Below are positions 1 through 64,000 of a stretch of DNA of 64,000 nt, piece by piece; position 1 is the stretch's first letter, and each line of letters begins with the position of its first letter. Location of the stretch: positions 63,116,001 through 63,180,000 of the forward strand of contig NC_043007.1 in NCBI RefSeq assembly GCF_006345805.1, written 5' to 3'. The notes under the pieces are model-generated. The model searched no databases and had not been told where the DNA came from. It was given only the letters and a program-made list of their open reading frames with translations. A program made the position numbers and the translations under genes. Source of the stretch: Octopus sinensis. Taxonomy: Eukaryota.

Positions 1-61
1 ATATGCAAAAGAAACTAATAAATTATAGTAACTAAGGAATTTATATACAGTTATAAATATT

Positions 62-1146
62 TAGGTGTGAAAAAAGTATTTGTACAGAATAAATTTATGA
101 TTTTCTATGCCACAAAATACTGTTAAAATATTTTTTTTACTAGAACTTTCTCGTTTGTTCAAATAATCTTATGTCATTTTTAAGTGTCAAAACTCTAGCT
201 TCTTCATTCAGCATTGAGACAACATAAAGTTGTATCGTAATAAAGGCAAAAAGTAAAGAACTCACAAATTCAGTGAAAAACTTAATTATTGAACAGTGGA
301 AAGCAGATAAAAGTTACAGGAAAATATCAGAGACCCTTTGTATTCTATTTTCTACCATATCTTCATATATTCAAAGTTATAAAATAATCGGGAACTGTTG
401 AAAACAGAATGAGATCCGGTGCACCACGCAAGATTTCCCCTAGATCTTTAAGAAGAATGAAGCGAAGAATTGGAAAAAATGCAATGATCACCAGAAAGGA
501 GTTGTAAGAAGATTTGTTAGCTTCAGGGACTAGTGTTACACTATGAACAATCAGCAATGAACTTCATAGGAATGAACTGAAATCACGCTCTCCTAGAAAA
601 ACTTCGCTGTTGACTAAAAGGCATAGAGATGCCCATTTAAAATTTGTTTATGAACATAAAGATAAATCTGAAACATTCTGAGAAAATGTTCTATGGACAG
701 ACGAGTCGAAAATTGAATTGTTTAGACAAAATTCGCGTAGCCATGTTTGGAGGAAAGATGGTACAGCCTATTTGCCGCAAAACACAATTCCTACTGTAAA
801 GTTTGGAGGTGGCAACATCATGGTGTGGGAGTGTTTCTCTGCAAATGGTACTGGCAATTTACATGTGATAGATGGTAGAATGAATGCAGAGATGTACCAA
901 AATATTTTGAACAATGATTTATGGGACTCTGTAGAAAAGCCCCAGCTTTGTGAAGGGTGGGTTTTACAACAGGATAACGATCCTAAGCAAACGGCAAAAT
1001 CTACCAAAAAATGGATTGTCAATCACAATATAAAATTATTAGAATGGCCAAGCCAGTCACCTGACTTGAACCCCATTGAAAATTTGTGGCAATATTTGAA
1101 AATTAAAATTCATTCAAGAGCCCCCCACCATGCATTGCAGATTTGA
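62..1146 (+). mobile_element. Tc1-like (DD34E) DNA transposon, degenerate transposase at ~243-1122, cut by the assembly gap
   Basis: Translation gives an HTH N-terminus (AKSKELTNSVKNLII...SYRKISETL) with stops and frameshifts, then [33 protein letters not shown] and [15 protein letters not shown]; 34 residues separate the second D and the E. The left end resembles a Tc1 TIR (ggtgtgaaaaaagtatttg). Confidence 0.92.
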
Positions 1147-1152
1147 AGAAAA

Positions 1153-1252
1153 NNNNNNNNNNNNNNNNNNNNNNNNNNNNNNNNNNNNNNNNNNNNNNNN
1201 NNNNNNNNNNNNNNNNNNNNNNNNNNNNNNNNNNNNNNNNNNNNNNNNNNNN
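1153..1252. other. Assembly gap (100 N)
   Basis: Run of exactly 100 Ns, typical of a scaffolding gap of unknown size. Confidence 0.99.
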
Positions 1253-1328
1253 TTATCCTACATTAGATATATATATATATATATATACACATACATATTA
1301 TATATATACATATATATATATCCACATA

Positions 1329-2530
1329 CACACGGGCTGGACAAAATAATCGAAACACCTTAAAATTTCAAACAAATTTATTTTAATATGGGGTAGAACC
1401 GCCTTTGGCAGTAATTACAGCTTGAATTCTATGAGGTGTGGAGTTGTGCAAACTTTGAATTGTTTCCAAAGGAATTTTTGTCCATTCTTCAGCTAAAACA
1501 GTCTCCAGTTCTTGTAGTGACAATGGTGGAGGTTATCGACACCTTGTTTTTCTAAAATGCACCATAAATGTTCAATAATATTGAAATCTGGGGACTGTGG
1601 TGGCCAGATAAGATATTCAACTTCACTAGAATGTTCCTCATGCCATTCAGTAACAACTTTAGCCATGTGCATTGGTGCATTATCATCCTGAAAGATTGCG
1701 TTTCCCTCCAGAAACAGTTCGCAACCATAGGATGAATTTGATCAGAAAAAATGTTTAAATAGTCTTGACTATTAATTCTGCCTATTAATTTCCAAGACAT
1801 AGCCCCCCACTCCGATCATCACAGATCCTTCTCTATGTTTAACAGTTGGAAGAAGGCTGTCTTAGTCAAATGCTTCTTTTGGCTGTCTCCATACGTATAC
1901 TCGGCCAGTGGTTGGAAATAAGGTAAAGGATGATTTGTCCAAGAAAATAACATTCTTCCACTGCTCAAGGGACCGATTCTGTAGGCTTTTACTCCACTCT
2001 AAATGCTTTGCAACGTTTGTTTTTGAAAGTAGTGGTTTTTGGATTGCAGCCCTTATGTGAAATCTAGCTTTGTGCAGCTCCTGGCAAACAGTTTTTGTGG
2101 AAAGTGGTTTCTTGAGGTGGTCATTAAGCTCTGCAGTAATTTTGGGAGCTGCACTTTTGTGATCCTTTCTAACAATTCACATAAGAGTCCAACGGCCTAT
2201 CTGAAAATTTTGGTTTTCTCCCGGAGCTTTGTTTCGACGAGGAGGTTTTCCTCTCTTTCTCAAAAGCTGTCATTACTTTCAAAACAGTACTTCTTGACAC
2301 CAAACATTTCAACAGTTTTCGTTACATTAGAACTTCCTATATGAGCACCAACAATTTGACCTCTTTGAAAGCCTGATAGATCTGTTATTTTAATGAATTT
2401 TAATTACTTTTTTCTGAGGGTATCTGAAAAGAAACAGCAATTTTAGCAAAACATATTAAGCAACACTTATAACAAGTCCAAAAACATAAAAGTAAACAAA
2501 CTTTTGATGGTTTTATAGATATTTCAAAAT
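1329..2530 (-). mobile_element. Second Tc1-like transposon (different family), transposase pseudogene ~1383-2388
   Basis: Minus-strand fragments: TDLSGFQRGQIVGA, SGRKPKFSDRD, FQDDNAPMH, WPPQSPDFNIIEHLW, and C-terminal ELETVLAEEWTKIP...AKGGSTPY*. The TIR-like cacgggctggacaaaataatcgaaacacc starts at ~1331; the other TIR is degraded. Confidence 0.88.
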
Positions 2531-2772
2531 TATGATGCTACGGTAGAGTTAGTGGTTGGAATAACCGTTTAAGGGATAAGAATATCCGTTTTTACTACTA
2601 TAGAATATGACGAATATTATTCTCAGAATTTTCTTTGGCAGCACTGATGGACATTGAAAGCAAAAATGGCTGTTAGAAATGATAAAGTTTTGTATTAAAA
2701 AAAAATAATAATCAATGGTAATCAATTTGTTTGTTGATCAAGAATTTTCTCCATTTTCTGCTTAATTCTTAT

Positions 2773-3050
2773 CATCATCATCATCGCCGTTGTTTAACGT
2801 CCGCTTTCCATGCTAGCATGAGTTGGATGATTTGACTGAGGACTGGCAAGCCAGATGGCTGCATCAAACTCCAATCTGATCTGGCAGAGTTTCTACAGCT
2901 GGATGCCCTTCCTAACTCTAACCACTCCAAGAGTGTAGTGACTGGCAACAGTCACACTCAAATGGTGTTTTTTATGTGCCACTTGCACAGGAGCCAGTCC
3001 AGCAGCACTAGCAACGACCTCACTCGAATTTTTTTCCACGTGCCACTGAC
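2773..3050 (-). mobile_element. RTE-related 3' tail / SINE with (GAT)n terminus
   Basis: catcatcatc...tttaacgtccgctttccatgctagcatg...gatgcccttcctaa motif that recurs many times in the window; the same tail is attached to the RTE ORF copy at 38745-41100. Confidence 0.7.
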
Positions 3051-4459
3051 ACCAACAGTCAATCTACTTCATTTTGTTTAATATATAAAGGAAGATATAG
3101 ATTCAAAATTAAAAGAAGAGTGCCATTGTCATCTAGTGAACGATATTTCGACATCTTGTGTGTCTTCAAAAGGTTCAAAAAAATAATTTTGTCAATCCAC
3201 TTCATTTAGGTTAATATATAAAAGATTGAGGTACCTTCTCCAGAAGATTTATTAATGCTTAACAACTGAATGAATTTATTAAAAGCATCTAAATATGAAA
3301 CATCACGAAAACTGTTTAAACTGAAGTCCTTCTTGAGCGACACATTCTTCCATTTGAGTCAATACCGAATTACAGATAGTATTTATAGAATTTTGATTTA
3401 CTGTCGGGTGACTTTTGGCCAACCCTCTCTATGTGTATGTGTGCGAAAGAAATAGAGGTAACAACCATACTAAGGGAACTAACTGTTAAGCAATGTTAGA
3501 AGGGAGATAACTCAAAAATTAGGCGGCAGAGTGGGATGACTTGAAAATTCTATAACATTATAATAAGCTTCATTAAAAGGTGAGCTATTTTTTGTAATTT
3601 TTCTCAGTATGAAAAAAATAATGTTTTACGGTAATTTGACAGAAAATGTCATTATATATCTCTCTTTTTTTTATTCTTTTACTTGTTTCAGTCATTTGAC
3701 TGTGGCCATGCTAGAGCACTGCCTTTAGTCAAGCAAATCGACCACAGGACTTAATCTTTATAAGCCTAGTACATATTCTATTGGTCTCTTTTGCCAAACC
3801 GCTAAGTTACAGGGACGTAAACACACCACCATCGGTAGTCAAGCGATGTTGGGGTGAAATTAAATGAGAAACAATCATTAATATCAAATTGCAGTTCTTA
3901 TTTTGAATGTTTATCATTCATATGAAATTTAAGGTGACCACTACCAATAACAACAATGGAAGACAGATAAATAATCTTATATTCCTGTGGTAGCAGACAG
4001 AAGGACGAATATCTTACAGGAGTAACAAACCAAATAGTTATTATGGATATGCTGAAACATGAAATTAACCTTGATTCAAAGCATGAAAATATTAGGTAGC
4101 ACTCAAAGTACTTAAACTGCACTATACTATTTCACTATTACACTATATTACTCAAATGAAAAAGAAATATATAAATAAAACACAACAATCAAAAATATCA
4201 TCATCCACTCTTGCTGTCTTTATTATTCTAACTTGTAATAAAGATTTTAACTAGACACAAGACTTTATTTGTAAAAGAGCAGAATATATCATAGTTTGTA
4301 ATTACATTTTTCTGGCAACCTTGAACAAATAACCCCAATGAGAATTGAACTCAGAATGGGAATTGGGATACAATAAAGATTCCAGTCTGTCTCTCAATTA
4401 ACTATTTTATTACAGCCCCTATGATAACAAGCAATTGTTACTGTTAACCCCTCACATCA

Positions 4460-4890
4460 GAATCATTAGCATGTCAGGCAAGATTCTTAGTGACATTTCG
4501 TCCGTTTTTACATTCTGAATTCAAATTCCACCAAGGTCAACTTAACTTTTCATCCTTTCAGATTAACTTGGATCAATGTAATTGACTTAATCTTTACCCG
4601 AACTTGCTGGCCTTGTACCAAAATTTGAAACCAATGTTATTTTCAACATGCTTATCATATTACATAGTTTTTAGATATTGATTTCAAATTTGGGCACAAG
4701 GCCAGCAATTTCAGGGGATGGTGTAAGTTGATTACATCAACCCCAGTACTCAACTGGTACTTATTTTATCGACCCTGAAAGGATGAAAGCAATGTTGACC
4801 TCGGCAGTATTTGAACTCAGAATGTAAAAATGGATGAAATGCTGCAAAGTATTTTGTCCAACATGATAACGATTCTGCCAGCTCGCCACC
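4460..4890. mobile_element. Two oppositely oriented copies of a SINE family (core ttttatcgaccctgaaaggatgaaag)
   Basis: ~4460-4625 (+) and ~4680-4890 (-) share sequence with copies at ~20170-20380 and ~54548-54755. Confidence 0.65.
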
Positions 4891-5720
4891 TTACATTGTT
4901 TTTAGATGTTAACATGATAATTCAGATGTTTAGAATATATACTATGTGCAAAGCTAAGAATTTATAAATCAATGCTGCTAATCCACTAAATATCTATTAC
5001 AGAAAAATAAGTCTTTCAATAATTCCTTTTTCATTAGCTTGTTACAATAAATCTGATGAAGGTAATGGGCAACAAACAATATCAGTTTGTGTGCTCCCTT
5101 GAAGTTAAAGTTTTGTGGTGCTTCAATGATTCCATTGGTTAAAGAACATTACTACTGCAAATTCTCTTCAATAAGAAGCTCTCATACATTTCTAGATATG
5201 CCATACTTGAGTATGGCATATCTAGTGAAACCATAATTGTGGCTGATGCTGGTGTCACATAACAGGCATGTAAAAAGCACCCTTCAAATGTTGGCCTTCA
5301 CAGAGGTAATAAGTGACGAAGACCTTTGGTGATATGCTATGCTTGAAAAAACTTGTGAAGTCGAATAAAATCATAGTTTGGGCCAATGCTAGTGTCATGT
5401 AACTGGTACTCATGATGGTAGCACATAAAAAGCACCCATTACACTCTTGGAGTAATTGGCTTCAGAAAGAGCATACAGCAGTAGAAACTATGCCAAATCA
5501 GATGGGAATCTGCTATAGCTCTCCAGTTTATCAATTTCAGTCAAACTGTCTAACATATGCCAGCATGGAAAACAGACACTAAGTGATGATGATGATGATG
5601 ATACATTCCATGTATTTTTCATTCTTGCATGAATTGAGGAATTTTGCAGTATGACATCTCTCCAGTTTTATTTGTCTTTGGTCAATACTTATCAGATTCC
5701 TGTTTTTCATAGATTCTAGT

Positions 5721-5749
5721 TCACCTCACTTCACCTCCTCCAATTTCCC
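5721..5749 (-). CDS. EGLN1: Tentative terminal coding exon 5 of EGLN1 (…R-EIGGGEVR*)
   Basis: Acceptor tttctttcag at 5750-5759 (minus). It is phase-1 compatible with the exon 4 donor and reaches a stop after 9 codons, giving a 170-bp intron. There is no homology support because PHD2 C-termini are poorly conserved. Confidence 0.25.
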
Positions 5750-5919
5750 CTGAAAGAAACTATCAATTACCACTTAAATGAGCATTTTACATTTTTATCT
5801 CTTTTGAGATAAGTGTGAATAAAAACATGCATTTAAGGGCCCTATTTTAGTTGTGCTATGCACTAAAATGAATATATGTATTGATAAAATAATAAAGACA
5901 TTCTGTAGCAAGCACTTAC

Positions 5920-5978
5920 TTAGTTTGTCAGCAGCTGCTTTTTCTTCTGCATCATAGTACCATACTGTAATTGCATAG
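5920..5978 (-). CDS. EGLN1: EGLN1/PHD2 coding exon 4 (59 bp): (R)YAITVWYYDAEEKAAADKL
   Basis: Acceptor ttttctcttcag and donor gtaagt. Completes the 2-oxoglutarate-binding Arg codon begun in exon 3 (CG|C) and matches the PHD motif RYAITVWYFD. Confidence 0.93.
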
Positions 5979-6476
5979 CTGAAGAGAAAATTAAAACATT
6001 GTACATTGATATTAGTAATATTGTGTGAAACCTTGTAATGATAATATAGCTCTTATAATAACTAGTAATAAGGGTTTCTCACAGTCACAACAGCACAGCA
6101 GGATAACCAAACTAAAATCAACCAAACAACCAACTCTAGAACTTGACTTCTGGCACTGACAACTTTATAAACTTAGAACATAGACATAAATATTGTAGAA
6201 TATATTTTTGTGCTATGGGGGAAGAAAAGTTACATGTTTCAGGTATTACCCTTTACCATATAGAGATAAAATGTTAAAAAGTATCCACCATTTGAACTAT
6301 TTGTATTACTATTTGCTGACACAAATGGCTTTGGGCAGTTTGGTAACGAAAGGGTTAAGAGTTGTAAGATATATTAAAAATATATTTTATGTAATACAAA
6401 CATTACCTGATACAAAACTTAATACACAATGTAAGCGGTCAGGAACAGTCCAGCCCAGTGTGATTTAGCTTTATAG

Positions 6477-6503
6477 ACACACACACACATGCACACACAC
6501 ACA

Positions 6504-6570
<67 letters not shown>

Positions 6571-6572
6571 AC
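6477..6572. repeat. (CA)n microsatellite in EGLN1 intron 3
   Basis: Near-pure CA run seen directly. Confidence 0.95.
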
Positions 6573-7096
6573 AAACACATTCACGTATATATGTATGCAT
6601 GTATGTATGTATTAGAAATATGGATAAGATAATAAAGTTAAAACTGCTGTAGAAAGCAGTGGGAAGAAACGTGAAACTAAGTGTAATGCAGGTTAAGTGA
6701 AAGGAGAAATAGTTTTTACATAGGGTAAGCACAGTCAGTAACTTCAGATATAGTAGCAAATATTGGGAAATATAAGAAAATGTTTGTTTAACAAACATTT
6801 TGGCTTAGACATAATCTAAAATGTGAATGTGCTTTGGTACTTGTCCTAGATCTGTAATCTTGTACAGAGCATATATGTAATTTATCTGACAACAGGATTA
6901 TCAATTTGAATAACTATGTTCAGTAATCATGACTTGGTACTGCTTAAACTGTTGACTTGAAAGTTTTAAAGTAAACATCATACAATGGTAGAGAAAAAGA
7001 AGGAAAAGGCTGAAGTCCAAGAAAGAAAGGAAAGGCTGAGGTCCAAGAAAGAAAGAATATATGTTGAGTAAAAATAGAAAACAAAATAGCTATTTA

Positions 7097-7234
<138 letters not shown>

Positions 7235-7399
7235 CTATTTAAAGAAACAAATAGCAATGACAAGATTATTTCTGAAAGGAAAAATCTAAGAAAATTTTTA
7301 ACATTAATTTTAGCACTCCCAGTTTTATAAATAACTAGGTCTTTACTTGTCACTACGCTGCTGGTAAAAATATTTGTTAATCACGCACATATATTTTCT

Positions 7400-7920
7400 T
7401 AAAAGTAGACTGTTATATAGTGAAAGTCTTGCTAGTTACTCAGGTGATAATATACTCCCTATCTATCTTTCACACACAGACACACATGCTCTCTCTCTCT
7501 CTCTCTCCATAACCTGTTTTTTTCTTGAAACAAATTTTAATTCTATCATTCAAACACACACACTCTCTCTCTCTCTTAAGAACAATCTGTTGTTATAGTG
7601 AAAGTCTTTTTAAAGTCTGTGTTGCATTGTCTCTATATTGAAAGACATACAGAAACACACAAACGCCCAAAAAAGAAACTATAGTGTTATATAGTGAAAG
7701 TCTTCTTTTTTTTAAGTCTGTGTTGCATTGTGTTGACAGACAGATTTTATCAAAACTTGTTAATTACAATGGTGACAACACTACCTATCGATCTATCTAT
7801 CACACTCTCTTTATTTCACTGTATTTCTCTCTCAACAACAACGTTTTCTCCTCCCTTTCTTCCCCTCCTTCACATATATCTTGTGACAGACAGACAGACA
7901 GACAGAAAGAGATCAGCCTC
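7400..7920. repeat. Composite repeat with three tgttatatagtgaaagtctt-headed subunits and (CT)n/(GACA)n tracts
   Basis: Motif recurs at ~7411, ~7589 and ~7685. Possibly a non-autonomous Helitron-like element (inference). Confidence 0.5.
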
Positions 7921-7970
7921 TATAAAATAAGATTTTAGTTTTCTTTATTTTTTTTTATTTACTAGACACT

Positions 7971-8108
7971 GGCATGGCTGCATGGTTAAGAAGTTTGCTT
8001 CCTAACCACATGATTTCAGGTTCAATCCCACTATGTGAAACCTTGAGCAAGTGTCTTCTACTAAAGCCCTGGGCCAACCAAAACCTTGTGAATGAATTTG
8101 GCAGATGG
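7971..8108 (+). mobile_element. tRNA-derived CORE-like SINE, 5' part
   Basis: ggcatggctgcatggttaag (box A-like), ggttcaatccc (box B-like), then accttgagcaagtgtcttctact; multi-copy in the window. Confidence 0.75.
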
Positions 8109-9077
8109 ACAGTGTGTTTATGTTTCCTTGTTTTTCATTAAATAATACTTATAAACAAATATCACTATCATAAAAGCAGTGACCATTGTTTCCAATCTTC
8201 TGTGAAAACATATCTAGCCATGGGGAACTATTAATTTGTTTGTAAACAGGTAAGAGTTAATGACAAGAAGGGCTGTAGAAAATCTGCTTCAAAAATTCCA
8301 TCTGGCTCATGCAAGCATGAAAAAGCGGGCATTAAACTGATGACAAAGTAGTTGCAATAAATTTTCAGTAAACAAAAAAAAAAGACTCAATTGACACTTT
8401 GTAAAGTTATTTAAATAGCTATCAAGATATGAAAGCTACTAATACTGAATACCATTCCTGAAAAGTTTGATGCATTCAAATCTTGTCACAAAACACTGTG
8501 GTACATAAATTAATCTAATTCTCTTTGTTAATTTAGTCAAATATATCATCATCATTAACATCTAGCTTCTATGCTGATATGGGTTAAATGTTTGACAGGA
8601 TCTGACAAGTCAGAGGACTTCATCATGCATTAATGTCTTCTTTGGTTGGATTTCTACAGCTGGATGCCCTTCTTAACACCAAAATGTTAACAGTCTGATT
8701 TATAGTGCAAAATACCTGAATATTTCAGAAGTATAAAAATTTAAATGTGAAACAATTAAAGAATAAATTATTTTCTATTCTCAATGGCATTTGAAACTGC
8801 ATACTAACTTTTCAATGAAACAATATTTTTAATGAATAATTTTAATAACCGCAATGTTCCAGTATATGCTGTCTGTATATTTTGTGAAACGACTGTCCTC
8901 AGATACTGTTGTAGTTACTGGTAGAATACTTAAAGTAATCGTAATATGATAACAATATATACTAATTTAAATGTGAAACAATGAAAGACTAAGTTATTTT
9001 CTCTCTTCCATGGCATTTAAAACTACAAACTATCTTTTTTGGAAATATAATTTTTAAATGAGAAATGTTAATAGCAT

Positions 9078-9950
9078 ATCTGAGACTGCTCCTGTACAAT
9101 GTTCATAGTCCAACCTCATTCTAAAGCCTCAAAATATATGCTTGCAACATATCGTGAAGCTTACCAAATAAGATACCTCTTGGAAGATAATGCAGACTGG
9201 AACAGTATCTTGAAAGAGGTTGAAGTTCACATTTTCCAAACAAGGTGAAGAACTTCATTGTTAACGTTTTCTGTGCCAATTCACCATCTAATACTTAGCA
9301 ACTCTAAAGTAATCTCCAAGACCACATGACAGAAGACATACTGTATCATACACAACAAAGCTCAGAAGACCCACACCAAGAGTTTACCTCTACCAAGTAC
9401 AACCAGATACTAAACCTCATTGAAAATACTGTTCAGCCCATGGCTGATAAGATCTTGAACAGTGTCCCAGCTCCAGGATGAATTGCAGGTGTAACTCTCA
9501 GTCATGAGATTTTTCAGCTAACCAGCTATGACATTCAGCAAATGGAGCAATATGTATGCCAAAATGAGTTACTCTTAGAGCCAGATACAAAAGAAAAAAG
9601 AGCTTAAAAAATTATCAAACAACTGATGTCACCTGACTCCAGAGGAATAATTTTCCTTGATATTTCTGGTGGAACAGGAAAAACTAATCTCAACAAAGTC
9701 TGTTCACTTGAGCAAATTGCTATGGTATTAGATATATCTGAAATTGTTGTAACTATGCTCACAAGGAGTAGGACTTCTCATACTGCTTTTAAGCTGCCAC
9801 TCAACCTTTCACATAGTGACAACCCTGTGTTCAATATTTATAAAGGATCTGGACAGGATGAGGTTCTGAAGTAGACCAAGCTGGCAGAATAAAGAGTGTG
9901 CATAATGATACATAGACTTACATTTGAGGTCCTCTATCATACCTTAGAAG
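9078..9950 (+). mobile_element. Helitron RepHel fossil, part 1 (inter-domain region and Pif1 helicase motifs)
   Basis: LRLLLYNV..PTSF, LLEDNADWNSILKE, IFLDISGGTGKT (Walker A), RTSHTAFKLPLNL, IMIHRLTFEVLYHTL: all typical Helitron helicase motifs, with frameshifts. Confidence 0.88.
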
Positions 9951-10650
9951 TAGGGCCGTCACTAAGTCTCTGCAACCCCTGTGACTGCAGGGAGCCTCCG
10001 CAGTTGAGGGGGGGGCATGTTCAGATCAGAGTACATAGATGAGTCATCTATTTACTTTGGTTAAGAAGTTAACTGAAAATTTCAAGGCAGACAAGGAAAA
10101 AAATATGAGGATGTACCATAAATAAATTTAAAAGAAACAAAAAAAGTAAATGAAGAAAGCTTGCCAACGAATTCCCTAGGGAGATAAAAGAAAAATGAAA
10201 GAAATCTAAAAGGATGAAAATAAGAACAACTTCAACAGAAAAGACAAGAAAAAGAAACAATGGTGATGAAAGGTGAGGATGTCTACTTATACATACATAT
10301 AAACATACACACAGGCATACACACACACAGGCATACACACACACACATGACTGGCTTTTTTCTGTTTCCGGCTACCAAATCCATTCACAAGGCTTTGGTC
10401 CGCTCCCTATGATAGATAGATAGTGGGGTACCAAACAAACACACATCTCTTAATCTCTGTCTCTCCACCTTTCTCTTTTCATCTCTCTCTCTCTTTGTAT
10501 AGCTGGCCACTTTGTACCCAAAACAGAGGCCTTTGACCTCCTAAGGCAATAAAAACTGGAGACAAAATTCTTTCTGTACCAAAAGCAAGATGTGTTGCAT
10601 GCACACACACACACAGAAGTTTGTATGTGTGTATATATATCTATCTAGAC

Positions 10651-11015
10651 TCTTTATGTTTTTACGTGTTTGATTGTGGCCATGCTAGAGCACTGCCTTT
10701 AGTCAAGCAAATCAACCTCAGGACTTATTCTTTGTAAGCCTAGTACTTATTCTATCGGTCTCTTTTGCCAAACCGCTAAGTTACAAGGACATAAACACAC
10801 CAGCATTGGTTGTCAAGTGATGTTGTGGGGACAAACAAACACACATATATATACATATATACAACGGGCTCCTTTCAGTTCCCGTCTACCAAATCCACTC
10901 ACAAGGCTTTGGTTGGCCCGAGGCTATAGCAGAAGACACTTGCCCAAGGTGCCACGCAGTGGGACTGAACCCGGAACCATGTGCTTCGTAAGCAAGCTAC
11001 TTACCACACAGTCAC
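10651..11015 (-). mobile_element. Near full-length tRNA-derived CORE-like SINE
   Basis: Same family as 23141-23560 (+), 20770-21160 (-), 3670-3850 (-), 17950-18070 (-) and 60190-60345 (-). Confidence 0.8.
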
Positions 11016-11032
11016 TTCTATGCCTATCTATG

Positions 11033-11090
<58 letters not shown>

Positions 11091-11614
11091 TAAATAGATA
11101 GATAGATAGATACAGATATTCTTTGCTCACTGTCACCAAGCATCTCAATTCTTCAGCTGTAACTAGTTTGTGATCAAGGGCTTTTTATTTTGCAAAGTAT
11201 TATTTTTTACTCGAATTTGTGATTTCAGACAAACGTAAGAAATTCTTCATATTTTGCATCTTTGGTATTTTGACTTTATAGTTTGAACTGTAGTATTGTC
11301 TAACCGATCGAAATATTGCAACAGCTAACAATAAAATATAGAATTTAAAAAAAGGCTTTTTAGACTGCTTTTTATTCTTTTACTTGTTTCAGCCTTTAGC
11401 CGAGAAAGAAAGCCTTTAGCCAAGAAAGAAAGCCTTTAGTCAAGAAAGAAAGCACAAATCTGGAGACAGAAGATATACAGGACTGCCCTTTAACTGCATA
11501 AAGTAAGTTAAATACTTTTCAAATTTTAAATTTTAAGGTCAGTTGGTTGATATGTTTCATTAAAATCTTCCGCATAGCCAAAATGTGCTGCAAAATTGTT
11601 TTATCGATTAATTT

Positions 11615-12120
11615 ATGGCAAAAATACATTTGCAGTGTATTACAAGGTTAATTAAAATAACAAAAGTAATGCTTGAGGGTGCACCCTACCCCACCCCCTC
11701 CATTTTCACAGAAAAATGCATTTGTGGTGTATCAAGAACTCAACTAAGATGAGATATAAAATGTTGAAAAAAAATTTCTGTTGAAATCAGGGCCGGAGGA
11801 TTCCCAAGGGTGCACCCTATCCCACCCCCTCTGTTTTCCACAGGAAAAATACATTTGCAGTACAGAAAGAGGTTGACAAAGATGATAACTTTAAAAAAAG
11901 AATGCTGAAATTCCGAGGTTCCATCCACCCACTCCATTTTTCACAGGAAAAAATGTATTTCCCACTCATTATGAGGTCAATTAAGATGATTTAAATGAAA
12001 AAAAACGTGGGAGACAGGATCAGAAAGGGGGATTTCCGAGGGTCTGCCCCACCCTCACCTCCTCCATTTTCCATGGCAAAAACGCATTTCTGACAACTTA
12101 CGAGGTCAACTAAGATGATT
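11615..12120. repeat. Diverged ~120-bp tandem minisatellite (about 4 units) inside the hAT element
   Basis: Recurrent gagggtgcaccctaccccaccccctccattttcacag(g)aaaaatgcatttg...gaggtcaactaagatga, starting at ~11676, ~11808, ~11917 and ~12039. Confidence 0.75.
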
Positions 12121-12514
12121 GCACCAAAAAAAAAAAAACCAGGAAAAAAATTATTTACAACCGAAATCGAGCTGGGTGTGGAACTAAAAAAAATTACCTG
12201 AACTTCTTTGCATTCAGTTGTTATTTTGAAATGCTTGTCTTCTGATATTTGCGAGTCCATTGAATATATATTCAGCCCCTATTAAGTGTTGGCCTTCCTA
12301 AACATGAAATAATACGATAGTTCCAGCCCTAAATAAATTTAACTTATACTTTTAAAGATGTTCTTTAGGATAACATGAAATATTGAACTTCAGATAGAAT
12401 AAAGTAAAATATAGCTATGAATAAAAGGTGCGTAGGTTATGAATTTTGATTGAAGAGATGGAGCCTCGAAATAAAAAGTTGCAAGCGGCCTCTAAAAGTA
12501 ATGCGACGGCCCTA

Positions 12515-12640
12515 CTTACAAGATCTCAGAATATCATTAACAGCATGAATGGAGTCACAGTCTTGCTCTCTGGCGATTTCTGACGAACTCAGTCAATTCA
12601 TTAAAAAGGCACAACTGCTGATAATTTAAAAATATGCCTG
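12515..12640 (+). mobile_element. Helitron helicase fossil, part 2
   Basis: LQDLR...MNGVTVLLSGDF*RT (consensus GGVTVLLSGDFRQTLPV), collinear with part 1. Confidence 0.8.
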
Positions 12641-12946
12641 CACTATTGAGGTTGCTACACAGTTCACAGGATATAAACCCTGAAGGTAATGGTGATGGGG
12701 TCAGCTTCATGCTAGGAGACAATGGGATTACTATGTGAAAGGGAGAGCAGTGCAACTTCTTGTAGAGGGATCTGCATGGCTACTCACATCTAATAAGGGA
12801 AAGTTGGAGAGAGAAAGAAAAGAATGATCAGTAGGGGATGCAAGAAATAGATAATGGTAATAAGGGGCCCAGGTGGCCCCACAAGGCACAAACTGAGTAA
12901 AAGTGGGTAGTGGACAGTTTGCAAGATTGTACAGGAAGGAAGTGAA

Positions 12947-13279
12947 GGCACATGGCTCAGTGGTTAGAGCATCGAGTTTACAATCGTGAGGTTGTGAGTT
13001 CGAATCCCAGACCGGGCTGTATGTTATGTTCTTGAGCAAGACACTTTATTTCACATTGCTCCAGTTCACTCAGCTGTAGAAATGAGTTGTGACGATACTG
13101 GTGCCAAGCTGTATCGGCCTTTGCCTTTCCCTTGGATAACACTGGTGGTGTGGAGAGGGGAGGCTGGTATGCATGGGCGACTACTAGTCTTCCATAAAAA
13201 CAACCTTGCCCAGACTCGTGCCTGAGAGGGTAACTTTCTAGGTGCAATCCCATGGTCAGTCATGACCGAAGGGGGTCTC
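12947..13279 (+). mobile_element. Well-preserved tRNA-derived SINE with intact Pol III boxes
   Basis: Box A TGGCTCAGTGG (12953-12963), box B GTTCGAATCC (12998-13007), then ttcttgagcaagacacttta. The flanks acaggaaggaagtgaa and acaggaaagaaaataa look like a diverged TSD. Confidence 0.85.
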
Positions 13280-13659
13280 AGCAACAGGAAAGAAAATAAT
13301 GGGATAAGGAGCAGACTGCTAAAATGGGTAGAACTGAAGGGTGGATGAACAAAGAACAATGAGCTGGGGAAAACAGGGATGTAGAAGAGAGAGTGGGGGT
13401 GGTTAACAGTAGGAGTAGTAAGATGAAACAATTGCCAGGGGGAAGGACAAGAGAGGAAGATAACACAGTTGGGTAGTCTGGAGGCGCTGGGAGAAGGAGA
13501 GGCAGGCATAATGCTTGAGAAGGAGGAGACAGTCATTATTACATGGGTAGAGAGCACAAAATAAAGCACTTCCACAACTCAGTTTTGCTAAATAGGACAA
13601 GTTTTTTGGAGAACCTCATATTGCCAGAAATCCCAGTCGTTGGTCAACTTTTCTGCCAA

Positions 13660-14410
13660 GATCAGGGTTTTCAGCTCAACCTTCACCACTTTATCCCATA
13701 TCTGAGATTCCCTCTTCCACAAGTTCCAACCACATAAATGACCAGCACTTCTTTATACAGTTGTCCTTATCCACATGCATCACATGTCCATACCAGTATA
13801 GTCTTCCTTCTTGAACACAACATCTGATTCCTCTTCTGCCCTGTTTTTCATTCACCACCTTTGTACAAATTCTTTCACACACACACTTGAGAGAGAACAA
13901 AAAAAAAAAAAATTAAGAGAGAAAAGAATGTGTAGAGATTAACAGTTCAACATAATATATATCAAGAGCCTATCTCTAATTGTAGAGGGAACATGTGGAA
14001 GGGGTAGACCCAGGAAGATGAGAGATGAAGTGGTGAGAAAGGATCTTCACACATTGGAACTCAAAGAGGATGACAGGAGGCTGAGACTCCTGGTGGTTTG
14101 AGAAAACACACCAAGCTAAGTAAAAGCATGGTTGTCCTTGCAGACAGGCTTGTTTCCTACATCCCTCTCAAGCTGAGCATTCCTAATCTTACAGGCTTGT
14201 GGGTGCCACATAAAAAGCATCCATGCTATGCTGCATAAATGCACCCAGTACACTCTGTAAAGTGGTTGGCGTTAGGAAGGGCATCCAGCTGTAGAAACCA
14301 TGCCAAAACAGACATGGAGCCTGGGCAGCTCTTCAGCTGGCCAACCCCTATCAAGCTGTCCAACCCATGCCAGCATGGAAAATAGTCGTTAAAGGATGAT
14401 GATGATAATC
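13660..14410. mobile_element. RTE LINE 3'-end fragments (minus ~13660-13890, plus ~13960-14410)
   Basis: RLYWYGHVMH and EGTCGRGRP-like C-terminal RTE motifs plus the (GAT)n tail. Confidence 0.7.
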
Positions 14411-14415
14411 TCTCT

Positions 14416-14459
<44 letters not shown>

Positions 14460-14534
14460 ACAGAATTCTTTCAGTATCTGTCAAGCAAATCCACTCACAA
14501 GGCTTTAGTTACTTACCCCAAAATTGCCAAACCA
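14347..14534 (+). repeat. Copy 1 of a local direct duplication flanking EGLN1 exon 2
   Basis: Identical to 15049-15291 apart from microsatellite length. Confidence 0.9.
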
Positions 14535-14615
14535 CATAGTTGGAAAGTGAACTTCTTAACCACACAGCCATGCCTTTTAAAGGTTTTGTTTTGTTTTTTG
14601 GTATTTGTTTTTTTA

Positions 14616-14771
<156 letters not shown>

Positions 14772-15048
14772 TTAAAATTTCCCAGTCTACCCATCATTTC
14801 AACTCGCCACATATTTCAAGATATCATGAATAAATAAAACAAAAAATATTGAAAAGTTAAACAAAATTTACAGAACTTCCTTTCAAATGGCTTGCATTTA
14901 TTTTTAATTTGTATTAATGTGTGGTGTATTTGTTTTGTTTTTGTTCTTCTTTTATCTTTTACTTGTTTCAGTCACTAGACTGCAGCCATGCATGGACATT
15001 GCCTTGAAGAATTTTTAGTCGAATGAATTGAGCCCAGTATTTTTTAAG

Positions 15049-15108
15049 CCTATCAAGCTGTCCAACCCATGCCAGCATGGAAAATAGTCGTTAAAGGATG
15101 ATGATGAT

Positions 15109-15163
<55 letters not shown>

Positions 15164-15175
15164 TCTCTCTCTCTT

Positions 15176-15213
<38 letters not shown>

Positions 15214-15291
15214 ACAACAGAATTCTTTCAGTATCTGTCAAGCAAATCCACTCACAAGGCTTTAGTTACTTACCCCAAAATTGCCAAACCA
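15049..15291 (+). repeat. Copy 2 of the local direct duplication, inserted within a SINE
   Basis: Same sequence as 14347-14534 with longer (CT)n/(CA)n; it interrupts a SINE between aagcct and atcg. Confidence 0.9.
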
Positions 15292-15928
15292 TCGCTTTTG
15301 CCAAACTGCTAAGTTGCAGGGACATAAACACACCAACACCAGTTGCCAAGCAACAGAGGGGAAACAAACACAGACACACACAGATATATGCATATATATA
15401 TATATATGTAAAAATATAAAATTAATTAAATGTCCATAAATTAATATATATTCTTCAATTACTTTTATTAATCCCTTGGTTTAAAACTTATTCTAGTTAG
15501 GTTCATACACTACATACCCTACAACTAATTCATACTCATTATGATACAACTTCTTTCCTGAGCGTCCAATAATACTATATTTGTTCCACGTCCTCGCGTT
15601 GTTGTGTTTTTTTGTGCTTTCTTGTTTGGATTAACTTTATATATATATAACTAATTTAGAGACAAACCACCATTCCACAACTCAGTCAACCATGCTTTGT
15701 GACATATACCATACACAATACTAATCTAAAATTTTAATAATATATAATATTGAACAGTAAGATTATTGCAATCATATAATATATAAGAGCAAATACTTTT
15801 AAAATCACATCAAATACCATACAAAGATACATTCATCATAAAAATATTAATCTAAAATCAAATAAAGTATAAACTGAACAATAAAAATTAATACAATAAT
15901 ATAATGTATAAAAGTAAGTACTTGTACA

Positions 15929-16047
15929 TCGACTACACATGTTTCATGGCTGCATTAGGACTATATAAAATCATATTAGCAGCCATATCCAAGTTCATTA
16001 GAACAGAAAAGTGTTTTACTCCCAAAAGTAGTCACTCCTCAGGTCAA
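15929..16047 (-). ncRNA. Type I hammerhead ribozyme motif (sense within EGLN1 intron 1)
   Basis: UUGAC-CUGAGGA-GUGACU..long loop..AGCCAU-GAAA-C-AUGU-GUA-GUCGA. Stem I is 5 bp (one G.U), stem II is 6 bp (one mismatch, one G.U), and minimal stem III contains the palindrome ACAUGU; predicted cleavage after GUA (plus 15934-15936). Confidence 0.7.
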
Positions 16048-16866
16048 ATTCCTAAAAAAAACCCCCTAAAAACTAAAAGTTTAACTTACCTCATAATATG
16101 ATAAGGAATATAAAAAATAAGGAATAAAATTATATATATAAAGAAATAAAACCTGTAATGTAATCCCTAAGTTAAAGACATTAATATTATTAAAAGTTAT
16201 GAACTAAAATATTCAAATAGAGTATTATTGTGAACATGATTAATTCATTAAGGAGAAGGTAAATAAATGTAAATACGTGTTAGTGTATAAAGTTAATAAA
16301 CAACATATGTTGATACTGTTTAGAATAAATTTTTAAAAAAATTTTAAAAACATGACTTATCTGCCAGTGAATCACTGTAGATTGAACCAAAATAAGTGTA
16401 TTTGAACATTTATACTGAAAAGTCCATTACTCAGAGATAAATACGTATTATACTTACTATAATAATAACGAAATTATCGAAAAATAAGGTCTACCTAAAG
16501 TATATTGTTTAGTGAAGATTTAAAATACTTAAAACCTTTAGATCTACGAAAAATAATAACTATAACACGTACGAAATTTATGTATTACATAAATAATGCT
16601 ATAAAACATTGTAAGAATGCACATATTATCGTCGAATTTTTTATTAGTAAAAAGATAGTTATTTATTTTAATTATATATAATTAAGTAATATTTAAAGTG
16701 TATTCTAAGCTAATTATATGTATTTAACGCTACTAATCATAACTATTGTGGAATGGTGGTTCATCTCTAAATTAGTTATATACATATATTATATATTACG
16801 AAATTCAGTCTAATATTATTATACTGAATTTTACCTGTAAGGTTGGAATAATAATTTATTCCCTAA

Positions 16867-16926
<60 letters not shown>

Positions 16927-17053
16927 AGAGAGAAACCACTATTTAGTTATTCCATCAATAGTGAAAAGATATTATCTATAATAACCACATAGAAATTAAT
17001 TAAATATCTTATAATTATTATTCTAAAATTCCCATAACAAATCAAACATTAAA

Positions 17054-17149
17054 TTGACTACGCGTGTTTCATGACTAAATATATAAATCAACAATATTAA
17101 AATTTAATATTAATTCAATTTTAAAATATTTAGCCACTCTTCAGGTCAA
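17054..17149 (-). ncRNA. Type I hammerhead ribozyme motif (sense within EGLN1 intron 1)
   Basis: UUGAC-CUGAAGA-GUGGCUAAAUA..UAUUUAGUCAU-GAAA-C-ACGC-GUA-GUCAA. Perfect 5-bp stem I, 11-bp stem II (two G.U), intact core, and a minimal stem III containing the palindrome ACGCGU. Confidence 0.8.
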
Positions 17150-18499
17150 AAAGATAACATAAATAAATTCAGATATTATAATAAAACAATAAATATATAA
17201 ATATATGTATATTAACAGTAAATAATTCAATGAAATTTAACAATATTAATGTAAAGCAATTTCATATTGATGAAAACCAGTTAAAAGAAATTTTAAACTT
17301 TAAACTTACAATATAGCGTTGTAAAAAAAAACCTATCTCGTTAAACATGACGTAAACAATAAATATACAATAAATAAATATATATATGTATTTAACGATA
17401 AAAATTAAAATAATCAAAAACATGACATAATATACCATTTACGGGGGAAAATTCTAAAATTCTCAATAATTTAAAACTATGACTTTATATGTAAAAATAT
17501 ATGATTAATTAAATGTCCATAAATTAATATATATTCTTCAATTACTTTTATTAATCCCTTGGTTTAAAACTTATTCTAGTTATGTTCATACACTACATAC
17601 CCTACAACTAATTTATACTCATTATGATACAACATAATATAACTACATAAATTAATAAATTAATAACATAAATCAGGTTATATATATTCACAAATTATCT
17701 AAACTTATTATATAAGTAATTTGACCTATGTCTATATTTAATTTTCCTCTCATCTTGGAAATTAATCAATTGTTTTTTAGATCGTAATATCTCCAAAAAT
17801 TCATTTGTACATAGTAAACAAAAATCATTACCTATTTGATCAAATTTAGCTTCACAAACTATCTCCCATTTTAAATTATACTTAATTCCTTTATATTTCA
17901 ATTCCTATATATATTTGCTAAGGCTAGTAGAATTAATCAATGGGTTTCTTTCCGTTTCTGTGAACCAAATCCACTCACAAGGCTTTGGTCTGCTTGAGGC
18001 TATAGTAGAACACATTTGCCCAAGGTGTCACACAGTGGGACTGAATCTGGAATCATGTGGTTGGGAAGCAACTTGTTGAGTGTTTTATATATTTTCACAG
18101 ATTTTAGATATTTGCATGTGAATTGTTATAACAAGTGTGTCATAGATAGTTGAATATCACTTCTAGTACTAAGCACTCAAACACAAAGTAGAGATTGTCA
18201 CCAAATGCAAACGTAGATAATGATTGTAGCAAAGTTTAGGTACTTGACTGCAAGATCAGTGGATCAACACACTGTAAAATAATGGTCAACGTTGCTTTTG
18301 CTGGTTCATGCATAAATATTACATTATACATTTTTTTTAAGTATATGAAAAGAAATGTTAAAACTAATTTTTAAAGGCTCATAATCAAATTTAACCTTTT
18401 AGCATTCAAACTTCTTTGTCAAGCATATTGCTTATTTATTCATATTGTTTTGAATTAATTACGCATTATCTCGTAACTTCAAGATTTCAATAGTTATCA

Positions 18500-19840
18500 T
18501 CTTCATCATTATCATCATTCAACGTCCACCTTCCATGTTTGCATGGGTTGGACAGTTTGACAGGACCTGGCCAGACAGGAACCTGCACCAGACTACTGTA
18601 TCTGTTTTGGCATGGTTTTTACTGCTGGATGTCCTTCCTAACAACAAACACCCAGCAGGGTGGACACGCACAGTAGAGCAAATGATTATAAGTATCATCA
18701 TGATTTAATGCCCACCTTCCTTGCAGGCAAGCCAAAGGGCTGCACCAAGCTCCACTGTCAGCTTTGACGTGGTTTTTACAGCCAGATGCCCTTCCTAATG
18801 CCAACCACTTTACAGAGTGGACTGGGTGCATTTTACATGATACTAGCAAGGTCACCATATAACTTGCAAGACAAAAATTTCTCAACTGAGACAGGCAGTG
18901 ATATTGAAGGAAGTGGCTTTGTACCATGTGAAGAGAAGTTAAACTACAATAGAAGGACAGAAACAGTGTCTTGCCATAGAGGAAGTACATGGTTACCCCA
19001 GTTGGAGTGAATGAGAGAGACGGATGGTGGTGATATGTCAGGGAATACTCTGAAGATATAAGGATGTGAATAGAAATGGAATGGTAGAGGATTGCTCAAT
19101 AGAAAAAGCAACTGGACCAACAGGTACAGTGACTGAAATGCTGAATGTACCAGGTAGAAGGGTAGATTGTGTGCATCATCAATCAGATAGTTGCTATAGC
19201 AGTATTATTAACTTCTACAAAAGTAAAAGGAAATATAAGAGAGAGAGATGATATTATGATACCATATATTTGATTGATCAAGTATCAATATGAATTAGGA
19301 CAGAATTAAAAACCATATTAAGAAAAATATTTCCAAAATACATAATCATAGAGTTCAAAAGATTTTCAAAGTCAGAATTTCACTCTAAACACCAACAAGG
19401 TAGATTGCAACAAGGTCCAGTGGTTTCAATTCACACAGATTGAAATTATTGCATTAGAGCAACACAATGAACTTATTGCATTAGAGCAATGGTTCTTACC
19501 AAACTAGAGCGAGCTGGTTTATACAAACATCTACCTGCAGTTTTCTGGAGAATAAGTCAAGCTAGGAACATATTCAATTTAAATCACTACAGCAAACCAT
19601 CAGTTTGATTTAGGATTGTTTATGTGATTGCAAGAGTTACAGTGCAACTGAGTAAGAACAGAATTAATTTAGATAAGACGATTTGACTTGGTCCAATGAA
19701 AAAGATACTATTAATGTCCTCTTGTTGGTGAAACAACTGCAGGAGAAATATTAGCTAAAAGTAAACTGTTCTACCTTGCATATATTGACCTGGAGAAGGC
19801 TTTTGATAGTTTCATGATATATTATGTGGTGAGTGTTAAG
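18500..19840. mobile_element. RTE-tail/SINE fragments (minus, ~18500-19020) and a degenerate RTE RT fragment (plus, ~19630-19840)
   Basis: Tail motif gatgcccttcctaatgccaaccac. LLVKQLQEKYLAKSKLFYLAYIDLEKAFD matches the RT region of 38745-41100. Confidence 0.65.
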
Positions 19841-21856
19841 TGTGATTGTTTATTTTTAGAATGACATTAAAAGGTAAGTGTGAGTGGTTGGATCTGGTTA
19901 GTTTTAACATAAAACAGATAGAATGTATGAGCCAGATGTGGCTGAATTAAATGCTAAAGGGTTCATTTTAGTACTAAGACAGGTTGAAGGAAAATATTTA
20001 AAACTTGATAAGCAATTTATCTCACATGTAGATATAACATAGTCAAACATCAATTGTTTGCATTTTCTGCTATTTGTAAATATCAGCAAAATCCAGTATC
20101 AAGTGATTAGATCTGTTTCACAGGAGGAAGGAAATTACCATTTGTAATATTCACATTTTCTAGAGACTAAGGCAGCAAGCTGATAGAATCGTTAGCACAC
20201 CCACCAGGTAAAATTTTTAGCGGAATGTCATCTGTCTTTACATTCCAGGTTCAAATTCCACTCAGCTTGACCTTGTCTTTCATCCTTTCAGGGTCAATAA
20301 AATAAGTACCAGTTGACCAAACCCCTCCCAAAAAATTGCTGGCTTTTTGCTAAAAATTTGAAGCTAATATTCATGTTTTCTAAAGAGGATTAGTAACATA
20401 AATGAAATGACATGGTTTAAAATTGGGTATCAAGAGGCTTGAAGCCATTCCTAAAGTATAGTGTTAATAGTCAATTATACACACACACACACACACACAC
20501 ATTTGTATATGTATATATATTAATACAAAGCATTGATCCCCAAGTATGACTTTTGCTGCCCTTACACATAAGCACAGGCATGGGTGTGTGGTTAAGAAGT
20601 TCACCTTACAGTCACATGATGTTAGGTTCAGTCCCACTGGATGATACCTTGGGTAAGCATCTACTATACCCCTGAAGTCAATCAATGCTTTGTGAGTGAA
20701 TTTGATTGATGGTAATATTAAATTTGTGTTCATCACTACCAGGACATAAATTAAGATATTTACTTAATCTCTTATCTTTTACTCATTTCAGTCATGAGAC
20801 TGTGGCTATGCTGGGGCACCACTTTGAAGTATTTTAGTCAAGCATATCAACCTTAATACTTCTTTTTTGAAGCCTGGTACTTATTCTATCAGTCTCTTTT
20901 ACCAAACCACTAAGTTACAGTGATGTAAACACACCAACACCAGTCATTAAGCAGTGGTGGGGGACAAACACAGACACAAAGGAAAACACACACACATATA
21001 TAGAGTGGGCTTCGTTCAGTTTCCATCAATCAGATCCACACACAAGGCTTTGGTCTGTCTGAGGTTATAGTAGAAAACACTTTCCCAAAGTGCCATGCAG
21101 TGGGACTTGAACCCAGAACCCTGTGGTTAGGAAGCAAACTTCTTACCACACAGTCACATCTGTAGAAATATTAAGAGCAACTATGAAAGGAAAATCATAA
21201 ATAGCTAGGGTTATTGAACCTAAGGGTTTCAAATATGCAACACCACTATTGGCATGGTGAACTTCTTGTACAACATTATAAGGTTTTCAATATCATTTGT
21301 GGTAGCAGATTGGTGTGAAGAGGGCAAGAGAAAGAAAAAGAGAAAACTTGGTGATAGCTGATAGTTTATAGCACTAAGAGTAAATCTTTTTAAATAATAT
21401 ATATTTATGGTAAAATAACAAACATGTCCATAAGTGACAGAGATTCCTTAGTTTTAATCCCAGGTTCAGTAATTCTAAGTAGATAAGAGATGAATCTTAC
21501 CCCTCCTGGGTAAGAAACATATGAGTTTGAGCTCTCTCAAGGATTCAAGCTATAAATATAAACAGCACCAGAGTTAGGTTGTATCCTTTATTAAATTGCA
21601 TTGTTTTAACTTAGCTGGAAATAGGTGCTCCTACAATTTATCCAATTTTCTTCATTTATTTAAGTGTTGTTGTTTTATCTTTTAAAGCAGAATTTTTTCT
21701 TTCTCTCTCTCTTTTTTAATAGCAAATAAATATTGAAAATCAGGTTCTTCAATTCGAAATAGTCGCAACTACTGGGCATTTGGTTGAAGCCAAAATTATG
21801 CTTGACATGGAACATTATTAAGAATTTTTACCTTTGATTTGATAATCCTACATGTT

Positions 21857-21918
<62 letters not shown>

Positions 21919-21949
21919 GTTTTTATATATATATATACAGTTTCCATTA

Positions 21950-22780
21950 CTTAGGGTGTTCTGAAAGTATAGCTGCCAGAATAAGAACAAGCTGGGAAAA
22001 GTTCAGAGAGCTACTCCCTCTGTTGATAAAAAAGGACCTCTCCTTCAGCAGGCTGGTTGTATGATGCCTGTGTATAAACAGCTATGCTGCATGGCAGTGG
22101 GGCATGGGCTGTGACTACTGAGGACATGCAAAGACTTGAAAGAAATGAAACCAATATGCTCTGTTCAATGAGTAATGTCAGTGTGCTTATATGACAGAAT
22201 GTAAGTGATTTGAGAGAAAAATTGGATATACAAGGCATCAGATATAGTGTGCAAGAAAGAAGATTGTGCTGGTACAGTCATGTAGTGCATATGATTGAAG
22301 ACAGTTGCACCAAGAGGTGGCAATCTCTAATTTTGGAGGGAACATGTAGAAGGAGTAGACAGAGGAAGATGTAGGATGAAATGCTGAGAAAGGATCTTCA
22401 GATGCTGGAACTCACAGAGTGAATGACAGGGAACCGAGACTTCTGCACTTTGCTGTGGTTGAGAAGACATGTCAAGCTAAGTAAAATCATGATTGTCCTT
22501 GCATACAGGCATGTCCTCCGCATCCCTCTTCTTTTGAGTATTCCTAATCTTGCAGGTTGATGGGTACCGGTGCCATGTAAAATACACCCTTACTGGTACC
22601 ACGTAAAAGCACCCATGCCAGTGCTGTGTAAAAGCACCCAGTACATTCTGTAAAGTGGTTGATGTTAGGAAGGGCATCCAACTGTAGAAACAGACATACA
22701 GCCTGAGTAGCTCTTCAGCTAACCAGTTCCTGTCAAACTGCCCAATCCATACCAGCATGGACATTAAATGATGATTATAT
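21950..22780 (+). mobile_element. RTE LINE 3' portion
   Basis: GCSESIAARIRTSWEKFRELLPLL...; collinear with the 3' part of 38745-41100 and ends in gatgattat. Confidence 0.8.
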
Positions 22781-23140
22781 ATATATATATATATCGGATG
22801 TTAAACGATGATGATGATATATATATATATAACCCAAACCAGCATGGAAAGTAGATGCTGACTGATGATGATGATGGAATTTTTTTCCCAAATAAATTGC
22901 AATTCATATTCAAGGCTCCAATGAAGTTCTAAGGTGTTATTCAGGCGCTCAAATAGGAGTCCACTGCATCTTGTAGCAGAAACAGCTGTAACCTAATGAA
23001 GTTCATAAGCTAATCATTTATTCCTTTGACATTATATTTTCTTATTACTATTTTATACTTGCCTAACACTTCGTTCTGAAGTATACAGATATTGAGTTCT
23101 ACACCTGGTTATTAGTCTCACAATGCTTAAAGGAAATAGC

Positions 23141-23294
23141 AGTGGCTGTGTCGTACGTAGTTTGCTTACCAACCACATGGTTCCAAGTTCAGTCCCACTG
23201 CGTGGCACCATGGACAAGTGTCTTTTACTATAGCCTTGGGCCAACCAAAGCTTTGTGAGTGGATTTGGTAAATGGAAACTGAAAGAAGCCCATC

Positions 23295-23354
<60 letters not shown>

Positions 23355-23560
23355 TTGTGAGTGAATGTTTGTCCCCCCCAACATCGCTTGACAACAGATG
23401 GTGGTGTGTTTATGTCCCCATAACTTAGCAGTTTGGCAAAAGAGACTGATAGAATAAGTACTAAGTTTACAAAGAATAAGTGCTGGGGTCAATCTGTTTG
23501 ACTAAAGGCAGTGCTCCAGCATGGCTGCAGTCAAATGACTGAAACGAATAAAAGAATATA
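23141..23560 (+). mobile_element. Full-length tRNA-derived CORE-like SINE with internal (TG)n
   Basis: Head ggttccaagttcagtcccactgcgtggcacc...gacaagtgtctt, tail gactgaaacgaataaaagaata. Confidence 0.8.
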
Positions 23561-23740
23561 TATATATATATGTATGTATATATGTATTCATACATTTAAA
23601 CTAGGAAGGGCATCCAGCCGTAGAAACACTGCCAGATTTGACTGGGCCTGATGAAGCCTTCTGGCTTCACAGACCCCAGTAGAACCGTCCAACCCATGCT
23701 AGCATGGAAAACGGACGCTAAATGATGATGATGATGATGA

Positions 23741-23781
<41 letters not shown>

Positions 23782-24489
23782 CAAAATAAGAAAATGGAGA
23801 AATACATCGAAATCAAATATCAATTACCAGATTATGAATTTGTGGTAAAACATTTTACCTTTGCCCATATAATACAATAAATGAATTAATTGTATCGCAA
23901 TTCTTAACATTTATGTATTAACTTTGTTGGGTACTTCACTAGCAGTATATTGGATATATGTTATTCCATGGAGGATTGCATTTACAACCCCTATCTCAAT
24001 TTGTGTATATATATATATATATATATCCGCACATATACATAGAATTGATGATTGCCGCATCTTATCAAATGACAGCCATCTCATATTCAGCCAGATTTTT
24101 CTGATTTACTTTCATCTTTGCATGTGCATAGACATGGCTTTTCAGTACAGCCAATGATTGACATGGTACTAGACAGGCGATAAACGTGATCTTGTGTCTG
24201 CACAGGATTAATTTCATTAGTTGTGGCTGATGTTGGTGATAAACCAGGACTGGTCTTGCATGCCTTGTTGCAGACTGGACAAGTAGTGGGGCCTAATGAT
24301 TCTCATGGGCCTTCAGGTGATTTACATAGTCACATAGCCTGATTTACAGAGAAGGACACATTGGTAAAGATTACTGTTCCAGTTATCTGTATTACTAGTG
24401 TCTGCTAGCTCTCCTTTTCTTAGAATTCTCTTTAGTTTAGCATACATCGCTCTTCCTTTATCCAACATTTTACATACTGACATAGTTCT

Positions 24490-24720
24490 CCAATTACATA
24501 CATATGTATACATATACACACACACATATATATAACATAGATATAAACATACGTATATGTACATACATACATATATATATATACATGCATATATATATAA
24601 ATATATATATATATGTACATACATATATACACATACATATATACACCTGCTTATATATATATATGTACATACATATATATACACACACATATATATGTAC
24701 ACACACACACAAGCATATAT
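24490..24720. repeat. Compound (TA)/(TACA)/(CA) microsatellite
   Basis: Seen directly; source of several spurious ORFs. Confidence 0.95.
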
Positions 24721-24721
24721 A

Positions 24722-25567
24722 CAGGGTGCAATGGGTAAATTGTTACCATTTTATATTTTTAATTTCATGTATGCACATTGTTTGGTTTTGATTTTTGTCA
24801 ACTACACGGTATAGTAGGGTCAGCTGGGCACTGTCTGTGAGAAAAACAGCACCGTGACACAGTTCACTCTGCCAGAAATTTGGAAACTACATGCTGTACT
24901 GCTTGGCATTCATGCCAGAAGCTCCAATACGAACATTTCAGAGTGTTTGGGTGTCAATCTGAGGACATGCACCGAGAGTTATAAAAATCAAACATCCAGT
25001 CAACATCATGGTGTTTGGAGTGATCACTAGTGATGGCAACGTTATGCCTCCATTCTTCTTCCCACACAACCTTAGACTCAACATGGAGACCTACATCAAG
25101 TGCCTGGAGGAGGTAGTACTGCCTCCGGTCAAGAGAGTGGCTGCTGGAAAACTCTATGTCTGGAAACAGGACTCTGCACCATGCCACACAAGTAAGAGAA
25201 CCCAGTCTGGCTGTCAGACAATTTCTGCGACCACATCACCCCTAACATCTGGCCACCCAGAATGCAACTCTCTTGATTAATATGTGTGGGATGCAGTTGA
25301 GTGAGAGACCAACAAAACTCCTCGTAACACCAAAGATGAACTGAAGGCAAGGATTATGACGGCATTCACCACTTAAGCAAGGAGACCATCCGGAAGAGTT
25401 GCCGGAGATTCTGAAGTTGTCTGGAGGCTGTGGTTGAAGCCAATGGCAATTTTATTGAGTAAATTTACTCTTTGGTATTTATGTAATTTAGGTAAATATA
25501 TCTGTTAAAATGAGACATCAGTATCATTTTCATTTTTGCATAATTTAGATGACAATTTATTCATTAC

Positions 25568-25573
<6 letters not shown>
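24722..25573 (+). mobile_element. Internally deleted maT/DD37D-type Tc1-mariner element with both TIRs
   Basis: Imperfect ~26-bp TIRs CAGGGTGCAATGGGTAAATTGTTACC and (rc) TAGGGTGTAATGAATAAATTGTCATC, with TA flanks. Transposase fragment MVFGVITSDGNVMPP...YVWKQDSAPCHTSKRTQ...IWPP. Confidence 0.85.
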
Positions 25574-25663
<90 letters not shown>

Positions 25664-25836
25664 CACACATATATATGTAGATATATATACATACATACAT
25701 ATACATACATATATATATATATATACAAACACATATACACATACATACATGCATAGATATGCATGCATACACATACATACATACATACATAAATACATAC
25801 ACATACATGCATACATACATATATACATACATATAC
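25574..25836. repeat. Compound (TA)/(TG)/(TACA) microsatellite
   Basis: Seen directly. Confidence 0.95.
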
Positions 25837-26110
25837 AAGGTGTCCACAAAAACACTCCCTGATTTCATGGTGTTATGATATTTAAAAAGTTCAAATATAT
25901 TGATAAACATGTTGTAAACTGATTCTCTAACAACAGTTATTTCAATTTTTCCAGGTGATTAGATATCTTTGACCTGAAAACTACAGGGGTGCAAGGATAT
26001 CTAAAAATGGCTACCACCCCACAGCAATGCAGCTAATGTGTACTGGAATCTGCAAGATCAAACAGTGTTGTGGCTGTGCAACATGCTTTCAGACTCAAGT
26101 ATCATACGAA
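25837..26110 (+). mobile_element. 5' fragment of a mariner/Tc1-type element
   Basis: TIR-like caaggtgtccacaaaaa and an N-terminal HTH-like MATTPQQ..CVLE.ARSNSVVAVQHAFRLKY. Confidence 0.55.
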
Positions 26111-26189
26111 ATGGTGGATTTTGAAAAATTATAACATGTAAACACAAGGCATGTTCTGTATCACCTTGTCTTTATATGTTAATCTTGGC

Positions 26190-26264
26190 TTTCCTGCTGA
26201 TGAGAGCTTCGTCTTGTAAATTATTTTATTTGGTGAAGATAGCTTGAAACCATGGTACAGGAAA
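26190..26264 (+). ncRNA. Type I hammerhead ribozyme motif (antisense to EGLN1)
   Basis: UUUCCUG-CUGAUGA-GAGCU..AGCUU-GAAA-C-CAUG-GUA-CAGGAAA. Perfect 7-bp stem I, canonical CUGAUGA, 5-bp stem II, and palindromic stem III ACCAUGGU; predicted cleavage after 26257. Confidence 0.82.
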
Positions 26265-27386
26265 TGTAAATGTTTTTATTTTTCATTCCCTTTTGAAATT
26301 ACCCCTAATAGTTGTTTGGAGTTTAACTACTCTTTCTAGCAGGTTAGATGTCCTGTTATGGCCATCTCTTATGTGTTTAAATGTACACTGAATTTTTATA
26401 TGAATAATATATTGTCTATTGACTAGTTTTTTCTTCTTGCTAGACCACTGGTAGCAAAGAAATTTTCTAAATTTTTTTTGCTACCCTGGAATTTGTTATT
26501 AATTAGATATGTATCTCAGATATATTCAAATAAAACACTATTCACTTATCCATAAGTACTTTCTTTGGCCCTTCCATCAGTAAGGACTACCCACTACCAG
26601 ACTATTCATGTCTGAAATATTCTTATATTGATATTTGAATTTGTATTATCTATATTTTAATTTTATTTTTATACTTTTGTTTTACTGGTCTTGGAATTCA
26701 GTGATAGCCCTAACGGACTTGAACAACACCATTGTTTTTAAATATTAGCTGACCAATTAGGTTGTAAGATTGACTCTGCCCCATCCTTACATATGGGGGT
26801 TTGGGGATTAGGTTTCAGTCAAGAAGTAATTAATATTAGCATCGCATTTAGGCTTCACCCAATTTTCTTTCATAATGGGTTTAATCTAAGTTATTTCTGC
26901 CAACTCCATTTATAATGCTATATCTAGTAAATAGCAGTTAGCATCTAACCTTTAACCACTGTAACATGGACCAAACCATTAAACTCACCACATAACATAC
27001 TACCCTTGCTATTTCCCCCAGTACAATGGAAACATGATTTAAACCACAGCCTGCAGAAATTTTCTTGAGTGTGACTTTATTCATCTACTTACCACAGGAT
27101 GGAATACCATGGATTATATTAACACCTTAACTGAAGTCCTTACTTTACCTTTCCTTACTATGTCTATCACATTATTTTATTTTACCCAACTCTATCTGAC
27201 TTGCACACATTAGTTCCCTAACAATCGGACCCTCCAAAGAAGCCTATTATCCAAATCCTGTCCAATGTCTGTTCATCCTTGTATATCACCGACGTGATGA
27301 AGATAACTTGGAAGTTTTTCTTGCCTCATGGTAGAAACGGTCATAAGGGATTAGTACCTGTACACTCATCTATTATTATTCATTTG

Positions 27387-27424
<38 letters not shown>

Positions 27425-27529
27425 TAGCAGAAATACTCATTATTGACTGGGTTCAGAAAGAGCCTTAAAAAATTATACCCTGATTTATGAAAGTTACTGC
27501 TTCGATATTATTGAATGTTTTGTACCGAA

Positions 27530-27561
<32 letters not shown>

Positions 27562-28559
27562 CAGGGAAAAAATAAGTTCAAAAGAGAACAATTCAAACTT
27601 TTTGAGAAGTCCAAAAAGAGAGCAAGAATGATTTCTAATAAAGATTCATCATATTTATAAAAAACAGCCAGAGAAAGTAATAAGCATATGAAAATAGTAG
27701 TTGGAAAATATCGTTATAGGTATAAATATACCATAAAAAAATTATAGAAAAATAGAGAAGAAAAAGATGTTGCATCAAAATTAGATTTAATACAAAATAG
27801 GATTCAATACATATGTGTGTTTCAAAGGACAATACAAATATGTAAGAATAAATTTATAACCATAGTAATTATAATTAAATTTATGTGTTGTCATTTTTAT
27901 CAGTGTGAGGAATTTTTGTAAGGACATCAAAAAAGGTTTAATAAAATAAAGTAAATTAAAATAAGATACAATAAGGGGGGATACAAATAGGGTAATAGGA
28001 AAAAAATCTGGTATTTACAAGCAAGTTGTAAAAGGGTAAAAAATAACAGTAATAATTAATAGTAAGAGAGACGAAAGAAAAAAAAAAGACATATCAATGT
28101 GTATGCACATCTAAATGTGAAGTAAACTATAACGTAAAAATAAGAATAAAAATCTAACAGTTATGTTTTAAAAAATGGTAACAAGTCAAGACAAAGTATA
28201 ATAAACAGGGCCATGTGTGTATAGTAGAATATAATGTAACAGGTGGACAAGTAGAAAAAAACCATTGAGAGTTATACGTATATATATTGAAAAACGAAAA
28301 AATATATTTTACATGAGGCTAAAAGTGATAGGCAAGACTGTGTTTGAAAAAAGTTACAATATTTAAGTAAAAATGTACATGCAAGCAGAGAAAACCAAAG
28401 AGAACTTAACAAGGAAAAAACATCGATCACAGACAAGACTGGCCAGTGTATTCAAGATAGCTACCTTACTCAAAAACTAGCCTGGGGTAGGGGAGACAAT
28501 CAGAAAAATTTGGAAAAAAAAAATGAAAATATGAAGGACAAAATTATTATAAAATTACA

Positions 28560-30990
28560 AGTGATGGGCCACCACTCAGGCCCATCTTGTGGCCTTGATT
28601 CCCTCACAACCCACTGCACAAAGCCTAGTCCTGACAATGCAACCAATGTGTCTGGCTTCGAGGTGCTGGTTTAACACCAGTCTCTTGGCCTTCACCTGAG
28701 CTGCAGAGCCAGTTTTCATTGCTTCCTCTAAATCCTTAACAAAAACTGATTCCCTCCTAGCCTCTCTAGCCACTAAACCTGTGTTATATCTAATAAACTC
28801 AAATTTAATGACTCGCTTGAGGGCATACCACCATTTATTATTAATAATGGAACAGGTTAATGCCCTCTAAATCAACAACTTAATCCGGTCTCTGCACTCC
28901 TTAATTGCCAAAAGGGACGTATTAAGTTTCCAGACCATTTTATGATCACTGTAGCTGACTGGGTGTAACTGTGGACACCTAGCTATATTTCTATCTGCTT
29001 TTCTAATTAACACTCTATCTAGGTATGACCTAGAAGATCCGTCGCTATTTGACCAGGTCCACAATGGAGTGTTCGGAAATTCCAACCTATAAGGATCTGC
29101 TAGCTCAAAGTGGCTTAGCAGTTCCAGGAAGCAAGGATTACTTTTTCTATCTGTACACAAGCCAACATAATCTACATGTGCCTTGCAGATTGTGTTATAG
29201 TCTCCTAGCACAACTAAAGAATGTGATGTACCAAGAAACTTTTCCAGATTCCGAAAATATTCGCTTTGCCCAGTTGGTGTGGGTGCATAAATTGCAACCA
29301 GTCTGATAACTTTACCACGGCTGAATGTCAAGTCCATGATGACCAGGCTACCTTCTGGATCTGAAAAAATTAACTTTTTCCAAATTACGCAACCTGATGT
29401 AATTAAGGAAGCAACCTTGCTTCCAACCTGACACCAGGCCATGCACATTTATACAGCCTACATGAATGGGTGACACTACTTACCTCCGGTCAATGGTTCA
29501 AGGAGGAATCTCCTTCCTCTATTTCCTTTCTCTTGGGCTCGTGAGGCTTTTTATACATAGACCCTCATAAATGTAAGGGCAATAGTCCATCCTGAGAGGA
29601 CCTACATCATGAAAAAGTTCGAACTTTATCTGTCCGTAATCCTTCCAGCCTATCCTGTAAATAAAAAAGTCTTTTGATGTGATATTCTCTATCCATTTGG
29701 CTGATGAAATGACTGCCAAACGGTTAATGAGTCTATTATTTGAGACATTAATAGCCATATAATGTCATTGTTATTATTATTTTTTCGTTCTTTTTTTTTA
29801 AAGCTCAGTTTGGAAGATGTGGTCTGTATTGTTGTTTTCTTCTGCTTTTTAATTACAGATGACCACCCCTCCTTTTTGTCTTCGTCCTTTTCTTTTCTCT
29901 CCTCCTCTTGTTCAGGTGTCGTTTCATTTGGTGTTGTATCTGTAGTAGTTTCTTCTGCTTCTTTGTCTTCACGCAAGGGGCTCATACAGAGGCCCTCTTG
30001 TTGCACCTTCTTTGCAGGTTTACATTCGGTCCTTATATGGCCTTTCAATCCGCAGTTGAAGCATCTGGGCGATCATCCTTCTACGACAACGATAAGTCTT
30101 TCTTCTTTCCAGGTTATTACTTCTGGAATTTCTTCCAGTGTGGGGACTTCTGCTTGGATGAGCATGTTTAGAACTTGTCCCTTCCAGTTAACTTCCTCTA
30201 CCACTGTTGCCTGGGAGATGGTAATTTTTTTCCTCCAGGTCCATTATTATTGCCACCACTAGCCAGGCAGCATCTAATTCAGGAGGAATATTTGTTATTC
30301 TAACTTTTGATGTTCTTCTTCCCATATATATGGGGAGAAGAACCACCTCCTCACTTCGTAACATTTCTGAGTGCCGCCTGGCTACTTCCTCAGATATAAA
30401 TCTCACTTCCACTGTTCCAAATTTTTTTCCTCGTTAAAAATGATATATCTGACCATATTGGTCTAAGACATTTTTCCTCTATTCTATCGATTTTTTTCTT
30501 TTCCACATAATAGGTCTTATATATGATTCATTTTTTTCTACTTCTTCCAATGTTTCTTTGGGAGGGAACGCTTGTATTTCTGTCCCCTCCCTCTTTAACA
30601 TTGCCATGAATTGTTCCAAGTTTTTCTTGCCTGTATTTACTGTTATTTCCTTCTTACCAGCTGCCGCCGTGAAGTTCAGCAGTTTTGGCGACACCGCCGG
30701 TGAGACTTCACCTGTCAAAACAGGCATATTCAAAATTACTGGTGAGTCTTCTGGTAACGCCATAGTTTTGTTTTGTCAAACACAAGGCTAAACGCCAAAC
30801 ACACAAACTAAATTTGGACTTACGTCCCACAGAAATGGCTCAAAGCCACACAGTTCAGCAATAATTTCCTCACAGGGGCTAACTGACAACAAGTCACTTC
30901 AGCAAAGCAATAAACAGTTCTTCAACAAAATTGCAAAACCACAGCAACTCACCGTAACAATGTACAATCCCACAGGAAGCACTGGAAAAC
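28560..30990 (-). mobile_element. Tx1/L1-clade LINE: ORF1 (RRM-like region plus CCHC knuckle) and ORF2 APE endonuclease, lacking RT
   Basis: ORF1 from ATG 30763 with CFNCGLKGHIRTEC at 30022-30063. ORF2 VGCINVHGL, IRLVAIYAP, VLGDYN, WTWSN, SYLDRVL, YSDHKMV. Interrupted by stops and frameshifts. Confidence 0.88.
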
Positions 30991-31304
30991 TGTTCACACA
31001 ACAAGAGACTAAGAAAATGTCAGCCACTCGAAAAAATTAAGACATTGTGCTTACCAACCTTTATAGTTATCTAATATTATCTAATTAGCATATAATCAGA
31101 AGACTATGGTAATGGTATGTGCTAAGTTCAACCCAGACTAACCCATTATTGCACTTTTAATTTTATTCCCATGTTTTTATGACATTAGTTATTTAAGTTC
31201 AAATCATACCTATTACACTATTGCAAGTATTGTTAACACTAGCAATCTCAAAATAAAGCAGTGTATTTTATACACACACACACACATACATATATATATA
31301 TATT

Positions 31305-32525
31305 GGAATTTATGAAAAAAAACAAAAAAAGACGACAATGGGTGTGTAAACAACAAACAGATGTATTAGTTTAATGCTCAGGATGTGAGGAAGTCTTTTA
31401 CATTTCGAGCCTATGCCCTTCAATAGAAAGGAACACAGAAATAAACAGAGGGAGAAAATAAAAAAGGTTTAGTGGCTAGTGATCAGTCGTGGCGAATGCC
31501 AGACAGAGGTAGTCAGACAGTAGAGCTGGGAAGAAGGGGAGATAAGAAAAGTAGTGGTGATCCCAAAACGAAGGTGCGCATGCGTGAGAGCATGTATGTG
31601 CATGTGGATAGGAGCTGGTGACCTTGATGTGTGCGTGTATGTATATGTAGGTGTGTGGATGATGGTGTGGGTACTGGGAAGCGGTCAGTGCTAGTGTGTG
31701 CAGGGTGGTGTGATGTGGTGTGGTGGTGTAGTGTTGGGGTGTGGAGGATGCTAGTCTGGGGTGTGGGTGGGTGTAGGGTATGTGGGAGTGGGTGTGAGGG
31801 TGGGTGGGGTATGTGGGAGTGGAATGTGTAGGATGAGGTGGGAGTGGGATGGGATGGGAAGTGTTCTGCGAACCGGTCAACCAAGCAGCGTCCCATTTGA
31901 CCAATGTACAGAGAAAGCAGGAGATGCAGTAGATGACATTGCTAGAAGTGTAGGTAAAGGCATCAGTGATATGATAGGATCAATGATGGGTGCCGGTGAG
32001 GATGGTGGTATTGGAGACGTAAGAGCAAGTGCGGCAGCGTGAGCAGGAGCAGGGGAACGAGCCAGGCTGGGAGGTTGGATTAGGGAAGAAACTGTGGACC
32101 AGGAAGTCATGTAGGTTGTGGGCTCATTTGAAGGAAGGGAGGGGTCAGTTAGGGAAGATGTGCGAAGTGAAGGAGTCAGACAGAAGTTGCCGGAAGGCTC
32201 AGAGAATGGTACATTGGAGAGGTAGGGTGGAGGGATGATAGGTGAGGGGAAACAGGAGATGGCGTGGCAAGTGAGGGGGAGATAGAGCAGACGCACAGTC
32301 CACAGAACGTGTTCTGGCAAGGGTGGTGTGGATAGTGGTGAGGGGATATCCACGTAGGATTAAGTGGCGAATCATGAGTTGAGACTGAGCCTCAAAGTCA
32401 TGGTTGCTACTGCAGAGCCTGTACAAATGGAGGAATTGGGAATAGGGGATGGAGAGCTTGGTGTGTTTAGAGTGGGAAGAGCACTGTGTGTTTGTAGTGG
32501 ATGGAGGTGGTGAGAATGGACTGAT
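31305..32525 (-). mobile_element. 5'-truncated Penelope-like (Neptune-type) element: RT thumb, GIY-YIG and pLTR
   Basis: SIHYKHT..SSHSKHTKLSIPYSQFLHLYRLCS...RGYP, FPLTYHP, SNVIYCISC, GRCLVDRFAEH. The 3' pLTR with a degenerate hammerhead ends in (TA)n and is homologous to 58623-58805. Confidence 0.85.
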
Positions 32526-32529
32526 GAAA

Positions 32530-33560
32530 AAGACCATCTCTTGTGAAGAAAGTACCCCCCCCCCCCAGCATAGACTAGTTATTAGTGACTTTAGACTCAA
32601 GGCCAGAAGGATGCCAAAAAGCAGACCAATCTGGAAAAGAAAGACTTGGAAGCTTAAGAACCCTTCACATGGTCAGAGATTTAGGGATATCCTTACTGAA
32701 AAATTTGATGATAGGGAGGAGCTACAGTCCTGTGACATAGAAGGCAGCTGTGAATTCCTGCGAGACAGCTTGCTGAGCACCACAGACCAAATCTGTGGCT
32801 GGTGCAAAGTCCCTTCCAGACCTAAGGTAACAAGGTAGTGGAACAATACTTGAGACAGGGCCATTAGAGCAAAGAACCAGGCTTGGAATGCCTGGAAGAG
32901 TTGGGGTAGCAAGAGAATGTATCATATAGCCAAAAGGGAAGCTAGGAGACAGGTATATAAAGCCAAGGGAGTAGGAGAAAAGAAGTTTGCCAATGTTCAG
33001 CAATGTTAGGACCAAAGAACTGAAGTATTTCAGATTGCAAGACAGTGTGTGAGAGAAAACCATGATGTCATAGGAGAGAAATGTGTCCGCATGGATGGTG
33101 CCCTTGTGCTTAATGATTCTGCAAAGAAAGAGGTTTGGAGATGCCATTATGAAAGACTGCTGAATGTGGAGAATGAATGGGAGGAGGAGAGTCTGCCAAA
33201 GATTGACCCAATTGAGGGACCATCTACCTGAATCAACAGTACCCTAGTAGATAAAGCAATTAAGGATATGAAGACAGGGAAAGTACCTAGCCCATCAGGA
33301 ATCACCGCTGAGATGCTTAAAATATCGGGCAGTGTGGGTTATGGTCTTGTCACCCGCATTGTAAATCAGGTAGTTTATGAAAGAGTGGTGTAGCAGCACC
33401 CAATGACTGGTGTAGCAGCACCAGAGTCAACTGCTACAAAGGTAAAGGTGATGCTTTAGATAGAAATAACTAAAGTGGTATCAAATTAATGGATCAGGTG
33501 ATCCATGAAAGTTACAAAGAGGGTCATAGTCCAACTAATTAGGACAACTAGATGAGATCG
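32530..33560 (+). mobile_element. RTE LINE middle fragment (APE end, linker, RT start)
   Basis: QHRLVISDF, KEVWRCHYERLLNVENEW and VDKAIKDMKTGKVPSPSGITAEMLK, homologous to 38745-39200. Confidence 0.85.
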
Positions 33561-33678
33561 CAGCCATGGCTGATGCCAGTGTGCATGCCTGGCCTATTTA
33601 AGAGTACCCTTGATGCATCAGGCGATATGATATGCTTGAGAAGACCTGTTGAGTCAAGTAAAACCAAAATCGTAGCAG

Positions 33679-34060
33679 TTGCCAGTGTCCCCTGACTAGT
33701 TCCTGTACCGGTGGCACATAAAAAGTACCATCCAAACATGGTTGATGCCATGTCTGCCTGACTGGTTCCCATGCCAGTGGCACATAAAAAGCACCATCTG
33801 TACATGGCCGATGCCAGTACCCCTGACTAGCTCCTGTGCTGGTGGCACGTAAAATGCACCATCTGAACGTGGTTGATGCCAGTACCCCTTGACTGGCTTC
33901 CATGCCAGTGATACGTAAAAAGCACTACCCAAACGTGATCGATGCCAGGTCTGCCTGACTGGCCCCTATGACGGTGGCACATAAAAAGCACTATCCGAAC
34001 ATGATCGATGCCAGACCCACCTGACTGGCTCCTGTGCCAATGGTACATAAAAAACACCCA
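33679..34060. repeat. ~65-bp tandem repeat (about 6 units) within an RTE/SINE tail (tail on minus, ~33550-34220)
   Basis: Units tgcca..cctgactggctcc.gtgcc.gtggcac.taaaaagcaccatc.gaac.tgg.(t/c)ga at ~33679, 33746, 33811, 33876, 33942 and 34008. Confidence 0.85.
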
Positions 34061-34806
34061 CTACACTCTCGGAGTGGTTGGCGTTAGGAAGGCCATCCAA
34101 CTGTAGAAACATTGCCAGATCAGATTGGAGCCTGGTGTAGCTGCTTGCCCTACAGACCTCAGTCAAACCGTCCAATCCATGCCAGCATGGAAAACGGACG
34201 TTAAACGATGATGATGACATATATATATGCACATACATTAACCCATATATATACATATATACATATATGCATATATATGCATACATACATATACACACAC
34301 ATGTACATACATACATAAACACACACATATATATAAATACATACACACACATACACAATCATTCAGTAAAAACATAAATACTCATATATTTCTTAATTGA
34401 CATCAGAGTAAATGAAATCTATCAATCCTCTGAACTTGATACTAAAAGTGAAACTTTTACGCAGTAGATATTTATTCCCTTACACTTCAAAACATGAGGA
34501 CTAACTAAATTGGTAGTGCGTGAGCATTTGTCTCTGTGACCTGGTTGGCATAACTCTTCTGAGTAGCATTTTCTCTTTAACAGCCAGCAAAAAGTTAACA
34601 ACCGGTTCTCGTTTAAAATATAATTAAGCCAGTCTCTTAGGCCGGAGCTCATCCCGGTTTCCGTAAAGTAAGCGACTAAGAATACAAGGTAGTCCCTTGA
34701 ACGGGATGTCAGTCTGTAGAGATTCGCTGGTACTTTCAGCTGCGTGAAGTGAAGCTCCGTGATTATGAAGTTGGGGGATAGGCACACTTGTGTAGGTATG
34801 CATGCA

Positions 34807-34846
<40 letters not shown>

Positions 34847-35168
34847 GTAATAAGGCAGGCCTACACAAGTGTGCCTCCCGATCTTGTTCCTTCGTAACTT
34901 TCAGAAAAATGTATATTTTTAAATGAAATTTTCTCCAAATACGTGTGTGTGCGCGCGCGCGTGCATGTGTGTGTGCAATAACTTAAAATTTGAAAAGACT
35001 ATCGCTATGCAACATGTTGAGTTTGAAACCAGTGACATATATAATGATGTCTGTTGGATGGCACAAACAACAGATTAGCAATAATACGTTGAAAATATAA
35101 GAAAAAATGAACAATTCTCTTTAGGCAGTTGAGAAATAAGAAGCTTGAATAATGAAAACAGTACTTAC

Positions 35169-36059
35169 TTTTGTTCTTCCCTTGATTGTATATCGATCTA
35201 ATTGTCCTTTACATGTGAGAATGAGAGAATCTGTGCGGTCGAGAAGGCCTTTAATATTTTTACAACCACTTTCACTACCGTCAACCCACATGATCATATC
35301 ACCGCGTACTTTCGTTTCTTCATTTGAAATGACTTTGTTATTTACTAATAAACCTTGTGTGAAATTACCGGAATCGTAAAGAGCTTTAGCTTCATTTAAA
35401 ATAAGTTCTGCTTCTTTACCCCCAACGAAATTATCGACTAGACAAATACCATATTTCTTCATAGAGTCAATAACATAGTTCACGAGTTCTGTATTTAACG
35501 TCATTTTATGATGTGTCTGTTCAGATTGAGTGTGGACAATAGTCTGATCAGTTTTGGCACTGGTAGAATTGGGTTTTAATGATTGTACTTCCCTGCTTGT
35601 ATTTTCTTGCATTGAAACATTCTTGTTATTCGCAGACGATTTCGAATTATTTTGAATTGCAACACCGGTAGATACTTCGGTCTTTTCTACGCTACTTAAA
35701 TTTGTTGTTGATTTTACTTTCGATGAAATACATTCCTCGGTTGCACCACAAGGATCCAAGTGATTTGTTTTTGATTTAGGTTTTCTCTTGTTAGTTTTTT
35801 TGCAAACTTCTTTGTTTTTTTTCTGTTGATTGAAAGACTCTGGTTCAGACGACGACGATAGAATTGAAGATGAAGAAATAGATGCTGACGAATTCAAGTC
35901 AGATCTTTGAGAACGTTGTTTACTTTTACACGATTTTTTATGAACCTTCCAGTCAGATTTCTGATGATCTTGACTACAATACCATGCATTCCTACACCCC
36001 CCACACAAAGAAAGATTTTCGAATGTTCCACATAGTTGACAAATTTTAGTTGTTGACAT
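35169..36059 (-). CDS. EGLN1: EGLN1/PHD2 coding exon 1 (891 bp, 297 aa): MYND zinc finger, Ser/Lys/Asn-rich linker and N-part of the prolyl hydroxylase domain
   Basis: CQLC..CGGC...YCSQDHQKSDWKVHKKSC (MYND); YGICLVDNF, FTQGLLV, VRGDMIMWVDG, IKGRTK, then donor GTAAGT at 35163-35168; start context aaaATG. The ORF track overruns into the intron (VSTVF...). Confidence 0.97.
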
Positions 36060-38400
36060 TTTTAATGTGGAGCTGAGCTAACTTATTAAACAAGCCACAG
36101 TTGCGTATAAATGCTTATTCCCATATACGAACTATATCTTACTGCTATATCTAACATTCAACATATTTTTGCTTTCGATTAAATATTTTACTTATAAGAA
36201 CAATACGATAATTCGATATTTCTATTTTAAAGTTCTCTGATTCAATATAACGGTGGAAAAATGTTGTACTTTATTGTTTTGTTTTGCTACCTGACAATTC
36301 TTTTTCTTGTTATGTCGGTACTGTATTTGACCTCCCTGCTAAACAGGCTTGTCTTTTTTTTTTTTTGTTCTTAAAATTTAGTTATTATATAAACTGCCTG
36401 AGATTGATTGAAATCTAGTAAATTTTTGTTTGTTAACTCTAAAGCATTTTAATTTCAATTTAGATTCACTTAGCATCAAAGAACATGTCAATAAACTTTA
36501 GTTGCTATCTTAAAGAATTACGTACCAATAATTGTTTCATGTCTCAAAACAGAAAACCCTTGTTTCTTGAATTAGTTCTTCAGTTTTTGTTGTTCTGGTT
36601 TAGCAACCCTGAGTGAGTTGAATTATAAACATGAATATTCCAACCATGACCATCCCGAGTTTTCCCTCCTTTCGGATAAGGCAGTTGGAAGACTGCATTA
36701 TCCGAACTATCATTCCGTTTAAAAACAAAACATTGGGAGTGTAATTTGAGATTTGGCTGCTATTTCTAGCTGGTCGATTGTCTAGATAAAGGCTCTCTCG
36801 ATGCGTGAATTCCCTATTTATCAATACAAATCTAATAAACTATAATCTGAATATTACAATGGGAGCAATCTTCTCTGGATAAAAATTTTGTTTATCGAGA
36901 AAAGAAAAAAACAATTTACAAAAGTAAGCATAAAAATGATAAATGAATATTGATTTTAATATTTGTTTCTTGTAAACAGGATCACATTTTTAAGATGAAA
37001 ATAATGACATGAAATTAAATATGATAGTCAGTGTTTCAGTATTGATTTCCTGATGTTTGTTTGAAGCCGGAACTTTTTTAGGAAAGAGAATGTGAAGAAT
37101 TGTGACTTACTTAAAGAACGACGTAAATAACAAGAAATTAAAACCTGATTATGAGTTCGACTTACTAGTCAAGAACCTAATCTACTGTTCAGAACGTTTC
37201 AATTTAAAGACAGACATGAGAGTAACTAATTTATGATAAAATTTGCTGAGTAAAATATTGATGAGTTGATAAATATTTGAAACTTTATAACTAACTTATT
37301 TTTAAACCTTCTTCGCATTAAAGCCTGTAGCGTTTATCAGCAACAAGTGTGATGGCTGTATAATTTCGCCAATGTACTTTTGGTAAATTCTTTCTACTCA
37401 AATGTTATATCACGACTGCGTTTATTATGATTGATTACAATGTTCTGAACACATCGTAATTATGTTTCGACTTTTGAGTTGAAACATTAATTACTAGCTC
37501 GTAACTAGGTTTTAATACCTTGTTAAGAGCCATCTAAGATATTCTTTTAGAAAAACATGGTAGTTACAACCCATCTTCTCTTTCCTGAAAATTTCCGGCT
37601 TTAAACTAACCACTTTATTTATATGCCGTTATTTCCATTCTCCACTAAATATGTGATCCTGATCGTTCCCAAGAAATTAATATTGATATCTTCGATCGGA
37701 TATATGATCCATAAACCAGCCTACCTCAATATATTAACTGCTATATATATATGTATATATATATGTATATATATATCATCATCATATATTTATATATATA
37801 TATATATCGAGAGAGAGAGAGGGGTAGTTTAAGTGCCAAGATATCGATATTCATTTATATACGTAATAAGCTTCACCAAACTCCAACTCACAATAACTTT
37901 TTTGTTCTATGGATGTCAGAATCAGTAATATCAGTCGCATTTATAAAGCCCCTATCCAAACTTTTTGTCCCAAAAACTTTAGGGCGAACTATATTAATAA
38001 TTTTGAAATGTAATCTAGTGAAAGTAATTTTGTCAATCCTTTCAGTTTGTGATCACAGTATGGAAGTGGAAATATTGACACTATTCAACAATGTCTAAGC
38101 AGTCCACTGGGGTTTCTGTTTTTTTAATTTCTTCGGATTTCGATGTTTCAATGTTTTCAAAAACAAGTTACGAATTTACAAAATGAAAATGGATTTAAAA
38201 AAAAAATAACGAAAAACGTTTTCACTTTGTTTAATGCGTACCGCCACCCTACTCACCCCCAACTTTTTCCTTTAACCCAAAGCGCGACGGGCCACGATCA
38301 TCGCACAGACATTTAATTTATGGACGTTTGTTGGGGTCTAATGTCACTCTAACGCTCCGATACCCATCAGAATGCAAGAGGACTAATAGTCCAACTAATG
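36060..38400 (-). promoter_or_regulatory. Probable EGLN1 5'UTR/promoter region (CpG-retaining)
   Basis: CpG dinucleotides are visibly retained from ~34900 to ~38500 compared with old repeats elsewhere, and the region is directly upstream of the ATG. The TSS is not identifiable. Confidence 0.45.
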
Positions 38401-38744
38401 ACTTTTCAGATGATGTAACTAATTTTGTATTTTATGTGTGCATGGTAGTCTCATTTTCATAAAATGCGTTCAGCAGTCCATACTATTTAAGTGCAAATCC
38501 CAGCGCTCTATGGGTTAAAGTTTTCTTTTTCCGAAAAATTCAGGGGACAGGATTCCATGTTAAAAAATGGGTTTTTTCTTTTTTCTAAAAAAAATTTCAA
38601 TGCTGTTTGTTTACAATAATTTTCCACTTTCAGTTTATGATTACAAATTGAAAAAATGCCAAATAAAAATATCCAAATTTTTATAGATGTGTGTGTGTGT
38701 GTATTTATTTATATAGAAAAAAATTGCCAATGTACTGCACCATG

Positions 38745-41100
38745 ACGACCAGTGTGTGAGGGAGAATTATGATGTTGTAGGAGAGAAATGTGTCCACATG
38801 GATGATAGTTCTCTTGCACTAAATGAGGCTGCAAAGAGAGAGGTTTGGAGACGCCACTATGAAAGGTTGCTCAATAAAGAGAATGAATGAGAGAAAGAGA
38901 GTCTGCTGAATGTCGACCCAACTATCCGAGTTGATAGTACCTTGGTAGATAAAGCAATTAAGAGTATGAAGACAGGGAAAGCCCTCGGCCCATCAGAAAT
39001 TACTGCAGAGATGCTCAAAATATCTGCCATTGTCGTCTGTAGCCTAGTCACCCGTATAATTAACCTGGTGATACACAAAGGAGTCATACCCAATGACTGG
39101 TGTAGCAGCATAATAGTCAACTGCTACAAAGGTACAAGTGATGCTTTAGATACAAATAATTACAGAGGTATCAAGTTGTTGGATCAGGTAACGAAGGTCA
39201 CGGAGAGGGTCATAGCCCAACTAATTAGGGAGAGAATCATTTTAGATGAGATGCAGTTTGGGTTCATGCCAGCGAAAAGCACCACTGATGCTATATTTCT
39301 GGTAAGACAGCTGCAGGGAAAATACCTAGCCAAAGATAAACCTCTGTACCTGGCTTTCGTTGACATGGAGAAAGCCTTTGACAGGGTCCCCTGATCCCTG
39401 ATCTGTTGGTCAATGAGGAAACTAGGGATAGATGAATGGTTAATGAGAGCTGTGCAAGCCATGTACAGGGATGCTGTCAGTAAGGTGAGGGTTGGCAACA
39501 AGTACAGTGAAGAATTCCGGGTAGAGGTAGGGGTCCACTAAGGTTCAGTCGTCAGCCCCATCCTATTTATCATAGTCCTCCAGGCAATAACGGAGGAATT
39601 CAAGACAGGATGCCCCTGGGAGCTCCTCTATGCTGATGACCTTGCTCTAATTGCTGAGTCACTATCAGAACTGGAGGAGAAGTTTCAGGTGTGGAAGCAA
39701 GGATTAGAATCGAAGGGCCTTAGAGTCAATCTAGCTAAAACCAAAGTCCTAATAAGTAGGAAGGCAGACAAACCACAAATCCCTTCAGGTAGATGGCCCA
39801 TCTCGATCTGTAGTAGAGGCATAGGTAGAAACTCTATAAGATATACCCAGTGTAAGCTATGGATACATAAGAGGTGCAGCAATATCAAATGAAGGCTAAC
39901 TGGGAAAATAGTTTTTGTGGCAGATGCTCAGGAGCAATAAGCACTGAAAATGTGCAGTGAACAACTTCTGCCACATTCCAGGGAGAAAAACTAGAAGTAG
40001 TTGATAGCTTCCATTACCTAGGTGACCAAGTCAGTAGCTGGGGAGGGTGCACTGAAAGTGTAGCTGCTAGAATAAGAATAGCCTAGGCAAAGTTCAGAGA
40101 GCTCTTACCTCTGCTGCTACATGGCAGTGAAACATGGGCCGTGACTGCTGAGGACATGCATAAGCTCGCAAGGAATGAAGCCAGTATGCTCCAATGGATG
40201 TGTAATGTCAGTGTGCATACTCGACAAAGTGTTAGTACCTTGAGAGAAAAGTTGGACCTAAGAAGCATCAGATGCGATGTGCAAAAGAGACGACTGCGCT
40301 GGTATGGCCATGTGGCGAGAATGGATGTGGATAGCTGTGTGAAAAAGTGCCACACCCTAGTGGTTGAGGGAACCTGTGGAAGAGGTAGACCCAGGAAGAT
40401 CTGGGATGAGGTGGTGAAGCATGACCTTTGAACATTGGGCCTCACTGAGGCAATGACTAGTGACTGGGACCTTTGGAAATATGCTATGCTTGAGAAGACT
40501 CGGCAAACTCAAGTGAGACCATAACCTTGTGGCCTATGCCAGGGGTGTAAGCAATCCACTTATGCATACCTTTTCTTCATTGGACACTAAACTCTGCTTG
40601 CAAAGACCTGTTGAGGCAAGTGAAATCGAAATCAAATTCGATGACTAGCATCCGTGCTAGTGGAGCACTAAGAGTACTATACAAGCGTGATCGTTGTCAG
40701 AGCAACAAGCTGGCCTCAGTGCTAGTGGCTCGTAAAAAACACCATTCGAGCATGATCGTTACCTGTGTCGCCTTACTGGTACTTGTGCTGGTGGCACATG
40801 AAAAAACATTCGAGTGAGGTCGTTGCCAGTGCCGCTGGACTGGCTCCTGTGCACGTGGCACATAAAAAGCACCATTTGAGCATGGCCACTGCCAGTACTG
40901 CCTGACTGGCTCTTGTGTTGGTGGCACGTAAAAGCAACAACTACACTCTCAGAGTAGTTGGTGTTAGGAAGGGCATCCAGCTGTAGAAACTCTGCAGATC
41001 TGATTGGAGTCTGGTACAGCCATCTGGTTCGCCAGACCTCAGTCAAATCATCCAACCCATGCTAGCATGGAAAGCAGACATTAAACGATGATGATGATGA
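38745..41100 (+). mobile_element. 5'-truncated RTE LINE: RT domain, C-terminus, 3'UTR and (GAT)n tail
   Basis: NYRGIKLL, QFGFMPAKSTTDAIF, AFVDMEKAFDRVP, LLYADDL, RLRWYGHVARM, GRGRPRKIW; in-frame stops and an internal deletion. Confidence 0.93.
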
Positions 41101-41809
41101 TATATATATACATATACATATATATATATATATGTAACAATAAAGTTTTATTTTTTTGTATAACTATAATATGTTATGTCGAAGTTGTAATCAGTTTGTA
41201 ATGATTGGTTCTTCATTGATTGCCATTATCTAAAGATGAAAGAATAGTGATTGAAGTTGTGAAGAAAATATTTACTTTTGCCGTTACATTATACAATACC
41301 TTACCTCGATGGGCAGGTGATGAAATCGTAGAGCATGCTAAGTAAAAAAGTTAATTTCGGCATGTATGTTCTTGTTGTAGTAGTAAACCATTGAGAGTGA
41401 TATGGTAATGTGCAGAGAAGAGAAGGTGGGTTAGTGAAAGTGAGAGAAAGTGGGAAGTTGTCTCATATTGTTGCTGACTGTAAACTTTCTTTCCTTTTCC
41501 CTCTGACCATTTGTCTGTCTGCTAGTGGCCATGATTCTAGTGATCAGTTCACTAACTGATGTTAGCTCTCTTTCAACTAACGAGTTGTCACCAAGTGACT
41601 AACTTATTTCTTTATTTATCAATGAATGACACACAGAGGGGGGACAATACAAGACAATATAAAACATTTAGGTTTGGGAGTTATGACTTAATGGAAATCA
41701 GAATATGAAATCGAATGGTATAATGAAATTGATAATCGTATAAAAATTTCTGTGATTATATTTTCAGGTTCGGGTTCAACCTGCCAGTGTTTTTTTTTTT
41801 TTCCTTTCT

Positions 41810-42330
41810 GATTAGATTGGTTATACCAGCATGGCACCATTCACTCTCAACTTCCTTACAACATTTGTCCATCTTTTCACAAATGTACTTCAAGGTAGGT
41901 GCCTCTTCTCAAGGCTAATCTTTTTATATAGGTGGTAGATAAAAAGACCTATGAATCCACGTTCGGATATGAAGTTGCCTGCCTCAATTCCTCTTTCATG
42001 CATCATCCATACTGTTTCTTTCAATATGGCTACTATGCAGAAAAATGATGCCTCCTTTTCCTTGTTAAAGTAGTGAGGGAGCACAATCTTAATGATAGAC
42101 TCAGTCGATAACTGTACTCTTTCCGCACTTGGGGGTTCTTGTTTTTATAACTATCCAGAAGGATAGACATATCGTTGAGAACAATGGATTTCATTGATGG
42201 TACTTGCTATTTTAATTCTAGCTTTTGGTGAAATAGAAGAGGTTAGAAAGGTCAAGTGGTGAAGACATTATTTCGGACTATAGCTAAGGCAATCTGGCAA
42301 ATGTAAAACTGCTGTCACAAAAACTATTGT
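41810..42330 (-). mobile_element. C-terminal ORF2 remnant of a Tx1-like LINE
   Basis: CIVAILKETVWMM...GLFIYHLYKKISLEK...FVKRWTNV resembles Tx1 ORF2 C-termini. Confidence 0.55.
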
Positions 42331-45300
42331 TCCACTATGAGAAAAGTTCTGTTGAACTGTTACTTGGAATTTGGCTATGGTGGATCACTTCACACACACA
42401 CATATAGGCATCTCCTGCATTACGGCTACCTCAGTTTCTGATTGCATGCTTATGGAAATTGTAAAGAATAACCATTAATTTCAGAATATGGTCTGTGATT
42501 TCACTCTTACATGAAACTCGAATTGCATAGTTTTAAATTGGGCTCAATGGCAGCTTGCATTTTAGTTAAGTTTTTGTTTGGATCAAAGTGAGGTGGGGAC
42601 AAAATTAGTAACTAGGGTAAAATGAGTAATTCCTGATTTCTTGTCATTTTCTTCCTACATGTTTGAAACCATTACATTGCATGTATTGCACCATCTTTGG
42701 GAGTAAAAATTGGTTGAAGTTGAGAGAGTTTGGAACATAGTCAAGTAACAAGCACTTTTTCTTTCAAATTTATCTTCAACATTGACCCAATTGTAATTGA
42801 GGTTGCTAATAACATATCTGGATATAATTTTTGGTGTTTAATAATTAATATTCTTTTCTCTGTGAAATTTCAAGTCAGTCAATTTTTTCCCCACACTAAT
42901 ATCTAATTTGATAATTTTCAATTTTCAAACAATGTCTAAAATGGGGTAAAATGAGCAATGATTTGTTTCAATATATTGGAAAGAGAACTACTCCAGCAGA
43001 TCAGGAAGAAACTATAGAGAATATTTTATGTCAAGTTCCATTAATTTCATATCATGTGCCATTTTTCCATGATCCTCTTTCATTTGACTGAGATATTTTA
43101 AATTTTTGTTGCATTTCACATGTTGACAGCTGATTTCTCTTCTCTGTGGTGTGTGTGTATGAAGAGTTGTTTTGCATCACTATAATCCAATCAGCATTGT
43201 GTAATTCAGATCTATTATCAATATTCAGGGTGTACTTGTTAAAGGAAATAGCATCTTTTATTCTCAATTCCTAGTGTTTCTTTCAGTAGTTTCAATAGAA
43301 ACTTGGATGTCTTGGATGTGGCATTTTTGTAGGTGCTTTTCTATGGAAGATGCATTAACATAGAGATGTTCTTCAATTCATATGTCAACTAGTCTGATGG
43401 TACTTCTAATATAGAACTCACTACATTTGTTATACATCTTCTAGAACCACAGACATATATTTTTATATTTGCTTTTGCAGTTGGGCAACGTACATAAGAT
43501 CTTGTTTTGTCCTGGTTTGTTTTAGTTAAGACCCTCCTCAAATTGTGTAGCTGATGGCAATAATTGCCTTTTTGTTAAAATGTGGCAGTTTCAAAAAGTA
43601 CATGTTATCCTTGGATGTGTGGGTATTGTTAGGGATGGAGATCCTAGCACAAGCCATCTTAGGTCTGATGGGCAGAGATAGATTATAATATATATATATT
43701 ATCAAAAAAATACAGTAATATATATCTATCACAGCTCATCTTACCAACTGGTTTCATGCTAGGGATGCAATGGAGTGTTAGGTAACAATCTGATTACATA
43801 AACTTATGCTCATCAGTATGTCAGTTGGGATAAGATATTCTAGGCACTTACCTTAGGAAGCACTTCTACAAATAACAGGTATCTGAAAATTGCAAGAGGC
43901 ATCTCTCCTTATGAAATTGTTATTCTAGATAAAAAGAAAATCTGCACACTATAAATTAAAGACTGATTTTGTGATATTGTTTTTATTGCCTAGTTTACAA
44001 CTATTTCAACAATTTCATGATGACTAATCTTGTCATTTTGAGTTGAACCTGAATTGCTATATCATAGAATTCACTAATGGCAACAAATTTACTATTACCA
44101 CCATATGTTCCATCGCTACTGGTGTATGTTTCATATTTCTGCAAAAGGAAATTCAATATGGTAGAACTACTAAGAATAGGGTTTAAGAAGAAAGATATAG
44201 TACAGGATTGGTGCAATGCATCCCTTCCAGTCAAGTTACCTCTAATACAGCTAACAAGTTCTGAAGAACATACATCATTATAATAGAAAGAAGTAAATAG
44301 AGAAGATATAGTACAGTGACAGATAAATGACTTAAAACTTTCAGAAAGAGAGTTGACTTTAAAATAGATGCCAAATTATGTGAAAACAATCTGGTAAGAT
44401 TTTGTTTTAAAAAAATAAAATATCAAAAAGACAAGAAAAAGCTATAAAAATGTATATTCTTAAAAAAAATAACTCTCAATTTTTTATAATCTCATAGTGC
44501 ATATTAATGCAAACACTTGGTGTAATAGAAATACTGTATGAACTTAGGTCAAATAAACAAACTCTTGATAAGAATTGTGACTGATAAAAGCTGTTTATTT
44601 CATTGGCTGAAATAACAAATTTGAGCATTTTAAGGTGATAAAAAAATATCATAAAAGCTACACATACATTGAATTAAGATTAAACTTGGTTAGATTTTTT
44701 TTTCTTTTTCTGGAGGTTAGATTTCTTATGATCAAATATATTATGGTAAATCATGAAGAAGTAAAAGAGATACAAGAAGGGAAACCCTTCTATATAATAT
44801 AATGGGTAATTACATTTCACACCAAAGGGTCTCCTTCTCACTTCAGAATTTATTTTAGTTTATGACTGAGAGGCCTAAACCTGTCAGTGTTGCTTCATAA
44901 TAAGATCTTGCAATATATCATCAGCATATTCTTCTTCCAGTATTTATCTTGACTATTTTTTTTCAATTAGTTTATCTTCAACTGAACGACCTCATTACAT
45001 ACAAACATACACATACATTCACACACATACACACATATATATACATACGTACACATAAACAGACAGACAGAGAAGGAAGATAAACAAAAAATCTGAAAAA
45101 AAAATTAAACTTAGTGGTAGTTTCTGAGAGACAGTAGATTGCATAGATAACATGCTGCAGCATATGACCAAATGGAAATAGCCTACAATGCATAATGTAT
45201 AACTAGTAAAATAAACAATATTCTTTTGTTTAATTATCATTTATGTTTTATGGCATGACATAGTTGTAATCTCATTTTAACATCGGTTATAAATTTAACA

Positions 45301-45441
45301 GATTTTTTTAAACAATATTGGGAAAGAAAAAGAAATGCATACAGGTACCCTTAAATTTTGCAAGTATATATATATATATATATATAAAACATTATTGGTG
45401 AATTGAAGAAATGGAGCTGAACGCAGATTGAACAGAAATCG

Positions 45442-45539
45442 TTTTATTTCATTCTACACGTGTTTCGAAAGGCACAAATTACCAAAATCCGATTGAATAA
45501 TGGGACCATATTGTGTCTTTCTCTTCAGGAAGAAAAAAG
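45442..45539 (-). ncRNA. Type I hammerhead ribozyme motif (left arm, mirror copy)
   Basis: Reverse complement of 46486-46583. Confidence 0.8.
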
Positions 45540-46485
45540 GAAATCCGTTGGAAAAACAAAAACAGAACAGAGGCGGAGCAAAAACAAATCGAATTATGCT
45601 CCTAAGAGCCCATGGCGAAACTGTTTATCAGTGTATGTTGAGAACCGGTGGCTGAAGAATTCAACGGGTCAGGCATCGGTCAATCATGTGGGTGAGGGTG
45701 TATAGATGTTCTTTGTGACCGAGAATAAAGTTCTGACTATTTAAGGAATATTGGATGTTTTATAAGGGGCGAGAAAAAAATCTACTTAGAGACGTGTGTG
45801 TGTGTATACTGTTCTATATATGTGTGTGTTGGCGTAGGGGTAGTCGGCTTTTCGATGCCCCCATTGGCGGCGTTACACTTATCTGGCTTTTAAATAGCGT
45901 TTATAAATAATACCGGCACCCATAGCCCTTGGTAACAAATTCTGAAATAGCCTTTAAGATATCTACGATTAACCACTGCAAGGGGAATTACTCCTGTAAG
46001 ACAAACGGGGCTTGGTTTTTTCACAGCGGGGGGTTTCCTTGACAAGGCAGGCTTAGATGAACACACACACACATAAAACATAATATATATATTTTTTTTC
46101 TTTCTGCCACCCAACGGTTATCACGGCAGTAGCCACTGACAGCCGAACGATCAAACGCACACACGTACACAAAAAATGTTTTCTACCCCTACGCCAACAC
46201 ACACATATATAGAACAGTATACACACACACACGTCTCTAAGTAGATTTTTTCTCGCCCCTTATAAAACATCCAATATTCCTTAAATAGTCAGAACTTTAT
46301 TCTCGGTCACAAAGAACATCTATACACCCTCACCCACATGATTGACCGATGCCTGACCCGTTGAATTCTTCAGCCACTGGTTCTCAACATACACTGATAA
46401 ACAGTTTCGCCATGGGCTCTTAGGAGCATAATTCGATTTGTTTTTGCTCCGCCTCTGTTCTGTTTTTGTTTTTCCAACGGATTTC

Positions 46486-46583
46486 CTTTTTTCTTCCTGA
46501 AGAGAAAGACACAATATGGTCCCATTATTCAATCGGATTTTGGTAATTTGTGCCTTTCGAAACACGTGTAGAATGAAATAAAA
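46486..46583 (+). ncRNA. Type I hammerhead ribozyme motif (right arm)
   Basis: UUUUUCUUC-CUGAAGA(46497-46503)-GAAAGACACAA..UUGUGCCUUUC-GAAA(46559-46562)-C-ACGU-GUA(46568-46570)-GAAUGAAA. 11-bp stem II with one mismatch, perfect palindrome ACACGUGU in stem III, and a bulged stem I. Confidence 0.8.
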
Positions 46584-46809
46584 CGATTTCTGTTCAATCT
46601 GCGTTCAGCTCCATTTCTTCAATTCACCAATAATGTTTTAATTTCAATTATCCGCACCAACGCACGGTTGCAACGCCAGATGGTTGTACCTCCAACCGTG
46701 CTGTTTACTGCTGTGATTTTTGCTACTAAGGTATCGGTTAAACTTTTGATTAATCTACTACAAGATTATTCATCTTTCTATTTCACATATATATATATAT
46801 ATATATATA

Positions 46810-47990
46810 TATCATCATCATCATCATCGTTTAACGTCCATTTTCCATGCTGGCATGGGTTTGACGGTTTGACTGGGGACTGGCAAGCCAGTAGGCAGTA
46901 CCAGACTCCAATCTGATCTGGCAAGATTTCTAGAGCTGGATGCCCTTCCTAATACCAACCACTCCAAGAGTGTAGTGGGTACTTTTTATGTGCCACCAGC
47001 ATGGGAGCCAGTCAGGCAGCTCTGGCATTGATCAAATTCGGATGGTGCTTTTTACATGCCACTGGCACAGGACCCAGTCAGCCGGGGGGGGGGGGGTATC
47101 AACAACGTTCGGATTATGCTTTTTACGTGCCACTGGGATGGGGTGTTAGTCAGGCAGCACTGGCATTGGCCACAACTACAATTTCCATTTTGATTTCGAT
47201 CTTGATTTGCTTTTAATTTTTGATTCTACTTGACTCAATAGGTCTTCTCAAACGCAGCATATCACCCGATGATTCAAGGTACTTTTAAATGGGCTGGTTA
47301 TGTGACACTGGTATAGGCTACGGCTGTGATCTCACTTTATTTGCTGGGTCTTCTCAATCACAGTATATCTCCAAAAGTCTCGGTCTCTTGTCATTGTCTC
47401 TGTGAGACCCAACATTCGAAGGTTGTGCTTCACCACCTCATCCCATGTCTTCCTGGGTCTCCCTCTTCCACAGGTTCCTTCCACTGTTAGGGTGCAACAC
47501 ATCTTTACACAGCTCTCCTCATCCATATGCAGCACATGACCATACCAGTGCAGTCATCTCTCTTGTACACTGCATCTGATGCTTCTTATGTCCAACATTT
47601 TTCTCAGGGCACTTACACTCTGGCGTGTGTGCACACTGATATTACACATCCAGCAGATCATACTAGCTTCATTTTTTACAAACTTACATATGTCCTCAAC
47701 AGTCATGGTCCATGTTTCACTGCCATGTAGCATGGCAGTTCACACACATGCATCATAGAGTCTACCTTTCACTTTGAGTGAGAGGCCCTTTACTACCAGC
47801 AGAGGTAGGAGCTTTCTGAACTTTGCCCAGGCTATTCTTATTCTAGTGGCAATGCTCTCAGAGCATCCACCCCCACTAGACTTTGTCACCTAGGTAGTGG
47901 AAACTATCAACTACTTCTAGTTTCTCCCACTGGCATGTGATGGAATCTGTTTTCTGAACATCTTCAGTGTTTATTACCCCTGTGCATCTT
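46810..47990 (-). mobile_element. RTE LINE 3' portion with tail
   Basis: EGTCGRGRPRKTWDEVV and GGCSESIATRIRIAWAKFR; the tail ends in (GAT)n at ~46812. Confidence 0.85.
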
Positions 47991-48289
47991 CCATGCTTAT
48001 GTATGTGTGCTTAACTCCCAAAGGCTTTGAAATGGTACATCCACAAGAAAAATGAATTTGATTTTAGAAATCTGCATCCTGATGAGAATGTTGTCCATAA
48101 ATAATGATAAAAATATATAATTTGTAATGAGAAATAACTGAACTTTTAGACCTACAAATCTCACACTATGTATCTCTCTATATATCTTTATCACATTCTT
48201 TGTCAATCTCTCTCTGGGCCCAGGAACAAGGGGGTGCAGGTGACGTGATTGCATCTGCTAAAATTTTTGTTGGGTGCAAAATCAAAATC

Positions 48290-48800
48290 TGCACATACTT
48301 TTGCTAGGTTTAGAAAATAGTATCTAAAAATTGATCTGGTCGGTATATCTGTATTTTTGAGGAATCCTTTTCTTGAATTTTTACTACATCATATTTCACA
48401 TTTACTATTCTTTGGCATTCTTCTGCCATAGACTGTAAGGTAGATCTTGGTTCACTTATTCCAATTTAGAAAGAATTCTTGCCCGAATTTTTGTATCTTT
48501 GTTTGCTGTAAAGCCCTGTACAAAAATAAGACACTTGAACATCTCAGGTGTAAGTTCTTTGAGTTTAAAACTTTCACATATCCTGTTGACTGTTTCTGTG
48601 TATGTGATAAAATCATCATTCTCTTTTATCATTATATTCCAATACTCCATTCAAGTGTTAAATAGAGAAGTTTTATCACTGAATATGTTAGGCATTAATT
48701 CTATTGTTTCTTTAACACAAATTTTGTTGGCTTTTTGGGGCAATATGAAATTACAGTAACGTTCATGCTCTAAGGAGCTAATTTTTGCGATAACAATCTC
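48290..48800 (-). mobile_element. Gypsy LTR-retrotransposon gag fragment
   Basis: EHERYCNFILP...DDFITYTETVNRICESFKLKELTPEMFKCLIFVQGFTANKDTKIRARILSKLE, a motif typical of invertebrate Gypsy gag regions. Confidence 0.7.
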
Positions 48801-49119
48801 ACTTTTTGTTCATCCAACCATGATTTGCAATCTTGCTTAAAAAAATCTCCTCATACTATTCTTGTTGCTTTTGCAACTGTACTATGGAAGTTAATAGGTC
48901 TTCCATTATTTAACAAGTTGTATCATGAACAAATTGTTAAATAACCTACGTGATCTTTGAAACCCTCATCACCAGATGTAACATAATTTGTTACATACAA
49001 TAAATAAGATAACTAGACAACAGTAAAAACAATGTAATGAACTAACAAATCTTTTTACAAACCAACAATCAATATTCCTTGTGAACTACCAACTGACACC
49101 TTCCGACTTCCCTACAAAC

Positions 49120-49640
49120 TAACACTAGACTCCGGACTTTGAACCTACTTGGATTGTCACTATTTATACTTTACTCAGACCAGTCTATCTCTCACAAAAT
49201 GGTGTCGTAACTCTTATCACAACATTCACAATGTTCAGGTCATTCCCACAGCTATTTCTGACCACAACATTATACAATTATCTGTATGTGGTACAAAGAG
49301 GGCAACCCACACAAATAACATCAAACATGACTCACCCCTCATGAATTTGAATTTCAGGAAGGCCAAGTAGAAAGAAATTGAAACTGAAATCTTCGAAGCA
49401 AACTGATCCCAACATATTAGCAACTCCAATATTAACAAGGGAATGAAGTTTCTATATGATGAGCTAATCAGGATCTGTCAAAAGTATGCCCACCTAACCC
49501 TGCAAGACTTTGATTCCACAAGATAGATGGAAACTAATGAGTAACAGAAACAAGCAAACTCTCTCAACAGATGAAATTGAGATTTTAAAAAAAAAGAAAA
49601 TAAAGAACATCAAACTAGACCTAAACTATCTCATGAAAAG
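49120..49640 (+). mobile_element. CR1/L2-like LINE fragment (end of APE domain and linker)
   Basis: IHNVQVIPTAISDHNIIQL, NFRKAK.KEI. Confidence 0.55.
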
Positions 49641-51059
49641 GAACCCATTGTAGTGATGATGATGTCTTATCTGCTGTTGAAGATGTTTTTGATTAAGATA
49701 GTTTCTTCACCAATGCGATCCAAGCACTGCAACACCGATAAAAGAAGGTGTAGAGGATCTTTTGTGTTTGGTTTTTACTTTTCTGTTCTTCAATTCCATT
49801 CCGTTTCAAGTTTGGTGTATTGATGTAGCTTTACATGCTAATTATTGAAATGAGTAGCATTTTTGCCATAACCTAATAAATAAAAAGTTAATAGTTTTTA
49901 AAGTTTACAAAGTCTGGCCAATCGAAAGTCACAGATATATTGGTGCCTGTTTCTGTAGTAACAAGCTAAGGTATTGCGTAGTCTTCTTACCCTTTCGTAT
50001 ATGATGGAGGTATTGAAAACCTAGGAAGATGTGGTTGATTGAGCAGACCTATGAGCAAAAGAAGCATTCTAATGCTGAACATCCCCCAGTTTGGGAGTTA
50101 TCTCAGATTGCCATAATCTAGTCCTTCCTCATTTTATAATGTTAAGGTGTTCTTTGGGATGAAATTTGGCTGCCTTTTCCAGTAGTTCAATCTTTACATG
50201 AACTGAACTACAGTATGTTTTATTGTAATTTAACATTCTGGTATTTTTCACATTACATGCCTGTTCAAACATTTCACATGGCTTTATTCATTAAAACTTA
50301 TTAAAACTTCCATTGTTGAATGTATTGTTGTTGCAATGTTGACCTCAGTCATTGTAATGTCATCAATCACAAAATGCCAAGTTCCAAATCCTGTTTCCTG
50401 ATTAGGTAAAAACTATCAAACTTTAAACCTCTGCAACATTTTTCTAAAATTTTTCTAGAACAATTGAATAACAACATCAGATTCAGTGTGAAAAATTACA
50501 TCAATATATCAAATTCAAAAATTTTCATTTGATTTTAAAATTTCAAAAAATGAAGCCAAACACAAAGAATTCCTGTCTGGATTGTAAATGAACTTCATTT
50601 GGTCACATACCATGTTAATATCTTGGCCAGCCTACGAACTTTTCAGCTGACCCTCATAAAATAAAAACTATTATTATTATACCTATGTTTGCTTTGATAT
50701 TAAGATTTTCAAAATCCACCTTGTTCATAAAAAAGTTTGGACCTGAGTTTGCAGCCCCTAAGCAAATTTTGTTCCCAGGCCACTGTCTGTATAATGTATT
50801 AACTCACACACTACTTTTATTTTGTTTAAAACTTTGTCTTCTAATGTTTACTTCCATTTTATGACAGCTATCACATGCAAATCCTGTTTTCTGATTGAAT
50901 AAAAATAATCAAACTTCAAATCTCTGTAACATTTTCCTAAAACTTTCTAGAATAAATGAATCACAAATCTGAATTCATCATGAAAAAGTACATCAATGTA
51001 CCAAATTTGAAAATTTTCAGTTAATTTTAAAATATCAAAATTTGTGACAGCAACAGAAA

Positions 51060-51062
<3 letters not shown>

Positions 51063-51121
<59 letters not shown>
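51063..51121. repeat. (TC)n microsatellite
   Basis: Pure TC run seen directly. Confidence 0.95.
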
Positions 51122-51124
<3 letters not shown>

Positions 51125-52049
51125 CTATCTCTTTCATTTTCTCATGGTAAATTTTCTCATTCTCTATAAAAGTATATTGCTCAAGCTGAGTGTGTGGTGT
51201 TTGTCAGTGTGGTCAGTGTGTGTGTATGCATGTGTGTAAGGAATTTCATTAGCATCACACAATAATTTTAAAAAGGTATGTAAAACATAATTTATTTTAA
51301 TAGCATACTTTTCTCTTAGTAAATATCCTTTTTCTTACACACACATGGACTCACACAGTGGGAAGGGGGTAAAAATTTTAATTAGAAATTTTTTTTAATT
51401 ATTGCTGCTTAAATCCCAGCAATGGACCACTGCATCATCAATACATGTTAGAGTGACAAAGTAACAAAGAAGGTACCAGGTGGTCGTGGAATGTGCTAGA
51501 AGCAACAACTAAATCTCCCCCAAATCACACACCTTTTCATCTGAAAATTATTTTAAAATTATAAACAGAAACAAATTGTTCATTTAGACTATCCATATTT
51601 GAAGACTGACAAAATTTTAGAACTTTTAGTGAAAGTATTTAAAAAAACTTCACAATTGTTTTTAGATTATGTTTCATTTTCTGTTTGAAAATAAAAGAAG
51701 TGGGGATTGTAATGGTGATTGCCAATTTCCCAAAATCTTTTTTTTAAACTTCAAGGCTTCTCTTATTGTTTTTAAGAGCATAATGCAAAAAAACATTGGC
51801 TAAAAGTGGGGGAGTGGGGGAGTGGGGGGGGGGGAATTTGTAAATTTTCAAAACTTTTTTACTGAAAAAGCATCTCCCATTGTTTTTAAGTACATAGTGC
51901 AAAAAGAAAATTGGACAAAATCAGTCCAGAGGGGTAGGAGATGGCATTCATAAATTTTCAAAAATTTTTCTTCTTAAAAAGTTCATAAAGATTAAAGTTG
52001 TAGTTGAGAAAAGGTAAACTGACATGGAAGACTGAAAACCATCTGAATA

Positions 52050-52885
52050 TTAGAAAAGAATTACCTGTATCTTGATGATTCACAACAGGTATCAAAAGGC
52101 CAACATCATGACTGCTGCTCAATGCTCTGTGACCACTATAAAGGCTGTGAGATGTAACATGGATAGCTGCAACAGAGTCTATGAAGCTGTGGCCAGCAAA
52201 AAGCACTCTGTTTGTGTCACCACATGCTGGAATTTATCCAATAACTGCAGGACAAAGTGATGGAAGATCCAAGCAAGGGAATCCAGGCTTTGAGAAGAGA
52301 GATAGGTATTGGAAATGACCTTGAATGAGGGCCTTCACTACCATTCATACAAGAGGCACAAGGGACAAATTGTGCCAGCCAAGGCCAAGGGGAAATGCTT
52401 GACAAAAGTAAAGAAACTCTCAATTAAACTGAGGCATCCCATAGAACCTGGGATGATCTGGTTCTTCTCAGATAAAAAGAACTTCTGCCAAACCAGTCGT
52501 ACAACACCCAGGTGGTGTTCTATGTATCATGAAAACCAAGTTTTCCAAAATTATGATCATCTTTGGATGTCTCCAGTGAGAGGGACATTCTGCAATCCCA
52601 CAGCTTTGAACAGCACTTTTCTGAAGGTATTGCAAGGAACTGATTTCTGCTGCCATACATATGGCCTTCCATCTAGGGATTGACCACAGTGCCTTAAGCT
52701 CAATTCAGATAGCTATTTGAAGCTGCAGGAAATTGTGGTCAATCCCTAGCTGGAGAGGGTTGCTGCTGGAAGGACATATGTATGGCAGCAGGAATAGGTT
52801 CCTTGCAATACCTTCAGAAAGTGTCAGAAGTGGTTGTCAGAGAATTTCCACAACTTCACCAGCTCCAATTTCTGACCTCCTAATT
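52050..52885 (+). mobile_element. Degenerate maT/DD37D transposase
   Basis: IWFFSDKKNF, ERVAAGRTYVWQQE, KWLSENFHNFT; same family as 24722-25573. Confidence 0.75.
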
Positions 52886-53677
52886 TGGTTTCCTCTTGCA
52901 GGGCTATAAGAGAAGACACTTGCATGAGGTGCCATGCAGTGGGACTGAACTCAAGACCATGTAGTGGGAAAGCAAATTTCTTACTACACAACCATGCCTG
53001 CATCTCTCTCTCCCTCTATCTCTCTCTCTCTCATGCACACATAAATATATATACATATACATATATACACATATGTGTATACTTGTGTCATGTAACTGGC
53101 ACTTGTGTCAGTGACATGTAAAAAGCAGCCTTTGAACGTTGGGCAATATGCTTGAGAAGACCAGACAAGCCAAGTGAAATTGTAGTCATAGCCGATGCCA
53201 GTGTCACATATCTGGCACCCATGCCAGTGGCATATAAAAAGCACACTTCCAACTTTGAGGCAGTGACAAGTGATCGAGACCTTTGGCAATATAACATGCT
53301 TGAGAAGACCTGTCTAGCTACGTGAGATTGTAGTCATGGCTCATGCTGGTGTTTCATAACTGGCACCTATGCCGGTGGCATGTAAAAAGCACTTACTACT
53401 CTCTTGGAGTGGTTCGCATTTTAAAAGAAGCCTTTCTTATGTGGTAGATGCAGTGACTGACAGCTGGCATGATCCAGAGTTGGTGTCGTATGGTTTTTAT
53501 GGTCACAAGTTTGCATGGAATTTAAGCATTCATTAAATTATCTTACATGAAGATGACTTTATGAAACATTTATGGGGTGTATTTGTAATCCTATGTACTA
53601 CACTTATCCATAGATTAGACACAACATTCTTTCATTACAAGTGTGCATCAAGCATTTTATCTAAAATAAACAAATAC

Positions 53678-53739
<62 letters not shown>

Positions 53740-54547
53740 AAATACAATCAGATAGGCACACATACATTTATAAATAAATATAAAATGCAGTGATATTACA
53801 AGCTATCTCCAATTTCTAATGTCAATTTTAAACATAAGTGTATGCAAGTCTAATCAGAAGTCATTTCAATTTAGTCTAAATACTATAGCATATTATTAAT
53901 TTGAAGCAATTTTTAAGATGGCGGGGTGAAATTTAATGGGGATTTGACTGCTTTTGTAGCAGGATGACCTACTGTATAGAGGCAGAATTGAGTAACCTAA
54001 AGGTATACAACAGTAACTTGTAAACCTAAGTCTATATCTTTGTTCCCTGTAATCATGTATCATAGTGGATATGAATCCTCTTCTAATACAGTAAAGTCGT
54101 TGTATTTGGGTATTAACTGGGACTTGTGGGTTCTGCTTGAGAGGTCCCTATGTAGTCACTTTATCTGAAAGAAACAGCAGCCAAATTTCACTCAAGCCAC
54201 ACCTTAGTATCAGGAAAAAGGAAGGATACATTGAACAATGTAGTTCTAGATACACAAAAGATGGTGGTGCAACAAGACTTGAACATCTTCAAGTACAGGT
54301 CTGCTTGATCGGGGCTGAACCACTAGAATAAATACTAAAAACTTCTACATTTGTGGGTGGCCACAAATGCACACTTATTTCTTTTAATCTTTTCATTCTT
54401 TTATACAAATTTGGTGAGGGTGATTTCTTCATATTGCCACTGATTTGAACATGTCTGTTAAACCTTTTGATATCAACCTGCCCAAGAACGACCCTGGTTC
54501 TATGATGCAAACTTCCTGTGTTCTAAACACCAGCTTAATAATCCTTT

Positions 54548-54755
54548 CTACTATAGGCACAAGGCCTGAAATTTTGTGGGGAGGGGACTAGTCGATAACA
54601 TCGACCCCAGTAATCAACAGGTACTTAATTTATTGACCCTGAAAGGATGAAAAGCAAAATCAACCTCAGTGGAATTTGAACTCAGAATATAAAAATGGAC
54701 GAAATGCTGCTAAGCATTTTCCCAGTGTGCTGACGATTCTGCCAGCTCGCCACCT
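54548..54755 (-). mobile_element. SINE (same family as 4460-4890)
   Basis: ggcacaaggcctgaaatt...ttattgaccctgaaaggatgaaaag...gattctgccagctcgcc. Confidence 0.7.
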
Positions 54756-55164
54756 ACACCAGCTTATTAATGACAGTTATTTTACTAAATTCTTTATTAA
54801 TTTCAAAATTAATTGAAGTAAAAGGAGTGTATTTCAGCAGAAATATTGGAATGAAAGGGTCACAAAAGAAAGGGATTTAATTATGAAAATAATTTTGGTG
54901 CAGTTAAATGTTTCCCCTTTTTTCATATTTTACCTCTCCTAGCACAACTTGTTTCTCCTATTTACCAATTTTTCCAAACAGCTCCTTGACTCAGTACAAA
55001 TGTGAATTGGCTCCACTAGATCCTACTCTGTAAAAATTGGTTTCAAATTTGAGCAAGTTCGGGGGAGGAGTAAGTCATTTACATCAGCCAGAATGTTCAA
55101 CTGGTACTTATCAACCCTGAAAGGGATGAAAGCAAAGTCAACCTTAGCAGGTTACTCACAGCCT

Positions 55165-55830
55165 TAGTGTTGTGTCCTCCACTTGCTGCTACCTTTACAT
55201 CTAGTTTCACTGCTGTCAACCATGCTAATACTACTAATCCCTTCCACTTTTTAGTTACCCTTAGGGACATGAGAGACGTTGAACAACCTACATTCACAAG
55301 TGTTTTGAATGCCTTTCCTCCAAACAGTATTTCAACTAAAGGCAGCAACCATATGAGAGACTCTACTTGCTCACAAGGGAAGTTTGAGAGGTAGCAACTT
55401 CTTTGTGGCCTTTTCCCTGGTTGCAGTTTCAAGCTACATGCTCTGTCCACTTGCACTGGTAGCAAATAGGTTCGGACTTCATCTCCTTGCAGTCCCTTGC
55501 CATGTGTGGTCTCTGGCACTTGAAACACTGGCCCATAAATGGTTGTGGACACTCCAAGGCGGCTTTTCTCTCCTCATTTTTCGTCAGTTGTCATATGACA
55601 CCATGGGTTTCTGTAGCTGCCATTACCACTGCATTCTGCCCGATGTTTTGCATTGACACACAGGTTTGTGCAACAAGTTCACTCATCAACATCTCACTGC
55701 TTGGCAGTTGTTGCAGCCACACTGATATGCCGTCAGGGGAACCATTTACAAAAGCTAACCGTGCTGGCTGCATACATGTCCACCTGTTCTCCTGTCCACT
55801 TGACCTTTCCTACCTTGGTGAATACAGTAT
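55165..55830 (-). mobile_element. Gypsy-type gag-protease fragment
   Basis: Two CCHC-like knuckles (CFKCQRPHMARDC at 55489-55527 and CYQCKWTEHVA*NC), followed by the decayed aspartic-protease motif LVNVGCSTSLM (consensus LVDTGCS). Confidence 0.75.
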
Positions 55831-56645
55831 AATAATAATAACGAAATTATTGTATACAATGCTCAGGTGCACCACAACTTGTCAAGTGTGTGTATAAAGT
55901 ATATGCAGCAATGTACAAATGTCTGGAAAGCGAACAGTGTATGAGTCAGATAATGCTTGCATGTGTATGGAGGGGAGAAAATCAGGTGTAGTGTTGGCTA
56001 ATTTCAGGAAGCATGGAAGTTTTGAAGATCCCTTATTCTCTTTTCCAAATAGCTGGTCTAGGGGAGATAACTCGTCCTCACTAATGTCGGACATTTTATT
56101 CTCTGATGATCATTTGACTAATGACCGTACCAACTTTCCATCTTCAAGAGGCGAAGAGTTAAATTTGTCTTCGGACTAGAGTCTGATGAGTAATCCACGA
56201 ATCTACGGCCTTCGTTAATGCAAACCTTATTACTCACAAAGCAAGAAATTATGAAAGGGCAGGGACATTTGCCGGAAGGAAATTGTGTCAGAGGATGAAA
56301 ACTGAGAGACAGAGAGGCAGAAACAGGTGTCTTGCGAAAACAGAAGCGGCATTGGAGGAGGTGATCCAGTATCAGATACTTGCTTGGGTTAGACAGATAG
56401 ATGCTCTTCCTGTTGCCAACCCTCACTTGTTTTCAAGTAAGGCAAAATCTTCAACATTTGCTGCATCGTCATACTACATACAGAGCCAGCTCAAGGCACA
56501 GGCAACTTGGGCATTCACCTGGGGTACCATGTGTCAGGGGGCGCCAAGTAGGGCATGACGAAGGCAAGAAATTTTCTACGACCATCAGTTTGTACATGCT
56601 GAAGTTCAGCAACCCTATGGCTGGCTTTGGATCGATCCATCCATC

Positions 56646-56682
<37 letters not shown>

Positions 56683-56685
56683 ACA

Positions 56686-56734
<49 letters not shown>

Positions 56735-57559
56735 TGTTATAATTTCTAAATCTCCCTAAAGATACAGCAGCAGTAATGGATATTAATATTTATTGCCCAT
56801 GTTTGTTTGGCGATAAATATATATACATGAATGTGTTTGTGTGTATGTAGCAGGCTGGATGAAAGATGTGATATCAGGTCGATATGATGTAGCCCACTGC
56901 TGAATGTAGCGTGTAGATGTAACGTTTCAAGGTTCTCATACTGGAGTACCAGTAAACATCAAAGAATCAATACTAAGAAGGAAGAAATATTATTTACATA
57001 TTCGTTTGCCCGACTGGTAGTTAAAGAGACAGTAGCAATTCTAGTGATAGTAATAACAAGGATGGCTCACTAGTTAGTAGTTGATAGTGTAGAAAAAGGT
57101 TGTTTGCCAGTAGAGAGTGAAAGAGTAAGGAATGCACGGTGCTGACTAGAAAAGAAGAAAGGATGGAGGTATCATCATCTTTCTTGCGGCCGAGGAAAGT
57201 GCTGCTCTTGGCCATGGCGACACAATAGAGCATGTTGCTCCTTGGTCTGTCTGACACAAAAGTGGAAGAGATAGGAAATTCTCTGTTATATAGACTATGG
57301 TCAGTAATATAGGTCAAACCCTAAACAAAGGACTGGCCTTTCCTTGACCAGCACAGGTCCTAGAGAGTCAAGTGTTTCCTCATCTACCATCTGGTGTGGA
57401 GAGGGTTTTCCACTGGTTTTGACAAGCAACAAGCGAGTGGATTTGGTTTCAAACTTTAGGCCGAGTCAAGCTAGATCCCTACACTACTCCCCCACTAGAG
57501 AGTTTCTAAAATAAATGGAAACACACAATCTAGGGAAAAGATTGTATTCATATAAAAAT

Positions 57560-58350
57560 GCATTTTAAGATAAGGTGAAAATAATGTTCGACTGTGAAAA
57601 GTATTTTGTTGTTGGTAGATGTGATGCAAGGCCAAGAAAAACGGTGCCTATCAGGAGAGAGATTCTTGAGAAGGTAACGGGAGAGGTACCTATTTGTGTG
57701 AGTTTGAATAGCAGTGTCGCTTTGCTTGCGCAGAATGCAGAATATGCCAGTCAGTGTGAGACTGAGGCTGGGTGAATGAGCGTGCACATGAGTGCAGAAT
57801 GTACCAGTTGTTGCGTGACTGAGGCAGTGAGTGAGTGTGCAAGGACGTATACATGAGTGCGAGAGAAAGTCCTGCAGCTGCGAAATAAGCTGAGGTGAGT
57901 GAATGTGTGCATTCTCTATCCATAATATCAGCAAAAATTTTCTTGAGGATTGCATTTTGTATGAAAATGTCTTGAAAAGAGTGCAGAAGTGAATTGTGTC
58001 TGGCATTGTTGTCGTGGGCATTTGCTAAGATTAGCCAGAACGACGACAGTGTGATATGCTGGTGCATTGCGTTGGACAGACGATTTCGTCTATAAACTTC
58101 ATGACCAGCCTGGGGTCAAACAGAGGCAAGGTGTGTCTGACAAGAGCGCAAAGAGAATGAGATGACAGCCAGCAGTTAACTTTATTTCATTTCATTTGCC
58201 ATAGAGGCAGTACAAAGATGGGTAGCTTTGCACTAGTCAAGCAGCCGACATAGAACCACGTATTCAGCATGAACGACCCAACACAGTAGCAGTCACGAAA
58301 CGTAAACAGACATGACCGAATGACCAACGCACACACAGACACAAAACATG
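57560..58350 (-). mobile_element. Probable 5' portion (N-terminal domain) of a Penelope-like element
   Basis: Frameshifted YRRNRLSNAMHQHI..., QLQDFLSHSC loosely resembles PLE N-termini; it lies next to an oppositely oriented pLTR at 58623-58805, as in PLE 5' inversions. Homology is weak. Confidence 0.4.
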
Positions 58351-58622
58351 CCCGGTTCTACCTCATCACATCGACACAGTATTTCCCCTGTTCATTTTCG
58401 TCTAGTTGGTAATGTCATGTAGTGGATTTTCTGGTGTATACAATACGTAAATACAAGTGTCGATTAAATAAATTATTTAAACCACAATCCGATGCTTTCC
58501 CATTGTTTTACTTTGATGTCGTCCACATGCCTATTCCATCTGCTACCTCGACATCTTCTGCTACACCTTTTCCGCTATACACACACACACAACACACACA
58601 CACACATACACACACACACACA

Positions 58623-58802
58623 TTGAATCGTTAGCAATTTTTTCTCTCTCCTTGTTTCTTTTCTGTGAATCTTTCTGTCGAAGAGCGTAGGCTCGAAAGG
58701 TAAAAGACCTGTTTTATTTCTATTCCTGAGCGCCATACTAATACATTGTTTGTTTGTACTCCACCTGCCTTCGTCTTTTGTTTATTTTCGTAAACCTTCT
58801 CG

Positions 58803-58805
<3 letters not shown>
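58623..58805 (+). mobile_element. Penelope pLTR-like segment with a degenerate minimal hammerhead (58670-58707), ending in (TA)n
   Basis: Homologous to the 3' end of the PLE at 31305-31500 (gaagagcgtaggctcgaaa...cctgagc...ctaatacat.tgtttg). Confidence 0.7.
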
Positions 58806-58857
<52 letters not shown>

Positions 58858-59208
58858 GGGCTTCATTCAGTTTCTGTCTACCAAATCCACTCAGAAGTCA
58901 TTGGGTGACCCAGAGCTATAGCAGAAGACACCAATGTGCTGAGACCAAACCCAAGAATATATACAATTTAGCACATTCGCTAAAACCAATTGTTAATTAT
59001 TAACAGCAAATTGGTCATCTTCACTTACAGCCGTTTCTATTAATACTCAATAAATATTAGATTTACAATTTATGCAGCATGAGCATAATATCATCAGAGG
59101 AAAAGGATGTACTTTTGAATGGTATATGTGTGTTTGTGAATTCATTTTAGCAGAGTCTGCTAAAACACACACACACACACATGTATGTATGTATGTATGT
59201 ATGTATGT

Positions 59209-59240
<32 letters not shown>

Positions 59241-61039
59241 TCATGCATGCATGCATGTATGTATGTACATCAACAAATCATATTAAGCTGCCTGGAAGCT
59301 ATAAATGATAGCATAAAATATTTTGGGTTAAAAAAGCTGAGTTAGGAAAATAGTCGAAAGCTACCAATCTAACTAGGAATGTTAAAAATGGCAAATTAGA
59401 TTATGTAGTCCTAGGTAATGTTTGCCTAAACATAGATCTGGATCGCCTTTTGACCACAAGTCTGTTCAATCAGAGCTAAACAACAGCCCCGAATTTGGAC
59501 AAAATTAAAATGAGGAAATGTATTTATTCGAAACCAGTTTTCATTGACACCGTATTTTTCTGGTTTGCTATGTCACCACCGATTCCAGGTATGCTTATTT
59601 ACTGTTTTAAGAAAATAATTGTTTGTTTGTTTTTTTCTAATTTTATCATTCTTACATCATATTTGCCCTAAATATTCTTGTTTTGCGTCGCTTTTAAATT
59701 CTGAATTGAAAATCGTAATTTCACGTGCATTATTTTCTTTGGAACAACTTCGCAACGTGTATCATCTGCGTATCGCTTTCGAAAATGTGTCTATCGTTTT
59801 ATCTATCTATCTATCTATCTATCGATTGATCATTGTTTATCTGTTTGTCTTTTCTTTCACCAAATGTCTATAAAACTGATTGTAACTAATGTTCTTTGTT
59901 ATGTGGATTTGACAATCTACTTGTCAATCTCTCTTAGTCGCGTTTCTTTCTTTTTCCTTTCTCTCTCTCCTCATACGTGTATATATATATATATATATTA
60001 TGGGACCTGGTGCGGTCCCTGGCCTTGCTAATTCCTGTCAAGCCGTCCAGTCTATACCATCATAGAAAACGGACGTTAAATGATGATGATGACGATATAT
60101 ATATGTGTATACACACACACACACACACGGGATGTCAAGACACCCAAGCACACGCGCACTCACACATATACGTATGTATGTATGCATATGTTTATATGTA
60201 TGTTTCCACCTACCAAATCCATTCAGAAAGCTTTGGTCAGCCCTAAGCTATAATGGAAGACATTAGCCTAATGTTCCATGCTGTAGGACTGAACCCGAAG
60301 TCACATGGTTAGGAAGCAAGCTTCTTAACCACACCACCACGCCTGCAACCTACCCAACAGTATGTCGTCTCTCTTGTCCTTTTCCTGTATATTACTGCTC
60401 TGCACTATCAGACATCCCTTACTCCCCCAACTCACACCTGGCCCCTCTGCCCCACTCATTCCTTACTACCGCTTACCTTGAAGATCCACCCTGACCCCTC
60501 ATCACCAACTCCACCCGATTATTCCTAAATTTCTACTGCTAGAAGTCTGTTCTGCTCTGGCATTTTAATTTCCTACTTTACCTCTCTCTCTCTCTCTGTT
60601 CCTTGTTGCCTAACATAAAGTTGTTCCCTTGCATGACAACATCACTAGTGCTAGTAGCATAAAAAAGGTCCCCAGTACACTTTGTAAAACGGTTGGTATT
60701 AGGAAAGACATCCAGTCATAGAAACTATGCAAAGTAGACACTAGAGTGCAAAGCAGTCATCATTGACTCCATCAGATCCTGTCAAATCATCTAACACATG
60801 CTAGCATTGTACATGGACATTAAATGATGATGTTAATGATATATATATATATATATAGCATCATCACTATAATTCTGCATGGCCCAGACAAAGTTTGTTG
60901 AGGCAGATGCCCTTCCTGTCTCCAACCCTTATATGTTTCCAAGCAAGATAACATTTCTCCATGCCTACACATGTTTTTGCAGAATATTAGAAATGAAAGA
61001 CAGTCATTGACATTTGTCAACTTTGTTTTCATGACATGT

Positions 61040-61290
61040 TCTGTTGATCTCGCTCGATGTATCTGCCTTTGACCTCGATGACAGCCTCCAAGCAACCTCA
61101 GCACTGGCCACAGGCTTTCGTCACTGTCTCCCATTTTAGGTCCCTGATTGCCCTAGTTATCCTGACCCTCAGCTTGTCCTTTGTGTTGCTGTTGGATTTG
61201 TTGGTCTCTCATTCCACTTCATCCCACACAAAGAAGTCAAGGGGGTTGTACTCAGGTGAGTTGGGAGGCCAAATGTCAGGTATTGTGTCT
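61040..61290 (-). mobile_element. maT/mariner transposase C-terminal fragment
   Basis: IWPPNSPEYNPLDFFVWDEVE...LEAVIEVKGRYIE. Confidence 0.75.
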
Positions 61291-61807
61291 CAGCCAACAA
61301 CTAATGAAGTTTTAGTCAGTTAAAGGCTTTTTTCAACACAACCTATTCTTAACAACAGAATTCTCAGAGTTGGTTGCTTTCGATAGTAAGGTAAAAGCTA
61401 AAATCTTATTCAGCTGTTTACATGTCCCTTTCACCAGAAAGAATTCAGTTGGTTTAAGACCAATGGAAAATTCACAATCACTAAAATATATTGATGAAAG
61501 GTTTTTATCATTTAATTTATCATTGATTTTTCAAATGAAATCTTATCATTTCAGGTCCATTTTCTCAATTATGTCTTCATATTGTGAGTTAAAAAACAGA
61601 CGATTTATAATCAGATGTATGATCTTTGGTTTATCTATATGCATAGGATCATCTCTTTTAGGTCTGAGTAAGTTCATCTTATTTACTTTCTATTGTTTTT
61701 TCATGCTGTATTTATTTGTCTATAATATGCACTTGTGTATGATACATATTATGTAAGGCTATGAAATCCTAATAAAAATAACATGCATTGAATTTTCTAA
61801 AAAGAAG

Positions 61808-62066
61808 TGTTTGGTCAGATTTATTAAAACAAAAACCAAATTTGAAAGTGTTATATCACACGTTTGGATGGCGTGCCTTCGCCAATAATGTACCTCTACT
61901 CAACTACCGAACTCTCACTTCCGACGACTCGACTCAACAGAACTCGACGTCTAGTCCATTCACGGCTCCAGCTTACTCTATGCGATGTTTCTATGACTAG
62001 CTATCACATTCACTATTTATACATATTGGACTAGCTTACTTATCATCTGGGGGTGTCCACACAACA
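61808..62066 (-). mobile_element. Probable solo LTR (259 bp)
   Basis: Termini TGTT...AACA. On minus a TATAAATA and a downstream AATAAA near the end; flanks GAAG and GAAA match 3/4 (possible TSD); CpG-rich relative to its surroundings. Confidence 0.5.
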
Positions 62067-64000
62067 GAAAGTGACCTCTGAACTTTACCAGTTAAAAGTG
62101 AACTTTTAACTTTACTTTCAAACTTAAATTACTACCATCAGCCTTCATTACAGAAATATTGAAAAGACAATATAGAATGTAAATGCTTTCATTAAATTCA
62201 TGGGATGTAATAATGGAGGCTGGGGTACATATATTTATATCTGGACCTTTGCCCAGTTGTACCTGTTAAGTCACCATTACTCACCCACCTTCTTATCTAT
62301 TCAATATCCTCTCATTACTCTACCATTCCTCCTATCAATGTACCATGCCATCTGTGAAATGAGAAGACATTATTAGATCTGTATTGAATCCCCTTCCTCT
62401 AACTCTATATCCTATTATTCTTCTCCCCACTATCTTTCTGAATCATGATGCTTGAGGAAGGAGGTGGGAATCTGAATTACATTCCCATTTACCCTTCTTT
62501 GGTGCCTACCATCACTCCTCTCCCAATACCATTATTGTTCTTTCATATTATACCCTGCCTTTACTTCTCTTTGCTCCTCTGGCACTATATCTACAATTTC
62601 TTTCTCCTTTTCCTCACTATCACCCCAACCATATTGTTTCCCCTGTTTCTCCTTTCTTTTCCCATCCCACTCTAGTTTTATCTTCTGCAATTGTCCTCTC
62701 TTTTGCCCACTCTTACAATAATGTTACTCTGAAGAAACAAACAACACCACAAAACAGTAAGGATCCTGATAGAAGGTAACCTCATTAATGTTACAGCCAT
62801 GATAAAATGTACCTAGTATGCTCTGTAAAGGTGTTCATAGAAGTGATGTTTCTAGTGTACTGTGAAAAACATGAGGAAACTTGCTTGGAAACACTAGGAT
62901 TGGTGAGAGGAAGGGAACCCAACCATAGAAAATCTGCTTCAAAAAATTCTGTCTGACCCATGGAAGCATGGAAGAGTTGACATTAAATGATGATGATATC
63001 TGTTGAAATTCACTGCCTTTTTTTCAAATAATTTTGAAAATAATGAAGAATTTAGTGAAATAACATTTCTGTTAATCTGGTGTTTGGAACATAAATTAAC
63101 ATGAAAGTTTGATGCAAAGTTCTCATTTAGATTCATTTAAATCAGGAAGTTTGTATCAAGGGTGGTTCTCAAGCATGTGGGCATCAAAAGAGTTGATGTT
63201 TATGTTTTAATTTGATGTTTTAATAAAGAGTTGATGTTTATGTTTTCCAACACTGCTGCCAACATATCTGTGCATATACAAGCAAAAAGTTTAGACAGAT
63301 ATATGTGTTACACAATGTGTATGAAGACTGGCAAAATTGAACTCTCCATAAGCATTTGTGTTTGTTTGCATGCATGACATCATCAACTTGTGTTTACTTA
63401 CAATTCCAATATTTACATATGCACTACATAGTGACATATACTTGGTCATTTGCTTGTGGGACATATTTATGTATATGTATTAGTGCATGCTATGAATTTC
63501 CAACTCAGAGCAAGATTAAAAAGATAAATTAGAGGCAACTTTTTGTGCTCTTTAAGTAAAAAATTTGCAACTTATATGCAAGTATATTTAATCTCATTAT
63601 TAGCATAGAAAAATGTAACATATTGATTTTACCTCCTCATTACAAATCAATTTGCTTGGACAATAATATAACAAGTCATACTGTCCAGAATATGGACTCA
63701 CACTTGGGTTGGGGAAAATAAGTAGCCTCTTTATTACTGTGTTTCAAAGGGAATTCAACCATAAATATTAACATATAATACATTTAATACATTGGGCTTT
63801 TAACCTATTGTATTTTTCATTTGTTTCTACATTTGTGTTGCAAAGGTGTCATTTAAGTTCTTATGTATAGTACACTACCCTAAACTTTTTGACTTTTAGG
63901 TTTAAAAATCTGGAGAAAAGTGTGTAGTATATTTGAATAAATAAGGTGTTTTTATTGGCTTCTTTCTCTAGGCTAATTTAACTGAAAACAGGCTATGCAT

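What the first reader, a model, noticed from the sequence alone, without database searches (positions are those of the whole stretch)
17054..17149. Intact hammerhead in the sense strand of the oxygen-sensor gene's first intron
Seen: on the minus strand (the EGLN1 pre-mRNA strand) all conserved core nucleotides are present with a perfect stem I (UUGAC/GUCAA) and an 11-bp stem II. It lies ~550 nt 3' of a GIY-YIG C-terminal remnant and ~2.3 kb before the exon 2 acceptor. Inference: every EGLN1 primary transcript contains this motif, so co-transcriptional self-cleavage could lower PHD2 output or affect splicing of the 20.4-kb intron, perhaps together with the second sense motif ~1 kb away.
Basis: partly seen in the sequence, partly recalled or inferred. 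Interest (0 to 1): 0.72.

Follow-up and report, generated by a model that had tools for sequence, protein, structure and literature searches.

The report
Retrotransposon hammerhead motif inside octopus EGLN1 intron
The hammerhead ribozyme motif is real, but it is the standard cargo of a truncated Penelope-like retrotransposon that landed in a TA-repeat in intron 1 of the octopus oxygen-sensor gene, and nothing found here suggests that it regulates that gene.

Summary
On the minus strand, 17149-17054 carries a complete type-I hammerhead core, a perfect 5-bp helix I and a 12-bp helix II. It lies in the sense strand of the 20,427-nt intron 1 of an EGLN1/PHD2 gene. The window is Octopus sinensis. 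A descriptor scan expects 0.04 such motifs per 64 kb and finds two.

The motif is not gene-specific. 546 nt upstream on the same strand lies the 5'-truncated C-terminus of a GIY-YIG endonuclease. [quoted passage not shown] In 5 of 5 relatives' loci a hammerhead-like motif follows the endonuclease stop codon on the same strand.

The 2.5-kb AT-rich composite abuts (TA)n. It is present and near-identical in O. vulgaris. It is undecidable in O. bimaculoides, where an assembly gap sits at the site. Argonauta has no comparable large intron.

Efficient cleavage looks unlikely. Helix III is only 2 bp, there is a G.U at 10.1/11.1, no loop-loop contacts are recognisable, and the partner motif (16047-15929) is degenerate.

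Verdict: a new member of a known kind, of low interest. Regulation of EGLN1 remains an untested, improbable possibility.

The parts
17054..17149 (-). HHR1, a type-I hammerhead motif. Helix I 17149-17145 / 17058-17054. Core CUGAAGA 17144-17138. Helix II 17137-17126 / 17082-17071 with an AU-rich extension between the strands. GAA 17070-17068. Helix III 17067-17066 / 17061-17060 with loop ACGC. H17 = A at 17059. Predicted scissile bond between 17059 and 17058.
   Evidence: Sequence. Descriptor hit against 0.043 expected. Fold: helix I pair probability 0.85-0.93, helix II about 1.0, helix III 0.02; z = -2.45.
15929..16047 (-). HHR2, a degenerate paralogue of HHR1. It shares UUUGACCUGArGAGUGrCUA and CAUGAAACAyGyGUAGUCrA with HHR1. 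About 50 nt separate the core from the stable hairpin AUGGCUGC..GCAGCCAU, and the core nucleotides are sequestered in the minimum-free-energy (MFE) fold. The equivalent cleavage site would be 15934/15933.
   Evidence: Alignment. Fuzzy 20-mer search finds only these two copies in 64 kb. Fails the descriptor. Folds.
17692..17946 (-). 5'-truncated C-terminal remnant of a PLE GIY-YIG endonuclease ORF, covering about the last 85 codons. It has an in-frame TAG replacing a conserved W at 17907-17905 and a stop codon at 17697-17695. It retains CLLC (CxxC), the E and the N; the CxH motif is mutated to YRH.
   Evidence: HMMER hits P0001-P0008. tblastn E down to 2.6e-14 over 17946-17692. Alignment A3. 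Profile search gives 38 relatives. No Pfam hit for the remnant itself.
17486..17633 (-). repA, a 148-nt direct repeat between the endonuclease stop codon and HHR1.
   Evidence: 97% identical to 15403-15550, with sharp borders.
15403..15550 (-). repA', the second copy of the 148-nt repeat. It forms the 3' edge of the composite and abuts (TA)n at 15392-15407.
   Evidence: Collinearity with O. bimaculoides resumes at 15407.
16921..16940 (-). Putative element 3' terminus GGTGGTTTnTCTCTAAATTA, directly followed by (TA)n at 16891-16922, 114 nt 3' of HHR1. Further copies lie at 15652-15671 (-, 258 nt 3' of HHR2) and, inverted, at 16755-16774 (+).
   Evidence: Fuzzy search finds these three copies only, all inside the element and each followed by TA-rich sequence. 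(TA)n runs. That this is a terminus is an inference.
15403..17946 (-). The whole 2,544-nt AT-rich (21.8% GC) composite insertion. It holds partial direct and inverted PLE-derived pieces, in the sense orientation relative to EGLN1.
   Evidence: Flanks are collinear with O. bimaculoides up to 17947 and from 15407. Present at 99.6% identity in O. vulgaris. Composition.
14742..35168 (-). Intron 1 of EGLN1/PHD2 (20,427 nt). Exon 1 is 36059-35169 (zf-MYND) and exon 2 is 14741-14622 (2OG-FeII_Oxy_3).
   Evidence: Pfam. tblastn of annotated octopus EGLN1 proteins. Splice sites.

Best explanation
[quoted passage not shown] A 5'-truncated copy, together with further partial direct and inverted pieces typical of PLE insertions, integrated into a (TA)n microsatellite in intron 1 of EGLN1. 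It sits in the same orientation as the gene, in an ancestor of O. sinensis and O. vulgaris.

In the life of the transposon the motif is thought to self-cleave tandem or read-through transcripts, probably as a dimer. That role is hypothesised in the literature and not shown. In its present place the motif is a passenger in the pre-mRNA. It is predicted to cleave poorly, if at all, and to have little or no effect on PHD2 output.

Shown here: the motif, its excess over chance, its paralogue, the endonuclease remnant and its clade features, the endonuclease-to-hammerhead association in relatives, the (TA)n borders, and the presence in two species.

Inferred: that the endonuclease remnant and HHR1 belong to one insertion, the low activity, and the neutrality.
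For: The motif is real and non-random.

The endonuclease remnant at 17946-17692 is on the same strand, 546 nt upstream. Its relatives carry CxCX5C, VVY..YIG without internal cysteines, then CxxC..E..N..CxH. That is the description of Hydra-clade ENs (endonucleases) in PMC8557442, section 11. The same paper states that canonical HHRs are readily detected in this clade and that almost all its families insert into (TA)n.

L008 shows the full layout: (TA)n | RT with YRDD | thumb, linker and EN | hammerhead 92 nt after the stop codon | (TA)n. L001 has the EN fused to a PLE thumb, matching a canonical PLE ORF with E = 2e-7.

A hammerhead-like motif lies on the same strand 53-820 nt after the EN stop codon in 5 of 5 loci. 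The background for the automated relaxed descriptor is about 0.01 per 10 kb. Two loci were found by that descriptor and three by manual parsing.

U at position 11.1 ('AUGAAAC' or 'GUGAAAC') is shared with L007, L008 and L009.

The borders of the window's insertion abut (TA)n, and the orthologous O. bimaculoides site is (TA)n.

O. sinensis and O. vulgaris differ by 0.43% in both the element and the flank.

PMC4209133 reports that PLE hammerheads have a long helix II, a 4-5 bp helix I and a tiny palindromic helix III, act as dimers, and show low activity in vitro.
Against: The window holds no RT, so clade assignment rests on about 85 residues at 33-42% identity to unnamed proteins from unidentified sources, mostly ENA assemblies.

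The internal architecture is not resolved. The order is repA then HHR1 in one part, but HHR2 then repA' in the other, and the two units share no homology beyond the hammerhead ends. The EN fragment and HHR1 could therefore belong to separate, adjacent insertions.

Three of the five relatives' motifs (L007, L008, L009) were found by manual parsing. They have weak helices II of 2-4 bp and a U.U at 10.1/11.1.

No other genomic copies of this exact family could be retrieved, so it is unknown whether HHR1 matches its family consensus.

Low activity is predicted, not measured. The loss of helix I in native context is also seen in most control motifs, so it does not discriminate.
Confidence: 0.78

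Rival explanations
1. One reading: HHR1, alone or with HHR2, self-cleaves nascent EGLN1 pre-mRNA often enough to lower PHD2 mRNA output or disturb splicing of the 20.4-kb intron.
For: The core is intact and on the sense strand, and helices I and II are predicted in isolation. The insertion is fixed in two species. Domesticated intronic hammerheads exist in amniotes, in RECK, CTCL and DTNB (PMC6155905). Xenopus retrozymes are depleted from introns, which hints that such inserts can be costly (preprint 10.64898/2026.07.22.740005).
Against: Helix III is 2 bp with pair probability 0.02, and there is a G.U at 10.1/11.1. Helix II is too long for canonical loop1-loop2 contacts. PLE-type motifs cleave poorly in vitro (PMC4209133). 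HHR2 is degenerate. The motif is absent from the compact Argonauta gene. No constraint is detectable between O. sinensis and O. vulgaris, although the comparison has no statistical power. From general knowledge, not tested here: slow intronic ribozymes need not block splicing.
Confidence: 0.07
2. HHR1 and HHR2 pair in cis as a double hammerhead. This would release a roughly 1,125-nt RNA (17058-15934) from the intron, in the manner of a retrozyme, possibly as a circular RNA.
For: Cofolding of the two motifs gives a double-hammerhead-like MFE structure, with helices I and III formed in trans. Animal retrozymes are proposed to be non-autonomous derivatives of PLEs.
Against: The hetero-duplex helix III is weak: -6.5 kcal/mol, against -12 to -13 for perfect palindromes. 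HHR2's core and helix II are disrupted, so at most one of the two sites could be cut. The units are 1.1 kb apart and not homologous, unlike the 170-400-nt tandem repeats of animal retrozymes.
Confidence: 0.05
3. HHR1 belongs to a separate, ORF-less hammerhead-bearing element, a non-autonomous partner that ends in GGTGGTTTnTCTCTAAATTA. That element happened to insert next to an unrelated endonuclease-plus-repA fragment in the same (TA)n hotspot. The motif would still be transposon cargo, but of a different element.
For: repA ends sharply at 17486. A distinct 20-mer terminus followed by (TA)n lies after both hammerheads. repA' recurs without any endonuclease sequence upstream. (TA)n is a recurrent target for this clade.
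Against: In all five relatives' loci the endonuclease stop codon is followed by a hammerhead on the same strand within 53-820 nt. A single 5'-truncated copy spanning 17946 to 16921 is therefore the simpler reading.
Confidence: 0.2
4. The motif is a chance match in AT-rich DNA.
For: Rfam gives no hammerhead hit. The core boxes alone are not enriched in the window: 10 found against 5.5 expected.
Against: The full descriptor expects 0.043 per 64 kb and finds 2. A paralogue lies 1.1 kb away on the same strand. The motif sits next to a PLE endonuclease whose relatives all carry hammerheads. Rfam also misses the control PLE motifs.
Confidence: 0.02

Closest known systems
Hammerhead motifs of Penelope-like elements (Cervera & de la Pena 2014, PMC4209133)
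   Same: Type-I topology with an open, short (5-bp) helix I, a long helix II, and a minimal helix III with a near-palindromic sequence that implies action as a dimer. Sits next to a PLE ORF on the same strand. Scattered solo and truncated copies, with direct and inverted partial copies.
   Different: Has G.U (U.U in some relatives) instead of the highly conserved G10.1-C11.1. [quoted passage not shown] Helix II is far longer, at 12 bp plus a 43-nt AU-rich extension. The helix III sequence ACACGCGU is one change away from a perfect palindrome.
Hydra clade of C-terminal EN+ PLEs (Craig et al. 2021, PMC8557442)
   Same: The relatives of the endonuclease remnant have the CxCX5C linker, no CCHH, CxxC and CxH around the E and N residues, (TA)n targets, short elements and detectable hammerheads. 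The clade is reported from Mollusca.
   Different: The window holds only the last 85 or so codons. There is no RT, and the DKT and RWK motifs cannot be checked. The CxH motif is mutated to YRH and there is an in-frame stop codon. No named Hydra reference sequence was compared directly.
Domesticated intronic hammerheads of amniotes (HH9 in RECK, HH10 in CTCL; PMC6155905)
   Same: A type-I hammerhead in the sense strand of an intron of a protein-coding gene, of presumed retroelement origin.
   Different: The amniote motifs are conserved over hundreds of millions of years, are free of transposon flanks, and keep canonical loop-loop contacts. This one still sits in its transposon, is shown only in two sibling species, and lacks such contacts.
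Animal non-LTR retrozymes (de la Pena et al. 2020, PMC7229834; preprint 10.64898/2026.07.22.740005)
   Same: AT-rich, ORF-less DNA with two same-strand type-I hammerheads. A link to PLEs has been proposed.
   Different: Retrozymes are homologous tandem units of about 170-400 bp. Here the two motifs are 1.1 kb apart, the sequences between them are unrelated, and one motif is degenerate.

Membership tests
Hammerhead ribozyme, type I | Invariant core: C3 U4 G5 A6 N7 G8 A9, G12 A13 A14, A15.1-U16.1, and H17 not G | tested here: met
   CUGAAGA at 17144-17138, GAA at 17070-17068, A 17067 / U 17060, A 17059.
Hammerhead ribozyme, type I | Three helices around the core, with helix I open | tested here: inconclusive
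   Helix I is 5 bp (pair probability 0.85-0.93 in isolation). Helix II is 12 bp (about 1.0). Helix III is only 2 bp plus a tetraloop (0.02). A weak helix III is normal for metazoan type-I motifs that act as dimers.
Hammerhead ribozyme, type I | G10.1-C11.1 pair closing helix II | tested here: not met
   G.U wobble in HHR1 and HHR2. The same wobble occurs in two other octopus motifs. L007, L008 and L009 have U.U there.
Hammerhead ribozyme, type I | Loop1-loop2 tertiary contacts, needed for fast cleavage at physiological Mg2+ | tested here: inconclusive
   No loop 1 exists, because helix I opens after 5 bp. Loop 2 lies more than 12 bp from the core. Tertiary contacts cannot be predicted with these tools.
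Hammerhead ribozyme, type I | Score at or above the gathering threshold of an Rfam hammerhead model | tested here: not met
   No hit at gathering score or at E<=10. Control: Rfam also misses all PLE-type motifs in L001, L002 and L007-L009.
Hammerhead ribozyme, type I | Site-specific self-cleavage giving 2',3'-cyclic phosphate and 5'-OH ends | not testable with these tools
   Needs in vitro transcription or end-specific RNA sequencing.
PLE-associated hammerhead (PMC4209133) | Lies in the flanking repeat or UTR of a PLE, on the same strand as the RT-EN ORF | tested here: met
   The endonuclease remnant 17946-17692 is on the same strand, 546 nt upstream. The same layout is seen in 5 of 5 relatives' loci.
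PLE-associated hammerhead (PMC4209133) | [quoted passage not shown] | tested here: met
   12 bp and 5 bp respectively.
PLE-associated hammerhead (PMC4209133) | Palindromic 15.2-16.2 / loop 3, which allows a dimeric helix III | tested here: inconclusive
   ACACGCGU pairs with itself at 6 of 8 positions (duplex -9.1 kcal/mol). HHR2 has ACAUGUGU. Both are one change from the palindrome ACACGUGU (-12.3).
PLE-associated hammerhead (PMC4209133) | Occurs as sequence families with compensatory changes | tested here: inconclusive
   Only two copies of this family are available. Across clade-level motifs, helices I and II covary, with 96.7% of cells paired against 64.5% when shuffled. Those motifs were selected by requiring pairing, so the count is circular.
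Hydra-clade PLE (PMC8557442) | C-terminal GIY-YIG EN lacking CCHH, with a CxCX5C linker | tested here: inconclusive
   Met in the relatives: P0004, P0005, and the ORFs in L001 and L008. The window copy is truncated before this region.
Hydra-clade PLE (PMC8557442) | [quoted passage not shown] | tested here: met
   The window has CLLC..E..LIN..YRH, with C mutated to Y. The relatives have C.LC..E..LN..CRH.
Hydra-clade PLE (PMC8557442) | Insertion into (TA)n | tested here: met
   (TA)n lies at 16891-16922 and 15392-15407. The O. bimaculoides site is (TA)n. L008 is flanked by (TA)n on both sides.
Hydra-clade PLE (PMC8557442) | RT with DKT and RWK motifs, and a divergent RT4 | not tested
   There is no RT in the window. 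The relatives' RT pieces are 5'-truncated. L008 has YRDD, but the N-terminal motifs are absent.
Domesticated intronic hammerhead (HH9/HH10 type) | Conserved at the orthologous intron position across distant species | tested here: inconclusive
   Present in O. sinensis and O. vulgaris. In O. bimaculoides an assembly gap sits at the site. Not found in the compact Argonauta hians gene.
Animal non-LTR retrozyme | Homologous tandem units of about 170-400 bp, each with a type-I hammerhead | tested here: not met
   The motifs are 1,102 nt apart. There is no significant homology between the units beyond the hammerhead ends.

The most novel reading that the evidence does not exclude
A young, still transposon-embedded hammerhead in the sense strand of intron 1 cleaves a fraction of EGLN1 pre-mRNAs, or releases a roughly 1.1-kb intronic RNA together with HHR2, in the O. 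vulgaris/O. sinensis lineage. This would tune PHD2 dosage. It would be an early stage of the domestication seen in amniote intronic hammerheads, caught in an oxygen-sensing gene.
Probability: 0.05. Interest if true: 0.6.

Novelty: new member of a known kind. Interest (0 to 1): 0.2.

Why it matters
As it stands, the result is mainly an annotation. It assigns a hammerhead motif in an octopus gene to a Hydra-type Penelope-like element, and it shows that this clade in cephalopods carries hammerheads with unusually long AU-rich helix II extensions and a non-canonical 10.1/11.1 pair.

It also shows that Rfam's hammerhead models miss this whole class, which matters for genome annotation.

If the motif did cleave in vivo, it would be a natural test case of how a freshly inserted intronic ribozyme affects a dosage-sensitive gene, and of how intronic hammerheads become domesticated.

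Tried and rejected
1. Rfam at gathering score and at E<=10 gave no hammerhead. The control on relatives' loci shows that Rfam is blind to this class.

2. Pfam and a word-based protein search on the 68-aa ORF found nothing. Only exhaustive HMMER found relatives.

3. I first read the O. bimaculoides locus as an empty site. Inspection showed a run of about 994 N exactly there, so absence cannot be claimed.

4. I tried to date the insertion from repA against repA'. They differ by 2.7% (4 of 148), against 5.1-5.8% between O. sinensis and O. bimaculoides. This suggests a younger insertion, but four differences are too few to decide.

5. The constraint test between O. sinensis and O. vulgaris has no power. 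About 0.4 substitutions are expected in 96 nt and none are observed.

6. The prediction that helix I is lost once 50 nt or more of native flank is included is not specific. Most control PLE motifs behave the same way.

7. The metagenome scan for the 3' half-motif gave three chance hits, none with a CUGANGA box.

8. A unit-to-unit alignment to test for a tandem-repeat structure scored no better than shuffled sequence.

9. The 760-aa PLE ORF in L007 turned out to be an unrelated canonical PLE with DKG and CCHH, not this family.

10. The covariation count on normalised motifs is circular, because the motifs were selected by requiring pairing. It is not used as independent evidence.

Full report
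**1. What is at the coordinates**

Read on the minus strand, 17149..17054 is UUGAC CUGAAGA GUGGCUAAAUAU ... AUAUUUAGUCAU GAA AC ACGC GU A GUCAA.

- This is a type-I hammerhead with helix I open.
- Every invariant core position is present.
- Helix I is a perfect 5 bp.
- Helix II is 12 bp counting a closing G10.1.U11.1 wobble. It continues into a further AU-rich hairpin.
- Helix III is only A-U and C-G with a 4-nt loop.
- The predicted scissile bond is between A17059 and G17058.

ViennaRNA folds the isolated 96-mer into helices I and II (z = -2.45). Pair probabilities are 0.85-0.93 for helix I, about 1.0 for helix II and 0.02 for helix III.

A descriptor I wrote requires CUGANGA, helix II of at least 4 bp, GAAA, helix III of at least 2 bp, UH, and helix I of at least 4 bp. 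It finds two motifs in the window: this one and 26190-26264 on the plus strand. Markov-1 random sequences give 0.043 hits per 64 kb, and none of 300 trials gave two.

Rfam 15 reports no hammerhead, even at E<=10. It also fails on every compact PLE-type hammerhead in five control loci, so this negative result says nothing.

**2. Gene context**

The window is Octopus sinensis. It is 100% identical over 7 kb to GCA_006345805.1 CM016869.1.

The minus strand carries an EGLN1/PHD2 gene:

- Exon 1 is 36059-35169 (MYND finger).
- Exon 2 is 14741-14622 (2OG-Fe(II) oxygenase, HVDNP).
- Exons 3 and 4 begin at 7234 and 5977.
- The splice sites are GTAAGT and CAG.

Intron 1 is 20,427 nt. The motif is in its sense strand, 2,312 nt before the acceptor.

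**3. The neighbourhood is a retrotransposon**

The 68-codon ORF at 17901-17695 has no Pfam hit and no word-based match. An exhaustive HMMER search found relatives. By tblastn these match 17946-17692 with E down to 2.6e-14, reading through an in-frame TAG that replaces a conserved tryptophan.

The family (38 members by profile search) has this pattern: CxCX5C, then VVY..YIG.T..FK.R..H (a GIY-YIG core with no internal cysteines), then LS..IW.LK..G...W.I...G...CxLC..E...I....LN...E...C.H, then stop.

- In L001 the domain is fused downstream of a PLE-type RT thumb (FLDV...YRKP...S.HP). That thumb matches a canonical PLE ORF with E = 2e-7.
- In L008 an RT fragment with YRDD directly precedes the domain.

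These are the features Craig et al. list for the 'Hydra' clade of C-terminal-endonuclease PLEs:

- no CCHH motif;
- a CxCX5C linker;
- CxxC and CxH around the E and N residues;
- short elements;
- insertion into (TA)n;
- readily detected canonical hammerheads;
- hosts that include molluscs.

These points come from PMC8557442, section 11. The window copy keeps CLLC, the E and the N. Its CxH is mutated to YRH.

**4. The hammerhead goes with this endonuclease**

In all five relatives' loci that I fetched, a hammerhead-like motif lies on the same strand shortly after the endonuclease stop codon.

| Locus | Distance from stop codon | How found |
|---|---|---|
| L001 (two copies) | 123 nt each | automated descriptor |
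| L002 | 820 nt | automated descriptor |
| L007 | 133 nt | manual parse |
| L008 | 92 nt | manual parse |
| L009 | 53 nt | manual parse |
| Window | 546 nt | automated descriptor |

- The automated relaxed descriptor has a background of about 0.01 per 10 kb.
- The three manual parses have weaker helices II.
- Helix I differs in sequence in every locus but always pairs: UGGU/ACCA, GCA/UGC, GACUA/UAGUC, UAGC/GCUA, CUGU/ACAG, UUGAC/GUCAA.
- The formal pair count is high. I do not use it as independent evidence, because the motifs were selected by requiring pairing.
- L007, L008 and L009 share the 'UGAAAC' junction (U at 11.1) with the window. The non-canonical 10.1/11.1 pair is therefore probably a clade trait rather than decay.
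- (TA)n follows the hammerhead closely in L001, L002 and L008.

**5. Anatomy of the insertion**

Between 17946 and 15403 lies a 2,544-nt block of 21.8% GC, against 35.7% for the intron as a whole. In 5'-to-3' order on the minus strand it contains:

- the endonuclease remnant;
- repA (17633-17486);
- HHR1;
- a 20-mer, GGTGGTTTnTCTCTAAATTA, followed by (TA)n at 16922-16891;
- an inverted copy of that 20-mer (16755-16774, plus strand);
- HHR2 (16047-15929);
- the 20-mer again (15671-15652), followed by a short (TA)n;
- repA' (15550-15403, 97% identical to repA);
- (TA)n.

HHR2 is a paralogue of HHR1: 18 of 20 and 17 of 20 positions are identical in the two half-motifs, and these are the only such matches in the window. 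It is degenerate, however. About 50 nt separate its core from the stable hairpin, and its core is sequestered in the MFE fold.

Outside the hammerhead ends the two units are not homologous. Mixtures of partial direct and inverted copies are typical of PLE insertions (PMC8557442, Fig. 2 legend).

My preferred reading is a 5'-truncated copy spanning 17946 to 16921, plus further fragments in the same (TA)n hotspot. I cannot exclude that HHR1 belongs to a separate ORF-less element.

**6. Comparative evidence**

- **O. vulgaris** has the whole region at 97.9% identity. HHR1 and HHR2 are identical to those in O. sinensis. Substitution divergence is 0.43% in both the element and the flank. This shows no sign of constraint, but the comparison has no power.
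- **O. bimaculoides** is collinear up to 17947 and from 15407 onward (5.1-5.8% divergence). Between those points it has (TA)n, about 994 N, then (TA)n. Presence or absence is therefore undecidable.
- **Dating.** repA and repA' differ by 2.7% (4 of 148). This hints that the insertion is younger than the split from O. bimaculoides, but it does not prove it.
- **Argonauta hians** has an 8.2-kb gene in which only the exons align, and no hammerhead.

**7. How it most likely works**

In the transposon, such motifs are thought to process tandem or read-through transcripts, acting as dimers through a palindromic helix III. Measured activity of PLE motifs in vitro is low, even as dimers (PMC4209133).

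Several features here argue against efficient cleavage.

- Helix III (ACACGCGU) pairs with itself at only 6 of 8 positions (-9.1 kcal/mol). Perfect palindromes give -12 to -13.
- With HHR2 the helix III duplex is -6.5 kcal/mol.
- In a double hammerhead each site is cut by the partner's core. This follows from the established double-hammerhead topology and is an inference. The 17059/17058 site would therefore rely on HHR2's defective core.
- Helix I disappears from the predicted ensemble once 50 nt or more of native flank is added. The same is true of most control motifs, so this is a property of the class rather than a defect of this copy.

I conclude that the motif is a passenger with little or no effect on EGLN1. 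The activity claim is inferred, not measured.

**8. Comparison with known systems, and novelty**

The closest known systems are the PLE hammerheads (PMC4209133) and the Hydra-clade PLEs (PMC8557442). The idea of a gene-regulating intronic hammerhead has precedent in the amniote RECK and CTCL motifs (PMC6155905). Those are deeply conserved and stripped of transposon flanks, which this motif is not.

The finding is a new member of a known kind. Its mildly unusual traits are the very long AU-rich helix II and the G.U at 10.1/11.1. Both are shared with other octopus hammerheads seen in passing.

Interest is low (0.2). The regulatory reading stays possible at about 5%.

Noticed in passing
window 26190-26264 (+): A second strict hammerhead hit, antisense to EGLN1. 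Helix I is 7 bp (UUUCCUG/CAGGAAA), the core is CUGAUGA, there is a G10.1.U11.1 wobble, and helix III is the perfect palindrome ACCAUGGU. It is identical in O. vulgaris (L006 10886-10812, minus strand). No endonuclease remnant lies nearby.
   Followed up: partly
L003 39201-39116 (-); L006 40840-40923 (+) and 40548-40465 (-): Further octopus hammerhead motifs in the EGLN1 loci of O. bimaculoides and O. vulgaris. All have 40-50-nt AU-rich loop-2 extensions and perfectly palindromic helix III sequences (ACAGCUGU, ACAAUUGU). The O. vulgaris pair is an inverted repeat. A long helix II looks like a cephalopod-wide trait of these motifs.
   Followed up: partly
L001, L002, L007, L008, L009 (control loci): Rfam 15 hammerhead covariance models detect none of the PLE-type hammerheads, not even the compact 40-nt ones, at E<=10. 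Routine Rfam annotation would miss this class entirely.
   Followed up: yes
L003 20091-21084 (O. bimaculoides GCA_001194135.2): An assembly gap of about 994 N, flanked by (TA)n on both sides, sits exactly at the site orthologous to the insertion. This makes a presence/absence call impossible.
   Followed up: yes
window 16921-16940 (-), 15652-15671 (-), 16755-16774 (+): The 20-mer GGTGGTTTnTCTCTAAATTA, each time followed by TA-rich sequence, occurs three times and only inside the element: two direct copies and one inverted. It is probably an element 3' terminus abutting its (TA)n target.
   Followed up: partly
window 17940-18071, 21006-21107, 23162-23293 and others: A SINE-like repeat of about 130 nt, with many copies at 80-88% identity across the octopus loci. 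One copy directly abuts the 5' border of the PLE remnant.
   Followed up: no
window 718-1146 (+), 28867-29448 (-), 38942-39394 (+): Other transposon fragments: a Tc1/mariner-type DDE_3 transposase, a LINE endonuclease (Exo_endo_phos) and an RVT_1 reverse transcriptase.
   Followed up: no
L007 6229-8511 (-): An apparently intact 760-aa canonical PLE ORF (DKG, YMDD, CVVC linker, CCHH-type GIY-YIG). It lies in the same ENA contig as a Hydra-type endonuclease copy but is unrelated to it.
   Followed up: partly
window 17552, 16860, 16667, 16645, 15469 (sense strand): Five AAUAAA hexamers lie in the sense strand of the insertion, about twice the density of the intron as a whole. Premature polyadenylation would be a more conventional way for this insert to affect EGLN1 than ribozyme cleavage.
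   Followed up: no
P0052 vs P0051 (O. sinensis) and P0044 vs P0048 (O. vulgaris): The annotated EGLN1 isoforms differ only in their C-terminal exons. One O. sinensis isoform ends in a long Ala/Thr low-complexity tail. No annotated exon lies in intron 1.
   Followed up: no
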